A stretch of 64,000 bases of DNA from Actinomycetes bacterium (lineage in GTDB: Bacteria; Actinomycetota; Acidimicrobiia; Acidimicrobiales; JABEUL01), in contig JAJYFT010000001.1 in assembly GCA_021790815.1 (NCBI GenBank), positions 27,777 to 91,776 on the forward strand, read 5' to 3'. Both the position numbers and the translations under genes were made by a program. Shown in pieces: positions 1 to 64,000 of this stretch. The number at the start of each line of letters is the position of its first letter. The first letter of the stretch is position 1. Below the pieces are notes generated by a model, which saw only the letters and a list, made by a program, of their open reading frames with translations, was not told the DNA's origin and searched no databases.

Positions 1-231
1 TGAAAAATTGGAGGGCTGATACTCTGGCCAACCTGGGTGCCCATCCATTTTGCCTGTCACGATCTTTAGATTTACAGGCGTTGCTCCCTGAGACGAAAGT
101 ACACCCCCATTCGCAATTTGCGAAGAGGGTGTACTACTCGAACACGAGCCAAGAGCTGCACCAAATATAACTGCTATCAGTCCTAAAAGCGCACGTCCCA
201 GCAAAATGTTAAACCGAATACTACGAGACAA
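1..231 (-). CDS. lipoprotein, N-terminal part only (gene runs off the window start)
   Basis: Not in the ORF track. The minus-strand frame is open down to position 1. TTG at 231..229 lies 8 nt after GGAGGG and gives MSRSIRFNILLGRALLGLIAVIFGAALGSCSSSTPSS..., i.e. basic n-region, hydrophobic core and lipobox LGSC. The C-terminus is outside the window. Confidence 0.45.
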   Translation of the reverse strand, partial: MSRSIRFNILLGRALLGLIAVIFGAALGSCSSSTPSSQIANGGVLSSQGATPVNLKIVTGKMDGHPGWPEYQPSNFS

Positions 232-817
232 CGAAGTTGCCCTCCATGTCTCCCATAGTTGCCATAGGTCCTTCCATCCCATCAGAACCGCTTCCACATG
301 GCGCAAAACACTTCCATACGTAACTACCAGCTTTTGTAGCTGTAAATGTATAGACCACTTTTACAGTTGACTGACCAGTTGGAACTGTTGGAATTACCAC
401 ATTTAGGCCAAGTGCGGCGACGGTAAAGGTGTGACTTACGTTTGAGTTTGGTTCTGAGGTTACAGATTGCCCGTCAACCGTCTCAGTGCCTCCTTGAACA
501 TTGTCATACTGAGTCATTCCAGCTGGAAGGGGGGCACTTCCATCATCATTGCTAATTATTGTAAGAGTTACCGTCGCACCTTTCTTCACCGTTACGTCAG
601 ATGGGCTATAACTCGGTGTAGCTTTATCCAGCGTTAGGCTGATTGCTTGCGCGGGAGGGGTGGTTGAAGCAGGACTTGATGTCGTTGCAGCAGTATTGTT
701 TGACGAACATGCAGCAAGAATTAATCCGAGTGCAAGCGACGACCCACCGCCTAAGGCTATTTTTTTGAACTTCTTAACTTTCATTTCTGATCCTTTCTCG
801 GAATGCTTTTTTTGCAA
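221..817 (-). CDS. cupredoxin-fold lipoprotein with COX2/CuA-like C-terminal motif
   Basis: The likelier start is ATG 784 (AAGGA 7 nt upstream), giving MKVKKFKKIALGGGSSLALGLILAAC (signal peptide plus lipobox) and a Ser/Thr/Pro linker. The beta-rich domain ends HTFTV...YVWKCFAPCGSGSDGM. This fits the CuA pattern H..C-x3-C-x3-H-x2-M except that the second His is Ser. Confidence 0.6.
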   Translation of the reverse strand: MQKKHSEKGSEMKVKKFKKIALGGGSSLALGLILAACSSNNTAATTSSPASTTPPAQAISLTLDKATPSYSPSDVTVKKGATVTLTIISNDDGSAPLPAGMTQYDNVQGGTETVDGQSVTSEPNSNVSHTFTVAALGLNVVIPTVPTGQSTVKVVYTFTATKAGSYVWKCFAPCGSGSDGMEGPMATMGDMEGNFVVS

Positions 818-1000
818 ACCTTCAATAGACCTAAGTATTAATTATTTTTGTTCTGCGTGATAGCCGAAAACTACGCTATTTTAAGTGTGAATTCTACGGA
901 GCGTATTACCGTAATGTTCGAACTCAAATTTACTTAACAATCCGTGCAATAAGTAATTTGACCGCTACGAACACTTAGTTTTATCTATTTACCTGGTATT

Positions 1001-2407
1001 TCAAATTGGAACTGAAAGCCTAATGGAAGTCCCTAATCCTTCTTTCCCAGTCAACTTTAAGGTACCGCCTAAAATATTTGCTCTTTCTCGCATCCCTCGG
1101 AGTCCTAAATGAGATGACCCAGCATCAATAGTAGGGTTAAACCCAATACCATTGTCTTCAATTAACACTGAAATCATCCCTATCTGAAATTCAATTACTA
1201 CAGTTATCTTCGAAGGGCTTGCATGAAGTAGCGAGTTTCTTATGCCCTCCTGACAAATCCTAAAAAGTCCCAATTCTATTTCACGATCCAACCGTTTAAC
1301 TTCACCTGAAATTGACAGCGATATTGGGATATCAAATGCACTTTCTGAATCGACAATTAGGCCCTTTAACGCTGGAATATAGCCTAGTGTTTCTAATGAT
1401 GGAGGTCTAAGACCTTGCGAGAGATTTCGTATACTTCTAGCGGCTGTTAAGAGTTGTTTCGTTACCTCTTCAATATCCCTAGTGACTTCCGCACCTCTAT
1501 CAACGTTAGAACATATCGCTGCAAGATTTTCCTTTATGGTGTCCAACTGTCTTGCAATATGCAAGATTGACTGGAGTGGGTCGTCGTGAAGTTCTCTTGC
1601 AATACGCTGTCTCTCATCCTCTTGAGCAAGCATTAGTGAAGAAGCAAATCCTCGTACATCTCTATACGCCCTTCTCTCCTCAGTTATATCTTGTAGAAGT
1701 ATCTGCATTAGTTGACTCTCTCCTGAGCCAACTGTGCTAACGAGGCACCTAAATTCATACTCTTTCCCATCGACCTTTATTTCCAGGGCATTTGAAGGTG
1801 CTACGTAGCTAAGTTCTAAAGTTGACAGAGACAGTATACTTCTAATATCTTTATCTAGAACCGATTTTCCAAATACACCCCATGCCGCAGGATTTGCATC
1901 TACAACTTTCCCATAACTATCAACCAAAAGAATAGGAGCACGAGTTTGCGCAAATAAATGTCTGAACCTAGATTCGCTTTCAACGTATGAAATTTCTGCC
2001 TGTTCTAGGTAAAGTTTTACCAGTTCTTCTTTTTCAATTCTATGGCCAACAATAATTCCCACAACGTCAACTACTACTAATGCAATGAATTCCATCAAAA
2101 GGCTGTCATGGTGATGTGACAAAAATATGTCTGGAATCCATAAAATAGTTGACCAGAAGGCAGTTGCTGCAGAACCGTGAAGCCCAAAGCGAAGCGCTGC
2201 GTAACCAACTGGAATTAAAAGCAAGAAAATAGGCAGCGTTGCAATAACGTCACCAATTGCTTTGTAATCAATATCAAGAATAAAGTGAACAACTGTAAGA
2301 AGTCCGACGCTTACTTGCACAATCCAAAATCTCGGATCTCTTAAAGGAGGATGAAGAGCTCGTTTTAAGACTTCAGTCCCTTTTAAAAGTGTGCTGTTTT
2401 CAGACAC
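1001..2407 (-). CDS. membrane sensor histidine kinase (TM region + PAS-like + HisKA_3 + HATPase_c)
   Basis: 468 aa with a hydrophobic N-terminal ~130 aa. PAS-like segment SRFRHLFAQTRAPILLVDSYGKVVDANPAAW, H-box ERQRIARELHDDPLQ, and ATPase motifs DNGIGF and GLRGMRERA. The GTG start overlaps the stop of the regulator gene by 1 nt. Confidence 0.85.
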   Translation of the reverse strand: MSENSTLLKGTEVLKRALHPPLRDPRFWIVQVSVGLLTVVHFILDIDYKAIGDVIATLPIFLLLIPVGYAALRFGLHGSAATAFWSTILWIPDIFLSHHHDSLLMEFIALVVVDVVGIIVGHRIEKEELVKLYLEQAEISYVESESRFRHLFAQTRAPILLVDSYGKVVDANPAAWGVFGKSVLDKDIRSILSLSTLELSYVAPSNALEIKVDGKEYEFRCLVSTVGSGESQLMQILLQDITEERRAYRDVRGFASSLMLAQEDERQRIARELHDDPLQSILHIARQLDTIKENLAAICSNVDRGAEVTRDIEEVTKQLLTAARSIRNLSQGLRPPSLETLGYIPALKGLIVDSESAFDIPISLSISGEVKRLDREIELGLFRICQEGIRNSLLHASPSKITVVIEFQIGMISVLIEDNGIGFNPTIDAGSSHLGLRGMRERANILGGTLKLTGKEGLGTSIRLSVPI

Positions 2408-3075
2408 TAGTCAACAATTGTTCCGCTGTCAATCAAGTGATGGTCAAGAGCCCAGATTGCTGCTTCAGTTCTTGATGAAACTCCAAGTTTTGACAGTACA
2501 TTACTTACGTATCCTTCTACGGTTCTTGTTCCAAGACTCAGTTTTGAAGCAATCTGCTTGTTAGATAGTCCTTTTGCTATCGCACAAAGTACGTCAGCCT
2601 CTCGTGAAGTAAGCTCTATGAATGGGTGCTCTTCATGATGCCAACGTCTATTAAGTCTCGCTGTAACTTCCTTATCTAAGACTGTATTGCCATTCGCCAC
2701 CGACACTATTGCGCTACAAAGCTCATTCTTATTTGCTGTCTTTAATAAGTAACCACTTGCCCCTGCATCCAATGCTGCAGTTATATAAGCATAATCATCA
2801 TAAGCACTAACTACTAATGCTTTTGTATCCGCTGAATCCTTTTGAATTGCTTCAATTACTGCCACCCCGCCAGCGCCAGGTAATTGGAGATCAATTAAAG
2901 CTACATTTGGCTTGAGAGCCTTAATGACTTCTATCGCTTCATCAGTTTCACTCGCCTCACCAATCACTTCGAGATTAAGGTCTGTTTCTAGTAGTTTCTT
3001 TACGCCATCTCTTACCAACGCGTGATCTTCAACCACGACAACTGTAGTTCTGATATTGCTGCTGTTTTCAGTCAC
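2407..3075 (-). CDS. response regulator, NarL/LuxR family (REC + HTH)
   Basis: 222 aa. Receiver domain (VVVVEDH, IDLQLPG, LLKT) and C-terminal LuxR-type HTH LTSREADVLCAIAKGLSNKQIASKLSLGTRTVEGYVSNVLSKLG. Confidence 0.9.
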   Translation of the reverse strand: MTENSSNIRTTVVVVEDHALVRDGVKKLLETDLNLEVIGEASETDEAIEVIKALKPNVALIDLQLPGAGGVAVIEAIQKDSADTKALVVSAYDDYAYITAALDAGASGYLLKTANKNELCSAIVSVANGNTVLDKEVTARLNRRWHHEEHPFIELTSREADVLCAIAKGLSNKQIASKLSLGTRTVEGYVSNVLSKLGVSSRTEAAIWALDHHLIDSGTIVD

Positions 3076-3078
3076 CTT

Positions 3079-5844
3079 CTAATATAATTTTACTACCTTT
3101 TCAACACCAACCTTAAATAACCTATCTGATTGGGTCGGTTGCCACTGCATCGGCGTATAAATTAAGTGACCATATCCTTGTATCAAGTGCAGCCACTTTA
3201 CTATTCCAGGTTCTACAAACGTTGCATCTTTCCAATTCGCAAATAAGTGGGGTTCAAAAGAAGCATAGATGATTAGCTGCTTGGGTCTCACTGCTGAAGT
3301 AACCCTTGCCATAAGTTCAAGTTCGCCAAAATCATTGAAAACTCTGACACTGTTAGCATCTTCAATCCCTAATTCGAGAGCGTCTCGGTCATTAATGTGA
3401 ACGACTGGGCGACCACGAGTTGTCTCCAACATAGTCGCATTTGTTGTATTTGTCGCATGGATACTCCACCTTGGATGTCCACCCGTAATTTGAAACTCAA
3501 AATTCCCTCCAATATCAGGTGGTTCTTTATGGCAGGGTAACTCTTCATTGACATCTATAAACCACGGATGATCCATATAAAATTGAGCACGACCCGTAAG
3601 TGTCTCATAAGGAACGTTTTCTTCAGTATGAATCTTATACGCTACAAATGGCTCAGTTAAGCTTATAGACCCTCCTCCAATAAGTGACATTGCCTGAGGA
3701 AGTTTGACAGGAGAAACTAGCCCCTTTTCTCTTAAAGTCTCAAGGTTTGTGCGTGGAGACAAATTTCCAGTCAACACTGAATCTCTTATTACCTCATCCA
3801 GTGCATACTCTTCACCGCCTGAATCTAGATGAGTAATTTGCTTTAACAGGTGTTCATAGGTCCTAACGTTGCCATCAAATCCAACAAACTCCGTAACCCC
3901 CCTTTCACTAGCTACTTTTGCAATTTCTTTTGAAAGTCTGTTGAATAGTTCAAACTCAGATAGGACTCCATCAACTGGATCGAATGCTTTATCGGAAAAC
4001 ATCCTGTCAAAAGCGTGTGAATTCGCAGCATGAAGTTCAACTCTTTCGCCTTCAACTGCAATTGGCAAGAAAATGTCAGAAAACATTGCCGCTGTATTCA
4101 TTCTGAAGTCAACGGTAACAATTAGATCCAACTTAGGCCAAAGGCTATTTAGCAGATTTCTTTGACCTCCACGTGTTCGTCTTAATATATTAGTACCAGC
4201 CTGAATCATGACTTTAGGTGTTACGCCAACTTTAGGTTTATCTAATACCCCCCACTGCTCCAGTGATTCTTCAAACATCTGGGAGAGTGGCTTTGGTGCA
4301 TCACCAGACATATCTTTCTCCCATTCATCTTTAAAGCCACAGTGGTGATAGTAAAATAAAGCAGGTGGAACCCCACCTTGAATTGTTGCTCCTATCCTCA
4401 TGAGTTCAGTAAAAGCTTTGCCTCTCGTCATTGCCTCATCAGAATCATAAAGGGACTCTAAAAACATTTCAACGGTTTCTATTGCCTTATCGCCTGCAGT
4501 AGCGCCGGCACCGTCCTTAAACATTGCAAGTACTTCACCCTCTAAAAGTGCAATGATGTAAGTGTCCAATCCAGTCCCAGGCTTTCCAAAATTTCCAGTG
4601 ATTGCTAATACTAGGTCTAAAGATCTTTCCATTAAATCACCGTGATAGTGTTTGCACGAGCCTAACCCATTAGACACTTTTGTTTTTAGTGAATAGATCC
4701 AGTTTGCAAGAGTTTCAATGATATCTTCGCTCAGTCCACATATTTTGGCTACATTTTCTTTTGTGTACTCCTCAAGTTTTGACCTTAAGATGTTAAAAAC
4801 TGACTCTGTTTGTGTACTGGTTCCATCTTTTAACGTAACTTCCAGTTCACCCGATAGATCTATGTCCGGCGAGGATCCAATTGGATCAAGCTGCCCAAGT
4901 TTAACTTCGCAAAGTGCACCAGCTTTAGACACATAAAACTTGTCCTCTCTTCCGCCTTCTTTTAAGTCAGACTCCCTTAAAAATCTTCTATCTGAAACTT
5001 TTACAAGAAGTGGCATATCGGTTTGTGAAATCAAGAACTCACGATCAATCCTTTTAGTATCAATTAGTTCTTTGGCAATTCCAAGCATTAACGCTGCATC
5101 AGTACCCGGCTTAATTGGAACAAATAAGTCTGCATGCATTGTCGCAGGTGAGTAGTCTGGAGCAATTACAACAACTTTTGCTCCATGGTATCTTGCTTCA
5201 GTTAAATAGTGATAGTAGGGAATGCGTGTAAAAGCAGGATTTCCATTCCATATAATTATTAATTGAGCTCTGAAAGTATCATCGGCCGAACTCCCTCCCA
5301 ATAGGTTTCCAAAAGTTAACCAGTGCCCAGCATGTATGTCACTTACTGATGCATTAGCATCTAGATATATTGAACTAAGTCCCCTCGAAAGTCTTGATCG
5401 AGCCATCGATGCAAGCACACCACACTCGGCACCTGATTCGAGGATGATAGATTCAGGACCTTCTGTCTCAATTGCCTCAACAACATGCTCAGCCACTGTT
5501 CTCAATGCTTCTTCAAGTGAGATCTCTTCCCATTGCGCACTGCCGCGTTCTCCGACCCTCCTCAAGGGTTTTGTGATCCTATCCTTAGAGTCACGCTGCT
5601 TCTGCCAGACACTTCCCTTTTGGCACCCTAACGGATTCATGTCTGGAATTCCATCAAACCCTTGCAAGACACCTGACTGTTCCTCAAATACTGATTTTGA
5701 GTCTCGAGAGTAGAGGCGGTAGGTACAGTTGGCTATACAGTTTCCGCAGTGACTTGACCAAGTTACCTTCTCCCAAGAAAATCGTTGGCGGTAATTATCC
5801 TCAGATGAACATCCGTTAATAGTTAGATTTTCGTATAATGTCAT
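3079..5844 (-). CDS. molybdopterin oxidoreductase catalytic subunit, type II DMSO-reductase family (NarG/EbdA-like), paralog alpha-1, no Tat signal
   Basis: 921 aa. FS0 motif H-CGN-C-IAN-C followed by MNPLGCQKG (H-x3-C-x3-C-xn-C as in NarG-type enzymes). Conserved blocks are shared with the three other paralogs. The N-terminus MTLYENLTINGCSSEDNYRQRF has no twin-arginine motif. No beta or gamma gene is adjacent. Confidence 0.85.
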   Translation of the reverse strand: MTLYENLTINGCSSEDNYRQRFSWEKVTWSSHCGNCIANCTYRLYSRDSKSVFEEQSGVLQGFDGIPDMNPLGCQKGSVWQKQRDSKDRITKPLRRVGERGSAQWEEISLEEALRTVAEHVVEAIETEGPESIILESGAECGVLASMARSRLSRGLSSIYLDANASVSDIHAGHWLTFGNLLGGSSADDTFRAQLIIIWNGNPAFTRIPYYHYLTEARYHGAKVVVIAPDYSPATMHADLFVPIKPGTDAALMLGIAKELIDTKRIDREFLISQTDMPLLVKVSDRRFLRESDLKEGGREDKFYVSKAGALCEVKLGQLDPIGSSPDIDLSGELEVTLKDGTSTQTESVFNILRSKLEEYTKENVAKICGLSEDIIETLANWIYSLKTKVSNGLGSCKHYHGDLMERSLDLVLAITGNFGKPGTGLDTYIIALLEGEVLAMFKDGAGATAGDKAIETVEMFLESLYDSDEAMTRGKAFTELMRIGATIQGGVPPALFYYHHCGFKDEWEKDMSGDAPKPLSQMFEESLEQWGVLDKPKVGVTPKVMIQAGTNILRRTRGGQRNLLNSLWPKLDLIVTVDFRMNTAAMFSDIFLPIAVEGERVELHAANSHAFDRMFSDKAFDPVDGVLSEFELFNRLSKEIAKVASERGVTEFVGFDGNVRTYEHLLKQITHLDSGGEEYALDEVIRDSVLTGNLSPRTNLETLREKGLVSPVKLPQAMSLIGGGSISLTEPFVAYKIHTEENVPYETLTGRAQFYMDHPWFIDVNEELPCHKEPPDIGGNFEFQITGGHPRWSIHATNTTNATMLETTRGRPVVHINDRDALELGIEDANSVRVFNDFGELELMARVTSAVRPKQLIIYASFEPHLFANWKDATFVEPGIVKWLHLIQGYGHLIYTPMQWQPTQSDRLFKVGVEKVVKLY

Positions 5845-5846
5845 GC

Positions 5847-6440
5847 TTATCTCCTGTATTTTTTATAAACATAGGATCCTATAATTACAAGTAATACTAC
5901 ACCAGTCACTTTCAAAGTTTTCCTTGAAATTAAATTTTGATTCCTAAACTCTCTAATACTGTTTTCACTGTCGATCTCACTTATTTGAGTGAGTTCATAG
6001 AACGATTTTGGAACTGATAGTACAAAGCCAGTTCCTAAAACGGTTATTAAATTTTTTGACTTTGAACTACCAAGACTTAAGCTTATATTTTTTTCACGGA
6101 ACGCTTTAATTGGTGAACTTCTGCCACTTACAACTTTTGCCATGTTTAACCACTCACCTTCCATGACAGGTGACCGATCTATTATTGGTTCGGGAACATC
6201 AACAGCATCTCTTACTGTTACCAAACCCCTATCAAATGTAAGTACAACTGCATAGTCGCGATCTTTCGCCTTTAAAGTGACGTCACCCTTAATTAAGCGT
6301 GTTGCGAAACTTCTAGACCTAAAACCACCTAAGTTTTCTACAAGTAACCCCGCGACCATATTAGCCATACCAGAAGCATTTTCTTCATCCTGAAGTATTA
6401 CCCTGACGTTACTTTCACTGGTCACACTTCGCGCCACCAA
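5847..6440 (-). CDS. SCP2-like lipid-binding domain protein with C-terminal membrane anchor
   Basis: 197 aa. The central region has an SCP2-like pattern (VTLKAKDRDYAVVLTFDRGLVTV ... EWLNMAKVVSGRSSPIKAF). The C-terminus VTGVVLLVIIGSYVYKKYRR is a TM helix. An alternative GTG start at 6425 would give a GTGA overlap with the upstream stop. Confidence 0.45.
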   Translation of the reverse strand: MVARSVTSESNVRVILQDEENASGMANMVAGLLVENLGGFRSRSFATRLIKGDVTLKAKDRDYAVVLTFDRGLVTVRDAVDVPEPIIDRSPVMEGEWLNMAKVVSGRSSPIKAFREKNISLSLGSSKSKNLITVLGTGFVLSVPKSFYELTQISEIDSENSIREFRNQNLISRKTLKVTGVVLLVIIGSYVYKKYRR

Positions 6441-8038
6441 CTTTCAATCCCAATATCCTCCGCAATAATTGAAAGAGCATTATATGCTGGTGCAAACGTA
6501 ATAAATCCATGGGGGTGTTGAGTGGAACCAGCCATATAGAGACTTTCAATAGGTGTTCTGTACTGACCAAGTTCCGGTGTAGGCCTTACATCAAGCATAT
6601 TCTCCAACGTAATTTCACCCATCATCCAGTCGCCTTTAACCATGTTTGGTAGTTTTTCAGTTATATCATGTGGGGAGTAAGTCGCAAACTCTATGATCGA
6701 GTCTTCGACATTCGGAGCAAACTTATTCCAAGTTCTTATGCACGATTCACCATAGTGACGAGATTCAACGTTCCACTCTGCTGAGCCACCATTTGAGTTA
6801 TTCCCAGTTTTCACCTCATAAGGTGCAAACTGACGCAACAGACCAGTATAGAATCCTTCAGGAGCATCCGTTGGATCGTATAATGAGTTGACAGCTGCAT
6901 TTGGATGAGGAGTGGGAAGCCTACCCTCTTTTATAAGTCGCCAGTCATTATTCAAGTCACCAAGTGAGCCGTAGCCAAGATTTACTACCCAAGCTCTGTT
7001 TACATCTGGATTAAATGACGAAGCAACGTAATTTGGCAACTCTTTCATCGCTAGATGTACTGAAAAGAGACTGTACTCTTGATGTTTTACATTTTTTACT
7101 TTCTCAACAAATTCATTTCCCAGAATTTCATTTTTCTCATTTTCATTTAAGAACTCTAAAAATGTCTGTTCTACTGAAACTGTTGAAGCAACTAACTTAC
7201 GCGCAACGATCTCATTGCCATCACTTAGCCGAACTCCTACTGCTTTTTTATTGTCAACTACAATTCCTTGCACTTCTGCATCAGTTATTAGGACTCCACC
7301 ATGAAATGCAAAATCACGCCAAAGGCCATGTGCTAAGCGGTGTGAACCTCCTACTGAAAGGTGCCAATTATTAATCTTCCCAACAAGTAGCGGAAACCCT
7401 ATTGCAAGACCGACTTTATCGTTACTGTATCCACATATAGCACCATGGAAAGCTAAGTGAGCTTTGACTTTGTCACTTTCAAAGTGTTCATTTAGGAAGT
7501 CATTTATTGTCTCTCTTCTTAGCTTAACCGATAAGAATTCAGACCTCTTATTAACACCAAAAACGCTTAATGCCTTTGTTAAATCTTTAACAGACATCGG
7601 CGGTTCAAACATTAAAGTACTTAAAAGAAGGTTTACATAACCGTGTGCTTCGGTAAAGAGCTTCTTGAATGTCTCCGCATCCTTCTTTGAAAATTGTGAT
7701 ATGGATTCGACCGTTTTATCAATATCTTCATAGACAACAAGTGCGCTACCATCCTCATATATGCTAGCCATCTGCACTTCAGGTCTCACATATTTTACGC
7801 CATGGCCTCTCAGGTCAAGATCTCCAACCGGAGGACTTAGGTCGACAAAAGTATGGTAGTTGGCATGGACATTGTGCAAGAACCCAGGAAGAGTTAGCTC
7901 TTCAGTAGTTAAGCCACCACCTTCTTCATGTCTGCGTTCTAAGATAACAACTTCAAGGCCCGATCTTTGTAGATAACAGCCAAGTGCAAGACCATTATGA
8001 CCTGCTCCAATTATGATTACATCAGCTTCTTTTAACAT
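6422..8038 (-). CDS. FAD-dependent oxidoreductase, phytoene desaturase (CrtI/CrtO)-like family, paralog 4 of 4
   Basis: 538 aa. N-terminal DVIIIGAGHNGLALGCYLQRSGLEVVILERRHEEGGG dinucleotide-binding motif and C-terminal MAGSTQHPHG motif. The gene abuts the next gene with no gap. Confidence 0.8.
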   Translation of the reverse strand: MLKEADVIIIGAGHNGLALGCYLQRSGLEVVILERRHEEGGGLTTEELTLPGFLHNVHANYHTFVDLSPPVGDLDLRGHGVKYVRPEVQMASIYEDGSALVVYEDIDKTVESISQFSKKDAETFKKLFTEAHGYVNLLLSTLMFEPPMSVKDLTKALSVFGVNKRSEFLSVKLRRETINDFLNEHFESDKVKAHLAFHGAICGYSNDKVGLAIGFPLLVGKINNWHLSVGGSHRLAHGLWRDFAFHGGVLITDAEVQGIVVDNKKAVGVRLSDGNEIVARKLVASTVSVEQTFLEFLNENEKNEILGNEFVEKVKNVKHQEYSLFSVHLAMKELPNYVASSFNPDVNRAWVVNLGYGSLGDLNNDWRLIKEGRLPTPHPNAAVNSLYDPTDAPEGFYTGLLRQFAPYEVKTGNNSNGGSAEWNVESRHYGESCIRTWNKFAPNVEDSIIEFATYSPHDITEKLPNMVKGDWMMGEITLENMLDVRPTPELGQYRTPIESLYMAGSTQHPHGFITFAPAYNALSIIAEDIGIESWWREV

Positions 8039-8503
8039 CTAACTATCAGCCTTTCGCACGTAGGGAGGTTTCCCAAGCGGCCACTCAGTTTCCACATTTT
8101 TCGTGTATGCAAGTAGCAAAGTTTGTACCTGATCAGCTTGACGAAGCAGGAACCTCATATCACCTTTAACCTTGATATCACCACCTAAAGCTGCATCAAT
8201 TGGGTCAAGTGTACCAGCGGCTATTGAGTCAAATACTTCAGCATTTCCTCTAAAACGATAATTTAGCTTTACGTCAAGTGACTTTCCTAGTTCAATCTCT
8301 TCATACCACATACACTTCCCATCCTCAATTGAAACTAAAAAGTGTCTTTCAGATCCTTCATCAACATATGGTGAGACTCCATCCCCAACAATCTCAATTA
8401 CGAGAATCCACTTCCCTTTCGGTACTTCTTTTAAGGTAGAAGCACTTTTATTGATAGCATCTTTGACGCTTTCGTACCACTCATCTGTATAAATTTTTGA
8501 CAA
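8039..8503 (-). CDS. SCP2 sterol/lipid-carrier domain protein
   Basis: 154 aa. Classic SCP2 C-terminal pattern NAEVFDSIAAGTLDPIDAALGGDIKVKGDMRFLLR. Confidence 0.75.
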   Translation of the reverse strand: MSKIYTDEWYESVKDAINKSASTLKEVPKGKWILVIEIVGDGVSPYVDEGSERHFLVSIEDGKCMWYEEIELGKSLDVKLNYRFRGNAEVFDSIAAGTLDPIDAALGGDIKVKGDMRFLLRQADQVQTLLLAYTKNVETEWPLGKPPYVRKADS

Positions 8504-8516
8504 TTAACACTCCTTA

Positions 8517-10130
8517 TTAATACCCTCGACTAGCCACAACGGGGGTGTCGAGTGAAAAATCGTTAGCAATTACCTTAAAAGAATTGTATCCACATGCGGC
8601 ATGAACACCACCTCCTGGATAAGCTGACGGTCCACAGAGGTAAAGCCCTTCTACTTCAGTTCTGTATGAAGATGCTTCAGGGAAAGGTCTGTTTGGCCCC
8701 ATCTGATCTGGAGAAAACTCACCATTTGAAAAATCTCCTTCCATCATCATGTTCTTTCTCTCCATCTGATCGGGAGTATAGACTCGTTCTGCAATAATAT
8801 TGTCAGACGTCATGTTTGGTGCAAATCTTTGCCACACATCAATAAACTTCTTATTATAGGTTCTTCTAACTTCTTCCCATTCTTCTTTTGATAGCGCACT
8901 TTTTGGGGGCATAAAGTACCACCCTGTTGCACTGTGCCGTGATGGAGGTGCTTGCGACTGATCCCAAATGCTGTTTACCCAGGTTCCTGCTGCTGGTTTC
9001 GGAAGGTGTCCGTTATAGGCATCCCTAATATACTGAGCCATGTCCAACTCATTTTCAAACCCAACTAAGGTGTAAAAGCACTTATTAATCTCCTCGTCAT
9101 ACTTAGCTGACTTGTAGTTTGGCGCTTCATATAGGCACATAGTCAAAGTACCTAATACATGACTTGGTCCGTATCTAAATGCCTTTGCTCGCTTAACCCA
9201 CTTAGGTGACAAGTTATCTTGCCCTACCATATCTAAAAGAGTCTGTCTTAAGTCCGCATTCGAAGCTACTAGTTTTGAAGCATTGAAAGTATCTCCATTT
9301 GCTACCTTTACCCCAGTAGCTCTACCATTTTCTACAATAATCTCTTTTACTTCAGAGCTTTCAACTAAATCAACGCCAGCACTGTAACAAGCTTGAGTCA
9401 TTGCTTTTGCCAATGAATGGGTACCACCTTTACACATCTTCCAATTACCCATCGTCCACATTATGAATGTCAAGAACGCAGCTCCTGTGCAAGCTGTATC
9501 AACAGGAAAACCCCATTCGACTGTAGAGCGGTAGAGAAGTGCCCTTAGTTCAGTGGATTCAAAAAGTTCGTCTATCACTACTTTTGGTGTCTTCATAACA
9601 AAATCAGCAGTTATTCCTAGATCACCAAGCAAAGCATCGATAAGCTGACCCTGCAGTTGCGTATCTCCTTCAAGTGGCGGAGAGTACAAATTTACTGCCA
9701 AAAGGTTTTCCATGCTCATTACTCGTTTTTTCAATTCAACATACATATCTGCATCACTTTTTGAATATACAGATATAGATTTATGAGTTCGATCCAACAA
9801 ATCAGGACGATGAATAATTACTGGTGGCCTTCCATCTTCAAAAGCAATACCGGCCTGAGCTTCAGGCATAATTGTCCTAAGGCCAATTCTTTCTAGCTCA
9901 AAGTCTTTAAACATCGGCATAATGTCAAAAAACTCCATGTATTGAGCGTGCATGTTATGCCTGTACCCTGGCAAAAGTGGCTCTTCGGTATTTACTCCAC
10001 CACCTTCTTCATGCCGTCTTTCTAAAATCGCTGTTTTAAGTCCGGCTCTCGCCAAATAAGCACCCAAACAGAGACCGTTGTGACCTGCGCCAATTACAAT
10101 AGCGTCATAATTAAATGTTTCAGGCATCAA
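8517..10130 (-). CDS. FAD-dependent oxidoreductase, phytoene desaturase (CrtI/CrtO)-like family, paralog 3 of 4
   Basis: 537 aa. DAIVIGAGHNGLCLGAYLARAGLKTAILERRHEEGGG and C-terminal LCGPSAYPGGGVHAACGYN. Confidence 0.8.
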   Translation of the reverse strand: MMPETFNYDAIVIGAGHNGLCLGAYLARAGLKTAILERRHEEGGGVNTEEPLLPGYRHNMHAQYMEFFDIMPMFKDFELERIGLRTIMPEAQAGIAFEDGRPPVIIHRPDLLDRTHKSISVYSKSDADMYVELKKRVMSMENLLAVNLYSPPLEGDTQLQGQLIDALLGDLGITADFVMKTPKVVIDELFESTELRALLYRSTVEWGFPVDTACTGAAFLTFIMWTMGNWKMCKGGTHSLAKAMTQACYSAGVDLVESSEVKEIIVENGRATGVKVANGDTFNASKLVASNADLRQTLLDMVGQDNLSPKWVKRAKAFRYGPSHVLGTLTMCLYEAPNYKSAKYDEEINKCFYTLVGFENELDMAQYIRDAYNGHLPKPAAGTWVNSIWDQSQAPPSRHSATGWYFMPPKSALSKEEWEEVRRTYNKKFIDVWQRFAPNMTSDNIIAERVYTPDQMERKNMMMEGDFSNGEFSPDQMGPNRPFPEASSYRTEVEGLYLCGPSAYPGGGVHAACGYNSFKVIANDFSLDTPVVASRGY

Positions 10131-10473
10131 CTACCTCTTTTTGAGGCTCAGTCATTGCACGGAGACGCGGAACACGTTTTTCCACTACTTGAACTTCTGG
10201 TTCTAGTTCAACTGATTTATTCTTCAAATGGAAAAACCACCTAAAACCCAGCTTCCAGACTTTAGGTCTCATAGCGACCTTTAACATTCCAGGTATATCA
10301 TCTTGTGACACTCTTATAGAGAACTCCCATGTTACAGGGCGTTGAACTGTACCAGATAGTACCAGCTCGCCATTTTCAGATTTAATTTCACAATCTTTTA
10401 GATCTATTACCAGCTCTCTTTTACCGAGCCCTCTCGACTTAAGCTTCAAGATAAGCCTCCTTGTACTTCTCAA
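10120..10473 (-). CDS. small hypothetical protein embedded in the CrtI-like operon
   Basis: 117 aa ORF that overlaps both neighbours (35 nt upstream, 11 nt downstream). I recognise no motif. Support comes only from position inside a tightly packed operon. Confidence 0.4.
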
Positions 10474-12103
10474 TATACTTAGGTGTTTTCCACCATTTAT
10501 CTATCTCAAAATCTTCAGCAACTGTATTAGCGGCTATATACCCAGGGCCACCAATTATTAACCCACCCGGATAACTAGATGCACCACACAGATAAAGACC
10601 ATCGATTGGACTTCTTCCTGCTATAACTGAATCATGAGGGCGGAACACACCCATTTGAAGTGGGTTATAATCGCCGTGCTTTATTGAACCACCAACCATA
10701 GTTTTTATCCTTGTTTCGATATCTAGTGGAGACTCGTGAGATGATGCCACAATTGAATCTTTCGTAATGTTTGGTGCATACTCACTCCACTTTGAAATTA
10801 GCCGATCTCTTAGGTTTGCCCCAACTTCTTCATAGTTAATTTTGGTTGAAAGTGGAACATGACTCTGCAAGAATGCAACTTCATGCCCTGGAATTCTTGG
10901 AAGAGTTGGGTCATAACGAGTTTCAGTGGTTGCGTGTCCTCCTACTTCATCACTATCAGAAATCTTGCCACTCAAAACAGCATCAAAATGCGTTGCCAAC
11001 TCGTTATAAGTTTCAAAACCTAAAATAGTCATTAGCGCATCATTAACCCACGGATCTTCAGAAATATATCTCGGGGCTTCTTTAAGTGCAAGTGAGACAG
11101 TGAAAAAAGACCACTGATCCCATTCCCAATTTTCAGCTGTTTGAACTAACTCACTTGGAACTAAGTCCCTATCGATAAGCTTTCCAAAAGTCTGAGGTGG
11201 TGGAAGACTAGAAATTATTGCCGATGCATTAATAACTCTTCCATCGTCTAAGATGACTCTTTTTGCTTGGTTGTTCTCTACGTCTATTTTTACGACTTCA
11301 GCATTATCAAGGATTATCCCTCCTGCCTGGTGAATCGCCCGTGAAAGTGAACCCGCTAATTTATGGGAGCCTCCATAACACTGTGCTTTATTTAGGTTTC
11401 TAGTTACAAGCAGTGGGACCAAAAATCCGAGACCACTATCTCTTGGATTCAAGCCCCACATGGTAGACATGTAGAGAAGTGCCATTCTTAACTTATCGTT
11501 TTCAAAGTTTTCTTCAATGATTTCCATTGGTGACATTTCTGTAAGACGAAGTGCTTCTTGACCCGATTCACCCCGATTAAGTGCTTCAATCATATCAATT
11601 GGCGACATTGGTGGCACATACGTCCCTGGAGCTAGTACATCATCAACAATTTTCTGCCACTGTCTCATTAGGTGGCCAAACCTTCTTGCATCTTTATCAG
11701 AAAACAGCGCTATTGAGTCTTTTGAGTCTTCAATCTGCTGACAAAGTACAAGTGAACTACCATCTTTAAATACAGCTGCAGTTTGGATATTTGGTTTTAT
11801 AAAAGTTAAACCGTGAACTCCTAAATCAAAATCCTGGAAAAGCGGCATATAGTCAACCATTAGATGATAAATGGCATGAGGGTTGGTATAAAAACCTGGG
11901 AATAACGTCTCTTCAGTTGCTAACCCCCCTCCAATTTCTTGTCTTCTCTCAATGACGACAGTCTTTAAGCCCGCTTTTGCCAAATATGCTGCCGTAATTA
12001 ATCCATTAGGACCCGCACCAATTACTGCCACATCAAAGCTTGATTCTTGTGGAAACTGTGCGAGTAAATTTACATCTGGAGTTGCTTCGTAACTTTGCCT
12101 CAT
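10439..12103 (-). CDS. FAD-dependent oxidoreductase, phytoene desaturase (CrtI/CrtO)-like family, paralog 2 of 4
   Basis: The track ORF extends to 12157. The ATG at 12103..12101 shares one base with the upstream TGA (sequence CTGATG), giving [10 protein letters not shown].... Rossmann motif [37 protein letters not shown] and C-terminal [10 protein letters not shown]. Confidence 0.8.
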
Positions 12104-13806
12104 CAGTTTTGACTCCCTTTCTTTGTATCGGCCACATAGTATGGTGATGGGTACCACCAGTTTCCTGGACTTGCTATTTTGTCTTCTATCAAAACGTGCA
12201 TCAAATTATATGGAACAGCCATAAGACAAAGCCCCCCCGGGTGAGAAGTATGGTTACAAAGATAGAGGTTTTCTATCGGAGTCTTATATCGACCAAGCTC
12301 TTTGATCGGTCTCGATCCAAACCATTGATCTTCAGACTGCCTGGCTCCGTACCAGTTTCCACCTGACATTCCAGCGTTCCTAAACTCCGAGTCATAAGGT
12401 GTGTTCAAAAATACCTCAACTATATTATTGCTATTCATATTTGGGGCGAGTGACTCAAGAAGGTCGAGCGCAGCCTTGGTTATTTCATCTTTATGGCGAT
12501 TTATGCCTTCTGGACCTTCAACATCGTATTGAGGAGGAGGAACCTCCAAGTAAATTGGAGATAAGACGTGATATCCCTCTGGACAACGAGTCCTATCGTA
12601 TACATCATGTTGACAGATCATCATGGTGAGATGCTCTTTAGTAAGAACTGGCGCCTTTTTCTTTGAGTAAGCGTCTTTAGTTTGAGTATGAAAGAAGTCA
12701 ATCGAATCAACCGGAGCAGCAACACAAGATGGGTAAACCTCTTCTGGAAACGCATCCTCTCTGCCGTGATATTTGGGAAGTTCTCTGCATAATACTGACA
12801 ACACGTACAAGCTTCCACCTTTAAGTGAAACGTCTCGTACCTTTTGAACAAATGAAGCATCAAGATGAGTTTGGCCGATTAACTTCAAGAATGTCTGCTT
12901 GACGTCAACTGCCGAGATAACTGCTTTGTCAGCCCAAATTGTTTTTTCTGGGTAGGAAGCTTTATCGTCAAGTTTTACTCCAACCGCCCGACCATCTTTA
13001 ACAAGGATCTCTCCAACCGATGCGTTAGTAATAACGCGAGCTCCATTTGCAATAGCTGATCTTATAATTGCGTGTGCATAGGAGTGCATTCCACCTCTTG
13101 GTGACCCTGAACTATACCCTACCAACAGCGTCCCACCGAGTGAAGGAAGCAACATCCCGTCCCAACCAGGGTGAGCTCCGCAGTACCATGCAGCAAATGC
13201 TTGAAAGGTGCGAAGCGGTTCCCAGGGAACGAACTCATCGAGGAAATCCAAAAAGCTCATTTCGACGAGGCGCTCACTCCAAAGACCTGGAAGCTGCTTT
13301 CTGAACTCTTGCCACATTGGAGCATCCTTAGGCTCAATTTCAACCGAATCTGGAAGTGGTGGTGTCCAAAATATTGACCTCAAGAGATCCCGTAAACCAT
13401 CATCTCCCATCGATCCTAAAAATACCTCTTCGGCCCCAACTGCATCTTGTCCCGTGTAATAGCTCACACTTTTCTGTGCTACTTCACGATTCCAACGACC
13501 TCCTAAGTTGGCCGCTACCCCGTCAGTAGTAACCAAACCAGCCATCGACTGATAGTAAACCATTCTGAATCCGTACTTAGCTAGATCCAACTGCTCAAAC
13601 CCTGGCGCGGCACCTCCATAAAGGTACGTAGCATGTGGATCAATCCTGAAACCAGGACGTGGTTCGGTATTTTCTTGACCTCCACCACATTCAGGTCTTT
13701 CTTCAAGTATGCAGACTGAGAGACCGCACTTAGCCAAATAGGCAGCTATCGTTGTGCCGTTATGACCTCCCCCAACTACAACAATGTCAAAGTGCTCTTC
13801 TCGCAC
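12103..13806 (-). CDS. FAD-dependent oxidoreductase, phytoene desaturase (CrtI/CrtO)-like family, paralog 1 of 4 (first gene of operon)
   Basis: 567 aa. GTG start preceded by [44 protein letters not shown] and C-terminal NHTSHPGG. Confidence 0.8.
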
Positions 13807-13920
13807 TTAAACCTCCTTACCTACACGATTTAAAATGAAACATGTCACGCCGCCAAAATCGACTGCTAAACTTTGTTTACAAAACCTCAATAAAAGTAAA
13901 CTCTTTTGAGGTAAAATGTG

Positions 13921-13940
13921 ATAGGGACTAAAGTCCCTAT
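13921..13940. promoter_or_regulatory. DosR/DevR-type box (perfect 14-bp core), candidate operator of the 13806..1001 operon
   Basis: ATAGGGACTAAAGTCCCTAT has perfect 9-bp inverted arms around AA. The core GGGACTAAAGTCCC equals the M. tuberculosis Dos box core GGGACTWWAGTCCC. It lies 115 nt upstream of the GTG at 13806, in the region divergent from a TetR gene. Confidence 0.7.
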
Positions 13941-14227
13941 TATGCAAAAAATTGTGAGGCATGGTGAGTTCTAGAGGGATCAAAATTACTGCAAAGATAG
14001 CTCTAATTAATAAAGCTGTGATACGTTGAATCTACACATGAAAATGGTTACCCTCGGACCACCAACTACCAACCACAAGATCAATACAATTGTAACCAGG
14101 GATTTCCCATCACAAATAGATTTGCTTATGCTTAGTCGCAAGTCAATATTATTATTTAGAGAACTTTCTTTAACTGGAAATTTATGCCAAGAAATACGAG
14201 TTCATAATAGGAAAGATTTACACAAAT

Positions 14228-14863
14228 ATGTCAAATAATCCTGCTAGTAAAAAACTTGTTCTTCCTGCAAATGAAATAGAACTTCAATTAAAAATTGAAT
14301 CGCTTACCCAGGTAAATAAGAGCTGGTCGAAAATGTTGAACGCAGCACTAATCCTATTTTCTGAATACGGCATTGCCCAGACCACAATGGAACAAATCGC
14401 TGAAAGAGCTGACGTATCTAGAATGTGGCTTTACAAGACATTCGGGAACAAAAGCGGTTTGGTTAGAGCAGTTGTAGACATGGAAATGAACAACTTTTTC
14501 TTTAATCTCAACTCCCACCTCGCACAGATCCCGAATGGAACAGAACTAATACTTGAAGCTTTTGCGCTAACAGTCAAATTCTTAAGAGGCCATGCATTGC
14601 TTCAGAGATTACTGGACTCTGAACCTGAAACTCTGCTGCCAATGCTTACGATCGACGCCAAAGAGATGGTTGCTAGAGGAATTGAACTTATGACGCCTTG
14701 GTTAGTGGTACGCGGAGACGTAAAGAAAGAAAAAGCACAATTAGTAGCCGAGGTTCTGGTAAGACTACTAACCACAACTGTAATCATGCCAAAAGGTGAA
14801 ATAGATTTAGATGATACTAATGAAATCAAGAATTGGCTTCGAAACTCAATAAACTTTAGCTAA
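14228..14863 (+). CDS. TetR/AcrR family transcriptional regulator
   Basis: 211 aa. N-terminal HTH ILFSEYGIAQTTMEQIAERADVSRMWLYKTFGNKSGLV. Confidence 0.85.
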   Translation: MSNNPASKKLVLPANEIELQLKIESLTQVNKSWSKMLNAALILFSEYGIAQTTMEQIAERADVSRMWLYKTFGNKSGLVRAVVDMEMNNFFFNLNSHLAQIPNGTELILEAFALTVKFLRGHALLQRLLDSEPETLLPMLTIDAKEMVARGIELMTPWLVVRGDVKKEKAQLVAEVLVRLLTTTVIMPKGEIDLDDTNEIKNWLRNSINFS

Positions 14864-14919
14864 TTTTGACGTTCTATTTCTTCTGGTGCTTAGATAACTT
14901 AAGCTTTTAGAGTACAATA

Positions 14920-16221
14920 ATGAGTCGCAATCTAAAAATAATTTACATCTCCAGAATAACAATGAGCGCTTCAAGAGCATTGGCAGCCGTCTTGGTACCT
15001 ATTTACTTTGCACTTCTTGGGTTAAAAGGAACACAACTCGGATTGATATTTTTTGGAGTTGCTATAGTTTCAACTCTAATTTCAACTTTAAGTGGTATGA
15101 CATCAGATCGCATCGGCCGCAAACCTTTTCTAATTTTTATACCACTTCTAGCTTCAATTGCAGCAGTTGCATTCATTTTAACCACCAACATCTATTTGCT
15201 GGCACTATTTTCTATGCTCGGAAGCTTCGGCCGAGGTGCTGGTGCTGGTGCTGGCCAAATTGGTCCTTACCAACCTGTTGAATCTGCATTAGCAGTTGAA
15301 AGCGTCGAGAGTTCTAAGAGAAACCAGGTTTTCGGAAGACTTGCATTTGCTTCATCAATTGGAGCCTTAATTGGATCTGCCATCGCCATCACTTTCCCAA
15401 CACAAAATCATTTAGTACTACATTCACTTGGAATGTTTAAAATTGGTTTTCTTACTACAGCAATTGGCCCACTATTTAGCTCAACACTTGCTGTGTTCAT
15501 AAAAGAAACCCACCAAACAAACAAGCAGGCATCAACTGAAACTGCTAGACGAAGTTTGAACGGATCGAACAAACCTAAATTTCAACTTCCCAAGAATTCG
15601 ATGTGGTTACTCAAAAGATTATTTATAACAAATGGAATTAACGGTCTTGCAGTTGGAATGTTTGGACCATTTGTCACCTACTGGCTATATGTAAAGTTTG
15701 GTGCCTCAGTTTCTTCAATTGGTGTTCTATATACGCTTGTCAATATCGCAACACTTCCATCAACTCTTTCTGCCGCCCCAATAGCGAAGAAACTTGGTCT
15801 TGTTAAAACTGTTACATTGGTTCGTACCATCCAGGCTCTGCTACTTATCCCAATGGTTCTTGCCCCAACATATGCTATTGCAGGTGGTATTTATCTTGTT
15901 CGGATGGTCTTCCAGAGAATTGGCATGCCACTTAGACAGTCTTATGTTGTAGCAATGGCAGATAAAGATGAGCGGGCGACTGTAACTGCATTGTCGAATA
16001 TTCCAAGCCAAACAGCTAATGCAATCGGTCCAGCTTTTGCTGGTTACTTATTCGATAACGTGAGCCTTGATCTCCCATTTATGTTAGCCGCAATTTTTCA
16101 GCTTTTAAACAGTGGACTTTACTGGATCTTCTTTCACAAGATCCCTCCTCAAGATGAAATAGACTACAACGTGAAGTTAGATAAAACTAGCACAGAAAAT
16201 AAAAATTCTCGACAAGATTAA
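14920..16221 (+). CDS. MFS transporter
   Basis: 433 aa, about 12 hydrophobic segments, MFS motif A-like GMTSDRIGRKPFL. Confidence 0.8.
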   Translation: MSRNLKIIYISRITMSASRALAAVLVPIYFALLGLKGTQLGLIFFGVAIVSTLISTLSGMTSDRIGRKPFLIFIPLLASIAAVAFILTTNIYLLALFSMLGSFGRGAGAGAGQIGPYQPVESALAVESVESSKRNQVFGRLAFASSIGALIGSAIAITFPTQNHLVLHSLGMFKIGFLTTAIGPLFSSTLAVFIKETHQTNKQASTETARRSLNGSNKPKFQLPKNSMWLLKRLFITNGINGLAVGMFGPFVTYWLYVKFGASVSSIGVLYTLVNIATLPSTLSAAPIAKKLGLVKTVTLVRTIQALLLIPMVLAPTYAIAGGIYLVRMVFQRIGMPLRQSYVVAMADKDERATVTALSNIPSQTANAIGPAFAGYLFDNVSLDLPFMLAAIFQLLNSGLYWIFFHKIPPQDEIDYNVKLDKTSTENKNSRQD

Positions 16222-16344
16222 ATTTCTCGTTGTAACACTTTGGTTTTTCTACGATCGCTTAAGAAAACTTTACCTAAATGGCAACTTTCACAATTAATTT
16301 TAATTTCGTCTCACTCTTTAATCATGAGATGTTAGTATTTCAAT

Positions 16345-16563
16345 ATGTCAAAAACTGTACAAGAATGGCTCAATGCCTATGCTGAGAAAATTGGCGGTGA
16401 GGCTCCGAATGAGGCAGAAGTAAACGATCTACTTTCAATCGCTGGAATCGCTGCCCACAGCTCAGAAAGAACTGCTGCTCCACTTACATGCTACATGATC
16501 GGGAAGTATGGCCTAAGTCCAAATGATGCTCTTAGTTTCGCGAAAGAACTTGAATCTGAGTAA
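16345..16563 (+). CDS. DUF6457-like small protein (family I recall as often next to mobA in actinobacteria)
   Basis: 72 aa. The pattern EWL..........EVNDLLSIAGIAAHSSERTAAPLTCYMIGK resembles DUF6457 as I remember it (..W....lG......v..lLdlAr..AH.v.RpAAPlT.fl.G). Confidence 0.5.
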   Translation: MSKTVQEWLNAYAEKIGGEAPNEAEVNDLLSIAGIAAHSSERTAAPLTCYMIGKYGLSPNDALSFAKELESE

Positions 16564-17325
16564 TTAAGAAATACTCAAAGCCAGAGTTGCTTGCTTGCTA
16601 ACGTATAAAATCGTTCTCATCTAATTAGCAACTTATCTAAAAAGCGTTTCTTTTGGCTTAAGATATTTTGGCTCTAATGCAAATCAAAATAGAGTCTTCA
16701 ATTGGCCAGAAAGACAAGCTGCAAATGTGACATTTCGGCTTCCAATCAAAGAGTGACATCAAATATTAGAAGATTTAACACTGGCTTATGCAATTTTGAC
16801 AAATCACCCAGAATATAGTGTTTTGGACAAGTTAAACCAATGACCACTAAAGACCGTGTTCTTCTACACTACGTTTGATTTACTGTTGTACTGAAGTGCA
16901 ATAGGCCTATAAAGATCAAAAAGTATTACTAGTAGGGTAAATGTAGTTTCAACAGACGCTGCGCGCAGAGGGTTAAAACATAATTACGATTTTTTAAAGA
17001 TTGGCGAGAGGTAGATTCTATTTCGAGCTTCACAAATTTATAACTAAAACTATGTTTTGCGTGTGATCCATTTTAACTAGGTTGATTCACAATTCACAAA
17101 CTATAGATTTAAATTAGAGAATCAATGAGAAAAATAAAAAAGTGAGTACCGATTGGCACTTGCTGAGATTTACTTATTTAAACCCAAATAAGATTGGCAG
17201 ATTTCACGGGAAAAAGCGCAGAACTGATTTGTCACTATCCGTAAAACGGTACAACTATTCCCTGGTTAACACATATATTTGCATTATTCGTGCAGTTTGT
17301 TCTCGTATAGTATATTATTATATGA

Positions 17326-19062
17326 ATGTCTACCGCTGATGGCTCCTTGAAGTTTGAATATGTTGCAGTTCACAAGAGGGGAAATTTGCACATCTTTAGT
17401 AGAAAGCTTGAGTTATATCCAACAAGACCTTCAAGATACCTATTTTTAATTGTTGTCGTTTTATCAACAATCATCCTTTACTACCAGCAATACGTTGCTG
17501 GAGCAGTTGGCCCATCGATCATTGCCTACTACCACATCTCTTTTAAGTTCTATGTAAATATAACTGTAGTTGCAAGTATTGCTGGAGCAGTTGCTTCACT
17601 AATAGCGGGGCTCGCAGATAGATGGGGTCGTGCAAATATAGTTGTCTTTGGTTTGCTTGCAGCAAGTCTGGTAACTTTTTTCGGGGTTCCCCACGCAACT
17701 AACTCAATTGAGTTCGGCTCATTTGCAGCAATTGTCGGTTTTATAGAGGGACTCGTGCTAGTTGCAACTCCAGCTCTTGTCCGTGATTTCTCTCCACAGA
17801 CTGGGAGAGGGGCAGCCGTTGGGTTCTGGACTCTTGGGCCAGTTATGGCTTCTTTAGTAGTATCAGAAGTATCTTCACATACATTAAACCATCTCCATGC
17901 ATGGCAAGACCAGTACACGATAGCAGGAAGTGTTGGTTTGTTTATATTCATTATTGCACTTTTTGGTTTAAGGGAACTTAAACCCGAGTTGAGAGATCAA
18001 CTCATGGTTTCATTGAAGAGTCGAAAACTTATTGAACTGAAAGTAAACAATATCGATGTAGCTACAGCACTCAAACATCCTTGGAAACAGATGACTCAAC
18101 TTAACATTGCACTTCCAGCGCTCGCGGTGAGCGTTTTTCTTTTAATCTACTATGCCGCAGTCGGGTTTTTTGTAGTCTACTTCGTCTCTGTGTTTGGGTT
18201 TAGTGAAGCTCAGGGAAACGGTCTTGGAAATTGGTTCTGGGCAGTAGATGCAATAGGTGTAGTTGTCATAGGAATAATTTCGGACAGAATTAGGGTCAGA
18301 AAACCACTAATGCTGATAGGTGCTCTGGTGGCGATAGTGATGACAATTATATTTCTCTCGAAAGCGACAGAGCCAAATACTACTTATTCTACTTTCGTAG
18401 TGATAATTTCAATTCTTTCTGGATCAAGGGCTGTTGCCTACTCTCCTTGGATGACTGCGTTTAGTGAAACCATAGAATCAAGAAACCCAGCTCTAGTTGC
18501 TACTGGCTTAGCAATTTGGGGTTGGATACTTCGTGTCGTCGTTGCCGTTTCTTTCCTAATAGTTCCTTACGTTGTGACATCAGCAACTACACTTGTAACT
18601 TACGGCCAAACCGCTAAACTGTATCTCAACGAGTATCCTAGTCAAATTAAAACGGCTCAGGCTATCGATACTACAACACGTGCTGAATTAAGAGCTAACA
18701 GCAAGAATACTGTAGCTATCTTTAAAGCAATTAGTGAAATTAAAAGTAATGAACACGTATCGTCCGCAATAGCCATAAAAGATTTGATTGCACTTCGCAA
18801 TGTGCCAAAGCCCGTACTTACTTTCTTAGATGCACATGGGACTGCAGTTCAAAATGCGAGCAAAGCCGCACCACATGAATGGCAGCGATGGTGGTGGGTA
18901 TGTGTTGGAGGTGAAATATTCTTTGTTCCTACAATATTTCTTCTTAAAGGGAGATGGAGACCAAAGACAGCAAAACAAGATATTGTAAACTACGAAGCTG
19001 CACTAGAAAAAGAACTTACCGCTATGGCTTTTAATCGAACACCAGAAATTGGTTCTTTATAA
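17326..19062 (+). CDS. MFS transporter with C-terminal extension
   Basis: 578 aa with many TM segments. Motif GLADRWGRANIVVFG, plus a ~150 aa partly soluble C-terminal tail ending in one more TM. Confidence 0.75.
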   Translation: MSTADGSLKFEYVAVHKRGNLHIFSRKLELYPTRPSRYLFLIVVVLSTIILYYQQYVAGAVGPSIIAYYHISFKFYVNITVVASIAGAVASLIAGLADRWGRANIVVFGLLAASLVTFFGVPHATNSIEFGSFAAIVGFIEGLVLVATPALVRDFSPQTGRGAAVGFWTLGPVMASLVVSEVSSHTLNHLHAWQDQYTIAGSVGLFIFIIALFGLRELKPELRDQLMVSLKSRKLIELKVNNIDVATALKHPWKQMTQLNIALPALAVSVFLLIYYAAVGFFVVYFVSVFGFSEAQGNGLGNWFWAVDAIGVVVIGIISDRIRVRKPLMLIGALVAIVMTIIFLSKATEPNTTYSTFVVIISILSGSRAVAYSPWMTAFSETIESRNPALVATGLAIWGWILRVVVAVSFLIVPYVVTSATTLVTYGQTAKLYLNEYPSQIKTAQAIDTTTRAELRANSKNTVAIFKAISEIKSNEHVSSAIAIKDLIALRNVPKPVLTFLDAHGTAVQNASKAAPHEWQRWWWVCVGGEIFFVPTIFLLKGRWRPKTAKQDIVNYEAALEKELTAMAFNRTPEIGSL

Positions 19063-19381
19063 CGCAACGAGTAAAAACTAGCGTGAATTGCCTTCCTTCT
19101 ATCAGACCTGTTTAACATAGTAGGAGTCATAACACGCATTCGGTCGACGATAGACTGCTTTAAACACGTTGACATATACTGAATTTTATTCTTTGCAAAA
19201 CAATTAACTTATCTTGCTCGTATTAAACTTGTCTTAGAGTCAAGCAACATTTATATTCCGAATTAAAACACAACGGTTCACTGCGGACTGTAAGCAGTCT
19301 CGTTCTAAAGGCCGCACCTCTCTCAAATTAACTATCGTTAAAACACCTTTTTATCTTTTAAATTTCTTTTGATCAAGTCAC

Positions 19382-20851
19382 CTAGGCTGTCATATAGTCA
19401 ATAACATCTTTGGCGGAGTAATCTAATCCATACTTTGACACGATTGGTTTAAGAAATGACATATCCTGACCCATCGTCACAATTGGAGGTTCTTCCCTCC
19501 AAATTCTTTCAGAAAGATTTTCATTGTCATACTCTGTCTTGGATCTGCGACCAACGAGAGATTTTATAGGTCTTCTCTGTCCAAGTCCAATTGTTGCAAG
19601 TAAACCATTGCAAAGACATCGCCTTTCAGATGTTTCATCCATGTTCCCACCTTTTCTGACGAATGCTTTTTCTGGCTCAGCTGAACATCGATAGGTGATT
19701 TCATTGTTTTCATCTAAAACTGGAACCCTCAAGTACCCTGCATCGCAAACTCGTTTTCGCTCTTTGTAGACCACCTCATCTGAAACCGTTTTGTCGAGTT
19801 TCGCCACTTTAAATGGAAATCCAGTCGGTGATGATACTGGATCGTTGAATACCTCTAAGGTTCCGTCCAATGATTTATTTATGATCTCATGTTTGATATC
19901 ATCGTTCATTGCAGACTCTTTACAAAGAGCGAAAGCTGATCCCACTTGAACACCGCTTGCACCAAGCTCTTTTGCACTTTGAAGTCCTTCTTTGCTAGCC
20001 ATAGATCCAGCTATATAGAAAGGTAAGCCAATTTCTTTCATCTTGGAAAAATCTACTACATCTCTTTCGCCATAGATTGGTTGACCAGCATCATCTAAAA
20101 CAAGGTGTCCCCTAGGTGGCGCACTGTGTCCTCCCGCAATTGGACTTTCAACCACAAAACCATCAGGTTTTGTGCGATCACTCCTTGCTAAAAAATTGGC
20201 TAGAACATGGCTTGCTACAATTGCGAAAAACTTAGGTCTCTTTATTTTGTCTTTGAGCTTTGGAATTATGCCAATGCTAAACTTTCGATCTTTGGCTCCA
20301 ATAACATCAACTGAGATGTGGCTTTCCTTCCCATAAGAAAGATCTTCGATCAGCGATGGAAACTCAGCTGGTATACCGGCACCTGCAACAACATAGTCAA
20401 CACCTGCCAACATCGCTCCGTACAACGCTGACGGAGTAGCCATTTGAATCTTTTCTAAGTAGTTGATCCCAACTGGATTGCTGTGACCTTCCTTAGCAAG
20501 ATGAACCTCAACAAAATTTCCTGCAATTGTAACTCCTTCTGCAAATTCGGTTTGATCTAAACTTGGCAACAAAACTGGCTTGAAAGCCTTTGTTTCATCG
20601 ATCCCACCTTCAACAAAATACCTTTCAACTATCTGATTTGCTAGTTTTTTTAATGGGAAGTGTGAAAGTGCTTGTCGAATATGCCCATTTATATCACCTA
20701 ACTGCAGTTTCCTTATGAGTTGGGCATCAAGAGCTACTCCCGAAATGATTCCCAATCCTCCAGCGATTGAAACTGCTTTAGCCAGTTCCCATCCGGAAAC
20801 TCCTACTCCCATTCCACCTTGAATTATCTCTGGTAATGCATCTGCCGTCAT
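19382..20851 (-). CDS. nitronate monooxygenase / 2-nitropropane dioxygenase-like FMN oxidoreductase
   Basis: 489 aa. N-terminal IQGGMGVGVSGWELAKAVSIAGGLGIISG is typical of the NMO/enoyl reductase II fold. Internal GASGVQVGSAF. Confidence 0.7.
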   Translation of the reverse strand: MTADALPEIIQGGMGVGVSGWELAKAVSIAGGLGIISGVALDAQLIRKLQLGDINGHIRQALSHFPLKKLANQIVERYFVEGGIDETKAFKPVLLPSLDQTEFAEGVTIAGNFVEVHLAKEGHSNPVGINYLEKIQMATPSALYGAMLAGVDYVVAGAGIPAEFPSLIEDLSYGKESHISVDVIGAKDRKFSIGIIPKLKDKIKRPKFFAIVASHVLANFLARSDRTKPDGFVVESPIAGGHSAPPRGHLVLDDAGQPIYGERDVVDFSKMKEIGLPFYIAGSMASKEGLQSAKELGASGVQVGSAFALCKESAMNDDIKHEIINKSLDGTLEVFNDPVSSPTGFPFKVAKLDKTVSDEVVYKERKRVCDAGYLRVPVLDENNEITYRCSAEPEKAFVRKGGNMDETSERRCLCNGLLATIGLGQRRPIKSLVGRRSKTEYDNENLSERIWREEPPIVTMGQDMSFLKPIVSKYGLDYSAKDVIDYMTA

Positions 20852-20905
20852 ATATTTTCTTTCTCTAGTTGTTAATAATTTTTCAAATCCAAAAGCAATG
20901 GAAGT

Positions 20906-21685
20906 TTAAACTACCGCTTCAACTTCTTTCGTCACTTTTGAATTTACAATATGCCCAGGTTTAAGTCTTAAATCAAACTCCATATATGCAGTTGCAAGCA
21001 TAGTGCCTACTTTAAGTCTACTTACTGGATCTTGGGGAGACTCAAATGGGTATGTAACACTTCCTGGACCCATGAACTGGATCTGATCACCAAAAGCATC
21101 TTTATGAAATGCCATTTCTGACTTCCAAGCAACAAGCTCGCTTACCGTTGTGCCCCCGGGAGGACCCGGAAGGTAGCGCAATGAATAGAAGTATGCATCT
21201 TTTGGAAGTAGAGCATCTAGTAAAATTGGATCAACTCTATCGACTGGAGATGTTGTAACCTTTACAAGCGGAAGGTTCGAAGGTCGATTTAATTCTCCAA
21301 CAATGACGTTCGTTGACTTATCAATTGAAATGTCCGCCATTTTTTTTGGAGCTCCTAACACTTCTCTCCCCGAGGCAAGTGCTACATCATTCGTAACATA
21401 TATATAAGGTATGTACAAACCAATATTGTCCTTATCATCTTTAACCTGGATGAAAGAGACAAACTCTTTGTATGGCCCTAATGTTGAAGCTCCATAGTCG
21501 GCTACAAATACCATTCCTACACTCGGAGTCGAGGCAACCATTAGTCCTTCAGGAATTAAGTCAGTTACATCGCCTTCAACAGTGAAAATACCAGCAACTG
21601 CACTACAGTTCCAATACTCAGCTCCCCTTTCAGCGTTAATCTGATACAAAGGTGCATCTAATGGGATGCTTCTCGCAGTTACCAC
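20906..21685 (-). CDS. acetoacetate decarboxylase (ADC)-family protein
   Basis: 259 aa. GPYKEFVSFIQV ... SGREVLGAPKKMADISI matches the ADC-family block GPY.E...GRE.wG.PKK. Confidence 0.65.
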   Translation of the reverse strand: MVTARSIPLDAPLYQINAERGAEYWNCSAVAGIFTVEGDVTDLIPEGLMVASTPSVGMVFVADYGASTLGPYKEFVSFIQVKDDKDNIGLYIPYIYVTNDVALASGREVLGAPKKMADISIDKSTNVIVGELNRPSNLPLVKVTTSPVDRVDPILLDALLPKDAYFYSLRYLPGPPGGTTVSELVAWKSEMAFHKDAFGDQIQFMGPGSVTYPFESPQDPVSRLKVGTMLATAYMEFDLRLKPGHIVNSKVTKEVEAVV

Positions 21686-23025
21686 TGTGCCATTACCTCC
21701 TCAAGTTGGTATGAAGAATTTTCATAGTTGCTCAATACGTCTCCTACCGCGTCAAAGGCAAGAATTTCAAGAGTACCGTCTTCGATAAGTAAGCATCTTG
21801 CATCTCTAAAGAGTTTTTCCGCAATTGACTCTCTGCTTAACCCGAATGCTCCAAGAACCTGAATTGCGTCATGAGCGACTTCAAATGCAATCCTCTTCGC
21901 ATATATTTGAGCAGTTCTTGTGTGTCTTGGAGAAGCTCCAGTAGATCCACCTTGGAATCCGAGCAAAGCGTGATTTCTTACGTGATAGTTTGCTTTTCTA
22001 GCATATGCTCGAGCAGTTTCAATCTTTTCAAACATAGAGTATAGGGTTAATTTAATGTTTTTGTGGTCCGAAATGGGCCCCCCACCTTGCATTCTTGTCC
22101 TCGAGTGATTCAGCGCTTCTTCAAATGCTGCCCGTGCCAACCCAACAGCAACATTAGCTATCGATGCACTAGTAACACATAGTAGTTGATCACCAAAAAC
22201 AGGATAAATAGGACTTGGCGCCACAAGGATATTTTCAGCTGGGACGAAAACCTCATCAAAGAATATTTCACCTTGTGGATCGTCTTTTACTCCAAGCATG
22301 TCTTGAACTTTTCCTTTTCTAACCCCCTCGCTGCTTAGATCAACAATTGCAAAAAAGCTATGATGGAGATCTCCATCTGCGCCTGCTTGAGCATGGACTG
22401 CTGCATGAGTTGCAACTGGCCCTGAGCTAACCCAAGCCGATTTTTGACCAGTTAATATCCATCCACTATTTGCCTGTGTCGCAATTAACTGACCTTTAGG
22501 GGAGTACTTTTCTTTTTGACCTCTTACAGTTAAGTAGTCGCTGCCATGATCTGGTTCTGTTATAGCCCAACAACCGTGATATGCGCCAACTTCGTCGTCA
22601 ATCCATGGTTTCAAATACTTTTCCTTTAGGTCATCATTACCAAAGTACGCAATCGTCAAAAAGGGCATCATGTCTACCAAAAAACTAGTGGCCAGACCTA
22701 ATGAACCCCACCCTAACTCCTCTAACACGACGGCAAGTGTAATGGGAGTTACCTCACCTTCTCCCCCTCCATACTCTGGAGGAAGAAAGAGCTTATGATA
22801 ACCCAGCGATTTTAATCGGTTCATTACTGCATAATATGGTGACCCTTCGAGAATTCTCTCTCCTGGTGCCATCCGGTCTAGCTGGACCGATGCAGGTCTT
22901 ACAACCTCAAAAGCAATTTTATGTACTTGCTCTTTTATAAATTGATCTTCATCGCTAAGATCATCTAGATCCAGAAACGTGACTCCGAGGTCATGCCCGC
23001 TGTGATCCATAGCAATACTATACAA
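21679..23025 (-). CDS. acyl-CoA dehydrogenase family protein
   Basis: 448 aa ACAD-like throughout (CWAITEPDHGSD, LIEDGTLEILA). The track start is a TTG. ATG at 23010 (MDHSGHDLG...) lies 6 nt after TATAGT with no SD, suggesting a leaderless start. EDGT replaces the usual YEGT. Confidence 0.8.
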   Translation of the reverse strand: MYSIAMDHSGHDLGVTFLDLDDLSDEDQFIKEQVHKIAFEVVRPASVQLDRMAPGERILEGSPYYAVMNRLKSLGYHKLFLPPEYGGGEGEVTPITLAVVLEELGWGSLGLATSFLVDMMPFLTIAYFGNDDLKEKYLKPWIDDEVGAYHGCWAITEPDHGSDYLTVRGQKEKYSPKGQLIATQANSGWILTGQKSAWVSSGPVATHAAVHAQAGADGDLHHSFFAIVDLSSEGVRKGKVQDMLGVKDDPQGEIFFDEVFVPAENILVAPSPIYPVFGDQLLCVTSASIANVAVGLARAAFEEALNHSRTRMQGGGPISDHKNIKLTLYSMFEKIETARAYARKANYHVRNHALLGFQGGSTGASPRHTRTAQIYAKRIAFEVAHDAIQVLGAFGLSRESIAEKLFRDARCLLIEDGTLEILAFDAVGDVLSNYENSSYQLEEVMAQW

Positions 23026-23042
23026 AAGCGAGCCTACTTTAA

Positions 23043-23062
23043 GTAGGGTCTAAAGTCCCAAT
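23043..23062. promoter_or_regulatory. DosR-type box (1 core mismatch) upstream of the ACAD/ADC/NMO operon
   Basis: GTAGGGTCTAAAGTCCCAAT. The core GGGTCTAAAGTCCC differs from GGGACTWWAGTCCC at one position. It lies 20-40 nt upstream of a TATAGT -10-like hexamer. Confidence 0.6.
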
Positions 23063-23148
23063 TTGTTGCAAAGTTTAAGCTGAAAGCAGTTCGAGGCATT
23101 CTACTTCTTGCTTTATTAGGGAGGTTGAAAACTATTTTCTTGAAAGAA

Positions 23149-23360
23149 CTAAGAATCCAGAACTCCTAACCCACGGTTATATATCCTCAGGTCAAGTAGT
23201 TGGTCAGAGAATCGACTCTGAGATATTCAATGCAGAGGCGAGCCAGCTGTTTCAGACTTACTCACCTTGATAACAAGCTACTTTATACAAAACGGTGAGC
23301 AAAGAAAAGAATTGACTTTGCACTATTTTTGCCACTATGTCAGGAGTTCTGGAATCTTAG
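23149..23360. mobile_element. MITE-like element or long structured RNA bounded by 19-bp inverted repeats
   Basis: CTAAGAATCCAGAACTCCT (23149..23167) and its reverse complement with one mismatch (23342..23360) enclose 174 bp of non-coding sequence. AGAA is present on both outer flanks (23145..23148 and 23361..23364). Confidence 0.35.
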
Positions 23361-23450
23361 AGAACGTTTTCCCAATTACGAGCATAACTAATTCTTGAAC
23401 TATCTTGGATTGCTTAACTCAGAATGCGTTCCTCTGTTAAAACTGTGAAT

Positions 23451-24656
23451 TTATGGAAGAGATACATAACCGTGTTTTGCCTTCCACATAAAGTACTTCT
23501 CAAATGCTAGTTTCATTGAGTGTGCTTGAGGGCCAGGGATTAAAATTCCATGTTTTCTAGGTGGCAACATTTTATCAGCGAACATTATGACTCCGTTATT
23601 GCCAGCGTCCATTACACATACGGCTGGAATATCTCCAAATGCTTCGTGCGATGTCAGAGATTCTCCCTTGATCGATGAGGCAATATTTTTTGCGGCAACA
23701 TGTGCCATCTTTTCTGTCGGAAATCCAGTCTTAGGAATTCCAACAGGATTCGAAGTATGCCACGGTACTGGAACTTGTGCAGCTACTCCAACACAATATA
23801 CATCGTCATATTTTTGACTTTGATACGTATCTCTTACTATTACATAACCCTTTTCGTCTGCAATTTCATTGGTTCTTTTTACAAAGTCCTGCCCAACAAA
23901 AGGAGGAATTATCATTGCGTACTTAAAGTCAATTTTCCTGCCATCACTTAAGGTAAGCATGTTTTTCTCTACTCTTTCCATACCAGTATCGACAACCGCC
24001 TCAATACCCTCTTTCTTGAAAAACATTTTTAATAGGCTCTCACCGTGGGGAAGCCCACCAATACCAAAATGACCTAAAAACGGCTCTGGAGATACAAATG
24101 TAAGCTTTACCTGCTTTTTTAATCCAGCTTTCCGCAGTTGGTGCGCTGTATTAAATAGGTACTCGTAAGCCGCTCCAAAACAACCTGCTCCTTGCGTAGC
24201 ACCAATGACAATATTGCCAGGATCATTCAAAAACTTGCGCCAACCTTCTCCAGCTTGCATTGCATCTTTAAGAGTAGTTATGGTATAAGCAAAACCATCT
24301 GGCCCCAGTCCTTCAATAACGTTAAAATTGTTTCTATAACCAGTTGCGATGACAAGATAGTCGTAGCTGTAGTTGCCGTTGCTAGTTCTTACTTCTTTTT
24401 TCAAACAGTCCATAGAAACAACCTCTTCGTGGATGAAATCTATTCCGTGTCTATCAAAAGTCGGAGCTAATGGAAATGTAATATCTGAGGCTTTACGCTT
24501 TCCAAAGGGGAGCCAGATGAGTGAGGGATTAAACAAGAAGTGATCAGATGCTGAAATCACTTTTATGTCTGCATCACCCTTTAACTCATGATGGAGAGCA
24601 AGTGAAGCAGTGAGCCCTCCGAAATTACCACCTAGTACGAGAACTTTTGAAACCAT
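23451..24656 (-). CDS. sqr: sulfide:quinone oxidoreductase-like flavoprotein (NDH-2/SQR fold)
   Basis: 401 aa. N-terminal KVLVLGGNFGGLTAS. Cys residues in GAGCFGAAYEY and PAVCVMDAG sit where I recall the SQR redox cysteines. Confidence 0.65.
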   Translation of the reverse strand: MVSKVLVLGGNFGGLTASLALHHELKGDADIKVISASDHFLFNPSLIWLPFGKRKASDITFPLAPTFDRHGIDFIHEEVVSMDCLKKEVRTSNGNYSYDYLVIATGYRNNFNVIEGLGPDGFAYTITTLKDAMQAGEGWRKFLNDPGNIVIGATQGAGCFGAAYEYLFNTAHQLRKAGLKKQVKLTFVSPEPFLGHFGIGGLPHGESLLKMFFKKEGIEAVVDTGMERVEKNMLTLSDGRKIDFKYAMIIPPFVGQDFVKRTNEIADEKGYVIVRDTYQSQKYDDVYCVGVAAQVPVPWHTSNPVGIPKTGFPTEKMAHVAAKNIASSIKGESLTSHEAFGDIPAVCVMDAGNNGVIMFADKMLPPRKHGILIPGPQAHSMKLAFEKYFMWKAKHGYVSLP

Positions 24657-24708
24657 AAAGTACTCCTTTCCTCTTGTTTAAAGAGTACAAATTGTTTATG
24701 ACACTTTA

Positions 24709-24728
24709 AAAGGGACTTAAGACACTTT
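24709..24728. promoter_or_regulatory. weaker DosR-like box in the SQR / Ehr divergent region
   Basis: AAAGGGACTTAAGACACTTT has a perfect left half-site GGGACT plus TA spacer. The right half AGACAC differs from AGTCCC at 2 positions. It lies 52 nt upstream of the SQR start. Confidence 0.35.
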
Positions 24729-24950
24729 CAACGTTTATCAGTCGACAAAAACGTCAACTGAGCACTGCGTGTTCATTCAAGTACAACTTCCATCCAACCG
24801 AGTACAGTTTTCGTCGCTCATTCCAAGAATTTATGGTCCTGCAGCATTCGCATCTTCATTCCTACTTCTAAAGTTGTGGATTGAAATCAAGTTGACCGTG
24901 CGCCTAACGTCAATTGCACTTCTATATTAACAGCAGTAATCATAAATCTA

Positions 24951-24984
24951 TATATATGACAAGATGATAAGATTGTCATATATG
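24951..24984. promoter_or_regulatory. 11-bp inverted repeat ending on a start codon of the Ehr operon
   Basis: ATATATGACAA (24952..24962) / TTGTCATATAT (24973..24983) with a 10-nt spacer. It covers the first annotated ATG (24964) and ends at the second ATG (24982). Confidence 0.4.
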
Positions 24985-25458
24985 AAAATAGTCAGCATGC
25001 TGAATAATATAATATCTAAGCCTGTTTCAAAAGGGTTTTCTAAAGGTAGGAACTCTTCTTCATCGCAATCCCCAAATAGATCTGTTGCATTTCGCCATGT
25101 CGATGTAGGTTCTTGCAATGCTTGCGAAATAGAAATTTCATCCGCATTTGGTCCAGTCTATGATGCATCGCGCTTTGGTATGTCTCTAGTTGCAAGTCCT
25201 AGACACGCTGATGGGCTGCTTGTGACAGGAGTAGTTACGCAAAACATGTACGGCCCTTTGATGAAAACATATGAAGCAACTCCAAAGCCCAAAATTATTA
25301 TTGCATGCGGTGACTGCGCTATAAACGGTGGAATATTTAAAGATAGCTACGGGGTCAAAGGTATTTTAAGTGATGTACTTGAAGTTAGCTATTCAATCCC
25401 GGGATGTCCACCACACCCACAACAAATAGTCGAAACTTTTAGAAATATTAATAGATAG
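24964..25458 (+). CDS. NuoB/HycG-like small subunit (4Fe-4S) of an Ehr/group-4-hydrogenase-like complex
   Basis: 164 aa. Cluster ligands are kept: GSCNACEIE, ACGDCA, GCPPHP. The start may be ATG 24982 or later. Confidence 0.85.
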   Translation: MIRLSYMKIVSMLNNIISKPVSKGFSKGRNSSSSQSPNRSVAFRHVDVGSCNACEIEISSAFGPVYDASRFGMSLVASPRHADGLLVTGVVTQNMYGPLMKTYEATPKPKIIIACGDCAINGGIFKDSYGVKGILSDVLEVSYSIPGCPPHPQQIVETFRNINR

Positions 25459-25460
25459 AA

Positions 25461-27461
25461 GTGCATCTACTTTTTTATTCATTTCTCGTAGGCTCTATTG
25501 GTTCATTCGCATCATTAGTGCTAACAAAAAAGTACAGAAATAAATTCGCATCATTCTGCGTAGTTCTTGAAGGGCTTATATGTTCATATGAAAGTCTTTC
25601 CATAATATCAAGCGGGAAAACAACTACCTTCAATTCAAATCAACTTCTTCCTTTTTTTGGAATTAGACTCTCCTTAGATCCGCTGAGCGCTTATTTTATT
25701 CTTATTACGTCGTTGCTAGCAATAGCAGTAGGGATATATCAACTTGGGTACATCAGACACTCAACTAAAGCAAAGACTCCTACTTTTATTTATCCATTTT
25801 TTTTCACTTCTATGGTCCTAGTGCCAATCTCTAATTCGGTTGCTACATTCATGGCTTCTTGGGAGATAATGGCAATAACATCGATACTTTTGGTGTTGAC
25901 AGACCACGCTAAAAACAATAACTCTGGGCATGCAACGCAGTGGTATGCACTCATGACTCATCTAGGGGCTGCGTCAATATTCATTGGCTTCTTAATTCTG
26001 TCACTTGGGACGAAGCACCAACAATTTTCATCTATAGTTATGTCTTCATCAAGTTTGTCAACAATTGAGAAGTCATTAGCTTTCTTTCTTCTATTTATAG
26101 GCTTTGCGTCCAAAGCAGGTGCTACCCCATTTCACGTTTGGTTACCACGAGCTCACCCACAGGCCCCTAGCCCAGTCTCAGCAATGATGTCTGGAGCTAT
26201 GGTCAACCTTGGAATCTACGGAATTATTAAAACTGGCATGACCCTGATTAAAGTCAGTGAAGGTTGGTGGTGGATAGTTGTAATTGCCATTGGAACGATA
26301 TCTGCAATTTACGGGGCGCTCCAATGCGTAACTAACTCAGACATAAAGAAACTTCTTGCTTATTCTACAATTGACAACGTTGGACTTATGATTATCGGTA
26401 TAGGCGCATCAGGGCTTCTAGCGACTGCGAAAGACGAAAAGTTTGCGTTGTTCATGATATCCGGAGTTCTATTTCAGATGTTAGCCCACTCAATTTTCAA
26501 AGGTTTGCTCTTTTTAAGTGCTGGCTCAATCCAATACTCTACTGGAAGTTTAAACCTTGACCAACTGGGAGGATTACTTAAAAAAATCCCGCTGACATCA
26601 ACATGTCTATTGATTGGAGCATTTTCAATCAGTGCACTGCCGCCTTTTTCGGGATTCTCAAGTGAGTGGGTTTTGTTCGAAGGGCTGTTTCGCTCAATTC
26701 TTCATTTATCGGGAGTAAATCGTCTGGCCGTCCTTTTTGGCCTATCTGGATTTGCTCTGGCAAGCGGTTTAACTGCTACTGCTTTTGTAAAAACTACGGG
26801 TATTGGATTACTCGGAGTAGCTCGATCAAGTCATGCGGAAACTGCCAAAGAAGTCCCTCCGACAATGCTGTTTTCAACGTTTCTATTAGCCCTATCTTGT
26901 TTAGTCATCGGAATAGTGCCTGGTTATTTCCTCAAACTAACTATGAAATCTTCACAGCTCCTATTCCCTGCTAAAAAACTATCTCCAAACTTTAAGTATG
27001 GAAGTATAGATCTTCCCAACCTCGCTACAAACATTGACCCATTGTTGCTACTAGTCCTCTTCACAATTGCACTTCTAATGATCCTTCTCCTTCTTAAGGC
27101 TGCGATCAAACGCAAAGTTAGAATCACCAATTCTTGGGGATGTGGGAATGAGTACAGTAATTCAAAAACTCAGTATACTGCGACATCTTTTGCTGAACCT
27201 CTACAAAGAGTTTTTGCTGATGTAATTAGACCAGATCAAGATTTAGTTGTTTCACACGTCGAAGAATCCCGTTTTTACGTAAACAATATTACTTATAGCA
27301 ACTTATCCCAAGATAGTATTGAACGTTTTGTCTATGTTCCGATTAAACGTGCAGTGACCACTTGGGGCAAGTTCGCCTCTCAGATGCAAAATGGGAGTAC
27401 ACATCGCTATCTAAGTCTAGGGTTTATAGTCCTCCTAATAGTTATACTGGTTCTTTCTTGA
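25461..27461 (+). CDS. NuoL/HyfB-like antiporter-type membrane subunit
   Basis: 666 aa, polytopic, GTG start. Contains the Mrp/NuoL block FASKAGATPFHVWLPRAHPQAPSPVSAMMSG. Confidence 0.85.
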   Translation: MHLLFYSFLVGSIGSFASLVLTKKYRNKFASFCVVLEGLICSYESLSIISSGKTTTFNSNQLLPFFGIRLSLDPLSAYFILITSLLAIAVGIYQLGYIRHSTKAKTPTFIYPFFFTSMVLVPISNSVATFMASWEIMAITSILLVLTDHAKNNNSGHATQWYALMTHLGAASIFIGFLILSLGTKHQQFSSIVMSSSSLSTIEKSLAFFLLFIGFASKAGATPFHVWLPRAHPQAPSPVSAMMSGAMVNLGIYGIIKTGMTLIKVSEGWWWIVVIAIGTISAIYGALQCVTNSDIKKLLAYSTIDNVGLMIIGIGASGLLATAKDEKFALFMISGVLFQMLAHSIFKGLLFLSAGSIQYSTGSLNLDQLGGLLKKIPLTSTCLLIGAFSISALPPFSGFSSEWVLFEGLFRSILHLSGVNRLAVLFGLSGFALASGLTATAFVKTTGIGLLGVARSSHAETAKEVPPTMLFSTFLLALSCLVIGIVPGYFLKLTMKSSQLLFPAKKLSPNFKYGSIDLPNLATNIDPLLLLVLFTIALLMILLLLKAAIKRKVRITNSWGCGNEYSNSKTQYTATSFAEPLQRVFADVIRPDQDLVVSHVEESRFYVNNITYSNLSQDSIERFVYVPIKRAVTTWGKFASQMQNGSTHRYLSLGFIVLLIVILVLS

Positions 27462-27481
27462 TATGACGAGAAAAGAGTAGC

Positions 27482-28426
27482 ATGACCGTCTTTAGTTTTA
27501 CAACATCTTTACTTCAATTAATTTTTATTCTCGCTTGCGCACCGCTACTAAACGGCATAATGTTAAAGCTCAAAGCACGTGCGGAACGAAGAGTTGGTCC
27601 GCCAATCTTTCAAACCTTCTTTGACCTAGCTAAGCTTTTCAAAAAAGAAAGACTCCGTTCACAAAATGCTAGTATCTTTTCAGCCCTTGCTCCTGTAGTG
27701 CTCATTTCATCAACAGTCGTAGTAATCATTGTTTCGCCAATACTTTCAACTCAAGAACTCTTTAAAACTTCAGGGGATCTCTTCGCAATAGTTTTCATAC
27801 TATTAGTTGGATCTCTAATGATCGCTCTATTAGGACTTGATCCGGGAACTCCTTTTGGTGGCTTAGGCTCAAGTCGCGCTATGACTATCTCTTCTCTTTC
27901 TGAACCGGCACTACTCGTCTCAATTGTAGCTATTTCAATTCAAGCAAAATCGACTAACCTTTCAACTATCGTTTCTGCCAACCTTTCCCATCCCATTTGG
28001 CTGGTTAGCCCACCGCATCTTTTAGCGATTTTCGCTCTTTTGATTGTAATCTTTGCTGAAGCAGGACGAATACCTGTTGACAATCCTGCGACCCACTTAG
28101 AACTGACCATGATTTACGAAGCCATGATTCTTGAAAGCTCTGGGGAAGACTTGGCATTAATTAAGCTTGGGGAATTTATGAGATTTACTCTTCTCTTATT
28201 GATTGTTGCAAACCTCTTCTTCCCATTTGGCATTGATACCCAAGCAAACTGGATTCAGCTAATTTTAAGTAGCGGAATTAGCCTTATAAAATTAACAATA
28301 CTAGGAAGCTTAGTAACGCTACTCGAGGTGACTCAAGCAAAGCTCCGCCTGTTTCGTGTACCTGAACTTCTTGCTGGAGCATTCGTACTAGCAGTTCTCG
28401 CTGTCATCTCGGAGTTCGTGGCCTAA
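27482..28426 (+). CDS. hycD: NuoH/HycD-like membrane subunit
   Basis: 314 aa, 8 TM-like segments. AEAGRIPVDNPATHLEL resembles the NuoH/HycD loop (E..R.PFD..E.E.EL). Size and position match mycobacterial hycD as I recall it. Confidence 0.75.
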   Translation: MTVFSFTTSLLQLIFILACAPLLNGIMLKLKARAERRVGPPIFQTFFDLAKLFKKERLRSQNASIFSALAPVVLISSTVVVIIVSPILSTQELFKTSGDLFAIVFILLVGSLMIALLGLDPGTPFGGLGSSRAMTISSLSEPALLVSIVAISIQAKSTNLSTIVSANLSHPIWLVSPPHLLAIFALLIVIFAEAGRIPVDNPATHLELTMIYEAMILESSGEDLALIKLGEFMRFTLLLLIVANLFFPFGIDTQANWIQLILSSGISLIKLTILGSLVTLLEVTQAKLRLFRVPELLAGAFVLAVLAVISEFVA

Positions 28427-28427
28427 A

Positions 28428-29084
28428 ATGACGACTAACTATTTTTCGATGACCTACCTTTTTTCAGGAACTGTCTTAGTTTGCGCCATTATCGCATTGT
28501 GGAGAAAAGACATTAAAGCAATAATATATTCCGTTGCTTTTCATGGTGTAGCTCTCGGAATTGTTGGATTTTCAGAGGGACTTAGTCGACATGACTTAGC
28601 CTTAGTTCAAGCTGGAATTGAAACATTCATCCTAAAAGGAATTGTATTCCCAATCTTAATTTTTAGAATATTTAATAGATCAGGGGGGCAGAGAGACGTT
28701 GAGCCACTCATTAATACGACTGCCTCAATGCTTTATACGTCCTTATTTATTGGAATTCCGTTTTTTAGCATTGGACGTCTTCCATATATTGCAAGTAGCC
28801 CACAATCAAAATTAGTTCCAATTGGATTTGCCACGTTATTAGTTGGGTTTTATATTTTAATAACAAGGCGACGCATAATTTCTCAAATAGTAGGTCTTAT
28901 TATTTTTGAAAATGGAATATCTCTTATCGCTTTTCTGCTTATTTCTGGGCTTCCTCTTTTGGTTGAACTAGGCGAATCATTAGATGTCTTGCTTGTGGTA
29001 ATAGTTTTGCGAGTACTTGCAATTACAATTCAAAGTCGAATTGGCAATGTTGATCTAGCTGAAATGAAGGAATTACACGACTAA
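28428..29084 (+). CDS. hycP: HyfE/HycP-like small membrane subunit
   Basis: 218 aa, about 6-7 TM. Its position between the HycD-like and NuoN-like genes matches hyf and mycobacterial hyc clusters. Confidence 0.65.
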   Translation: MTTNYFSMTYLFSGTVLVCAIIALWRKDIKAIIYSVAFHGVALGIVGFSEGLSRHDLALVQAGIETFILKGIVFPILIFRIFNRSGGQRDVEPLINTTASMLYTSLFIGIPFFSIGRLPYIASSPQSKLVPIGFATLLVGFYILITRRRIISQIVGLIIFENGISLIAFLLISGLPLLVELGESLDVLLVVIVLRVLAITIQSRIGNVDLAEMKELHD

Positions 29085-30580
29085 TGCTTATTGATTTGAT
29101 CCTAATTCTCCCACTAACTTCCATATTACTGAGCTTACTATTCAGATGGTCAGTTGTATTAGGTGCTACCTTGGCCTTTTTTAATCTAGCACTTTTAATT
29201 TTTGGGATAGTTCTCGCTTTCAATATTGAGACAACAGGTCCTGTAACTGCAATTGATGCGACTTTCTACGCAGATTCTTTAAGTTCGTTCATGGTGATTG
29301 TGATAGGCCTAATTTCATTTCTTTCATCCCTATTTTCAATTCGTTTTTCGATCAAGGAACTTGCTAAAAACCAATCTACACTTTTGGAAATATCTAGATA
29401 CACTCTTTTAACTCAGATATTCATCTTCACAATGCTTTTTGCAGTTGTCTCCTCTAGTGTTGCGATGATATGGGTTGCTGTTGAAGCAACAACAATTGCA
29501 ACAACGTTTTTGGTAGGATTTCGAAAAAATAAGAAAGCCCTTGAAGCCTCTTGGAAGTACATAATTATTTGTTCGGTTGGTGTTGGGCTTGCTTTCGTTG
29601 GAACCCTTTTCTTTTATTTTGCTTCTGCTCACATAGGTGGCCCCATCTCAAGTAGCAGACCGGTCTCTTTAGATTGGACATTTTTAATAAAGAATTCAAA
29701 AAAACTGAATCCGCAAATAATCAAGTTTGGATTCGGATTCATTCTCCTTGGTTACGGAACTAAAACGGGGCTAGCCCCGATGCACAGTTGGCTTCCAGAC
29801 GCTCATAGCCAAGCACCTGCTCCAGTTTCGGCATTAATGTCTGGTGTTCTAATCACTGTTGCCTTTTATACAATTCTACGATTTAAGGCAATAACTGACA
29901 TCGCAGTAGGGAGATGGTTTTCTCAAGATCTCTTGATAGCAGTAGGTCTTCTCTCTCTTCTTTTAGCTACATCACTTTTAATAACTCAAAAAGAAATTAA
30001 ACGAATGCTCGCTTATCACAGCATTGAACACATGGCTCTAATCGCACTTGGAGCTGCTGCAGGTTCTGAAATTGCAATTGCTGCTGTACTGCTCCACATT
30101 TTAGGTCACGGGCTTGTTAAAGCAATTCTATTCATTGCTTCAGGTGAAATGCTCATAACAGAAGGAAGCACAGAAATAGCAAAACTCAAGTCATTATTAA
30201 CCCATAAGCCTCTACTAGGTGGCATTTTTGGTGTTGGGCTGTTGGCACTTTTAGGGTTACCACCTTTTAGTCTTTTTACAAGTGAGTTCGCAATGATGAA
30301 ATCAGAGATTTCAGTAGGTCTAGGTTGGGTGGTAGGAATATCCCTTGTGTTAATGGCAGTAATCTTCGGAGTCGTTGTAAGTCATGCTAGACATATTCTC
30401 GTTGGTGAAAGTTCAGGTAGACAAACGTTGAAAACTAGCAAACTGTCTAATCCAATACGAGCATCTCGTCTCACTACAACTCCTTTAGTTTTGGGTTTAA
30501 TACTAAGCGCAGCAATTGGCGTTGTGTCTTGGCCATTGCAAACCCTTCTTTTGTCTGCTGCAAAAGTGATCTCAGGATGA
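29084..30580 (+). CDS. hycQ: NuoN/NuoM/HyfF-like antiporter-type membrane subunit
   Basis: 498 aa. Block GYGTKTGLAPMHSWLPDAHSQAPAPVSALMSG. Confidence 0.8.
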   Translation: MLIDLILILPLTSILLSLLFRWSVVLGATLAFFNLALLIFGIVLAFNIETTGPVTAIDATFYADSLSSFMVIVIGLISFLSSLFSIRFSIKELAKNQSTLLEISRYTLLTQIFIFTMLFAVVSSSVAMIWVAVEATTIATTFLVGFRKNKKALEASWKYIIICSVGVGLAFVGTLFFYFASAHIGGPISSSRPVSLDWTFLIKNSKKLNPQIIKFGFGFILLGYGTKTGLAPMHSWLPDAHSQAPAPVSALMSGVLITVAFYTILRFKAITDIAVGRWFSQDLLIAVGLLSLLLATSLLITQKEIKRMLAYHSIEHMALIALGAAAGSEIAIAAVLLHILGHGLVKAILFIASGEMLITEGSTEIAKLKSLLTHKPLLGGIFGVGLLALLGLPPFSLFTSEFAMMKSEISVGLGWVVGISLVLMAVIFGVVVSHARHILVGESSGRQTLKTSKLSNPIRASRLTTTPLVLGLILSAAIGVVSWPLQTLLLSAAKVISG

Positions 30581-30587
30581 TCTGCAA

Positions 30588-32120
30588 ATGACAAATAACA
30601 AAGGATGTCGGGAACTAAATGTAGACCCACAACATTCAAGCTACACATTTGAGCAAAAATTAGTTCCACCAAATAATCTCGTCGTAGAAAGTGAAGAACT
30701 TCTCAAGAACGGGTACCGCCTCGGGTTAGTATCAGCTCAAGATTATGGTGAAATAAAGTATATATCATACGTATTCTTGGCTGGGAATCCTGATCGAAGA
30801 GTGGAGATCATAGTGGAACTGAATCCCAAAAAGTCTGAGGTTCCATCATTAGGCTCCCTATCTTTTAGCGCCGGTAGATTTGAACGAGAATTTTTTGATC
30901 TTTTTGGCATAGTGCCATTAACTCATCCATTTTTACGACCTCTTGTATTCCATGGAAATTGGCCGATTAATTGGCATCCAATGGCATACAATGCAACTCA
31001 GCCGAAATTTGACGATGAAGGTACATACGAATTTCCATTTGTTGAGGTCAGTGGGGATGGCATATTTGAAATTCCAGTAGGTCCAGTTCATGCCGGACTC
31101 ATCGAGCCTGGTCATTTCAGATTTTCTGTGGTCGGTGAAACTATCGTAAAGATGAAAGCAAGACTTTGGTTTCTTCACAGAGGAATTGAAAAATCTTTTG
31201 AAGGCAAAACAATCGAAGGAGCACTTGAACTTTCTGAAAGAATTTCAGGTGACAGTGCGGTAGGTCACTCTCTTGCATTTTCATTGGCAGTTGAAGATTA
31301 CCTCAACATTAAGGTTGATGAAAATGAACAACTTCAACGAGCGCGTCTTCTTGAGCTTGAACGAATATATAACCATGTTAGTGATATTGGTGCCCTCTGC
31401 AATGACGTCGGTTACGGTGTTGCGAACGCATATGCTCAAATACTCAAAGAAGATCTTTTGAACTTTAATGCCAGCCTTACCGGTCATCGCTTGCTTCGCA
31501 ACTGTGCTGACTACTGCCGAAATAACAGACTTGATGACTTTAACATTAGTCAAATCAAGGATTTCACCGATAAGTTTGAAGATCTTATAAATCTAATTGA
31601 AAACAACTCAAGCGTCTTAGATCGCTTCGTTGGAACCGCAACTCTTTCACTAGATGATACAAAGACGCTAGGTGTATTAGGAGTCGTTGCAAAAGGTTCA
31701 TCTCTCCCATCTGATGCAAGGTACTCTCATCCCTTCGCTTTCAAAACCCCTGGCGTTACACCAACCACTGAAGAATCAGGGGACGTATTTTCGCGATACC
31801 GAGTAAGAGTCAACGAGGTTCGAGAATCATTTCAATTTGTCAAAGACCCTCATCAAGGTTTCGCTCTAGATTCAAATAGTAACTTTAAGAACAACAAAAA
31901 CATAAAACAATGCGGTATCGGGATTGTTGAAGGTTGGAGGGGGACAATTGTTTCACGAGTTGAACTAAATAGCGATAACACTATTAAGCGTTACAAAATT
32001 GTTGATCCATCATTTCTAAATTGGCCTGCACTATCAGTTGCTCTTAAAGACACCATTGTGCCCGACTTTCCTCTCGCAAACAAGAGTTTTAACCTTTCGT
32101 ACTCTGGAAATGATTTGTAG
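30588..32120 (+). CDS. hycE: NuoC-NuoD/HycE-like large subunit lacking all four Ni-Fe cysteine ligands
   Basis: 510 aa. NuoC-like N-domain (FEREFFDLFGI), then VGPVHAGLIEPGHFRF. The expected RxCGxCxxxH site reads ERISGDSAVGHS. The expected C-terminal DPCxxC reads FNLSYSGNDL at the protein end. Confidence 0.8.
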   Translation: MTNNKGCRELNVDPQHSSYTFEQKLVPPNNLVVESEELLKNGYRLGLVSAQDYGEIKYISYVFLAGNPDRRVEIIVELNPKKSEVPSLGSLSFSAGRFEREFFDLFGIVPLTHPFLRPLVFHGNWPINWHPMAYNATQPKFDDEGTYEFPFVEVSGDGIFEIPVGPVHAGLIEPGHFRFSVVGETIVKMKARLWFLHRGIEKSFEGKTIEGALELSERISGDSAVGHSLAFSLAVEDYLNIKVDENEQLQRARLLELERIYNHVSDIGALCNDVGYGVANAYAQILKEDLLNFNASLTGHRLLRNCADYCRNNRLDDFNISQIKDFTDKFEDLINLIENNSSVLDRFVGTATLSLDDTKTLGVLGVVAKGSSLPSDARYSHPFAFKTPGVTPTTEESGDVFSRYRVRVNEVRESFQFVKDPHQGFALDSNSNFKNNKNIKQCGIGIVEGWRGTIVSRVELNSDNTIKRYKIVDPSFLNWPALSVALKDTIVPDFPLANKSFNLSYSGNDL

Positions 32121-32185
32121 TTAAAATTCGCGTCTGCTTTTTTGATTACACCTTAACTAACTTGACTCATTAGTATTTGTTAATA

Positions 32186-32210
32186 CTAGATTGAGACACT
32201 AGATTAGACA
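32186..32210. repeat. short tandem direct repeat downstream of the Ehr operon
   Basis: ACTAGATTGAGAC followed directly by ACTAGATTAGAC. It is preceded by the inverted repeat TAGTATT-tgtt-AATACTA (32171..32188). Confidence 0.5.
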
Positions 32211-32293
32211 AACAATTTGATAGCGATGGTTTTAAAATCCAATAATTTAGTGATTACAATAAATTAGAACCACAGATTTGAGAAGTTCTAGGT

Positions 32294-32334
32294 GGGGAAT
32301 TTCAGTTAGCAGGTCTGGGGATTTTCAGTTAGCA
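32294..32334. repeat. two copies of an 18-nt direct repeat, 23-nt period
   Basis: GGGGAATTTCAGTTAGCA (32294..32311) and GGGGATTTTCAGTTAGCA (32317..32334), each preceded by GGT. Confidence 0.6.
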
Positions 32335-32339
32335 TCACC

Positions 32340-32700
32340 ATGACCTGCAATTTACTTCAACTCGAGGTGTGAATCTAGATCATGAACAATTTCAAACAGA
32401 CTTTGCTGTTCGTCCGATTTTGCCTAATGAGAGTGATTCTTTTAATGAGGTGCTTAGAACTTCTCACTGGCTTGATAGTGGTCTTGTTGGTGAGGCCATG
32501 CGCTATGTAGTAATAGAGAATGAGTAGAGGTGGCCACTTGCAGGTTTTGGTTCTTCTGGGCTTTAAGTTAAGCTCCTGCAATGAGCTTACCAATTGGAGT
32601 GGCTCCTAGTTATATAGGCATTTACACTACACAACTAAAAGCCAACTGTTATGTATCCGTGAGAAACGAGGCGGGATCATAGGTAATTCATCTTTCTAGA
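32340..32700 (+). pseudogene. decayed DUF4338-like gene fragment (frameshift plus in-frame stops)
   Basis: Plus-strand translation gives FAVRPILPNESDSFNEVLRTSHWLDSGLVGEAMRYVVIENE*RWPLAGFGSSGL. After a frameshift it gives GFKLSSCNELTNWSGS*...IIGNSSF*. This tracks the DUF4338 pattern I recall (VRPI...W..LM..HYLG...LVG..LRY......PLALLGF..AAWK...RD.WIGW....NN.RFLILP). Confidence 0.45.
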
Positions 32701-33023
32701 CATATCGTTTAGAAACTCCCAAAAGAAAGACCTTTTTCGCTCTTACTCCTCTCAGCGGTGATCTAAGTCTCTTCAATTTTGCATTAAATGACTGAATGAT
32801 GTTTTGAACAATCTTTTCATACAAACATCAAATTTCCTTTTTTCCTATCCAATAGGTTTACTGTTTTCATAACAGTCTAAAAACATCATTGAAAGTTCAG
32901 TATTTTGCAGGAGCAACGCTCAAATTTATACTCAACTTTTCAAAACCTTCGATTTCTCAAGTTTAGAAGTTTTCTTTACGTACACTTTCCTAAACCGTTG
33001 CGAAAAGTAGTTGGTTCGTGAAT

Positions 33024-33404
33024 CTATCTTTTAATACCTGGAGCACTTTCCTGATTTATGTCGTAAGAACTTCCAAAATCCATACTATTTAGCTCTATTA
33101 ACAACTGAGAGAACTCTTTTAAAGATGACGACAGAATATTTTTTGATACCGCTAAAAGATCAAAAATCTTACTGTCAACGACAGAATAGTAGACGGTAGA
33201 ACCAACTTTTCTAGTTTGAAGTATATTTGCCTTTCGAAGAATCGCAAGTTGATGTGATAGATGGGACGCTTCTATGCCAACTTTTGGAATTAACTCGCTT
33301 ACGGAAAATTCACCTTCTTGCAACACTTCAAGTATCCTTACGCGAGCGGGGTGTGCAAGAGTCTTAAAAAAATCTGCCTTGACCTGGTATATCGGCAAAG
33401 TCAC
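33024..33404 (-). CDS. ArsR/SmtB family transcriptional regulator (Rv0081-like)
   Basis: 126 aa, GTG start. KADFFKTLAHPARVRILEVLQEGEFSVSELIPKVGIEASHLSHQLAILRKANIL is a winged HTH of the ArsR type. The N-terminal block closely resembles what I recall of M. tuberculosis Rv0081 (KAEFFKTLAHPARIRILELL). Confidence 0.85.
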   Translation of the reverse strand: MTLPIYQVKADFFKTLAHPARVRILEVLQEGEFSVSELIPKVGIEASHLSHQLAILRKANILQTRKVGSTVYYSVVDSKIFDLLAVSKNILSSSLKEFSQLLIELNSMDFGSSYDINQESAPGIKR

Positions 33405-33702
33405 ATCAACACCATATCAGCAATCTATGACTCAAATTTGTATTTTGGAAAATACTTATAAGTGCACAACACATGCCTTTAATTTTAACATTTGAACGCT
33501 CTAGAAGTTTTCAATTAATAATGGTTATTTTCACTTCTATTTAATATTAAAATTATTTGCTATGCGACTTTAACTTCTTTCAAATAAACTCATTCAACTT
33601 AGGTCAAAATCACAGATAAGTGTAGGGTGCCTAGCATTTGAACCGACGCCTTGTCGTTTTCGAAAGCAAGACCGGTTTTAATGAATATTTCTCTATGGCT
33701 AC

Positions 33703-36474
33703 TCAGCCAGCTTTTTTAATCGAAACATAGATTGGCCGATCAACTGGAGCAGGCTGCCACTCCATAGGTGCATACCTAAGATGGCCGTATCCGCCTGCCA
33801 TATTTAACCATTTAACCATTCCAGGTTCAACTTCATTTGATCCGTCATGATTCTTAAACATGTGAGAGTCCCAACCATTGTAGATTGTTAGACCACTCGG
33901 ACGTTGAGAACTTGAAAGTTTCACTCTTACCTTATACTCTCCAACGTCATTAGATACCTCAATAAAGTCATTATCACTTATACCTAGTTCTTTTGCATCA
34001 TTTGGGTGCATGACTGCATGAGGTTCACCTCTATGGGTCTCTAACAACCACTTATTTCCCATATTCATTGCGTGAATTGACCACCTGTTATGACCGCCTG
34101 ACATTTTGAAGTAGTGATCGCCACCCATTAGAGGTGGAGACTTATGCACTGGGATATCTTCTCCAGCATCAAAAAACCAGTCATGTTCTATTAAAAATTG
34201 TGCTCTTCTAGTTAACGTCGGATAAGGTGTACCTCTCTCAATATGGTCACGAAATGGAGAGTGTGTTTCATTTTCTGGAAATGGCGAGGACTGTCCTTTA
34301 GCCATTGGCGAAATGCCCCATTCTTTGAACTTTATCCATCCATCTTTTCTTAGAGTTTCAAGTGTAGTAGCTTCTGGAAGCGTACCCGAATAAGCAGTGT
34401 CTCTCACCATCTCATTTCCAACGTCTTCATAGTTAAGTAAGTAACCATTTAATGTAAAGTTATCCCATAGCTTCGCATATGACTTGGAAATTTCTTGGCC
34501 AAACAGATCCTTCCCTTCATCAAACTTTTCAAGACCTCTCTCTGCTGCCACTTGCGATATCTTAAGTGATAGCGCTGCAAAAATCTCCCACTCATCTTTT
34601 GCCTCGCCAGGAGGTTCTGCTGCCTTATCGCTTAGCTGAAGAATTAACATAGATGGACTCGGCAGGTGAAAGTTAACCTTTTCGTAGTGCTGAGCTGCTG
34701 GAAGAAGAATGTCTGAGTTAAGACCGGTAACCGACATTCTCACGTCTACTGTAACGATAAGCTTAAGCTTGTTAAAAAGTGAGTCAATGACTACCCTTCG
34801 TCCACCTCTTGTTCTTCTAAGCATATTGCTTCCACATTCAATCAGCACTCTTAGATTTGTTTCAGGCCCAGGTTTTACTAAGCCGTCATACCAACCCTTC
34901 CCAATTGCTTCGTTTAGATAGTCATCAAAACTCTTTATCATCTTAGGATCATTAAAAGTTTTATTGTTCCAACGCTCCCGGTGTCCCTCGTGGAAGTACC
35001 ACAAGAAAAATGCGGGGAACATCGCTCTTCCACCGCTAGCAGCCATCTGCCTCCAGAGTTCAATGCTAGCTAAGACTTCATCCAGAGAAGGATCCTGATC
35101 CATCATTGCTTTTTCAACTTCTGCCATTGAGGTAAAAACATCATCAGCGCCTGCTACTCCAGGTCTCTCCTTTACCATCGTAGAAGTCTGTCCATCAAAA
35201 AGTCCTATTGCCCAGCAGTTTATCCCTGTACCTTTCTTGCCCCAATTTCCCGATATGCCAAGCAATAGATTCATCGTTCTTTGATACAGATCGGAGTGGT
35301 AGGCTTTGCAAGCTCCCATACCCATGAGAATCTTTGTTTTTTTGGTGGCAACTTTCCTGCTAAGTTGTCTTAAAAGGTCAGGATTCACCGTAGTGATGCT
35401 TTGAGTCATTTCGGGCGTGTACTCTTCATTAAGTGTTCTCTTAATCTTCTCATATAGTGGCTCAACTTCAACCTCTGAACCATCGATAAGCTTAACTTTA
35501 TAAGATCCAGTTAACTCTGCAACTTTAGAAGTTAACAGTTCAGTTTTGCTCGCCTCTTTTAACTCAAAACCAGAATTTAATTTAACTAAATGATAAAAAA
35601 GTTCCTTATCACCACCTTCTCTTAATTCAGACTCTCTCAAAAAAGTCCCTCTGTCTTTTCTGATCAAAAGGCTTAAGTCGGTCTGCGTCTTAATGAAATC
35701 TTCATCAGCTAGTCCCTCTTCTAAAATTACCTGACACATCGAAAGAGCAAGTGCTGGATCCGAACCCCATTCAACTGGAACATGATAGTCAACATGAGAA
35801 TGCGAAGGAGAAACGTCAGGTGAAAACAGTACGATCTCTCCACCATGATACCTTGACTCACTTAGATAATGAAAAAATGGTATACACGTATAGGCAGGGT
35901 TAGTGTGCCAGAGTATCAGCAGTTCTGAGTGAAATATATCATCATTAGATCCGATTGGATAAAATCTTCCGAAAGTTAAATGGTGACCAAGCGCAAGGTC
36001 GTTAATGGAGCCATTAATATCTGTTATTACGCCTCCAATTGTTCTCATGAATCTGTGAACAGCTGGAGCTACTACAACTTCAGGTGTACCTTCATGGATT
36101 ATAGATTCTGGCCCATCTTCTTCTATCGCGTCTACTATTGAATTTGCAATCTCACCAAGTGCCTCATCCCAAGTAATTCTCTCCCACTGTCCACTTCCTC
36201 TTTCTCCAACTCTCCTCATTGGGTGCAAGAGCCTGTCTTCACTGTCAAGCTGTTGTGACCATGCTGCACCTTTCTGGCACCCTAAAGGATTCATGTCAGG
36301 CACGCCTTCTTCAAAAGTTGGAAGAGTTCCAGTAACCTCTTCTCTTATGATTTTCCCGTCTTTTACATATACCCTATATGGGCAAGCTCCTGGATAGCAA
36401 TCAACACAGTGTGAACCGTGCGCAACTGAATCAAACTCAATTCGCTTTCTATATGAATCTTCTACTGTAGTCAT
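33703..36474 (-). CDS. molybdopterin oxidoreductase catalytic subunit, NarG/EbdA-like, paralog alpha-2, no Tat signal
   Basis: 923 aa. HCVDCYPGACPYRVYVKDGKIIREE ... MNPLGCQKG (H-x3-C-x4-C-xn-C). It shares many identical blocks with alpha-4. The N-terminus MTTVEDSYRKRIEFDS has no signal. Its ATG overlaps the rSAM stop (ATGA at 36471..36474). Confidence 0.85.
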   Translation of the reverse strand: MTTVEDSYRKRIEFDSVAHGSHCVDCYPGACPYRVYVKDGKIIREEVTGTLPTFEEGVPDMNPLGCQKGAAWSQQLDSEDRLLHPMRRVGERGSGQWERITWDEALGEIANSIVDAIEEDGPESIIHEGTPEVVVAPAVHRFMRTIGGVITDINGSINDLALGHHLTFGRFYPIGSNDDIFHSELLILWHTNPAYTCIPFFHYLSESRYHGGEIVLFSPDVSPSHSHVDYHVPVEWGSDPALALSMCQVILEEGLADEDFIKTQTDLSLLIRKDRGTFLRESELREGGDKELFYHLVKLNSGFELKEASKTELLTSKVAELTGSYKVKLIDGSEVEVEPLYEKIKRTLNEEYTPEMTQSITTVNPDLLRQLSRKVATKKTKILMGMGACKAYHSDLYQRTMNLLLGISGNWGKKGTGINCWAIGLFDGQTSTMVKERPGVAGADDVFTSMAEVEKAMMDQDPSLDEVLASIELWRQMAASGGRAMFPAFFLWYFHEGHRERWNNKTFNDPKMIKSFDDYLNEAIGKGWYDGLVKPGPETNLRVLIECGSNMLRRTRGGRRVVIDSLFNKLKLIVTVDVRMSVTGLNSDILLPAAQHYEKVNFHLPSPSMLILQLSDKAAEPPGEAKDEWEIFAALSLKISQVAAERGLEKFDEGKDLFGQEISKSYAKLWDNFTLNGYLLNYEDVGNEMVRDTAYSGTLPEATTLETLRKDGWIKFKEWGISPMAKGQSSPFPENETHSPFRDHIERGTPYPTLTRRAQFLIEHDWFFDAGEDIPVHKSPPLMGGDHYFKMSGGHNRWSIHAMNMGNKWLLETHRGEPHAVMHPNDAKELGISDNDFIEVSNDVGEYKVRVKLSSSQRPSGLTIYNGWDSHMFKNHDGSNEVEPGMVKWLNMAGGYGHLRYAPMEWQPAPVDRPIYVSIKKAG

Positions 36475-37760
36475 TTCTGCCTCCTTTTGGCTTTAACTTC
36501 TTTACTGAGAGCACTTTCGCTCCCCTTGAGTTCTTTTGAAACTGTACTTACTGGGAGGTTTAACTTAGCAAGCTCAACCATCCGCTTGAAAATAGGACCA
36601 GTATGCACAAAATACTGTTTGAGACCAATGCACAATTCGTGAACACCGTCACGGGCTCCGTTACGACCAACTTCATGAACAATTACATAACTGCTGCCTA
36701 ATTTCTTTCTATCTTTAGGACATCCTCCTCGACACAGATTTAGAAACTCACAAGACAAGCAATCATCACTTAATCTATCTTTCTTTGCATTTCCAAATTC
36801 CTCTTGAAAATCGGACTGAATCATGTCAATTAACTTATCGTTGGAGATATTTCCTAATAGATGCTCGTTGTTTACAAAGTGATCACATGAATACACCGAA
36901 CCATCATGTTCAACAACAAGCGCATTCCCACAAGTCTCTGCATTAATACAAAGACTCGCAGGTTTGTTTGAATGTGCTAACAGTGACTCAACAAAAGCCT
37001 GAACTATGATTGTTTCAACATCGTTTCTTACCCAAATATCAAATACAGTATTTAAAAAGTATCCGTACTGCTCAGGTTTGACTGATTCTTTTTTTAAGCT
37101 ACCATTTGAATCCCGGGCAACTATTGGAAGAAACTGTAACCAATTTGCTCCTAGACTTTTGAAGTAGTTGTATATTTCAGCCGGGTGATCAGCGTTAGTA
37201 GAATTTAAAGTACATAAAATATCAGGATTTATGCCAACTTCTAACAAGTTTTTAAACCCTTTAATTACATCTCGATGCGTTGAATACCCGTTTTTATAAC
37301 GCCTCGAAGCATCGTGTAACAATTTTGGTCCATCTAAACTCAATCCAACCCAGAACTTATTTTCGTAGAGAAACTTACACCACTCGTCATCTAACAAAAC
37401 ACCGTTAGTTTGAATAATATTTACAATCTTTTTCTCTACATCTTGCTCTTCAGCAATTCGTTTTTGAATCTCAAGTACTTCTTTAAAGAACTTAATGCCC
37501 ATTAAAGTTGGCTCACCACCATGCCAAACAAACTGAACTAATTCAAAATCTGAGGATTCAATTACATTTTTTACATAAGAATGCAAAACATCCTTTTGCA
37601 TTCTAAAATGTTCGCCTTTTTTAAAAAGGGATTTTTTTTCTAGGTAATAGCAGTATGTACAGTCCAAGTTGCATATCGGACCGCATGGCTTAACCATAGT
37701 AATAAACTCACGACTTCTGTCCTTTTTAATCTCGTTACTAAGATCTTGTGCCGTGGTCAT
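36471..37760 (-). CDS. radical SAM / SPASM-domain enzyme, anaerobic sulfatase-maturase (anSME)/QhpD-like
   Basis: 429 aa. CNLDCTYCYY radical SAM cluster motif near the N-terminus, GGEPTL, and C-terminal auxiliary-cluster motifs CGNALVVEHDGSVYSCDHF and CLSCEFLNLCRGGCPKDR. Confidence 0.85.
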   Translation of the reverse strand: MTTAQDLSNEIKKDRSREFITMVKPCGPICNLDCTYCYYLEKKSLFKKGEHFRMQKDVLHSYVKNVIESSDFELVQFVWHGGEPTLMGIKFFKEVLEIQKRIAEEQDVEKKIVNIIQTNGVLLDDEWCKFLYENKFWVGLSLDGPKLLHDASRRYKNGYSTHRDVIKGFKNLLEVGINPDILCTLNSTNADHPAEIYNYFKSLGANWLQFLPIVARDSNGSLKKESVKPEQYGYFLNTVFDIWVRNDVETIIVQAFVESLLAHSNKPASLCINAETCGNALVVEHDGSVYSCDHFVNNEHLLGNISNDKLIDMIQSDFQEEFGNAKKDRLSDDCLSCEFLNLCRGGCPKDRKKLGSSYVIVHEVGRNGARDGVHELCIGLKQYFVHTGPIFKRMVELAKLNLPVSTVSKELKGSESALSKEVKAKRRQK

Positions 37761-37771
37761 TTTCTCACCGT

Positions 37772-37870
37772 TTACGTCGCCAATTCTTCAGAATTACAAT
37801 TCTTACTATTTATCAACACCGAGTTGCACTTCTTTCCAGCGAAAACTCCCGTGTAGTAAAAGTCCGTCAT
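37772..37870 (-). CDS. candidate 32-aa Cys-containing peptide upstream of the radical SAM gene
   Basis: Below the ORF-track cutoff. ATG 37870..37868 overlaps the upstream TGA (ATGA). It encodes MTDFYYTGVFAGKKCNSVLINSKNCNSEELAT with a repeated K-x-C-N-S motif. TAA lies 11 nt before the rSAM ATG, with GGTGAG in between. A chance ORF is not excluded. Confidence 0.4.
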   Translation of the reverse strand: MTDFYYTGVFAGKKCNSVLINSKNCNSEELAT

Positions 37871-40302
37871 GTTTTCATTTCTAACTTAACTAAACCTAAC
37901 TTTGAATCTATTTCGTCTCTTTCGGGACAAAAGCTTCCGCCTAGATGCTCTGTAGATAATGATGCTGCAACGTTTGCCACCATAATTGCACGATCAATCG
38001 AATCCCCTTTTGAAAGTGCAGCTAAAAGCGCACCTGTATGAATGTCGCCTGCGCCTGTTGTGTCTACCACAACACTCGTTATTGTCTTTACATGAAACAC
38101 TTTCCCAGAACTGTCGTTATAGTAACATCCGTCATCCCCATGTCTTAATACCACTAGACCATCTTTCTTAATAAACCCAGAAAGTGTTTTTACTTGGTCA
38201 AATGGATCGTCTTGCCCAGTTAGGATATTCGCCTCAGTTTCATTCAGAGTCAGAATGTCAGTATGCTTAAGTGCTTTCCTCAACTCTTCTGTTCCAGGTG
38301 AGATAGGGCCTGGATCAATTACTATCGTACGGTCAATCGAATTATCTTCAATGAAGGATTTAATAGTAGGACCGCTAACGTCATAGAGTAGGTCGTAACC
38401 TGACACATATATAAAGTCTCCACTTCTGACGTGAACTTTCTCCAAGTCACTAGCCAACAGTTTCGATTCAATCCCAGGAGAAGTTATAAAAGTCTTTTCC
38501 CCATCTTTTTCTACAATACCAACGGTAAAACCTGAATCACCTTGTTTCGAAATACCAAGTGGTGCTTCGACCCCTTTAAATTCAAGATCTCGTGCTACAG
38601 TAAGCCCGAAAGGTCCATTCCCAACGTTACCTACGTACTGACTCTTTAGGCCCAACTTACTAGCAGCAGATAGAACGTTGTAGCCACCCCCAGATGATAT
38701 CTGCTTTCCTGTTGCGAATATATCTTTCCCTCTTACTGGCAGCGTGTCAGAATAAAGCAAAACATCTACCAAAATCGATCCCACTACCAACAACCTTGAT
38801 GGGGTGTCTATTTCATTACGCACTTTGCTTCTAAGATATTTTTCAACAGCTTCACTTGCGCCAACTTCACTTGCGCCGACTTCACTCAGGCCAGTCTCTT
38901 CTAGTTGCCTAATTAAAGTATCTGAATTAAAATGCGTTTTTCTCTTTATGATCAAAGACATCACAATATAGACGAAAGAGGAAATTAGAAATGCCACTAC
39001 GAAACCAAAACTTCCACTTCCTATAAATCCTACTGCTAAAGGTCCTTTAAACCAGGGGCACGTAGTCGCAAGAAGTCCAATACTTGAGCCCACAAAAAGT
39101 GCAGCTAGCCCACTCATATTTGCATGGAAGAGATCAGATGAATTCGATAACATATATTGTGTCGTTCGTTTCAAATATCTCTTCAATAAGTAGTCAGCAA
39201 TTACAACTCCACCAAACGCAGCTAGAAAGGCTGCCAAAAGAAGCAGGAAATTTTCAAAATCTTGCGTAATGGATGAACTCACAAATATTAAATAACTCGA
39301 AACTCCAAGTACGATTGCTGCATCAACAAATACAGTGAAAGTTCTTTTAATCGGAACCCTTAAAGCAAGAAGATTAAGTCCCGATGAGTAGCAAGCTAGA
39401 TCAGTTTCTAATATCATGCCTCCGCATGCAGATAGAAATAAAGGTACTGCAAAAAGTAGCGGAACCCCTACCCCTAAAACCGCTACTGGGTTCAAGGTTG
39501 CATCAAGACTGCCGTACTTAGAACTCAATAAATATCCTGCGAGAACTAGAACACTCACAGGGACTGATGATGCAACTACAACTGAAGTAAAGAGTTTCTT
39601 TGAACTTAAACTGCGTGGAAGATACCTGCTGTAGTCGCCAGCTAAATTGATCCAGCTAATTCCCGTTCCAGCCGCAATGATACTTATTGCAATTAATACA
39701 TCATTGAAACTTGATGGCTTAGCATTAGGCAACGAAGTATGTTTTATGAGAATGTAAACAACTACCAACACAGTAAGTAATCCAAAAATATAAGATGCAA
39801 CTTTTTGAAACTTTAAAATTACCCTGTGACCGAAATACCCTAATGCCAACGAAACAGATACTACGACTATTACGCAGATTATTTCACTTGTCTTACTGAC
39901 AGGAATCTTAAATATATCGTTTAAGAGTGCAGATAGCGACCATGCAGCAAGAACTGTTGTGATAGCCTCCCAGCCAAGAATGTTCACCCAACTAACAATT
40001 GTTGGAACAAAGTTTCCCGACTTACCGAACGCAACCTTTGAAGATGTGAGAGTTGGCAAGCCAGAGTTCTTCCCAATGACAGAGACCATCCCAACTAAAA
40101 TGAATGACCCAAACGATCCAATTACTGTAGCTGCGATTGCCTGGGAAAGATTTAGTCCAAGTTGAGCGATTATTACGCCAAAAACTAGTGAAAGTATCCC
40201 AATATTTGCCCCAAACCAAACCCACGCCACAGAACTAATGTTCCCAGCTCTCTCGCTATCTTCTACTATCTCTATACCTTTTATCTCTTTAATCATGGAC
40301 AA
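37867..40302 (-). CDS. fusion protein: NCS1 (purine-cytosine/vitamin permease-like) transporter + PfkB/ribokinase-family kinase
   Basis: 811 aa. Residues ~1-455 are polytopic (about 12 TM, NCS1/CodB-like start ...VAWVWFGANIGILSL). A linker holds SEVGASEVGASE. The C-terminal ~320 aa has PfkB motifs SSGGGYNVLSAASKLG and DTTGAGDIHTGALLAAL. Confidence 0.75.
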   Translation of the reverse strand: MSMIKEIKGIEIVEDSERAGNISSVAWVWFGANIGILSLVFGVIIAQLGLNLSQAIAATVIGSFGSFILVGMVSVIGKNSGLPTLTSSKVAFGKSGNFVPTIVSWVNILGWEAITTVLAAWSLSALLNDIFKIPVSKTSEIICVIVVVSVSLALGYFGHRVILKFQKVASYIFGLLTVLVVVYILIKHTSLPNAKPSSFNDVLIAISIIAAGTGISWINLAGDYSRYLPRSLSSKKLFTSVVVASSVPVSVLVLAGYLLSSKYGSLDATLNPVAVLGVGVPLLFAVPLFLSACGGMILETDLACYSSGLNLLALRVPIKRTFTVFVDAAIVLGVSSYLIFVSSSITQDFENFLLLLAAFLAAFGGVVIADYLLKRYLKRTTQYMLSNSSDLFHANMSGLAALFVGSSIGLLATTCPWFKGPLAVGFIGSGSFGFVVAFLISSFVYIVMSLIIKRKTHFNSDTLIRQLEETGLSEVGASEVGASEAVEKYLRSKVRNEIDTPSRLLVVGSILVDVLLYSDTLPVRGKDIFATGKQISSGGGYNVLSAASKLGLKSQYVGNVGNGPFGLTVARDLEFKGVEAPLGISKQGDSGFTVGIVEKDGEKTFITSPGIESKLLASDLEKVHVRSGDFIYVSGYDLLYDVSGPTIKSFIEDNSIDRTIVIDPGPISPGTEELRKALKHTDILTLNETEANILTGQDDPFDQVKTLSGFIKKDGLVVLRHGDDGCYYNDSSGKVFHVKTITSVVVDTTGAGDIHTGALLAALSKGDSIDRAIMVANVAASLSTEHLGGSFCPERDEIDSKLGLVKLEMKT
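38851..38890. repeat. 15-bp in-frame tandem repeat in the inter-domain linker
   Basis: TTCACTTGCGCCAAC / TTCACTTGCGCCGAC / TTCACTCAGG... encodes (SEVGA)x2 SE on the minus strand. Confidence 0.8.
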
Positions 40303-40331
40303 AGTCTACCTAAGTTTAACGAACTCTTTTA

Positions 40332-41519
40332 TCAAACTTCATCCAATATATAAAGCATCCCATTTGGATCTGACGCAGCAAGCGCGCCTGTTACTAAATG
40401 ATTTCCAACGTAGTTTGAACTATCACTCTGCGGAATAGCTAAAGATGGCGAGTAAGCTAAAATCATCGCCTGATCTAGAAACTCCCATAACGCGTCAATT
40501 ATTTCATTCGTATCTGGATCCGCAGGGTTAAGGTTCATATTTGGTAAAGGAATTCCAGTTGCTTCATCTAAGAACCAAGTCGGATGAGAAGCTAACATGG
40601 GTCCAGATTCCGCCATTCCATAGAGTGTGAGCGCTTGGCCAACGAATCCTGAAATCTCTCTTCTTAAATCAGGAGAGAATACTCCTTCAACTCCAATTAC
40701 CGCTGTTTTGAACGTTGATGGTCTTCCCTTTCGCCCTAGTGACAGGATATGTGATTCCGCCGTTTCAATCGGGAGAATCAACCAACCTAAAGATGGATCT
40801 TTGAAGTTCTCAACAAAGTGATCTTGAGTATCACTAAGTGTGTAGACACTCTTTGAATACAAAGCTGACACCAACGAAGTAAAACCCTGCCACGTGCCGG
40901 GAGAATAAGTACTAAGCCAGCCACTTCCTTCGCTTTGAGAGAAAAATGCTGCAAATGAAAGTCCTGAAGCAAGCAGCGATCTATTTGAATGCCAAGCATC
41001 TCCAAACTTGCCACTAAAACAGATATGCGGGAACCTGAGTTTTCCAATATTGATTAACCCGTCCTCACTGCTTTGACTTTCATTACCCACAATTTCATCC
41101 AGGCTCACAACTTTTCCTGCATCAAACCCTGACCCTAACGAACCTAGATCGTCAGTTAAAACTAGAGAGGGATTAATCTGGTTAGCTTTATAAGCCTCGT
41201 TCTTAGGGTAGAGATAGACATTACAGTTCGACTCTACTGCTCCTAGAGCAAGGATCGCACCCTGAGGAGTTGCACCGATTACAATTGCAACTTTTCCGTT
41301 TTCACTTGCTGCCGAGTTTATATAACATTTGACTTTTTCGACGAGATCCCGGACCTCTTTATACGTATAATTGACGCCTTGACCTCGTAGTGCAATCTGA
41401 TCACTATTTATCCATCTATCAACACCAAGTTCAATAATTGAATAAGGTGGAACTCCGATAACTCGACTAAGTCCTTCCGGCCAATACCAACTTGGGGTAG
41501 TAGCAATTGTTTTTGGCAT
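40332..41519 (-). CDS. ANL (acyl/aryl-CoA synthetase)-like N-domain protein with degenerate motifs, C-terminal subdomain absent
   Basis: 395 aa. YTYKEVRDLVEKV substrate-paragraph-like start. The P-loop position reads FSGKFGDAWHS instead of SGTTGxPKG. LYGMAESGP stands for YGxTE. The protein ends ...TGALAASDPNGMLYILDEV, where the hinge and C-domain would begin. Confidence 0.55.
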   Translation of the reverse strand: MPKTIATTPSWYWPEGLSRVIGVPPYSIIELGVDRWINSDQIALRGQGVNYTYKEVRDLVEKVKCYINSAASENGKVAIVIGATPQGAILALGAVESNCNVYLYPKNEAYKANQINPSLVLTDDLGSLGSGFDAGKVVSLDEIVGNESQSSEDGLINIGKLRFPHICFSGKFGDAWHSNRSLLASGLSFAAFFSQSEGSGWLSTYSPGTWQGFTSLVSALYSKSVYTLSDTQDHFVENFKDPSLGWLILPIETAESHILSLGRKGRPSTFKTAVIGVEGVFSPDLRREISGFVGQALTLYGMAESGPMLASHPTWFLDEATGIPLPNMNLNPADPDTNEIIDALWEFLDQAMILAYSPSLAIPQSDSSNYVGNHLVTGALAASDPNGMLYILDEV

Positions 41520-41530
41520 TTAATACCTCC

Positions 41531-42067
41531 TTATTTCGATATCGCTTGTGACCATGCAAGTGTAAATACTGCAATTAACGCAATACTCAATTCAGCTTTT
41601 AGCAACAGGTCCATTTTCTTGATGCTTTTGCGCCTTCTCAGTTTCATCTCTTCTAATGATAACTCTGCATCTTTTAACGAAGCTCTTTTATGAGAATTAG
41701 GATGAAGTTTCACACCCATTAGCATTACAACTACAACCAGACCTACCCAACAAACTGCACCAATTGCACCTTGAAGATAGGTAACTCCCTTTATGCCAAG
41801 ACTTCCAGAGCGAAAAAACTCATGGTCAGATAGGCCAAGCAAAATCCAGCTAATCCCAATAACACTCAAACTAGATAAAGCAACCCACTTATACTTCTCA
41901 CCCATCTTTTCACACAAAACAGCTGTTTGCTGTGGAGCTAATCCCTTTTGAAGAGGTTTCCAAACTATTGCCATAATAAGTGCACCGCCAATGTAAATAG
42001 CCCAAGAGGCGCTAAAAAGAAAATTAAATATAGTTTGAGCGCTACTGGATATTGCTATAACTTTCAC
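41531..42067 (-). CDS. 4-TM membrane protein, paralog B (CopD/DUF-like)
   Basis: 178 aa. Same topology and GG-containing first helix (SASWAIYIGGALIMA) as the upstream paralog, but without the His. Basic amphipathic insert before the last TM. Confidence 0.55.
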   Translation of the reverse strand: MKVIAISSSAQTIFNFLFSASWAIYIGGALIMAIVWKPLQKGLAPQQTAVLCEKMGEKYKWVALSSLSVIGISWILLGLSDHEFFRSGSLGIKGVTYLQGAIGAVCWVGLVVVVMLMGVKLHPNSHKRASLKDAELSLEEMKLRRRKSIKKMDLLLKAELSIALIAVFTLAWSQAISK

Positions 42068-42600
42068 TAAAGTATACCGTTTCCGTAAACCATTGAGGCA
42101 CCGAGCAGTACAATAAACAGAGCAACTCCAAGATCTATTCTTGTAATTAGCGACACTTTTTTAGCAGCCTGGATTTGTGCTTCTAAGTTTGCCTGAACGC
42201 CTGCCCCTCCTCCTTTAGAAGAAGCCTTCTGATTTAGTCTCGGCCTATATATAAATGTAATAATTGCACCATTTATAACCAATACCAACCATAAAAACAT
42301 CATTGCAAACAGTGTTCTACCATAGGTTGTCGTAAAAAATTGTGTCCCACTAACTACACTCTGATCCTGGATACCAAAAAACAGTAGCATGCCACTTATG
42401 GGGAATACAACAAGTGCACTCCAAACTAAAATCAAAAATTTATCAGCTGATTTTTGACCTATTACTTGCGCCTGGGCAGGAGGAATAAACTTTTGTGCTG
42501 GGCCCATTATGAACTCCATGGCAACCGATCCTCCCAGATACACTGCAACTGCTAAAAGGTGCAAATAGGAAGCCACAATTCTAATCCAAGTCGCTGTCAT
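42067..42600 (-). CDS. 4-TM membrane protein, paralog A (CopD/DUF-like, His in TM1)
   Basis: 177 aa. First helix IVASYLHLLAVAVYLGGSVAM resembles CopD/HemJ-type helices. Its stop overlaps the start of paralog B. Confidence 0.55.
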   Translation of the reverse strand: MTATWIRIVASYLHLLAVAVYLGGSVAMEFIMGPAQKFIPPAQAQVIGQKSADKFLILVWSALVVFPISGMLLFFGIQDQSVVSGTQFFTTTYGRTLFAMMFLWLVLVINGAIITFIYRPRLNQKASSKGGGAGVQANLEAQIQAAKKVSLITRIDLGVALFIVLLGASMVYGNGIL

Positions 42601-42609
42601 AATTATTTT

Positions 42610-44088
42610 CTATCCTTTCTTATAGGGATCAACACTTCCTTCGTGGAAGTCATTAAAGTGGCTTAGAATCTGCGGTGTAATTGCGTAGCCGTCTCCATTT
42701 TCTGTGTAGTACTGACGATAAAAATCAACATCAATGTGATGCACTTGAGCTGAAATTTTTGCTCTGACAGGGTTTATATGTGAAGGTGCACAGCCATACT
42801 TATTAACTATGTATTCGACCGTTTTTGTAGCAGCCTCAATTGCCCAATCTGAGACGTATGACTTAGGATTTTTTAGTATTTCTTCTAAAACATCTTTTTT
42901 GTACGGACCGCCAACGTGATCCAAAAAGTTGTCTTCCCTTGAGAATGCTGACCCTTTCTTGTTCTTAAGGTCCACTACATATTCAACTGCTGACCGTGCA
43001 TCTTTGAACTTAGTGCAAGGCACCATGACTGATTCTTTAAAACCTTCTAAACCTTGACAAGTTTGAGTGGTCGAAGGATTGGTCTTTGGGTCCCTAGTCA
43101 AAAATGAAAAACCTAAGCCTTGAGTAATCTCTGGATAGGCACCGAGAACTAAATCATCTGCATAGCTTCCCGTCATCCAAGCTCCTAGCCCAAGTGCTTC
43201 AGAGGCAAGGCGAATATTTTGAACTATCGCGCCAACTTGACCAGCGTGAAGCATAAGTGCAAGTTCGTCAAACGCTGGGATTGGAAATCCAACCTCTAAA
43301 AACCCTGGCTTAATCCATTCTTGACAACCTGCAGGTTCATTGGTGTCAGGATCCAAAAGGTAAAATCCAGACCATTCGTAAGAGATTAAAAGTTGGTTGA
43401 ACCACTCAACCCCAACATCACCAATAGGCAAGAACCATGTACTTCCAGGCCGATTTAGATTATACTGACCAGGACCAGTTGCATTTACTATCTTGGTTCC
43501 TTCGGGCGATGAAGGCCAGCTAATTTTTGGTCGTTCTTTTGAAACTACAACTTTGCCAGAGCGGTAGTAATCAAGAATCTTATGAAAATCCTCTTCACCT
43601 TTTATCTCAACAAGACTTAAATCTTCGCTTGGAGGACGATAGATTGACACACCGTCATCATTTATTATAAATAGTTCAACACTCAAATCATTCGAAGAGG
43701 ATGGAACTGTTCGTCCAACGTACGATAAAAGACCTGAAAGTGCTCCATTAACAGGAATATCACCGAGTATTAGCCCATTAGGCCCTAGCGCAGCCCAACA
43801 AATTAAAGCCTCCTCAAGTTCACTTAAGGGTACTGGTTCTCTAGTCGAAACATAGTTAAGCGGACCTTTTGCCTGCGTTGCAGGTTTTTCACTTGACCAT
43901 TCGAAGTTCTCTTGCTCTCCTGACTCAATTTGATAACCTAGCCCGACTCGACGAGTTCTAAGAGTAGTAAGTAGATTGAAAAAACTACCAGTTCCATTAA
44001 ACGCTTTCTTAATCTGGCTAAGTTGAGACTCTGTTATCTCATCAGAGACACTGTCATTTGATAACGAGTCTTTTTTCTTGAAAATCAT
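42610..44088 (-). CDS. large nitroreductase-superfamily (SagB/ThcOx-like) flavoprotein
   Basis: 492 aa. LRTRRVG ... PLSELEEALICWAALGPNG and HAGQVGAIVQNIRLASEALGLGAWMTG fit nitroreductase-fold signatures. Its start overlaps the stop of alpha-3. Confidence 0.55.
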   Translation of the reverse strand: MIFKKKDSLSNDSVSDEITESQLSQIKKAFNGTGSFFNLLTTLRTRRVGLGYQIESGEQENFEWSSEKPATQAKGPLNYVSTREPVPLSELEEALICWAALGPNGLILGDIPVNGALSGLLSYVGRTVPSSSNDLSVELFIINDDGVSIYRPPSEDLSLVEIKGEEDFHKILDYYRSGKVVVSKERPKISWPSSPEGTKIVNATGPGQYNLNRPGSTWFLPIGDVGVEWFNQLLISYEWSGFYLLDPDTNEPAGCQEWIKPGFLEVGFPIPAFDELALMLHAGQVGAIVQNIRLASEALGLGAWMTGSYADDLVLGAYPEITQGLGFSFLTRDPKTNPSTTQTCQGLEGFKESVMVPCTKFKDARSAVEYVVDLKNKKGSAFSREDNFLDHVGGPYKKDVLEEILKNPKSYVSDWAIEAATKTVEYIVNKYGCAPSHINPVRAKISAQVHHIDVDFYRQYYTENGDGYAITPQILSHFNDFHEGSVDPYKKG

Positions 44089-46838
44089 CAGGCTTCCTCT
44101 CTAACTTTTTCAATACTTACCGCAATTGCCCTGTCGACAGGGACAGGCTGCCATCCAAATGGCAAATAACGTAGATGACCGTACTTGCCAACTAAGTGAA
44201 GCCATTTCACCATCCCTGGTTCAACTTCATTTGCGCCTTGCCAGTCTTTAAAAGCATGCGGCTCAAATCCATTGTAGACAATTAATTGCTTGGGTCTAAC
44301 CCTAGCTGAAACTCGAACAACTCCTTTAAATCCACCGTGATCATTAAATACCCTAGCCTCGTCGGTATCTCCAATCCCGCAAGCTTTCGCATCACTTACA
44401 CTCATTACTATGATTGGCTGGCCTCTGTGAGTTCCGAGTAAGTCTTTATTCCCCATGCTGACTGCGTGGACAGTCCAACGGGAGTGTCCACTCGTTAGAA
44501 CAAAATCTCCAGTTCCCCCCATGGAAGGATTTTCTTTGTGTCTTGGCAGGTGTTCGTCAGCGTCAATAAACCACTGGTGGTCAATGTAAAACTGGGCTCT
44601 TCTTGTAAGAGTTGGGAATGGAAGTAGCTTTTCAGTATGCCAGGTGAATGCAGTCATTACCTTATCTTTTTTAACGTCAGTTGCAACAGCTAGTCCTGGA
44701 GCGAACATCCCAAGAGAAGTGAATCGAAGACCGCCAACACTTTTAAGCGTTTCAATAGAGCTACCAATTGGCAAAGTTCCTGCATCTGCTGAATCACGAA
44801 TCCATTCGTCGATTATTGCTTCTTCATTTGAAAATGCACCATCTAAATCAAACTGTTCTCTTAGATTATCTAAACGCCTCTCTTGTCGACGTCCATCCAT
44901 AAACTCTACGACACCTTTTTCTTTAGCAATTTTGCTTACCCTTTCACAAAGCAGAGTAAATATTTCCCACTCCGTTTTTGATTCACCTCTCGGTTTTACT
45001 GCTTCTTCACTGTATTGGACTCTTAAGGTATGCGTTATTGGGTACTGTACATTAGGTCTTTCATACTGCATCGCGGCAGGCAAGACAATGTCTGCATTTA
45101 GTGCAGTTGAAGACATTCTGATATCAATTGCAACTATTTTCTCAAGCTTAGGCCAGAGCTTTTCGATTAATATTTTTCTTCCTCCACGAGCTCTTCTGAT
45201 TGGATTTGTCCCAACTGCAAAGAATAGCTTGGGTGGATTATTAGACTGGGGCCGTGAAATTCCTCCCCACCAACCTCGCCTGATCGCGTCATCAAAGTAA
45301 GCACTAAACGGCTTTGTCATTGCAGGATCTGACCAAGATTGGTTGTTCCAAGAATCTTTGTACCCTGCGTGATAGTAGTTAAAAAAGAGCGGGGGTGAGG
45401 AAGTACCCTTTGTTGTTGAAAGCTGAAGCATCTGATTACCAAGCATTTCGTCAGTTGCATCTGGTTCCTTCTGTCTCATCTGATCCATCCCCATGTCTAT
45501 GCCATCCAACAATCTTGCAGTCTCTTCGACACCCTTTTTCGTCTTCATTGAAAACAGCATGTAACCATCTAGTCCCGCTAGTGCGAGACCTTGGATGCCC
45601 GTACCAGGTTTGCCCCAGTTTCCACTTAGGCCTAGTATCAAACACATTGCCCTCTCCATAAGGTCGCCGTGGTAGTACTTGGGAGCATTAAATCCCTCAA
45701 GTATTTTTGTCTTGCTCGTCGAAACCATATTAGCTAGCGTTCTGATGGAATCCGGTGAGACTCCACAGATCTTAGAAGCCATTTCAGGTGAGTAATCAGC
45801 TACTCGTCTTCTTAAAGAATCAAATACAGTCTCAACTTCAACCTCTTTGCCATCTTGAAGTTTTACTGAAGAAATTGCTGAAAGTTCAGGAACTATGTCA
45901 CCTAGATTGAGCGTAGCTTTTGGAGCTAAAACTAATTCCTTATCTTTATTCATGAAGTAAAACTGCTCTTCACTGCCGCCCTTAACGACATCACGTTCTC
46001 TTAAAAATCTATCTGTATCTTTACGGATCAGGAGTGGTAGGTCAGTTTGGGTTAAAACAAATGATTTGTCAAACTTTTCTTCCTCAATTAGAACGTAAGC
46101 GATAGATAGAGCTAGTGCAGCATCAGTTCCAGGAGTAATCGGAAAGTAAAAATCAGAGTTCACTGCAGATGCATTGAAATCAGGCGCAATTGTCACGACT
46201 CTTGCACCATTATATCTTGCCTCAGTAATAAAGTGATGATAAGGGATCGACGTATAAGCTGGATTTGAATGCCAAAGCAAAAGCAGATCTGATTTAAAAG
46301 TATCATCAACTGTACTAGCACATGCAAACTTTCCAAAGGTGATGTGATGACCAATTGGAAGGTCATTTACTAGCCCTTGAGCATCTAAGGTTATTGCACC
46401 GATTAGAGAAGCAAATCGCAGAAAGGAAAGTTGGCCCATCAACCCACCTTCAACACTTTCCTCAAAGACTATTGATTCTGGACCATATTCGTCAATTGTT
46501 TCTACTATTGAAGTTGCAATTTCGTCAAGTGCTTCATCCCAAGTGATCCTTTCGAACGCACCATCGCCTCTTTCCTTTGTTCGGCGCAAGGGATAAAGAA
46601 CCCTATCTTCACTTTTTAGCTGTTGCGACCAAGCGCTTCCTTTTTGACAACCTAATGGATTTAGATCTGGAACGCCTTTCTCAATTAGATCAATCGAGCC
46701 GGACTGCTCTTCGAATAACACTTCACCGTTGCGAGTATACACACGATAAGAGCAATTTGCTAGACAGTTAAGACAGTGGGTTCCCCATGTAGTGCGGTCC
46801 CATGTCCACTTCGACCTATATTGATCGACACTTTCCAT
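44088..46838 (-). CDS. molybdopterin oxidoreductase catalytic subunit, NarG/EbdA-like, paralog alpha-3, no Tat signal
   Basis: 916 aa. HCLNCLANCSYRVYTRNGEVLFEEQSG ... LNPLGCQKG (H-x3-C-x3-C). Closest in motif style to alpha-1. The N-terminus MESVDQYRSKWTWDRT has no signal. Confidence 0.85.
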   Translation of the reverse strand: MESVDQYRSKWTWDRTTWGTHCLNCLANCSYRVYTRNGEVLFEEQSGSIDLIEKGVPDLNPLGCQKGSAWSQQLKSEDRVLYPLRRTKERGDGAFERITWDEALDEIATSIVETIDEYGPESIVFEESVEGGLMGQLSFLRFASLIGAITLDAQGLVNDLPIGHHITFGKFACASTVDDTFKSDLLLLWHSNPAYTSIPYHHFITEARYNGARVVTIAPDFNASAVNSDFYFPITPGTDAALALSIAYVLIEEEKFDKSFVLTQTDLPLLIRKDTDRFLRERDVVKGGSEEQFYFMNKDKELVLAPKATLNLGDIVPELSAISSVKLQDGKEVEVETVFDSLRRRVADYSPEMASKICGVSPDSIRTLANMVSTSKTKILEGFNAPKYYHGDLMERAMCLILGLSGNWGKPGTGIQGLALAGLDGYMLFSMKTKKGVEETARLLDGIDMGMDQMRQKEPDATDEMLGNQMLQLSTTKGTSSPPLFFNYYHAGYKDSWNNQSWSDPAMTKPFSAYFDDAIRRGWWGGISRPQSNNPPKLFFAVGTNPIRRARGGRKILIEKLWPKLEKIVAIDIRMSSTALNADIVLPAAMQYERPNVQYPITHTLRVQYSEEAVKPRGESKTEWEIFTLLCERVSKIAKEKGVVEFMDGRRQERRLDNLREQFDLDGAFSNEEAIIDEWIRDSADAGTLPIGSSIETLKSVGGLRFTSLGMFAPGLAVATDVKKDKVMTAFTWHTEKLLPFPTLTRRAQFYIDHQWFIDADEHLPRHKENPSMGGTGDFVLTSGHSRWTVHAVSMGNKDLLGTHRGQPIIVMSVSDAKACGIGDTDEARVFNDHGGFKGVVRVSARVRPKQLIVYNGFEPHAFKDWQGANEVEPGMVKWLHLVGKYGHLRYLPFGWQPVPVDRAIAVSIEKVREEA

Positions 46839-46851
46839 GTAAAACCTTTCA

Positions 46852-47508
46852 TTAGCCGAGAAGCGACGTTATATATTTAAAATCTGCTTCGACAAATGCA
46901 TTAAGTCTGGTAAGGCCCCAATTGAAGGGGTCAGCAGGATTAAGTGCGACTGCCTTGTCAACTATATTCGGTATTTTATTAACTAAATTCTGCTCTAAAA
47001 AGTCGCGCTGAGCTCGTCTGTAGGAACCTTTAAGTCTTGGAGAAGGAGACGCAGCTTCTTTAAAACACACGTACTGCATAAAATCAAGCGCAGTTGATAG
47101 ATGATCGAGTTTTTTGTCCTCTCCAACCCCTAAGCCAAAGTACTCATAGTCACGTTTTAGCTGTGCAATTACATTTTCATCATCACCAGCTAATAGAAGT
47201 GAGCCAGCACCTAATTCATCACCAAAAACTCTTACATACTCGCCCTTGTAGTCATCGAACGTTGAGCCTTCTTTGATAGAAGGAACACCAGTATCAAATT
47301 CAAAGGGTAGCAAAGAGGCTGACTCTTTCATCTCTTTATCAAGGTGATCATTGATTGCCTTGTCATACTGCTCCTGACACACTGGCTGGAAGAAACTTCC
47401 AAGAACCATATAAACTGCAGATCTTGCTGTAGTTTCGTTCTCTTCAACTTCAAGCGGACCACCGTCTTGAGTCTTAATCTCTAATCCTGATAGTGAAAAT
47501 GTAAACAT
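46852..47508 (-). CDS. TorD/NarJ/EbdD-like assembly chaperone (delta subunit)
   Basis: 218 aa. EYVRVFG and DHLSTALDFMQY match the family blocks (E..rLF, DHi..eLeFm..L). Position is after the beta subunit. Confidence 0.7.
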   Translation of the reverse strand: MFTFSLSGLEIKTQDGGPLEVEENETTARSAVYMVLGSFFQPVCQEQYDKAINDHLDKEMKESASLLPFEFDTGVPSIKEGSTFDDYKGEYVRVFGDELGAGSLLLAGDDENVIAQLKRDYEYFGLGVGEDKKLDHLSTALDFMQYVCFKEAASPSPRLKGSYRRAQRDFLEQNLVNKIPNIVDKAVALNPADPFNWGLTRLNAFVEADFKYITSLLG

Positions 47509-47519
47509 ATTCTCTCCTT

Positions 47520-48632
47520 TTAATTCTTGCGAGTAGCACCTAGCGTGACTGCTACCTTTTCTGGACTTCTATCCAGCGTTCCAGGGTCAACAGTATATTT
47601 GCCAAATAGGTCTAGCCAGTTGTAAACAATAAGCGTATCTAAAATTTCCGAACTATTTCCTTCTCGCACACCTTTAAGTTCAGATTGAATCTTGCCAAGT
47701 GCTGAGTGGACTTGAGGACCAAAAAGGTACTCTAGGTATTCGGGTGGAATCCTTGGAGTTTCATAGTCTATCGACATGTCTTCCTTTAGGCTGTAAGGCG
47801 ACATCGGTGGAATATAGAAAATATTGGGTTCAGTTCCGAATTCTGGATGAAGCGGAAGTGCGACCTTCCATTCATTGACTAGTTTATAAATGGGTCCTGA
47901 CTTGTCCTCTGGGTCTCCAACAAAAACCAGTCTTCCAGGACACTGCCTGGCACAAGCTGGTGCAACATTTTCTTCAAGGCGGGGGAAGCACATTATGCAG
48001 TGTTGGGCAACGTCTCTAACGTAGTTAAAGTAGATCTTCTTGTATGGACAGGCTTCCATGCAGAACCTTGCACCTTGGCACTTTGACTCATCTCGCAATA
48101 CAACCCCATCTTCGTGTCTTTTGTACATCGCTCCAGATGGGCACGCTGTAACACAAACTGGGTTGGTACAATGGTTGCATAGCCTTGGTAGGTAGAAGTA
48201 GTAGGAGTTTGGATATTCACCAGCACCCTGGTCCTCATCCCAGTTCATACCCCATTCGGTAGTCTTGTCTCCCTTGTCTATTGGATGCAAGTGGGTTGAA
48301 CGGCCTTTCCCGCCGTAAAAAACCTCTTCGTAGTTAAAGTCCCATCCTCCACCAAACTCGGCGCGCGTGGGCTGATGCCCTTTTGCTGGTTGACCGTCAA
48401 TAATACCTCCTCCCATCTGTTCCCAGTCTTTGGGAGTCCCTTTGCCAGGTTGCGTATTACACGTCATCCACCATTGGTGTTCTTCACCTTGTTCTTGCGT
48501 CCAAAGTACTTTACACGCTATTGAACAGGTCTGGCATCCCATACACTTATTGAGATCAAAGACCATAGCAACTTGACCCCTCTTTGATGACTTGTCCGCC
48601 TCGTTTGTAGCTGTTTCATTTGTAATTGTCAT
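47520..48632 (-). CDS. iron-sulfur beta subunit (NarH/EbdB-like, four Fe-S cluster motifs)
   Basis: 370 aa. CMGCQTCSIACK, CNHCTNPVCVTACP, CQGARFCMEACP, CIMCFPRLEENVAPACARQCP. Confidence 0.9.
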   Translation of the reverse strand: MTITNETATNEADKSSKRGQVAMVFDLNKCMGCQTCSIACKVLWTQEQGEEHQWWMTCNTQPGKGTPKDWEQMGGGIIDGQPAKGHQPTRAEFGGGWDFNYEEVFYGGKGRSTHLHPIDKGDKTTEWGMNWDEDQGAGEYPNSYYFYLPRLCNHCTNPVCVTACPSGAMYKRHEDGVVLRDESKCQGARFCMEACPYKKIYFNYVRDVAQHCIMCFPRLEENVAPACARQCPGRLVFVGDPEDKSGPIYKLVNEWKVALPLHPEFGTEPNIFYIPPMSPYSLKEDMSIDYETPRIPPEYLEYLFGPQVHSALGKIQSELKGVREGNSSEILDTLIVYNWLDLFGKYTVDPGTLDRSPEKVAVTLGATRKN

Positions 48633-48653
48633 TTGTTTATTGCTCCTTTTGAC

Positions 48654-49259
48654 TTAGATTTCGATCCAATTTGACGATACTGCACCTATCCCGGCCCTCT
48701 CATTGTTTGAGCCATCCCAAACAACAATGCCAAGCTTTCTTGATCCTTCAACAATGTTCTTGCCTCCAGAAATTACAACACTCCATTTGCCATTCGATAG
48801 GCTAGCTTCGGCATTAACTGATTGTGATCCTTCAACCGGATGGAATACACCTGGACCGCTTGAAATTAAATCCGTAGAGTTTGACAAACCTGACTGAAGC
48901 TCAGTTCTGTTCTTCCACATCCAAAGTCTGACTGGATTTGATTTTGTCCCAATTGTTTCTGGAGATTCTGAAGATCCTGACTCAGGGAAAAATACTCCAG
49001 CCGCATCTTGAAATTCAATGTTTGGCTCATTTGAATCATCCCATTCAAGCCTAACAAAAACCTGGTTGTCATGTTCAGCTACGGATAACGATACTTCTCC
49101 TACGTTGCCGTAAGGAGTGTCTTTATAAGCATTCCTAATATACTGATTTGGCTGGGCATCCACTGGCACAGGTTTAAGTTTTATAACTTCTTTACTGACC
49201 TCTGACCACACTGAAGAGCTCGGGTTTAGCGGACTCTCACCTACTGTTTTTAATTCCAT
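48654..49259 (-). CDS. EB_dh/DOMON-like gamma subunit (EbdC/SerC/DdhC type) without signal peptide
   Basis: 201 aa. VSLSVAEHDNQVFVRLEWDDSNEPN ... DAAGVFFP ... NPVRLWMWK ... VVWDGSNNERAGIGAVSSNW follows the ethylbenzene-dehydrogenase gamma pattern. The N-terminus MELKTVGESPLNPSS is not a signal peptide. Confidence 0.65.
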   Translation of the reverse strand: MELKTVGESPLNPSSSVWSEVSKEVIKLKPVPVDAQPNQYIRNAYKDTPYGNVGEVSLSVAEHDNQVFVRLEWDDSNEPNIEFQDAAGVFFPESGSSESPETIGTKSNPVRLWMWKNRTELQSGLSNSTDLISSGPGVFHPVEGSQSVNAEASLSNGKWSVVISGGKNIVEGSRKLGIVVWDGSNNERAGIGAVSSNWIEI

Positions 49260-49269
49260 TCTTATTTCC

Positions 49270-52086
49270 TCACTTTCCAGTTTTCTTAAAATTACAAGGG
49301 ACTCCTCTATCTGTAGGGATCGGCTGCCATTCAGCTAACGAGTAGTTGATGTGACCGTATCCACCTGCAAATGCAATCCACTTGACCATCCCTGCTTCAA
49401 TCTCATTTGCGCCTTCCCAGTTTTCATACTGGTGACCATCCCAGCCGTTATATGAAATTATTTGTCCAGGCATTACTCCAGGTGAAACTTTGGCACGGGC
49501 TGTAAACGAAGTTATGTCGTTAAAAATGGTAATCAACTCATCGTCAGAGACACCTCTTTCGTCAGCATCATTAACAGAAATCTCAACCAGTGGTTCACCT
49601 CTGTGGGTTTGAAGTATAACTTTGTTTGCCTGATTCATTGAGTGAATAGACCACCTGTTGTGACCTGACGTCATTCGCAGTGGGTGATCTCCACCTGCCA
49701 AAGGATTTGGCTTATGTACAGGGAGGTGTTCATTTGCCTCAATCCACCATGGGTGGTCGATGTAGAACTGTGCACGCCGAGAGTACGTAGGAAATGGTGC
49801 GCCTCTTTCAACGTGATCCCTAAACGGAGTATGTGTTTTATCTGGGAATATCGGAGAAGCTTGCGCTAGCGCAAACGGACTTGATCCCCATCCGATGAAT
49901 CGCTTGTAGCCATCTTTTCTAAGGCTTGAAAGATCTGTTTTTTCAGGAAGTGTTCCAGAGTAAACAGAGTCACGAATAATTTCATCTGCCCATTTGTCCT
50001 CCTCAGCAATGTAACCATTTATGGTGTAATCATCCCACATGGTCTCTGGCCTGAAGGTAGCCCCGTGACGATTCTGATATTCGATTACTCCTCGCTCTTT
50101 CGCTCTTTCTGCCAATTTCTTGAGTATTAACTGGTAGATTTCCCACTCTGCCTTGGCTTCTCCAGCAGGTTCAGCATTCTTATCAGAAAGAGTAAGATTC
50201 ATCACATGTGACGTCGGAATATGGAAGTTTACTTTTTCATAGTGTTGCGCAGCCGGCAAAACTATGTCTGAATTTAGTCCAGTAAAATTGAGACGAAAAT
50301 CTATGGAAACTATAGTATCAAGTTTATCCCAGAGGTTACTTCCAAGCTGAGTAAAACCACCTCTAGTCCGCCGAAGCATGTTTCCACCACACTCAATTAA
50401 CATATGAGGGGGGTTCTCCGGTCTTGGACCATCAAGTCCTTTCCACCAACCTTTTTCTAGAGCCTCATCAAAGTACTCTTCAAACTTCCTCGGAAGTGAT
50501 GTATCACCCCATTCGAACTTTTCCCATCGCTCTTTGTAGCCACCTTGCCAGTACCACCAAAAAGCTGGCGGAGATCCCGTAAGACGAGGTGCATCGGCAC
50601 CCATTGGTCCTAACTGAGCTAGAAGTCTTGCAACTTCTCTTACAGCAAGTTCGTCTGTAGTTAACGTTGGGTCATTAGCTCTTAGCGCTTCAATAGCCAT
50701 CTCTTGAGCACCAAATAGCTGCTCAGCTCCTTCAACTCCTGGCACTGTTTTTACCATCATCGAAAACATGCCATCAGCCATGCCTATCATCCATGACCTG
50801 ATTCCGGTTCCAGCCTTGCCCCAGTTTCCAGTAACACCAAGAAGAAGACACATAGCTCTTTCGATTAAGTCACCGTGGTAGTACTTACAAGAGTTCCAAC
50901 CAAGCATAATGTCAGTCTTCTTCGCAGCGGCTTTTCTTGCGATCATCCTTACTACTTCTGGGTTTATGCTAGTTATCTCTTCTTGCATTTCAGGGGTATA
51001 TTTTTCATTTACATGACGCTTGAGAAGTTCCATAACTGGAGCAACCATGACTTTCGTCCCATCGTGAAGCGTTACTTCAAACTCGCCATATAGTTCGACT
51101 TCTTTGCCATTTAGCAAAAGATTTCCTTTGTCTGCTTTGATAGGTTCTCCGTTATACCAATGGTAAAGTTGATCTTCTTTCGCACTATACACATTTCCTT
51201 CTAGATCAATCTGTCTTAAAAATCTTTGTGTGTCTAATCTAACCAAACATGGCAAATCAGTTTGTTCTCTAACAAATGTTTTGTCTTCAATTCCTTCTTC
51301 GATGATTACCTGTACCATAGCTAAAGCAAATGCAGCGTCTGCACCAGTTTTAACTGGAACATGATAGTCGGAATGCATGTGAGATGCATTTAGGTCAGGT
51401 GATATCGAAATAACTTCTGCTCCCTTATACCTTGCTTCTAGCATGAAGTGATAAAAGGGAATCCTTGTAAATGCAGGGTTCATGTGCCATATCAAGATGA
51501 GTTCGGAGTGAAACCAATCATCAGCTGATGAAACTGGATTCCACTTTCCAAAGGTTTCATGTAGCCCAATTGAAAAATCATTGAATGAAGGGTGAAGGTC
51601 GAGCATTCTTCCACCAAACATGTTAAAGAACCTGTCGGTAGGAATTACTGCTGCAACTTCAGGAGTTCCTTCACGTACAACTGACTCAGGTCCTCCTTTT
51701 TCAATCGCGTCAAGCATCCCATCAGCCACTAAGGTAAGAGCTTCGTCCCAACTAATCTGCTCCCACTCTCCACCCCCACGCGGGCCTTTCCTCTTTAGAG
51801 GATGAAGTAACCGGTCTCCATCATATAGTTGCTGACTCCAACACGCCCCTTTGTTGCAACCCATTGGGTTAAAATCAGGCACACCTTCTTCCACAGTTGC
51901 AAAGGTTGCAGCAGGCTCTTCTCTAATTATCTTCCCGTCTTTTACGTAAACACGAAATGGACAGTTTCCAGGGTAACAGTCAACACAGTGTGTTCCCCAT
52001 CCAACCTTGTCCCAACTCCAACGACTTTCGTAGTTAGCAGCTCCTGTTCCAGTTACTTTTGATTCTTGATCGTACTCTATGACCAC
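49270..52086 (-). CDS. molybdopterin oxidoreductase catalytic subunit, NarG/EbdA-like, paralog alpha-4 (with cognate gamma/beta/delta), no Tat signal
   Basis: 938 aa. GTG start after GGGAGG. HCVDCYPGNCPFRVYVKDGKIIREE ... FNPMGCNKG. The N-terminus MVIEYDQESKVTGTGAANYESRW has no RR motif or hydrophobic stretch. Confidence 0.85.
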   Translation of the reverse strand: MVIEYDQESKVTGTGAANYESRWSWDKVGWGTHCVDCYPGNCPFRVYVKDGKIIREEPAATFATVEEGVPDFNPMGCNKGACWSQQLYDGDRLLHPLKRKGPRGGGEWEQISWDEALTLVADGMLDAIEKGGPESVVREGTPEVAAVIPTDRFFNMFGGRMLDLHPSFNDFSIGLHETFGKWNPVSSADDWFHSELILIWHMNPAFTRIPFYHFMLEARYKGAEVISISPDLNASHMHSDYHVPVKTGADAAFALAMVQVIIEEGIEDKTFVREQTDLPCLVRLDTQRFLRQIDLEGNVYSAKEDQLYHWYNGEPIKADKGNLLLNGKEVELYGEFEVTLHDGTKVMVAPVMELLKRHVNEKYTPEMQEEITSINPEVVRMIARKAAAKKTDIMLGWNSCKYYHGDLIERAMCLLLGVTGNWGKAGTGIRSWMIGMADGMFSMMVKTVPGVEGAEQLFGAQEMAIEALRANDPTLTTDELAVREVARLLAQLGPMGADAPRLTGSPPAFWWYWQGGYKERWEKFEWGDTSLPRKFEEYFDEALEKGWWKGLDGPRPENPPHMLIECGGNMLRRTRGGFTQLGSNLWDKLDTIVSIDFRLNFTGLNSDIVLPAAQHYEKVNFHIPTSHVMNLTLSDKNAEPAGEAKAEWEIYQLILKKLAERAKERGVIEYQNRHGATFRPETMWDDYTINGYIAEEDKWADEIIRDSVYSGTLPEKTDLSSLRKDGYKRFIGWGSSPFALAQASPIFPDKTHTPFRDHVERGAPFPTYSRRAQFYIDHPWWIEANEHLPVHKPNPLAGGDHPLRMTSGHNRWSIHSMNQANKVILQTHRGEPLVEISVNDADERGVSDDELITIFNDITSFTARAKVSPGVMPGQIISYNGWDGHQYENWEGANEIEAGMVKWIAFAGGYGHINYSLAEWQPIPTDRGVPCNFKKTGK

Positions 52087-52223
52087 ATGGCCTCCCGATT
52101 TAAACAGATTTAATTACTTATACACAATGAGACATATATTGCTACATTGTCTCACTTTATGTAACAAAACAAAGGTTTGTTACTGTAGGTAACGTTTATT
52201 TTGCTATAAATTAGACTAAACGT

Positions 52224-52243
52224 ATAGGGTCTAAAGTCCCTAT
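52224..52243. promoter_or_regulatory. DosR-type box (1 core mismatch) upstream of the alpha-4 operon
   Basis: ATAGGGTCTAAAGTCCCTAT lies 138 nt upstream of the GTG at 52086. Its flanks are identical to the 13921 box. Confidence 0.65.
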
Positions 52244-52343
52244 TTTTCTTACTGACAGTGATTTTGGAAACCACTCCACTTTACGAAGGGTACTTAAAAA
52301 TGAAATAACCAGCATAGCCAACAAGTTTCTGCACTACATACAT

Positions 52344-52384
52344 ATAGGCGCTAAAGGACTATCTATTTGGACTAAAGCCCTAAA
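52344..52384. promoter_or_regulatory. two degenerate DosR-like boxes in tandem
   Basis: ATAGGCGCTAAAGGACTAT (52344..52362) and ATTTGGACTAAAGCCCTAAA (52365..52384). Both keep the CTAAAG centre and partial arms. Confidence 0.35.
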
Positions 52385-52633
52385 CTGTATCTAAAGGCAG
52401 AATTTTTTAAATTGCATTGATTTAGGCCATATTATTTAGACAACTTGATGGCACCTGAAACTATAATGAATCGACTAGAACAAGTACGTCGCACAGGTAG
52501 ACAATAATCGATTGATAATGGAGAACTCAGCCGAAAGTATCAAAGTATTTTGGAACAATAAACTTATCAACAAAACCAATTAACCTTAAGCGGTGCTTTT
52601 CGCACATGCGACAATAAATTGAAACTCGACAAC

Positions 52634-52663
52634 TAGGTGAATAGCAGTTAAACTATTCACCTA
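52634..52663. promoter_or_regulatory. perfect 11-bp inverted repeat abutting the start codon of the 52663 gene
   Basis: TAGGTGAATAG (52634..52644) - cagttaaa - CTATTCACCTA (52653..52663). The last base is the A of the ATG. The left arm contains the SD-like AGGTGA and the right arm its complement. Confidence 0.45.
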
Positions 52664-53307
52664 TGTTAGCCACCCTTACACACGCGACAATTATTGCTCG
52701 AGCTATGCTCCGCAACTCTTCTAGCTTTAGTTGGTCAACAATTCCTCTTCTAGGAATTGTTCTTTACATCTACTCTGTTGAAATTGAAAGCAAAAGATGG
52801 TCAGTAGTTTTTGCAGGTTTAGCTCTTTGGCTTATGGACTGGTTTAACGAACTTATTAATTCAATAGTCCTTCACGTCTCTAACCATGCCGCTTTATGGA
52901 CAGTTACAGGACACACAAGCTACTTGATACTTATCGGCCTATCAATTGAGATCTCATTCTATTTTGCAGTTGCTGGAATAGCTTTTGTCAAAGCACTACC
53001 TTCCGACCCGAAACAAAAAATACTGGGCATCCCAAACAGAACTGTTTATGTAACAATCTTTTCATTGCTGTCAGTAGGAGTTGAGATTATGCTCCACGCC
53101 ATTGGTGTGCTTAACTGGGCATACTGGTGGTGGAATGTGCCCTTTATTCCTCTCATCGTTATCCTTGGATACGGGACTTTCTACGCAATAGCGGCGTGGG
53201 TATTCGACATGGGGGAAAACCACCGTAAACAAATAATTGTCGTTGGTGGCCTTGCTGCAGTCGATGCTATCCTTGCCGTATGTCTCGGATTTGCTGGTTG
53301 GCTTTAA
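52663..53307 (+). CDS. integral membrane protein, unknown family
   Basis: 214 aa, about 6 TM, Trp-rich loops (NWAYWWWNVPF). I recognise no motif. Confidence 0.5.
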   Translation: MLATLTHATIIARAMLRNSSSFSWSTIPLLGIVLYIYSVEIESKRWSVVFAGLALWLMDWFNELINSIVLHVSNHAALWTVTGHTSYLILIGLSIEISFYFAVAGIAFVKALPSDPKQKILGIPNRTVYVTIFSLLSVGVEIMLHAIGVLNWAYWWWNVPFIPLIVILGYGTFYAIAAWVFDMGENHRKQIIVVGGLAAVDAILAVCLGFAGWL

Positions 53308-53443
53308 GAGATTTACAAAAATATTAACTTCAATATTAAAATGAGAAATTTTAATAAAATATACAGGCTGAACACATTTTAACCGTCTCTTATAAATCTT
53401 ATAGCTAGTTTCATAAAAGACTTAGCACACAAAATTTATGAAG

Positions 53444-54052
53444 TTACGAAACTCTTTTACTTAGTTTTTCCCTAACTGCACAAAGTTGTTCTTCACTAAT
53501 TGGATAATTAGCGGGATAGCTACCCCTTACTGCCTTCTTAAGTTTGCTCGAATTTGTTGGATAGTTTAAAGTTGAGACAGTTTCTAGTACTCCGAGAACT
53601 AAATAAGTAAACTCTACTTCACTTACACATTCATCATTCAAGTATTCGGCGGCGAATTTAACGCCTTGTGCAATTGAAGCCTGATGTGCTTTCCATAACA
53701 AAGATTGTACTTTTGATTCATGTGCTTCTTCATCCTTAAAAACCTTTAAAAATTCAACCCACAATCGAGATGAACTTTTGTGACCAGAATTAACCTGTGA
53801 AGTAGTCAGAGAGCCGTCATAAAGACTTAAACCTGAATTCAAATCACGTGTGAGAAATCCATTAACTACTTTCCACCAATTTGAACCTGAATCGTCACTT
53901 ATTCTTCCCGAATCTACTTCCCACTCATAAAAGTCCAAAATAGCCTCACCATAATTTAGGCTCAAAGAGATGCCTACGTTTATTCTGCCAAAAAAGTCTG
54001 CGATGGAATCTCTTCTTTGTTTAACCGTAATTGCTATTAGTTCTTCTACCAT
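53444..54052 (-). CDS. hypothetical soluble protein
   Basis: 202 aa ORF with coding-like composition and no recognisable motif. Confidence 0.4.
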   Translation of the reverse strand: MVEELIAITVKQRRDSIADFFGRINVGISLSLNYGEAILDFYEWEVDSGRISDDSGSNWWKVVNGFLTRDLNSGLSLYDGSLTTSQVNSGHKSSSRLWVEFLKVFKDEEAHESKVQSLLWKAHQASIAQGVKFAAEYLNDECVSEVEFTYLVLGVLETVSTLNYPTNSSKLKKAVRGSYPANYPISEEQLCAVREKLSKRVS

Positions 54053-54188
54053 TTAGACTTAATCATAACCAAACATCCACCAATAGTTTATCCAAATTAC
54101 ACCTGATGCCAATAGAAGTAGGCAATGCAACCCACTGATGCGACATAACATAAGTAGGTGAGAAGTTTACTTCATCTCCGCTGGATTT

Positions 54189-55013
54189 TTATAACTTTCG
54201 CAACCTCTCATCGTATGAAGACCTTTTATTGATATCCAAATCCGTCAGGACTCGGTCGTCGTCAAGTATCTTACGGATAGAGCGCATGAACCGGCTTGGC
54301 GTTAGTCTGCTACCAATATCGACTGCTTTCATCCAACTCGGAATATAAACATCCAAATCTTTTTGCAACTCGAGCACATCGCATATCCTTCTAGCGACAT
54401 CTTCAGGCTTAATAGACATAAATCCTTTACCTTTGGGTACTCCAGAGCCAAGTTCAGTGTCAACCAAGGTAGGTAGTATGAGAGAAACATTTACGCCGCT
54501 GCCTCTAAGTTCGCTCCTAACCGCTTCAGTAAGACCAATTACCGCAAATTTAGTGCCAGTGTAAACAGCAGCTCCGGGTAGAGCAACTCTTCCCCCCATT
54601 GAAGCTACGTTAACTATCTTACCCTGTCTTCTTTCAATAAACTTTTCTAGGGCAATTTGCATACCGTAGATCACGCCTATTAGGTTGACATCAATTGTTG
54701 CCTTAGTAGATACGTCATCCATGCTCACAAAAGGACCCAAAGGCATAATGCCTGCGTTATTCACAAACCCAGTTAACAATCCAATACGCTTTTCAGCTTC
54801 TTCGAAAAATGTTAATATCGATTGGCGATCTCTAACATCTACTTGAATACCAACTGCCATCGGACCAATGGTACTGGCCACTCGCTCTGCAAGCTCACCG
54901 TCAATGTCTCCAACCGCCACCATCGCACCTTTTCTTGCGAGACGTTCCGCAGTAGCGCGGCCAATTCCCCTAGCAGCACCTGTTATTGCCACGATCGACT
55001 TTTCTGGTCGCAC
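54189..55013 (-). CDS. short-chain dehydrogenase/reductase (SDR)
   Basis: 274 aa. TGAARGIGRA cofactor motif, NNAG, and catalytic YTGTKFAV (YxxxK). Confidence 0.9.
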   Translation of the reverse strand: MRPEKSIVAITGAARGIGRATAERLARKGAMVAVGDIDGELAERVASTIGPMAVGIQVDVRDRQSILTFFEEAEKRIGLLTGFVNNAGIMPLGPFVSMDDVSTKATIDVNLIGVIYGMQIALEKFIERRQGKIVNVASMGGRVALPGAAVYTGTKFAVIGLTEAVRSELRGSGVNVSLILPTLVDTELGSGVPKGKGFMSIKPEDVARRICDVLELQKDLDVYIPSWMKAVDIGSRLTPSRFMRSIRKILDDDRVLTDLDINKRSSYDERLRKL

Positions 55014-55014
55014 A

Positions 55015-55620
55015 CTAAGACGCCATTCCGGTTAGCATTAGCTTAACTATCGCCTCAATCCATCTATTACGTTCAATTTCAGGTTCTTGAAGGCTAAACG
55101 TTCTTAATGCTCCGGCAAAAATCATCCCATTGATCGCCCTGGCAGTAATCTCTACGTCGAGACCATTTCTCAAGAACCCCTTTGTCTGGCCATTTACCAA
55201 GTATTGCTCGACGAAGTCTCCAAAAAGCTCTAGTGCCGATTGCATTCGAGCGGTAAGCTCCTTGTCTACGCCGTAGGCCTCGAAAAAAAATACCGAAGCT
55301 AAGTCACGGTTTTCAATAAAAAAGTCAAAAAGACGATTTCCTATTTCTCGGAGTTGGTTCTCATATTCTAAAAGCGTGTCAGCAGCTTCTGGATCAACAT
55401 CAACGACAAGCAGTGTTATTTGATCGACTATATACCCAACAACATTTTCGGCGATGTCCCTCTTGTTCTCGAAGTATCGGTAAAATGTACCGTGGCCGAT
55501 ACCAAGTTCACTAGCAATATCGGCAATATTCGACTCTCTATATCCTCGATTTGCAATAATCTTGCTCGCTGCCGCAAGTATCTCGCCGCGCCGTCGCGAG
55601 ACAAGGTCTGACTTAGGCAT
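55015..55620 (-). CDS. TetR/AcrR family transcriptional regulator
   Basis: 201 aa. HTH IIANRGYRESNIADIASELGIGHGTFYRYFENKRDI. Confidence 0.9.
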   Translation of the reverse strand: MPKSDLVSRRRGEILAAASKIIANRGYRESNIADIASELGIGHGTFYRYFENKRDIAENVVGYIVDQITLLVVDVDPEAADTLLEYENQLREIGNRLFDFFIENRDLASVFFFEAYGVDKELTARMQSALELFGDFVEQYLVNGQTKGFLRNGLDVEITARAINGMIFAGALRTFSLQEPEIERNRWIEAIVKLMLTGMAS

Positions 55621-55623
55621 AGC

Positions 55624-56340
55624 CTATTTGACCAGGTCGCTCTTGAGAGCAAAGTATGCTAAAAGTGTATGTCGTTCCTGAGAACCTTTCTGCGATCGCC
55701 AAAGCATCTTTCCAAGGTAAACCCCAGGCACTAGCTGAACTAATTCATCGCGAATCGAACGTATTAAGAACTTTGGATTAGACGGCACGGATTTATAATC
55801 AATAACCAGTACCTCGGTTGAAGGATCGAGTTTCCCTGGTTCAGTCCATGTCTTAAATCCAAATCCAGAAGTTTTATCACCGTACGACTTAAATTTATAA
55901 ATGGGCCAAACCAGCCGTCCCAATACACGTACAACACCCTCCATTAGATTATCCCCAGAATTGTCTTGGGCATCGAATCGTTTTCCGACCCATGGAAGCC
56001 ATAACGATGTTATCGTTGACATTGCTCGGTCTGCAATCGGTTGAGCAGTCCATCCAACCAGAGCCCCAACGGTGGGCCCATCCAGTCCTGAGGGCTTGTC
56101 GCCGTGTGCGAAAAGCTCAGCGAGTGAATTCATTGCGGTATCACGATCTTTACTCAGTTGCGATCCTAGGTTTTTGATCAATGTCCATGCCCTTTGCTGT
56201 GCCCCTTCTGGGTCTGTGGGCGCAGTCTTCCGCAATTCATCGACAATATCTTTGACGTTTCCTTTTCCACCATCACCTTCATCCAAAGAAACTAACTTTT
56301 GAACTCCCTCTCGTGAAACTTCCATTTTCAATACCTCCAA
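55624..56340 (-). CDS. GXWXG/DUF4334-like protein
   Basis: 238 aa. WLPWVGKRFD and VLVIDYKSVPSNPKFLIRSIRDELVQLVPGVYLGKMLW resemble the GXWXG plus DUF4334 pair as I recall it (..YD..Pi.D.fR.v.....lG.m..). Confidence 0.45.
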   Translation of the reverse strand: MEVLKMEVSREGVQKLVSLDEGDGGKGNVKDIVDELRKTAPTDPEGAQQRAWTLIKNLGSQLSKDRDTAMNSLAELFAHGDKPSGLDGPTVGALVGWTAQPIADRAMSTITSLWLPWVGKRFDAQDNSGDNLMEGVVRVLGRLVWPIYKFKSYGDKTSGFGFKTWTEPGKLDPSTEVLVIDYKSVPSNPKFLIRSIRDELVQLVPGVYLGKMLWRSQKGSQERHTLLAYFALKSDLVK

Positions 56341-56362
56341 GCGTTCGATTCTGTAACAAAAC

Positions 56363-56379
56363 GGAATGATATGTCATTC
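56363..56379. promoter_or_regulatory. candidate TetR operator upstream of the 56340..54189 operon
   Basis: GGAATGATATGTCATTC is an imperfect palindrome (GAATGA-n4-TCATTC) about 25 nt upstream of the first start codon. The adjacent TGTAACAAAAC 11-mer recurs at 52160. Confidence 0.4.
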
Positions 56380-56581
56380 TACTTTAAACAGACGCCTTTG
56401 TCAACTTTTATATCTAGAATTTTTGAAAATTTACTTTTACCTTTCCACTGGTTTTCATCAAATATGTGTCTATCGGCCCGTTCTAGCGATTCAAACTACG
56501 GGATTCCTTGTGGCAACAACTCACACTAATTTAGAAGTTGTCGCTACCATTTTTAGCCTAGACGTTAAAGAAGGTGTTTAG

Positions 56582-57472
56582 TTAAGGACCGTGAATACCA
56601 AGAACCCCCGCTGCTTTCGCTACTCCTGAAGACGTACAAACCGAAGTAGGTTGAAAATTGTCGGTAGAACATATTGCTGCCGTTAGAAAGTTAGCACTTC
56701 CAAGTATCGCCTTTGTCTGGGGTAACGAAGCGTTTGAAAGGGAATTTGCAACTTCTGTTGAGGTCATACCCATAATGGCTTGTGGTGAGTAGCTCGCGGC
56801 TGATTCCCACCTATTACCTATATCTACGAATGGAATAGCGCCTTGCTTGTCATACATTGAGAATATGGATTCTTGAAACGGCGTGGGGATTTTTAGTGAC
56901 TGGTGATTTCTGCCTTGAATCTCGACAGAGACAAAGGTAATATATCGCGAACTATATGAGACAGACGTCATGAAGAGTGTCGGAGTATTTGGATACATAT
57001 CAGTTGAGCTTGACTTCCCTAACACAAGACCTGAAAGGGTTCCAAAGCGCGAAAGTGCTACAGCTATAGCCCATCTTTCAGATGCGCAATATGGACACCA
57101 CTCGGTACCCATATAGAGTAACTCTGGCTTTCCACTCTTTGTCAAAGGGGTTCCAGCAATTGCTTCGGGTAGTCCAGCCACTTTGCCATTGCCAGTGCCA
57201 ACGGCATTGTAGACCGAATTTGGAATAGACTTAATTTGTGCCGTGATCGCCATAGCCTCAACCTCAGAGAAATTTGAGAATATGAAATGCGGGGCATTAT
57301 TTCTCGGATTTGTGGTACTCGCAATTGTTGGCATTGAAACAGTACTAGCAGAACGATTAATCTCCACAAAAATACCGGCAATTACAAGCAACGCAACCAC
57401 AATTGAAATTATGAAGAAAAGTGGTGCTTTCCGTCTTCTCTTCGGAGGCATGTCGGACAACTGATATGTCAA
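56582..57472 (-). CDS. DUF929 thioredoxin-like membrane-anchored protein
   Basis: 296 aa. Basic N-terminus plus one TM (KRRRKAPLFFIISIVVALLVIAGIF). GTEWCPYCASERWAIAVALSRFGT is the DUF929 signature as I recall it. Confidence 0.75.
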   Translation of the reverse strand: MTYQLSDMPPKRRRKAPLFFIISIVVALLVIAGIFVEINRSASTVSMPTIASTTNPRNNAPHFIFSNFSEVEAMAITAQIKSIPNSVYNAVGTGNGKVAGLPEAIAGTPLTKSGKPELLYMGTEWCPYCASERWAIAVALSRFGTLSGLVLGKSSSTDMYPNTPTLFMTSVSYSSRYITFVSVEIQGRNHQSLKIPTPFQESIFSMYDKQGAIPFVDIGNRWESAASYSPQAIMGMTSTEVANSLSNASLPQTKAILGSANFLTAAICSTDNFQPTSVCTSSGVAKAAGVLGIHGP

Positions 57473-57699
57473 CGAGTTTCCAGGCTGATCTGGGACTGAT
57501 ACTGGAACTGTTGACCTGGGTAGGGAGTGTTATACTGCGACTGGACATATTGGTTTTGAGGTAGTGATAAATATGGTCCTTGGCCTGGCGGCGAATAGCC
57601 TGCTCCTTTTACATCTGGAGCGTTCACATAATTGGGATGCGGAGTGGAGTAGGCACCAAATGCACCTTGTGGGTTGATGTTTCTCGATTCTTCGTTCAC
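57469..57699 (-). CDS. Pro/Gln/Tyr-rich low-complexity small protein (or detached N-terminal region of the DUF929 gene)
   Basis: 76 aa with YSPPGQGPYLSLPQNQYVQSQYNTPYPGQQFQYQ. Its stop overlaps the DUF929 ATG (ATGA). Confidence 0.35.
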   Translation of the reverse strand: MNEESRNINPQGAFGAYSTPHPNYVNAPDVKGAGYSPPGQGPYLSLPQNQYVQSQYNTPYPGQQFQYQSQISLETR

Positions 57700-57893
57700 A
57701 GTGAAATATTACTTGTCAAAGTTAAATTGTGCCTTCTCCATTTGAAAGTTTCTTGCCAAAGTCCCTCGATTAAATCTCCAGTCCCAGAAGATCAATTGCA
57801 AATTAAATCTATCACACCGCAACTAACAATAATTAAAGCCTCAAGGACAATTTTAAATCGCTACTTATTTTTTATCAATGTTACTAACAATTA

Positions 57894-58514
57894 ATGTACT
57901 TAAATCGATTTTCACCGCTTAGAATAATCTATGTGATAGAAAGTAACGAATTTTGGGATGAGAGATATAAAAGTGTGGATTGGCCGATTCATCCAGATGC
58001 TTCTTTGGTTGAGTTGGCTGGTGACCTGACTCCTGGCAAAGTTCTAGACGTTGGGTGCGGTCCTGCAAGAAATTCGATATGGTTAGCAGAAAAGGGCTGG
58101 GAAGTAACTGGAATTGATGCTTCAAAGATTGGCCTTGAATTAGCTTCTGTGCGAGCAGAACGTGTAGGGGTAAATCTGAATCTAATTCACGATGATATCC
58201 TCGCTTACGATTACGGAAAAGAACTTTTTGATCTAGCTATAATTGCAAACATTCACATGGCAACTGAAGTTAGCAACTCTTTATTTGATAAAGTCGTTGA
58301 CAGCCTAAAGCCTCAAGGACATTTATTTGTCGTTGGACATCACGTAAAATCATTAGGTGTTGCAGGCCCACCGGATCCCGATCTGCTCTACACATTAGAT
58401 AAGTTTGACAATTCCTTTACAGCTTTATCATTCGTCCACATAAGCGAAGTGGTTAGAAACAACGACAATGATGAGCCGAATCTTTATGATGTAGTCATAT
58501 GGGGATCAAAATAA
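57894..58514 (+). CDS. class I SAM-dependent methyltransferase
   Basis: 206 aa. Motif I VLDVGCGPARNSIWLAEKGWEVTGIDAS, TehB/TPMT-like size. Confidence 0.8.
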   Translation: MYLNRFSPLRIIYVIESNEFWDERYKSVDWPIHPDASLVELAGDLTPGKVLDVGCGPARNSIWLAEKGWEVTGIDASKIGLELASVRAERVGVNLNLIHDDILAYDYGKELFDLAIIANIHMATEVSNSLFDKVVDSLKPQGHLFVVGHHVKSLGVAGPPDPDLLYTLDKFDNSFTALSFVHISEVVRNNDNDEPNLYDVVIWGSK

Positions 58515-58594
58515 AGTTTAAAACTTTATTGCATATTTTTTGAATTAAATGGCCTGTTGCTAAAGTTGCTTAAAATCGAAAATTCGCCGAAAAG

Positions 58595-58996
58595 TCATCT
58601 CTTTAACAACGTTTCTTTATGTCTAACTTTCGGACAACTTGCACCGTGGCCGGATTCGCCATTTCTACATTTTGCGCAGATCCATGCAGATTCAGTGTTT
58701 TCACGCCATAAAACAGAACCACACTGTTGACAGTGTTCTTCACCCACCGAACACTCCCAGCCACCATAGCGCTTTGATGAAAGAGGACATCCTCTGCCGT
58801 AACACTGTGCCCATTCTAAATCGAGTTTTATCGCATCGGTCGGGCAAAGTGGCACACAGCGGATACAGTCATCACAATTTAGAGGATCGATAACGTATAG
58901 AACTGGATAAGAATCTGCTTGAAAAATAGCTGAGTGTGGGCACGCTGACTCACAAACCCCGCATCCAATACAGTCAGAGTTTATAGCGTAAGCCAT
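58595..58996 (-). CDS. 2x[4Fe-4S] ferredoxin with Cys-rich C-terminal extension
   Basis: 133 aa. CIGCGVCESACP and CDDCIRCVPLCP, then further pairs CYGRGC, CQQC, CAKC. Confidence 0.85.
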   Translation of the reverse strand: MAYAINSDCIGCGVCESACPHSAIFQADSYPVLYVIDPLNCDDCIRCVPLCPTDAIKLDLEWAQCYGRGCPLSSKRYGGWECSVGEEHCQQCGSVLWRENTESAWICAKCRNGESGHGASCPKVRHKETLLKR

Positions 58997-59004
58997 ACTA
59001 ACTA

Positions 59005-59457
59005 TTATCCCGATTTGGCTGCTTCAAGCCCGAGAGAATCAAATATAACCTGGAGTGTCTCCGCATACCTATAAAATTTATCGCGTCCAATAGGGTCATC
59101 AGAACTTATTCTAAGTGGAAATTCTGCCAGACTTAACGTATTTAAGGTATGAAATTTATCGGCTCCTCTATTTTCAACAATATTGTCAAACATTTCTTTA
59201 AATGCATCGAAACTGCCTGACAGCGTCGCTTCAGGCTTGAACGAATCAATTCCGGATATTTCACCTTGAGAATCAACATCATATCCATCCAAAACAAGGC
59301 CAAAGATCTTGTTGCTTCCATCTTCAAATTCAACCTTTATTGCAAGTCTAAAATCAGCGATACCTAAGTCTTTCAAACGATCAGGATCCCTTTTTACTAA
59401 TCCAACTAAATAGTCCAACCATTTTGGATTGGGAAATAGGCTTTCGTTTTCCATCAT
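59005..59457 (-). CDS. small soluble protein, possibly SCP2-like
   Basis: 150 aa. FRLAIKVEFEDGSNKIFGLVLDGYDV ... ATLSGSFDAFKEMF has the alternating pattern of SCP2-type carriers. The assignment is weak. Confidence 0.3.
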   Translation of the reverse strand: MMENESLFPNPKWLDYLVGLVKRDPDRLKDLGIADFRLAIKVEFEDGSNKIFGLVLDGYDVDSQGEISGIDSFKPEATLSGSFDAFKEMFDNIVENRGADKFHTLNTLSLAEFPLRISSDDPIGRDKFYRYAETLQVIFDSLGLEAAKSG

Positions 59458-60560
59458 CCAACCACCATTTGAGGAGGATTCTTTGACACATCATTTGCAC
59501 TAGTCCCTTCGAGAATCTGCTCAGGAAGTTTCATCCGTCCTCGTCTTGGAATCCCGGCTCTATCGCAACGCTGTAGGTACTCTTCAATCATCCTTATTCT
59601 AAGTATGTTCGATGCCTCGTCCCCAATACTTTCAGCTGCCTTTACGCTTCCAGTTGCCAATATCGCAGCTGGCTCAACGACTTGGGGAGTTGTGACGATC
59701 ATTGATATAAGATCTTCACCCCTATCTAAAAATGCATGGAAATCTTCAGCTAACAATGGGTCTCTTTCAAGCCGGTAGCGTAAATGCATCGTTCCATACG
59801 CAACATGCCGAGCTTCGTCTTGCATGCAAAGTCTAAATATCTTTTTTTCGACATGTGTAGGAGCTATTAATTCCCCAGCTCGAAAAACAGAGAGAACTAA
59901 ACCTTCACCTAACAGGTGCATCAAAGCTGAACCTTCATCGTAGTTCTTTGCATCTAGAACAAGTTTCAAAAACTCTTCACCAACAGGAGATGCTTTACCT
60001 AAACCGCCGCCGTTCGAAAGTGCTCTTTTCCGAAACACTTCCGAATGCCTCGCTTCATCCATAATTTGAGTACATAAGAACATCTTTGCTTCCAAAAAAT
60101 CATGGTTAATACGCCACATCCACTTTGCCGGGAAATCAGACGCTACCATCTCAACTTCAGATAAAAAAGTTGCCAGTTGACACATAGCGTGTTCAACATC
60201 TGGATCAAGCTCTTGTAGCTCATTCCAAGGAATATCTCGCGTTGCGCTCCACTGCCGACTTACCGCTTCTTCATAAAGATCTAGCAAGTTGTCCGCCCAG
60301 ACTTCAGATTTTGAGTTTATTGTGTAACCCATGTCTGGCAACTCTGAATCTATATCGCAACCCCTCGGGGCCATCGTGCGTCTTGGAGCAGTTTCGGGAA
60401 TGTCACCATAACTACCTACAAAAATATCACGTAAAGTCAAGCCAATCTTGCTGGGTTTAGGCTTAATGCCCCACTCTGAGGTTACGTTATTGAGCCAACC
60501 CAGATCGAACTGACCTGACCTGACTTTTTCCAAATAGCTAAGATCAATGTCACTTTTCAT
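59454..60560 (-). CDS. ferritin-like diiron-carboxylate oxygenase (AurF-like)
   Basis: 368 aa. Two E-x-x-H motifs (MDEARHSEVF and QDEARHVAYG), each preceded by a helix with a conserved Glu (FLSEVEMV, LLGEGLVL). Confidence 0.65.
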   Translation of the reverse strand: MKSDIDLSYLEKVRSGQFDLGWLNNVTSEWGIKPKPSKIGLTLRDIFVGSYGDIPETAPRRTMAPRGCDIDSELPDMGYTINSKSEVWADNLLDLYEEAVSRQWSATRDIPWNELQELDPDVEHAMCQLATFLSEVEMVASDFPAKWMWRINHDFLEAKMFLCTQIMDEARHSEVFRKRALSNGGGLGKASPVGEEFLKLVLDAKNYDEGSALMHLLGEGLVLSVFRAGELIAPTHVEKKIFRLCMQDEARHVAYGTMHLRYRLERDPLLAEDFHAFLDRGEDLISMIVTTPQVVEPAAILATGSVKAAESIGDEASNILRIRMIEEYLQRCDRAGIPRRGRMKLPEQILEGTSANDVSKNPPQMVVG

Positions 60561-60716
60561 TGCTCCTCCTTATTTTATTGTCTTAAGGCGTACGACTTAC
60601 AAATTTAAAATCTATACTCTCCGAATCTACATCTTAGGTAACAATATTTGCAAATCACAAGATTTCCTTTTATTTTCTAAATAATGAGCCATGCACCTAC
60701 AAAACTAATTTAAGGT

Positions 60717-62927
60717 TTAGCGAGTTGTAACTTTAGCCGCACCTTTCTTCTGGCCTGTTATTGAAGACGCAAAGTTGTCGATTCCACTTAGGTCAACTGT
60801 ACCACCAAGAGTTGTCTTAAAAGCTTCTTTCGACTGAATCTTAGCTCCTTTACCTTCAAGCTCTTTAGCTAGATTACCTAATACGTCTTTCGGATTGAAG
60901 CTGTAGGTTACATAAATCGAAGTCGGCAAACCACCAAGTGGCGGAAGAGTTTTTAGCCAAGCTTTTGTGAATTTTGGAAGACCAACTTTAGCTACTACAA
61001 AGCCTTCAACCCAAGTACCTAAAATCAGGTGGTCTGCCCATGCAATATCTTCCATGGTTATGGTATTGAGTTTTTGAACCCTAACTTCTACATCACTTGA
61101 TGAAATTCTCTTTTGAATAGCTTCACCAATTTTAAGCGTAGTACCTCCCCTGCTTTCAACTGCTATGAGAACTTTCGCTGTCTTTGTTGCATACAGACCT
61201 ACCTCAGAGCCTCCACTCTTACTTGGCTTATGTGTGATAATTGCGCGAGCTGCATCACGACCATGTGCCATTGCCTCAACAACAGTGGCTGGCCCGATTA
61301 AAGCATCGCCGACAACCCACATCCTCGGTCTTCTTGGAATCATACTTAATTGATTCGCAATTTCACGAGAAAGGCTGATCACTCCAACATTTTGTCCTCG
61401 AGCAAATTCAGGAGCTGGGTTAGCAAATATTCCACTTGCAATCCACCTTCTGTCAACTTTTTCTGCAGGCTTTTTTCTAATTGGAGCACCATTCAAGGCT
61501 TTCTGGATATCTGGATCTACTCTGTAACCCATCGCCATAACAACTAAGTCCACTTTTTCATCAGAAGTTGATCCCGATTGAACTTTAGGAAGCTCTTTAG
61601 CTGACGTCTGGGTTGTCTTAGCAATTTTTGCAGTTGATACCCTACCGTTGTTTCCAGTTAGAGATACGAGAGTAGAGCTAAACGTAATTTCTACACCTTC
61701 AGACTTTGCTTCAGCAAGTTCATCTGGCCTAACTGGAGCAAACTTTTGATCCATCCAGTCAATGGCTCGAACTGATGCTCCCAATCTTCTGGCAGTTCTT
61801 GCGACATCCATTGCAGTGTTTCCAGCACCCAATACTAAGATATGAGGCGAACTAACTCCTTTAAGTCCAAGTACTTCAATCTCTGAAATACTTGATCCGT
61901 TATTTATTGCTTCTTGCCCATTTTTTAAGAAAGTTGTCGCATCAACAACTCCTTTAAGGTCACCACCTTCAACAGGAAGCTTAATTGGCTGACTTGCGCC
62001 ACAAGCAATAATAAGAGCATCGTAATTCCCCAAAAGATCGTTTACTTCAGCCTCTTTTATCTCTGTGTTAACCTTTAGATTCACACCTTCGTTGATGAGT
62101 CTATCCCACGGCCTTTTTGCCACTTCATGTGGAAGTGTGAAGTCTGGAATCCCCCAAGTTATAAGTCCACCAGGAGTCGAGTCTTTTTCAAAGACTGTCA
62201 CTTTTGCACCTTGTTTTACAAGCTCAGTTGCGGCAGCAATTCCTGCCGGTCCAGAGCCAATAATAGCAACTTCAAGACCTGTCGCCTTGTTTCCCTTTTC
62301 AAGCGGAAGAAAGTCTGCGTTTTCAGTTATAAAGCGCTCCAATAGCCCAATTGCTACAGGTTGCTTTCCAGCCAAAGACCACGAACAAGACCCTTCACAT
62401 TGAGTTGCTTGGTCGCACACTCTTGAACACACATCTGGCAGTACAGAAGTTCTCGAAAGCACACTATGAGCTTCTTGCAGGTTTCCTTCTCTAACTGCTC
62501 TGATAAATGATGGAATGTCATTATGGGCAGGACAACCCCTGAGACAAGTTGGGTCTGGACAGTCAAGACACCTCATAGCTTCCTTCTTTGCGTCTTCAAA
62601 AGATTTGATTGGCAAACGAAGTTCGTCAGCATTGTGATCAATGCTCATTGGCTTGAAATGTTCTTGCTTTATTCGAACATCAACCATTACTGGTCCATTT
62701 ATTTTTATGGCCGTAAACGGGCACGTTCTTTCACACTGCCTACATCCAACACACAGCTCATCCTCAGCGACTACTGTCCACGATAATGAATCCATCTTAA
62801 GTGCATTGGTTGGACACCTTACGACACACTCCTGGCAACCTGCACAGCGATCTGAAAAGATATGTATATCCATCTTCTCCATTTGATCTCCTTCAGAGCT
62901 TTTAGTTTTTTCACTAATTAAAGTCAT
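60717..62927 (-). CDS. multidomain redox protein: 2x[4Fe-4S] ferredoxin + GltD-like NAD(P)H flavin oxidoreductase + flavodoxin-like domain
   Basis: 736 aa. CAGCQECVVRCP, CVGCRQCERTCP, GltD-type CLDCPDPTCLRGCPAHNDIPSFI, VAIIGSGPAGIAAATEL and LVLGAGNTAMDVA. The C-terminal ~150 aa (KVLIAVESRGGTT...ADHLILGTWVEGF) is flavodoxin-like. Confidence 0.75.
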   Translation of the reverse strand: MTLISEKTKSSEGDQMEKMDIHIFSDRCAGCQECVVRCPTNALKMDSLSWTVVAEDELCVGCRQCERTCPFTAIKINGPVMVDVRIKQEHFKPMSIDHNADELRLPIKSFEDAKKEAMRCLDCPDPTCLRGCPAHNDIPSFIRAVREGNLQEAHSVLSRTSVLPDVCSRVCDQATQCEGSCSWSLAGKQPVAIGLLERFITENADFLPLEKGNKATGLEVAIIGSGPAGIAAATELVKQGAKVTVFEKDSTPGGLITWGIPDFTLPHEVAKRPWDRLINEGVNLKVNTEIKEAEVNDLLGNYDALIIACGASQPIKLPVEGGDLKGVVDATTFLKNGQEAINNGSSISEIEVLGLKGVSSPHILVLGAGNTAMDVARTARRLGASVRAIDWMDQKFAPVRPDELAEAKSEGVEITFSSTLVSLTGNNGRVSTAKIAKTTQTSAKELPKVQSGSTSDEKVDLVVMAMGYRVDPDIQKALNGAPIRKKPAEKVDRRWIASGIFANPAPEFARGQNVGVISLSREIANQLSMIPRRPRMWVVGDALIGPATVVEAMAHGRDAARAIITHKPSKSGGSEVGLYATKTAKVLIAVESRGGTTLKIGEAIQKRISSSDVEVRVQKLNTITMEDIAWADHLILGTWVEGFVVAKVGLPKFTKAWLKTLPPLGGLPTSIYVTYSFNPKDVLGNLAKELEGKGAKIQSKEAFKTTLGGTVDLSGIDNFASSITGQKKGAAKVTTR

Positions 62928-62949
62928 TAAATTCTCCTTTTAAATATTT

Positions 62950-64000
62950 CTAGGTTGCGGCGTGCATCATTACGTAAAGCCAAGATGCACCTACTCCACA
63001 AGCAAGCACTGTGCCATATGCAACTAACTTGGTAGCAAATGGACTCGTTGCAAATGGAACAATATCTCTTTTAATAATTTTTCTCATTGCATAGAGAGAG
63101 GCCAACATTCCAACAATTATTACGCCTACCTGAACAGCAACAATTTGATTTCCGCTTAATATCTCAGCGTTAAATAGTTTTGCGTTAGTTCCACCTCCTA
63201 TACCGAACCAAGCTCCTACGTCAGGGACTAGCTTTAGAACGTTCAAGAAAAACTTAGGTAGCTGTCGTGCAAAGTAGTCTGCTCCAACTACGGGAATTAA
63301 GCCATATGAAAGAGGAAGCATAAATGACCTAAACTGACTCTTCTTATCTACAAAAGAGTGCTTAATTGTCTTGCTGCTTGCCTTTGCACCTGCAAAGTTC
63401 ACTGGTGATCCACTTAGGTCAAGTTGAACTGCATCTTTTTTCATTGCTTTGCTTCCAACCCACGCAATTCCAGCCATAATTAAAGTGACTAGAAAAATGA
63501 TGCCAATATAGTCAACTGGGTTTGGGTACTGTGGAAAGTGCATCTTTGTGTTTAACCAGTTGTCAATAGTTCCATAGAGACTAACAGCATTAAACTGCTG
63601 GAAAACAACGAGACCCCAAAGTAACAGCACTGACCAAGCAACGTCTGCTCTTCTCCTAAGAGGAGCTATCATTGAAGTAAGAGGTTTTTGAATAAAAAAC
63701 CCAACGTTGTCAGAAGGACAGGCTTTATAGCACTCACTGCAAAGACCACAAGTTAAGTTGGAGTCTGCACTACCTGGCCATGTATACCACGGACATCCGA
63801 AACCTTCGTCTCCACCTCGCATACACTCTTTCGTCTTGCAGTTTAAGCACTTGTCCCTATCTTTCGTTCTGAATCCTGCAGCAGTCCCAGCTGCTCCAAC
63901 TGAACCAATTAGTGCACTAAGAGGGCAAACGTACCTACAAAATGTCCTTCTTTCAAAGACCATAAAAAACGTAACTGCACTTATAACAATTCCAATAACC
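62950..64000 (-). CDS. NapH/NosR-type membrane polyferredoxin (N-terminus outside the window)
   Basis: The frame stays open to position 64000 (...VIGIVISAVTFFMVFERRTFCRYVCPL). FCRYVCPLSA motif, CLNCKTKEC and CGLCSECYKACP cluster motifs, and several C-terminal TM helices. Confidence 0.7.
   Translation of the reverse strand, partial: VIGIVISAVTFFMVFERRTFCRYVCPLSALIGSVGAAGTAAGFRTKDRDKCLNCKTKECMRGGDEGFGCPWYTWPGSADSNLTCGLCSECYKACPSDNVGFFIQKPLTSMIAPLRRRADVAWSVLLLWGLVVFQQFNAVSLYGTIDNWLNTKMHFPQYPNPVDYIGIIFLVTLIMAGIAWVGSKAMKKDAVQLDLSGSPVNFAGAKASSKTIKHSFVDKKSQFRSFMLPLSYGLIPVVGADYFARQLPKFFLNVLKLVPDVGAWFGIGGGTNAKLFNAEILSGNQIVAVQVGVIIVGMLASLYAMRKIIKRDIVPFATSPFATKLVAYGTVLACGVGASWLYVMMHAAT

Follow-up and report, generated by a model that had tools for sequence, protein, structure and literature searches.

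Four accessory genes form a conserved module with an EBDH-like molybdoenzyme subunit

In a 64,000-nucleotide stretch of Actinomycetes bacterium DNA (hereafter the window), alpha-3 and four accessory genes form a conserved five-gene module, in which the accessory genes encode a nitroreductase-like (NTR-like) protein, two CopD-like membrane proteins (A and B) and an ANL-like pseudoenzyme. Together with gamma, beta, delta and alpha-A, the first gene of the cluster, the module is best explained as completing a conserved nine-gene system (Table 1). No literature on the module was found.

The original prediction of four accessory genes coupled to alpha-3 is confirmed by the open reading frames and their overlaps. 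The four genes are packed tightly behind alpha-3, all on the minus strand. The stop codon of alpha-3 and the start codon of the NTR-like gene overlap by 1 nt (TGATG), an overlap that recurs in related loci (L003, L008 and L089), and the CopD-like A stop and CopD-like B start also overlap by 1 nt (TAGTG). These start/stop overlaps point to coupled translation of the module genes. The ANL-like gene carries a GGAGG site 6 nt ahead of its ATG. A radical-SAM/SPASM gene lies two genes downstream of the ANL-like gene in the window and follows it in ~10 Acidimicrobiia loci.

Table 1 Genes of the conserved cluster in the window
Feature	Coordinates	Strand	Description
alpha-A	49270..52086	-	938 aa, EBDH-like type II DMSO-reductase-family catalytic subunit; TIGR03479 792 bits, EbdA model 681 bits
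gamma-like subunit	48654..49259	-	201 aa; TIGR03477 82.5 bits; 2IVF_C match E=1.6e-8
beta, four-cluster Fe-S subunit	47520..48632	-	370 aa; TIGR03478 450 bits, Fer4_11
delta, NarJ/EbdD-type assembly chaperone	46852..47508	-	218 aa; TIGR03482 88 bits, PF02613
alpha-3, second EBDH-like catalytic subunit	44088..46838	-	916 aa; head of five-gene module; EbdA 2IVF_A E=4e-210
NTR-like protein	42610..44088	-	492 aa; divergent nitroreductase fold, probably FMN-binding; AlphaFold2 and Foldseek
CopD-like A, four-helix membrane protein	42067..42600	-	177 aa; PF05425 36 bits
CopD-like B, paralog of A	41531..42067	-	178 aa, GTG start; BLASTP vs A
ANL-like pseudoenzyme	40332..41519	-	395 aa; ANL N-terminal domain without P-loop and C-terminal domain; PF00501 29 bits

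In 82 related loci, with each step of the order counted only if the contig extends far enough, alpha-3 is followed in near-invariant order by the NTR-like, CopD-like A, CopD-like B and ANL-like genes: alpha-3 precedes the NTR-like gene in 70/71 loci, and CopD-like A, CopD-like B and the ANL-like gene occupy their positions in 79/80, 68/74 and 66/70 loci, respectively. Co-occurrence had been set beforehand as a refutation test, and the prediction withstood it, with no housekeeping assignment for the accessory proteins. The module is found in at least five lineages (Acidimicrobiia, Chloroflexota, Solirubrobacterales, Alphaproteobacteria and Gammaproteobacteria), the genomes listed with it all being MAGs, and reverse look-ups starting either from a CopD-like match or from alpha-3 led to the same cassette. 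In Solirubrobacterales CopD-like B is missing, and its place is taken by a soluble protein of 240 aa and a PaaK-like ANL protein, so the twin-membrane-protein arrangement is not obligatory. The window and related loci also contain lipid-type neighbours (KstD/phytoene-desaturase-like FAD enzymes, SCP2, acyl-CoA dehydrogenases and thiolases), along with enoyl-CoA hydratase and true acyl-CoA ligases. The lipid-catabolic genes among them are lineage-specific and lie outside the conserved core.

Compared with EbdABC(D), p-cymene dehydrogenase and steroid C25 dehydrogenase, alpha-3 aligns with EbdA over its full length and retains the position of the Mo-ligand Asp223 and the His/Cys residues of the N-terminal cluster (FS0) motif, while the EbdA His192 position is Ser. 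Beta, gamma-like and delta genes are present here too. We know of no counterpart of the four-gene accessory module in the EBDH, Cmd and S25DH operons. In 11 loci from 4 lineages, the NTR-adjacent alpha shares 54-70% identity with alpha-3 and 43-47% with other paralogs; alpha-A orthologs from other phyla share 52-80% with alpha-A and 42-46% with alpha-3. Judged by these identities, alpha-3 is a separate orthologous lineage. By homology, the enzyme is best explained as a water-dependent hydroxylase whose substrate is hydrophobic and possibly an isoprenoid or lipid.

Both alphas begin at EbdA residue 66, and alpha-3 therefore lacks a Tat signal; a Tat-like motif was sought in both alpha-A and alpha-3 and found in neither. 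The gamma N-terminus is hydrophilic and has no signal peptide. Since neither the alphas nor gamma carry such signals, the whole enzyme system is predicted to be cytoplasmic, in contrast to the characterised EbdA, CmdA and S25dA, which are listed as periplasmic and act on ethylbenzene, p-cymene and a steroid side chain (PMC10100899).

The two alphas are accompanied by one beta and one gamma, which counts against a need for the module confined to alpha-3. Several alpha paralogs are reported to share one beta/gamma set in the steroid C25 dehydrogenase isoenzymes, and we propose the same here. Unlike EbdC (2IVF_C), the gamma-like subunit lacks the haem ligands, having Ile in place of Met108 and Gly in place of Lys201. 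Lys201 is kept in 0/45 gamma orthologs (G/A in 45) and Met108 in 10/45, whereas all 16 control paralogous gammas have the Met and 11/16 have the Lys; the gamma of a paralogous neighbouring operon retains the EbdC haem ligands. The original statement that alpha-3 has no gamma of its own understated the case: the sole gamma of the cluster appears haem-less. Alternatively, gamma could bind haem via other residues, such as Tyr40 and Tyr50, which are invariant in the 45 orthologs. No recurrent cytochrome, NarI-type protein, ferredoxin or quinone reductase was found in the module neighbourhoods examined.

The earlier fold calls for the accessory proteins hold at the superfamily level (nitroreductase fold, CopD-like paralogs and ANL N-terminal domain). 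The NTR-like protein matches Pfam PF00881 under the cut-off (E=0.004). Foldseek comparison of its AlphaFold2 model (pLDDT 83, pTM 0.89) with the PDB retrieved FMN nitroreductases (E about 1e-4, probability 1.0), with 3hoi, 8cqs and 3hj9 matched at this E value and ThcOx, BmdC and McbC lower down, after small FMN nitroreductases; AlbA is also among the structural neighbours. The label “SagB/ThcOx-like” proved not to be specific, given a TIGR03605 score of 16.5 bits against a cut-off of 78.4 and the better matches to small nitroreductases. The core fold is common to the FMN nitroreductase superfamily (ThcOx, SagB, McbC and BmdC included), and the QN..LA.EALGLG helix-strand and PSxxN motifs are recognisable. 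In weak HMMER matches, GRTxPSSSN aligns with the APSxxN motif found in 8cqs, 3hoi and 8uc3, and the protein probably binds FMN. R44, T45, R46, R47, G125, R126, T127, P129 and N291-G302 (the GLG motif) are invariant.

The NTR-like protein is ~2.5x the size of the best-matching small nitroreductases. It has an insertion of 120 residues and a His-rich C-terminal extension of 140 residues, where H450, H451, H477 and H482 show little or no variation. Unlike azoline oxidases, it has no YcaO, cyclodehydratase, NRPS or precursor peptide annotated near its gene; its partner is a molybdoenzyme. With 558 clusters at E<=1e-3 in a set of 1.84 billion representatives, the family is small, and at least 219 clusters of homologs share 52-65% identity, almost all named hypothetical. 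In one distant relative (P0352), the NTR-like domain is fused to a haem oxygenase domain of the MpaB/Lcp type, and another distant NTR-like gene shares its operon with genes for a haem peroxidase and a RoxA-like cytochrome c, which suggests partnership with redox enzymes.

CopD-like A passes the PF05425 cut-off of 32.1 bits, and 57/57 members of its family match CopD; CopD-like members also show weak matches to DUF4149, DUF2269 and DUF2214. The AlphaFold2 model of A comprises four long helices (pLDDT 87). A and B are paralogous (24% identity, E=3e-9 by BLASTP). However, the CopD-like proteins are half the length of canonical CopD, and the full-length equivalog NF033808 gives 19 bits against a cut-off of 195, covering only its C-terminal half. 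Here they occur as two diverged paralogs, neither CopC nor copper-resistance genes are annotated nearby, and their genes are embedded in a molybdoenzyme operon.

In 79 sequences of CopD-like A, H14 of the first helix (79/79), Y21, E29, Q43, W60, R119 and D156 are invariant, as are W22, M32, C52 and H122 in B. Loops 32-54 and 119-154 of A are rich in K+R, with the same charge pattern in B, suggesting a cytoplasmic orientation of these conserved loops; together with the conserved polar residues, the K+R-rich loops would fit a docking surface on the cytoplasmic side. The prediction that only the first paralog has the first-helix His is correct for the window, where B has Phe at the position equivalent to His14, but not for the family, as B carries it in Chloroflexota (24/24), Proteobacteria (7/7) and some Acidimicrobiia (14/41). 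This His of B is dispensable in about half of Acidimicrobiia, this genome included.

The N-terminal core of the ANL-like protein is homologous to the ANL superfamily (acyl-CoA synthetases, NRPS adenylation domains and luciferases). Its single-sequence PF00501 score of 29 bits is below the cut-off of 29.9 bits, and the family profile matches adenylating enzymes of the PDB with E values between 1e-13 and 1e-6; against malonyl-CoA synthetase, the match takes in the N-terminal part (residues 15-395 of 503). The A5-like YGxAE(S/T)G motif is retained. In contrast to the superfamily, the P-loop is missing (PROSITE signature PS00455 in 0/102 family members, with a control ligase in L008 positive) and the A7 TGD Asp is V, A or L. 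Family members end a median of 4 residues past the NGMxY motif, at the hinge, and without the C-terminal domain they also lack the A10 Lys. Inability to adenylate is the best explanation for these sequence features, and the original prediction on this point stands. The N-terminus MPKTIATTPSWYWP, in which every position is invariant or nearly invariant, is particular to this family.

We tentatively propose, at somewhat less than an even chance, that the accessory genes encode a membrane-docked electron-transfer module replacing the haem b exit, with the ANL pseudoenzyme as scaffold or ligand binder. The four proteins would be dedicated partners of alpha-3. CopD-like A and B would form a heterodimeric membrane dock with the conserved positive loops toward the cytoplasm, and the NTR-like protein would be an FMN protein seated on it, carrying electrons between the enzyme's Fe-S chain and an acceptor that is either soluble or on the membrane side. 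This acceptor could be quinone, reached via a His-ligated cofactor of CopD-like A and B, or else O2, reacting at the NTR-like flavin. The module would thereby stand in for the haem b exit lost by the system's gamma. The ANL-like protein, whose role is the weakest part of the model, may be a structural adaptor or a subunit that binds a ligand. A structural precedent resembling the pairing here is the BmdB-BmdC complex of bacillamide synthetase, where an ANL core domain binds the nitroreductase-fold oxidase BmdC, and both BmdC and BmdB are among the fold and profile matches of the module proteins.

The arrangement recalls NarGHI, in which a cytoplasm-facing Asp-ligated Mo-bisPGD alpha and an Fe-S beta can reach the quinone pool only through a membrane partner. 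There is no NarI homolog at this locus; the candidate anchor is the four-helix CopD-like pair, with at most one conserved transmembrane His each, plus the flavoprotein and the ANL pseudoenzyme. We propose a functional analogy of the pair with di-haem NarI, in which haem binding by the pair is putative. The new membrane dock or electron exit foreseen by the original prediction gains indirect support from the lack of Tat/Sec signals, the loss of the gamma haem ligands and the lack of any other conserved carrier, but the electron-transfer role itself is what we infer, as are the protein-protein contacts, the binding of cofactors, and which way and to which acceptor the electrons flow. The nitroreductase fold and motifs kept by the NTR-like protein argue for an electron exit. 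Against it count the weak motif matches and sub-threshold Pfam score behind FMN binding, the stand-alone distant NTR-like relatives of cultured organisms, which lack the cassette, the loss of the first-helix His in CopD-like B and the lack of a significant PDB fold match for the CopD-like model. We also know of no haem, quinone or metal binding by CopD-family proteins, which points the same way.

It is possible, though rather unlikely, that the module instead handles substrate: the CopD-like pair would tether alpha-3 to the membrane for uptake of a membrane-dissolved lipid, isoprenoid or steroid substrate, the ANL-like protein would bind the acyl/isoprenoid chain, and the NTR-like protein would perform the next step on the alpha-3 product (e.g. 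dehydrogenation or ene-reduction), carrying no electrons for the molybdoenzyme. The hydrophobic substrates of characterised relatives (PMC10100899) and the lipid-type enzyme genes of the window and related loci fit this reading, as do the substrate oxidisers ThcOx, BmdC, McbC and AlbA among the NTR-like structural neighbours, distant NTR-like homologs beside, or fused to, lipid- or polyisoprene-oxidising haem enzymes, and a P-loop-like TSGTLGFP stretch in the Solirubrobacterales PaaK-like ANL protein, which hints at acyl activation. However, every adenylation motif is gone from the ANL-like protein (102/102 members), the lipid-catabolic genes are not conserved core, and translation coupled to alpha-3 is more readily reconciled with a complex of fixed stoichiometry than with a neighbour in a pathway. 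Substrate handling would also leave no electron acceptor for a cytoplasmic enzyme whose gamma lacks haem ligands.

An improbable alternative is that the four proteins are alpha-3-specific maturation, activation or repair factors outside the working enzyme, serving cofactor insertion, reductive activation (e.g. keeping Mo or Fe-S reduced in aerobic hosts) or metal supply via the CopD-like proteins. A dedicated NarJ-type chaperone is already encoded, alpha-A has the same cofactor needs and is not directly followed by such genes, and factors of this kind would not usually be a set of four additional, strongly conserved proteins made in apparent stoichiometry with alpha-3. The CopD family is annotated as copper-handling, but the annotations of the neighbourhoods examined include no CopC partner and the NF033808 score is far below its cut-off. 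The four His of the NTR-like extension and Cys52/His122 of CopD-like B as possible metal sites, the radical-SAM/SPASM gene near the ANL-like gene, and the haem oxygenases accompanying distant NTR-like homologs, which may need reductive activation, remain in favour of maturation. Chance adjacency of unrelated housekeeping genes in this genome, for which nothing more than weak single-sequence Pfam scores speaks, has a negligible probability and is ruled out because each protein and the gene order are conserved, in ~80 loci, five lineages and both search directions, with no housekeeping family for any of the four proteins and a small NTR-like family.

As a membrane-docked electron exit, the module may be the missing link of this cytoplasmic enzyme to the membrane and to its electron acceptor.

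The four accessory genes stand directly behind alpha-3, the second catalytic subunit of the ethylbenzene dehydrogenase (EBDH) type in the window. Their ORFs of 492, 177, 178 and 395 aa encode an NTR-like (nitroreductase-fold) protein, CopD-like A, CopD-like B and an ANL-like protein, all on the minus strand within a long co-directional gene row. The stop of alpha-3 and the start of the NTR-like gene have one base in common (TGATG), as do the two CopD-like genes (TAGTG). The other gaps within the four-gene run are 9-11 nt, with a GGAGG site at the ANL-like gene. The original prediction that these genes are coupled to alpha-3 was correct in all its ORFs, positions and overlaps.

Features of the window and their positions
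Feature	Position	Strand
Alpha-A	49270-52086	-
Gamma-like	48654-49259	-
Beta	47520-48632	-
Delta	46852-47508	-
Alpha-3	44088-46838	-
Four accessory genes	40332-44088	-
Permease-PfkB fusion	37867-40302	-
Radical-SAM/SPASM gene	36471-37760	-
Further EBDH-like alpha, 923 aa	33703-36474	-
Complex-I-like or group-4-hydrogenase-like membrane module	24964-32120	+
Fourth EBDH-like alpha and neighbours	3079-13806	
Two-component system	1001-3075	

To analyze the distribution of this arrangement, we searched 185,579 species-representative genomes with NTR-like as a query; 97 encode a relative. All 80 that were listed are MAGs, from Acidimicrobiia/Microtrichaceae, Chloroflexota (Dehalococcoidia and relatives), Solirubrobacterales, and Alpha- and Gammaproteobacteria. 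Six-frame ORFs of the related loci were scored against the window proteins, and only loci with sufficient sequence entered the synteny denominators. The order alpha, NTR-like, CopD-like A, CopD-like B, ANL-like on a single strand is near-universal. An alpha gene lies immediately upstream of NTR-like in 70 of 71 loci, and among the three window alphas compared its best match is alpha-3 every time. CopD-like A comes next after NTR-like in 79 of 80 loci, and CopD-like B (68/74) and ANL-like (66/70) follow in order. The annotated contigs agree with this gene order. An absence of conserved co-occurrence with alpha-type genes, the scenario raised against the original prediction, is contradicted by these counts.

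The exceptions to the order are one frameshifted assembly, one locus in which B has moved, and the Solirubrobacterales, where a 240-aa soluble protein and a PaaK-like ANL protein take the place of CopD-like B. In the variant cassette of a Solirubrobacteraceae MAG (L075, 11998-16608), the 240-aa protein has no Pfam hit, and in the 468-aa PaaK-like protein a TSGTLGFP stretch resembles a P-loop; the gene after ANL-like encodes a peptidase-U32-family protein there. Length distributions of the hits gave no sign of natural fusion, either between the four proteins or to alpha-3, and over-long ORFs in the six-frame scan were rejected as artefacts of longest-ORF calling in high-GC genomes.

Reverse look-ups gave the same picture. 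A distant CopD-like match sits within the same cassette, and in metagenome contigs the four genes come after the alpha-3 ortholog in three of three cases (~60% identity). Among 15 more distant alphas, none is directly followed by them, and four lie beside a cassette as a convergent second operon. The alpha adjoining NTR-like shares 54-70% identity with alpha-3 versus 43-47% with the other paralogs, and the alpha at the head of the gamma-beta-delta genes shares 52-80% with alpha-A, the first catalytic subunit. Together, identities and synteny indicate that the four accessory genes have moved with both alpha lineages as a single cluster. Since the counts include many related loci and the events are not independent, more weight attaches to the spread over five class-level lineages. 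It is close to certain that the four proteins work with alpha-3.

Several other genes adjoin the module. In the window, an 811-aa fusion of a cytosine/purine-type permease (NCS1) and a PfkB-family kinase lies between the ANL-like and radical-SAM/SPASM (rSAM) genes; it has a weak match in one related locus (L024) and is otherwise not kept. The rSAM gene overlaps the start of the further alpha by 4 nt, and a homologous gene follows ANL-like in ~10 Acidimicrobiia loci; rSAM may be a maturase for an alpha subunit. The position directly after ANL-like is taken by a DUF3237 protein in two loci (L008, 13756-14226; L089, 10158-10652), and by a 164-aa ORF cluster in six scanned loci (representative in L078). 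In Microtrichaceae (MAG L001, 233-7162), MobB precedes the alpha-3 module, which stands ahead of the alpha-A/gamma/beta/delta genes, and further upstream is a divergent block of haem-biosynthesis genes (HemN-like, ferrochelatase, HemY-like, CtaA).

Elsewhere in the window, the complex-I-like or group-4-hydrogenase-like module comprises NuoB-like, NuoH-like, weakly NuoK-like and two antiporter-like subunits, together with a NuoC/NuoD-like fusion that also weakly matches the NiFe-hydrogenase family; no NuoEFG-type input genes were seen with it. The fourth EBDH-like alpha (921 aa, 38-41% identity to the other alphas), whose region adjoins a two-component system, is accompanied by four phytoene-desaturase/KstD-like FAD proteins and an SCP2 sterol-carrier-like protein, which suggests isoprenoid or steroid-type substrates.

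By family, the catalytic core is an EBDH-like type II DMSO reductase. The alignment of alpha-3 to EbdA, the alpha subunit of characterised ethylbenzene dehydrogenase (2IVF_A), is full-length and spans residues 5-911. The Asp223 Mo-ligand position is kept and the N-terminal H-x3-C...C cluster motif (FS0) is present; EbdA His192 aligns with Ser, and the TIGR03479 score of 839 bits is under the subfamily cut-off of 985. Alpha-3 starts at EbdA residue 66, and the longest ORFs of its orthologs add a median of 20 residues. The anchor motif could be located in 34 orthologs of alpha-3 and 9 of alpha-A, and none of these has a twin-arginine (RR) motif; the gamma-like N-terminus is hydrophilic, with no signal peptide. 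The system is thus predicted to be cytoplasmic, whereas the characterised EbdA and its relatives CmdA (p-cymene) and S25dA (steroid C25) are periplasmic (PMC10100899).

Compared with EbdC, the haem b gamma subunit (2IVF_C; family TIGR03477/PF09459), the gamma-like protein has Ile at the Met108 and Gly at the Lys201 haem-ligand position. Among 45 cassette-linked gamma orthologs, Lys201 is kept in none and Met108 in ten. As a control, we inspected gammas of the convergent second alpha-gamma-beta operon in Dehalococcoidia, where the Met is present in 16/16 and the Lys in 11/16. Since these control gammas keep the ligands, the loss is specific to the cassette-linked system. Three loci (L008, L069, L071) have no recognisable gamma gene. 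In contrast to characterised EBDH-type enzymes, the window system thus appears to be without both Tat export and a haem-ligating gamma.

All other ORFs around the 80 loci were then clustered. In this search for additional conserved partners, among them cytochromes, ferredoxins, quinone reductases and transporters, no cluster was present in more than 18 of the 80 loci, and the top neighbour clusters are lineage-specific (acyl-CoA dehydrogenase, nitroreductase, thiolase, Rrf2, second chaperones). A small 4Fe-4S ferredoxin-like ORF recurs in only 8/80, and around these loci there is no recurring cytochrome, NarI-type protein or quinone reductase. Unless one is provided by the four accessory proteins, the conserved unit appears to have no canonical electron exit.

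These proteins belong to the nitroreductase, CopD-like and ANL groups at the superfamily level only. The NTR-like family is strongly conserved (52-65% identity across phyla), and nearly all members are named "hypothetical". Pfam PF00881 matches residues 282-312 only, at 17.8 bits versus a gathering cut-off of 23.5. A single-sequence PDB search gave nothing useful and a profile was needed, whose best sequence match in the PDB had E=0.018. An AlphaFold2 model built from 56 sequences (pLDDT 83, pTM 0.89) matched 3hoi, 8cqs and 3hj9 in a Foldseek search of the PDB (E=1e-4 to 6e-4, probability 1.0, target TM-score 0.5-0.6). The best matches are small FMN nitroreductases, followed by ThcOx, BmdC and McbC. 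Model and Foldseek agree on the alpha+beta nitroreductase fold, so that the proposed superfamily stands for the 492-aa protein, with a sub-threshold Pfam score.

The profile weakly but consistently aligns to two nitroreductase motifs, the QN..LA.EALGLG helix-strand and the PSxxN strand, and in weak HMMER alignments GRTxPSSSN coincides with the APSxxN motif of 8cqs, 3hoi and 8uc3. Residues R44, T45, R46 and R47 as well as G125, R126, T127 and P129 are invariant, and the first four presumably resemble an FMN-phosphate site of the N-terminal RxxR type. The protein also has a ~120-residue insertion and a ~140-residue C-terminal extension, in which His450, His451, His477 and His482 are invariant or nearly so. 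On the modelled structure, NTR-like is a very divergent nitroreductase-fold protein with putative FMN binding. The narrower label "SagB/ThcOx-like" had to be abandoned, since neither the score nor the context of SagB is found: TIGR03605 gives 16.5 bits versus a cut-off of 78.4, ThcOx (TM about 0.27) ranks below the small nitroreductases, and YcaO/cyclodehydratase, RiPP or NRPS partners are absent from the Pfam hits of the scanned window ORFs and from the recurrent neighbour families.

The NTR-like family extends beyond the cassette. Among 1.84 billion representatives, the profile retrieves 558 clusters at E<=1e-3 and 61 at E<=1e-30. Distant members of 430-460 aa (26-28% identity) from cultured Rhizobium, Haladaptatus, Nonomuraea and Rhodobacter keep the RxxR, GRT, GLG, Q.HH and H....WH motifs, and no cassette surrounds them. 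On Rhizobium phaseoli pRetR611c (L091, 3729-10245), the NTR-like homolog is the last gene of an operon that also encodes an animal-haem-peroxidase protein, a RoxA-like cytochrome c and a 195-aa membrane protein. The latter was rejected as CopD-like (hhalign probability 0.2%), and as the cultured relatives have no cassette, a general NTR-like/CopD-like pairing outside the cluster is unsupported. In another homolog (P0352, 863 aa), an MpaB/Lcp rubber-oxygenase domain is fused to the NTR-like domain. These single cases suggest that the family partners with redox enzymes oxidising hydrophobic substrates.

CopD-like A and B are paralogous 4-TM proteins as anticipated (BLASTP 24% identity, E=3e-9), and A matches PF05425 with 36 bits versus a cut-off of 32.1. 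CopD is matched by 57/57 orthologs of A, with weak matches to DUF4149, DUF2269 and DUF2214; B has no Pfam hit in the window and is linked to CopD through A and through weak hits of its orthologs. The pair differs from CopD itself in length and in the lack of CopC: the full-length equivalog NF033808 (~295 aa) scores 19.4 bits versus 195, over profile positions 144-285 only, and the annotation of the loci examined shows neither CopC nor cop genes. The CopD-like model has four long helices (pLDDT 87) and no significant PDB fold neighbour, only generic helical bundles with E>0.2, so a cytochrome-like fold is neither supported nor excluded. An analogy to HemJ (UPF0093) was dropped as evidence, with no match among 57 CopD-like members.

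Invariant residues are H14, Y21, E29, Q43, W60, R119 and D156 in A, and W22, M32, C52 and H122 in B. Both families have Lys/Arg-rich loops after helices 1 and 3, and by the positive-inside rule the conserved loop motifs are predicted to face the cytoplasm. The claim that only the first paralog has the TM1 His is right for this genome, where B has Phe, but B carries it in Chloroflexota (24/24), Proteobacteria (7/7) and 14 of 41 Acidimicrobiia. The idea that a haem might sit between the TM1 histidines of the two paralogs is weakened, because the second His is missing here and in many Acidimicrobiia.

ANL-like is a homolog of the N-terminal core of adenylate-forming enzymes. A single-sequence PDB search again gave nothing useful, and a profile was needed to match gramicidin synthetase, MenE and malonyl-CoA synthetase (residues 15-395 of 503; E=1e-13 to about 1e-6). 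The window protein reaches 29 bits with PF00501 versus a cut-off of 29.9, and most orthologs have a precomputed PF00501 hit. Unlike ANL enzymes, it lacks both the P-loop and the C-terminal domain. The AMP-binding signature PS00455, which covers the P-loop, is found in 0 of 102 members, and a neighbouring true ligase in L008, taken as a control, matches it with IIYTSGTTGDPK. The A7 TGD motif reads TG[VAL], with the Asp replaced. The members end a median of 4 residues past NGMxY, at the hinge, and PF13193, the C-terminal domain with the catalytic A10 Lys, gives no hit. In the N-terminal stretch MPKTIATTPSWYWP, every position is invariant or nearly so. The original description of an ANL-fold protein with a lost P-loop that stops at the hinge is thus confirmed; judged from these motifs, the protein is predicted to be unable to adenylate and is best called a pseudoenzyme.

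We then propose, tentatively, that the four proteins form a membrane-docked electron-transfer module, which we regard as the best explanation at somewhat less than even odds. The CopD-like heterodimer would be the dock, NTR-like would act as an FMN-dependent electron carrier towards quinone or O2, and the role of adaptor would fall to the ANL pseudoenzyme. Such a module would account for three observations: the predicted cytoplasmic location, the loss of haem ligands and the absence of another carrier. These observations indirectly favour the membrane dock or electron exit suggested originally, in which the mode of action is what we infer. The proposal has several weak points. We know of no redox cofactor in CopD-like proteins, the His in paralog B is dispensable and the Solirubrobacterales variant does without B, FMN binding is assigned from weak motif evidence, and the location of the module at alpha-3 rather than alpha-A is not explained. 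The more specific possibility that NTR-like, the CopD-like heterodimer and the ANL pseudoenzyme constitute a previously unrecognised membrane electron exit for cytoplasmic molybdenum hydroxylases, passing electrons to quinone or O2 in place of a haem b gamma or NarI, is more doubtful.

Alternatively, the four proteins may deliver the substrate or catalyse the next step for a membrane lipid or isoprenoid, a reading that we also consider rather unlikely. A role in the maturation or reductive activation of alpha-3 seems improbable. Chance adjacency is excluded by the synteny and deserves almost no weight.

We found no description of the five-gene module in the searchable literature. It is robust, phylogenetically broad and entirely uncharacterised, with a hypothetical mechanism, and the uncultured lineages that keep it as one unit come from soil, groundwater, wastewater and the sea. 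EBDH-type enzymes use water rather than O2 to hydroxylate unactivated C-H bonds, and they are known from a few cultured anaerobes, as periplasmic haem-containing complexes. Our results suggest a variant that works in the cytoplasm, apparently without haem, and in which a second dedicated catalytic subunit is accompanied by four partner proteins; the module offers a marker to trace this metabolism in metagenomes. If the partners act as an electron exit or membrane dock, they would represent a new wiring of a complex iron-sulfur molybdoenzyme to the respiratory chain, give a testable function to the CopD-like family and an orphan nitroreductase family, and define a set of genes with which a potentially useful hydroxylase could be expressed heterologously. 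An electron exit would also be the first redox role of CopD-like four-helix proteins and a structural role of a dead adenylation domain. It would allow oxygen-independent intracellular C-H hydroxylation of lipids or isoprenoids in largely uncultured Acidimicrobiia, Chloroflexota and marine Proteobacteria, many of them from oxic habitats.
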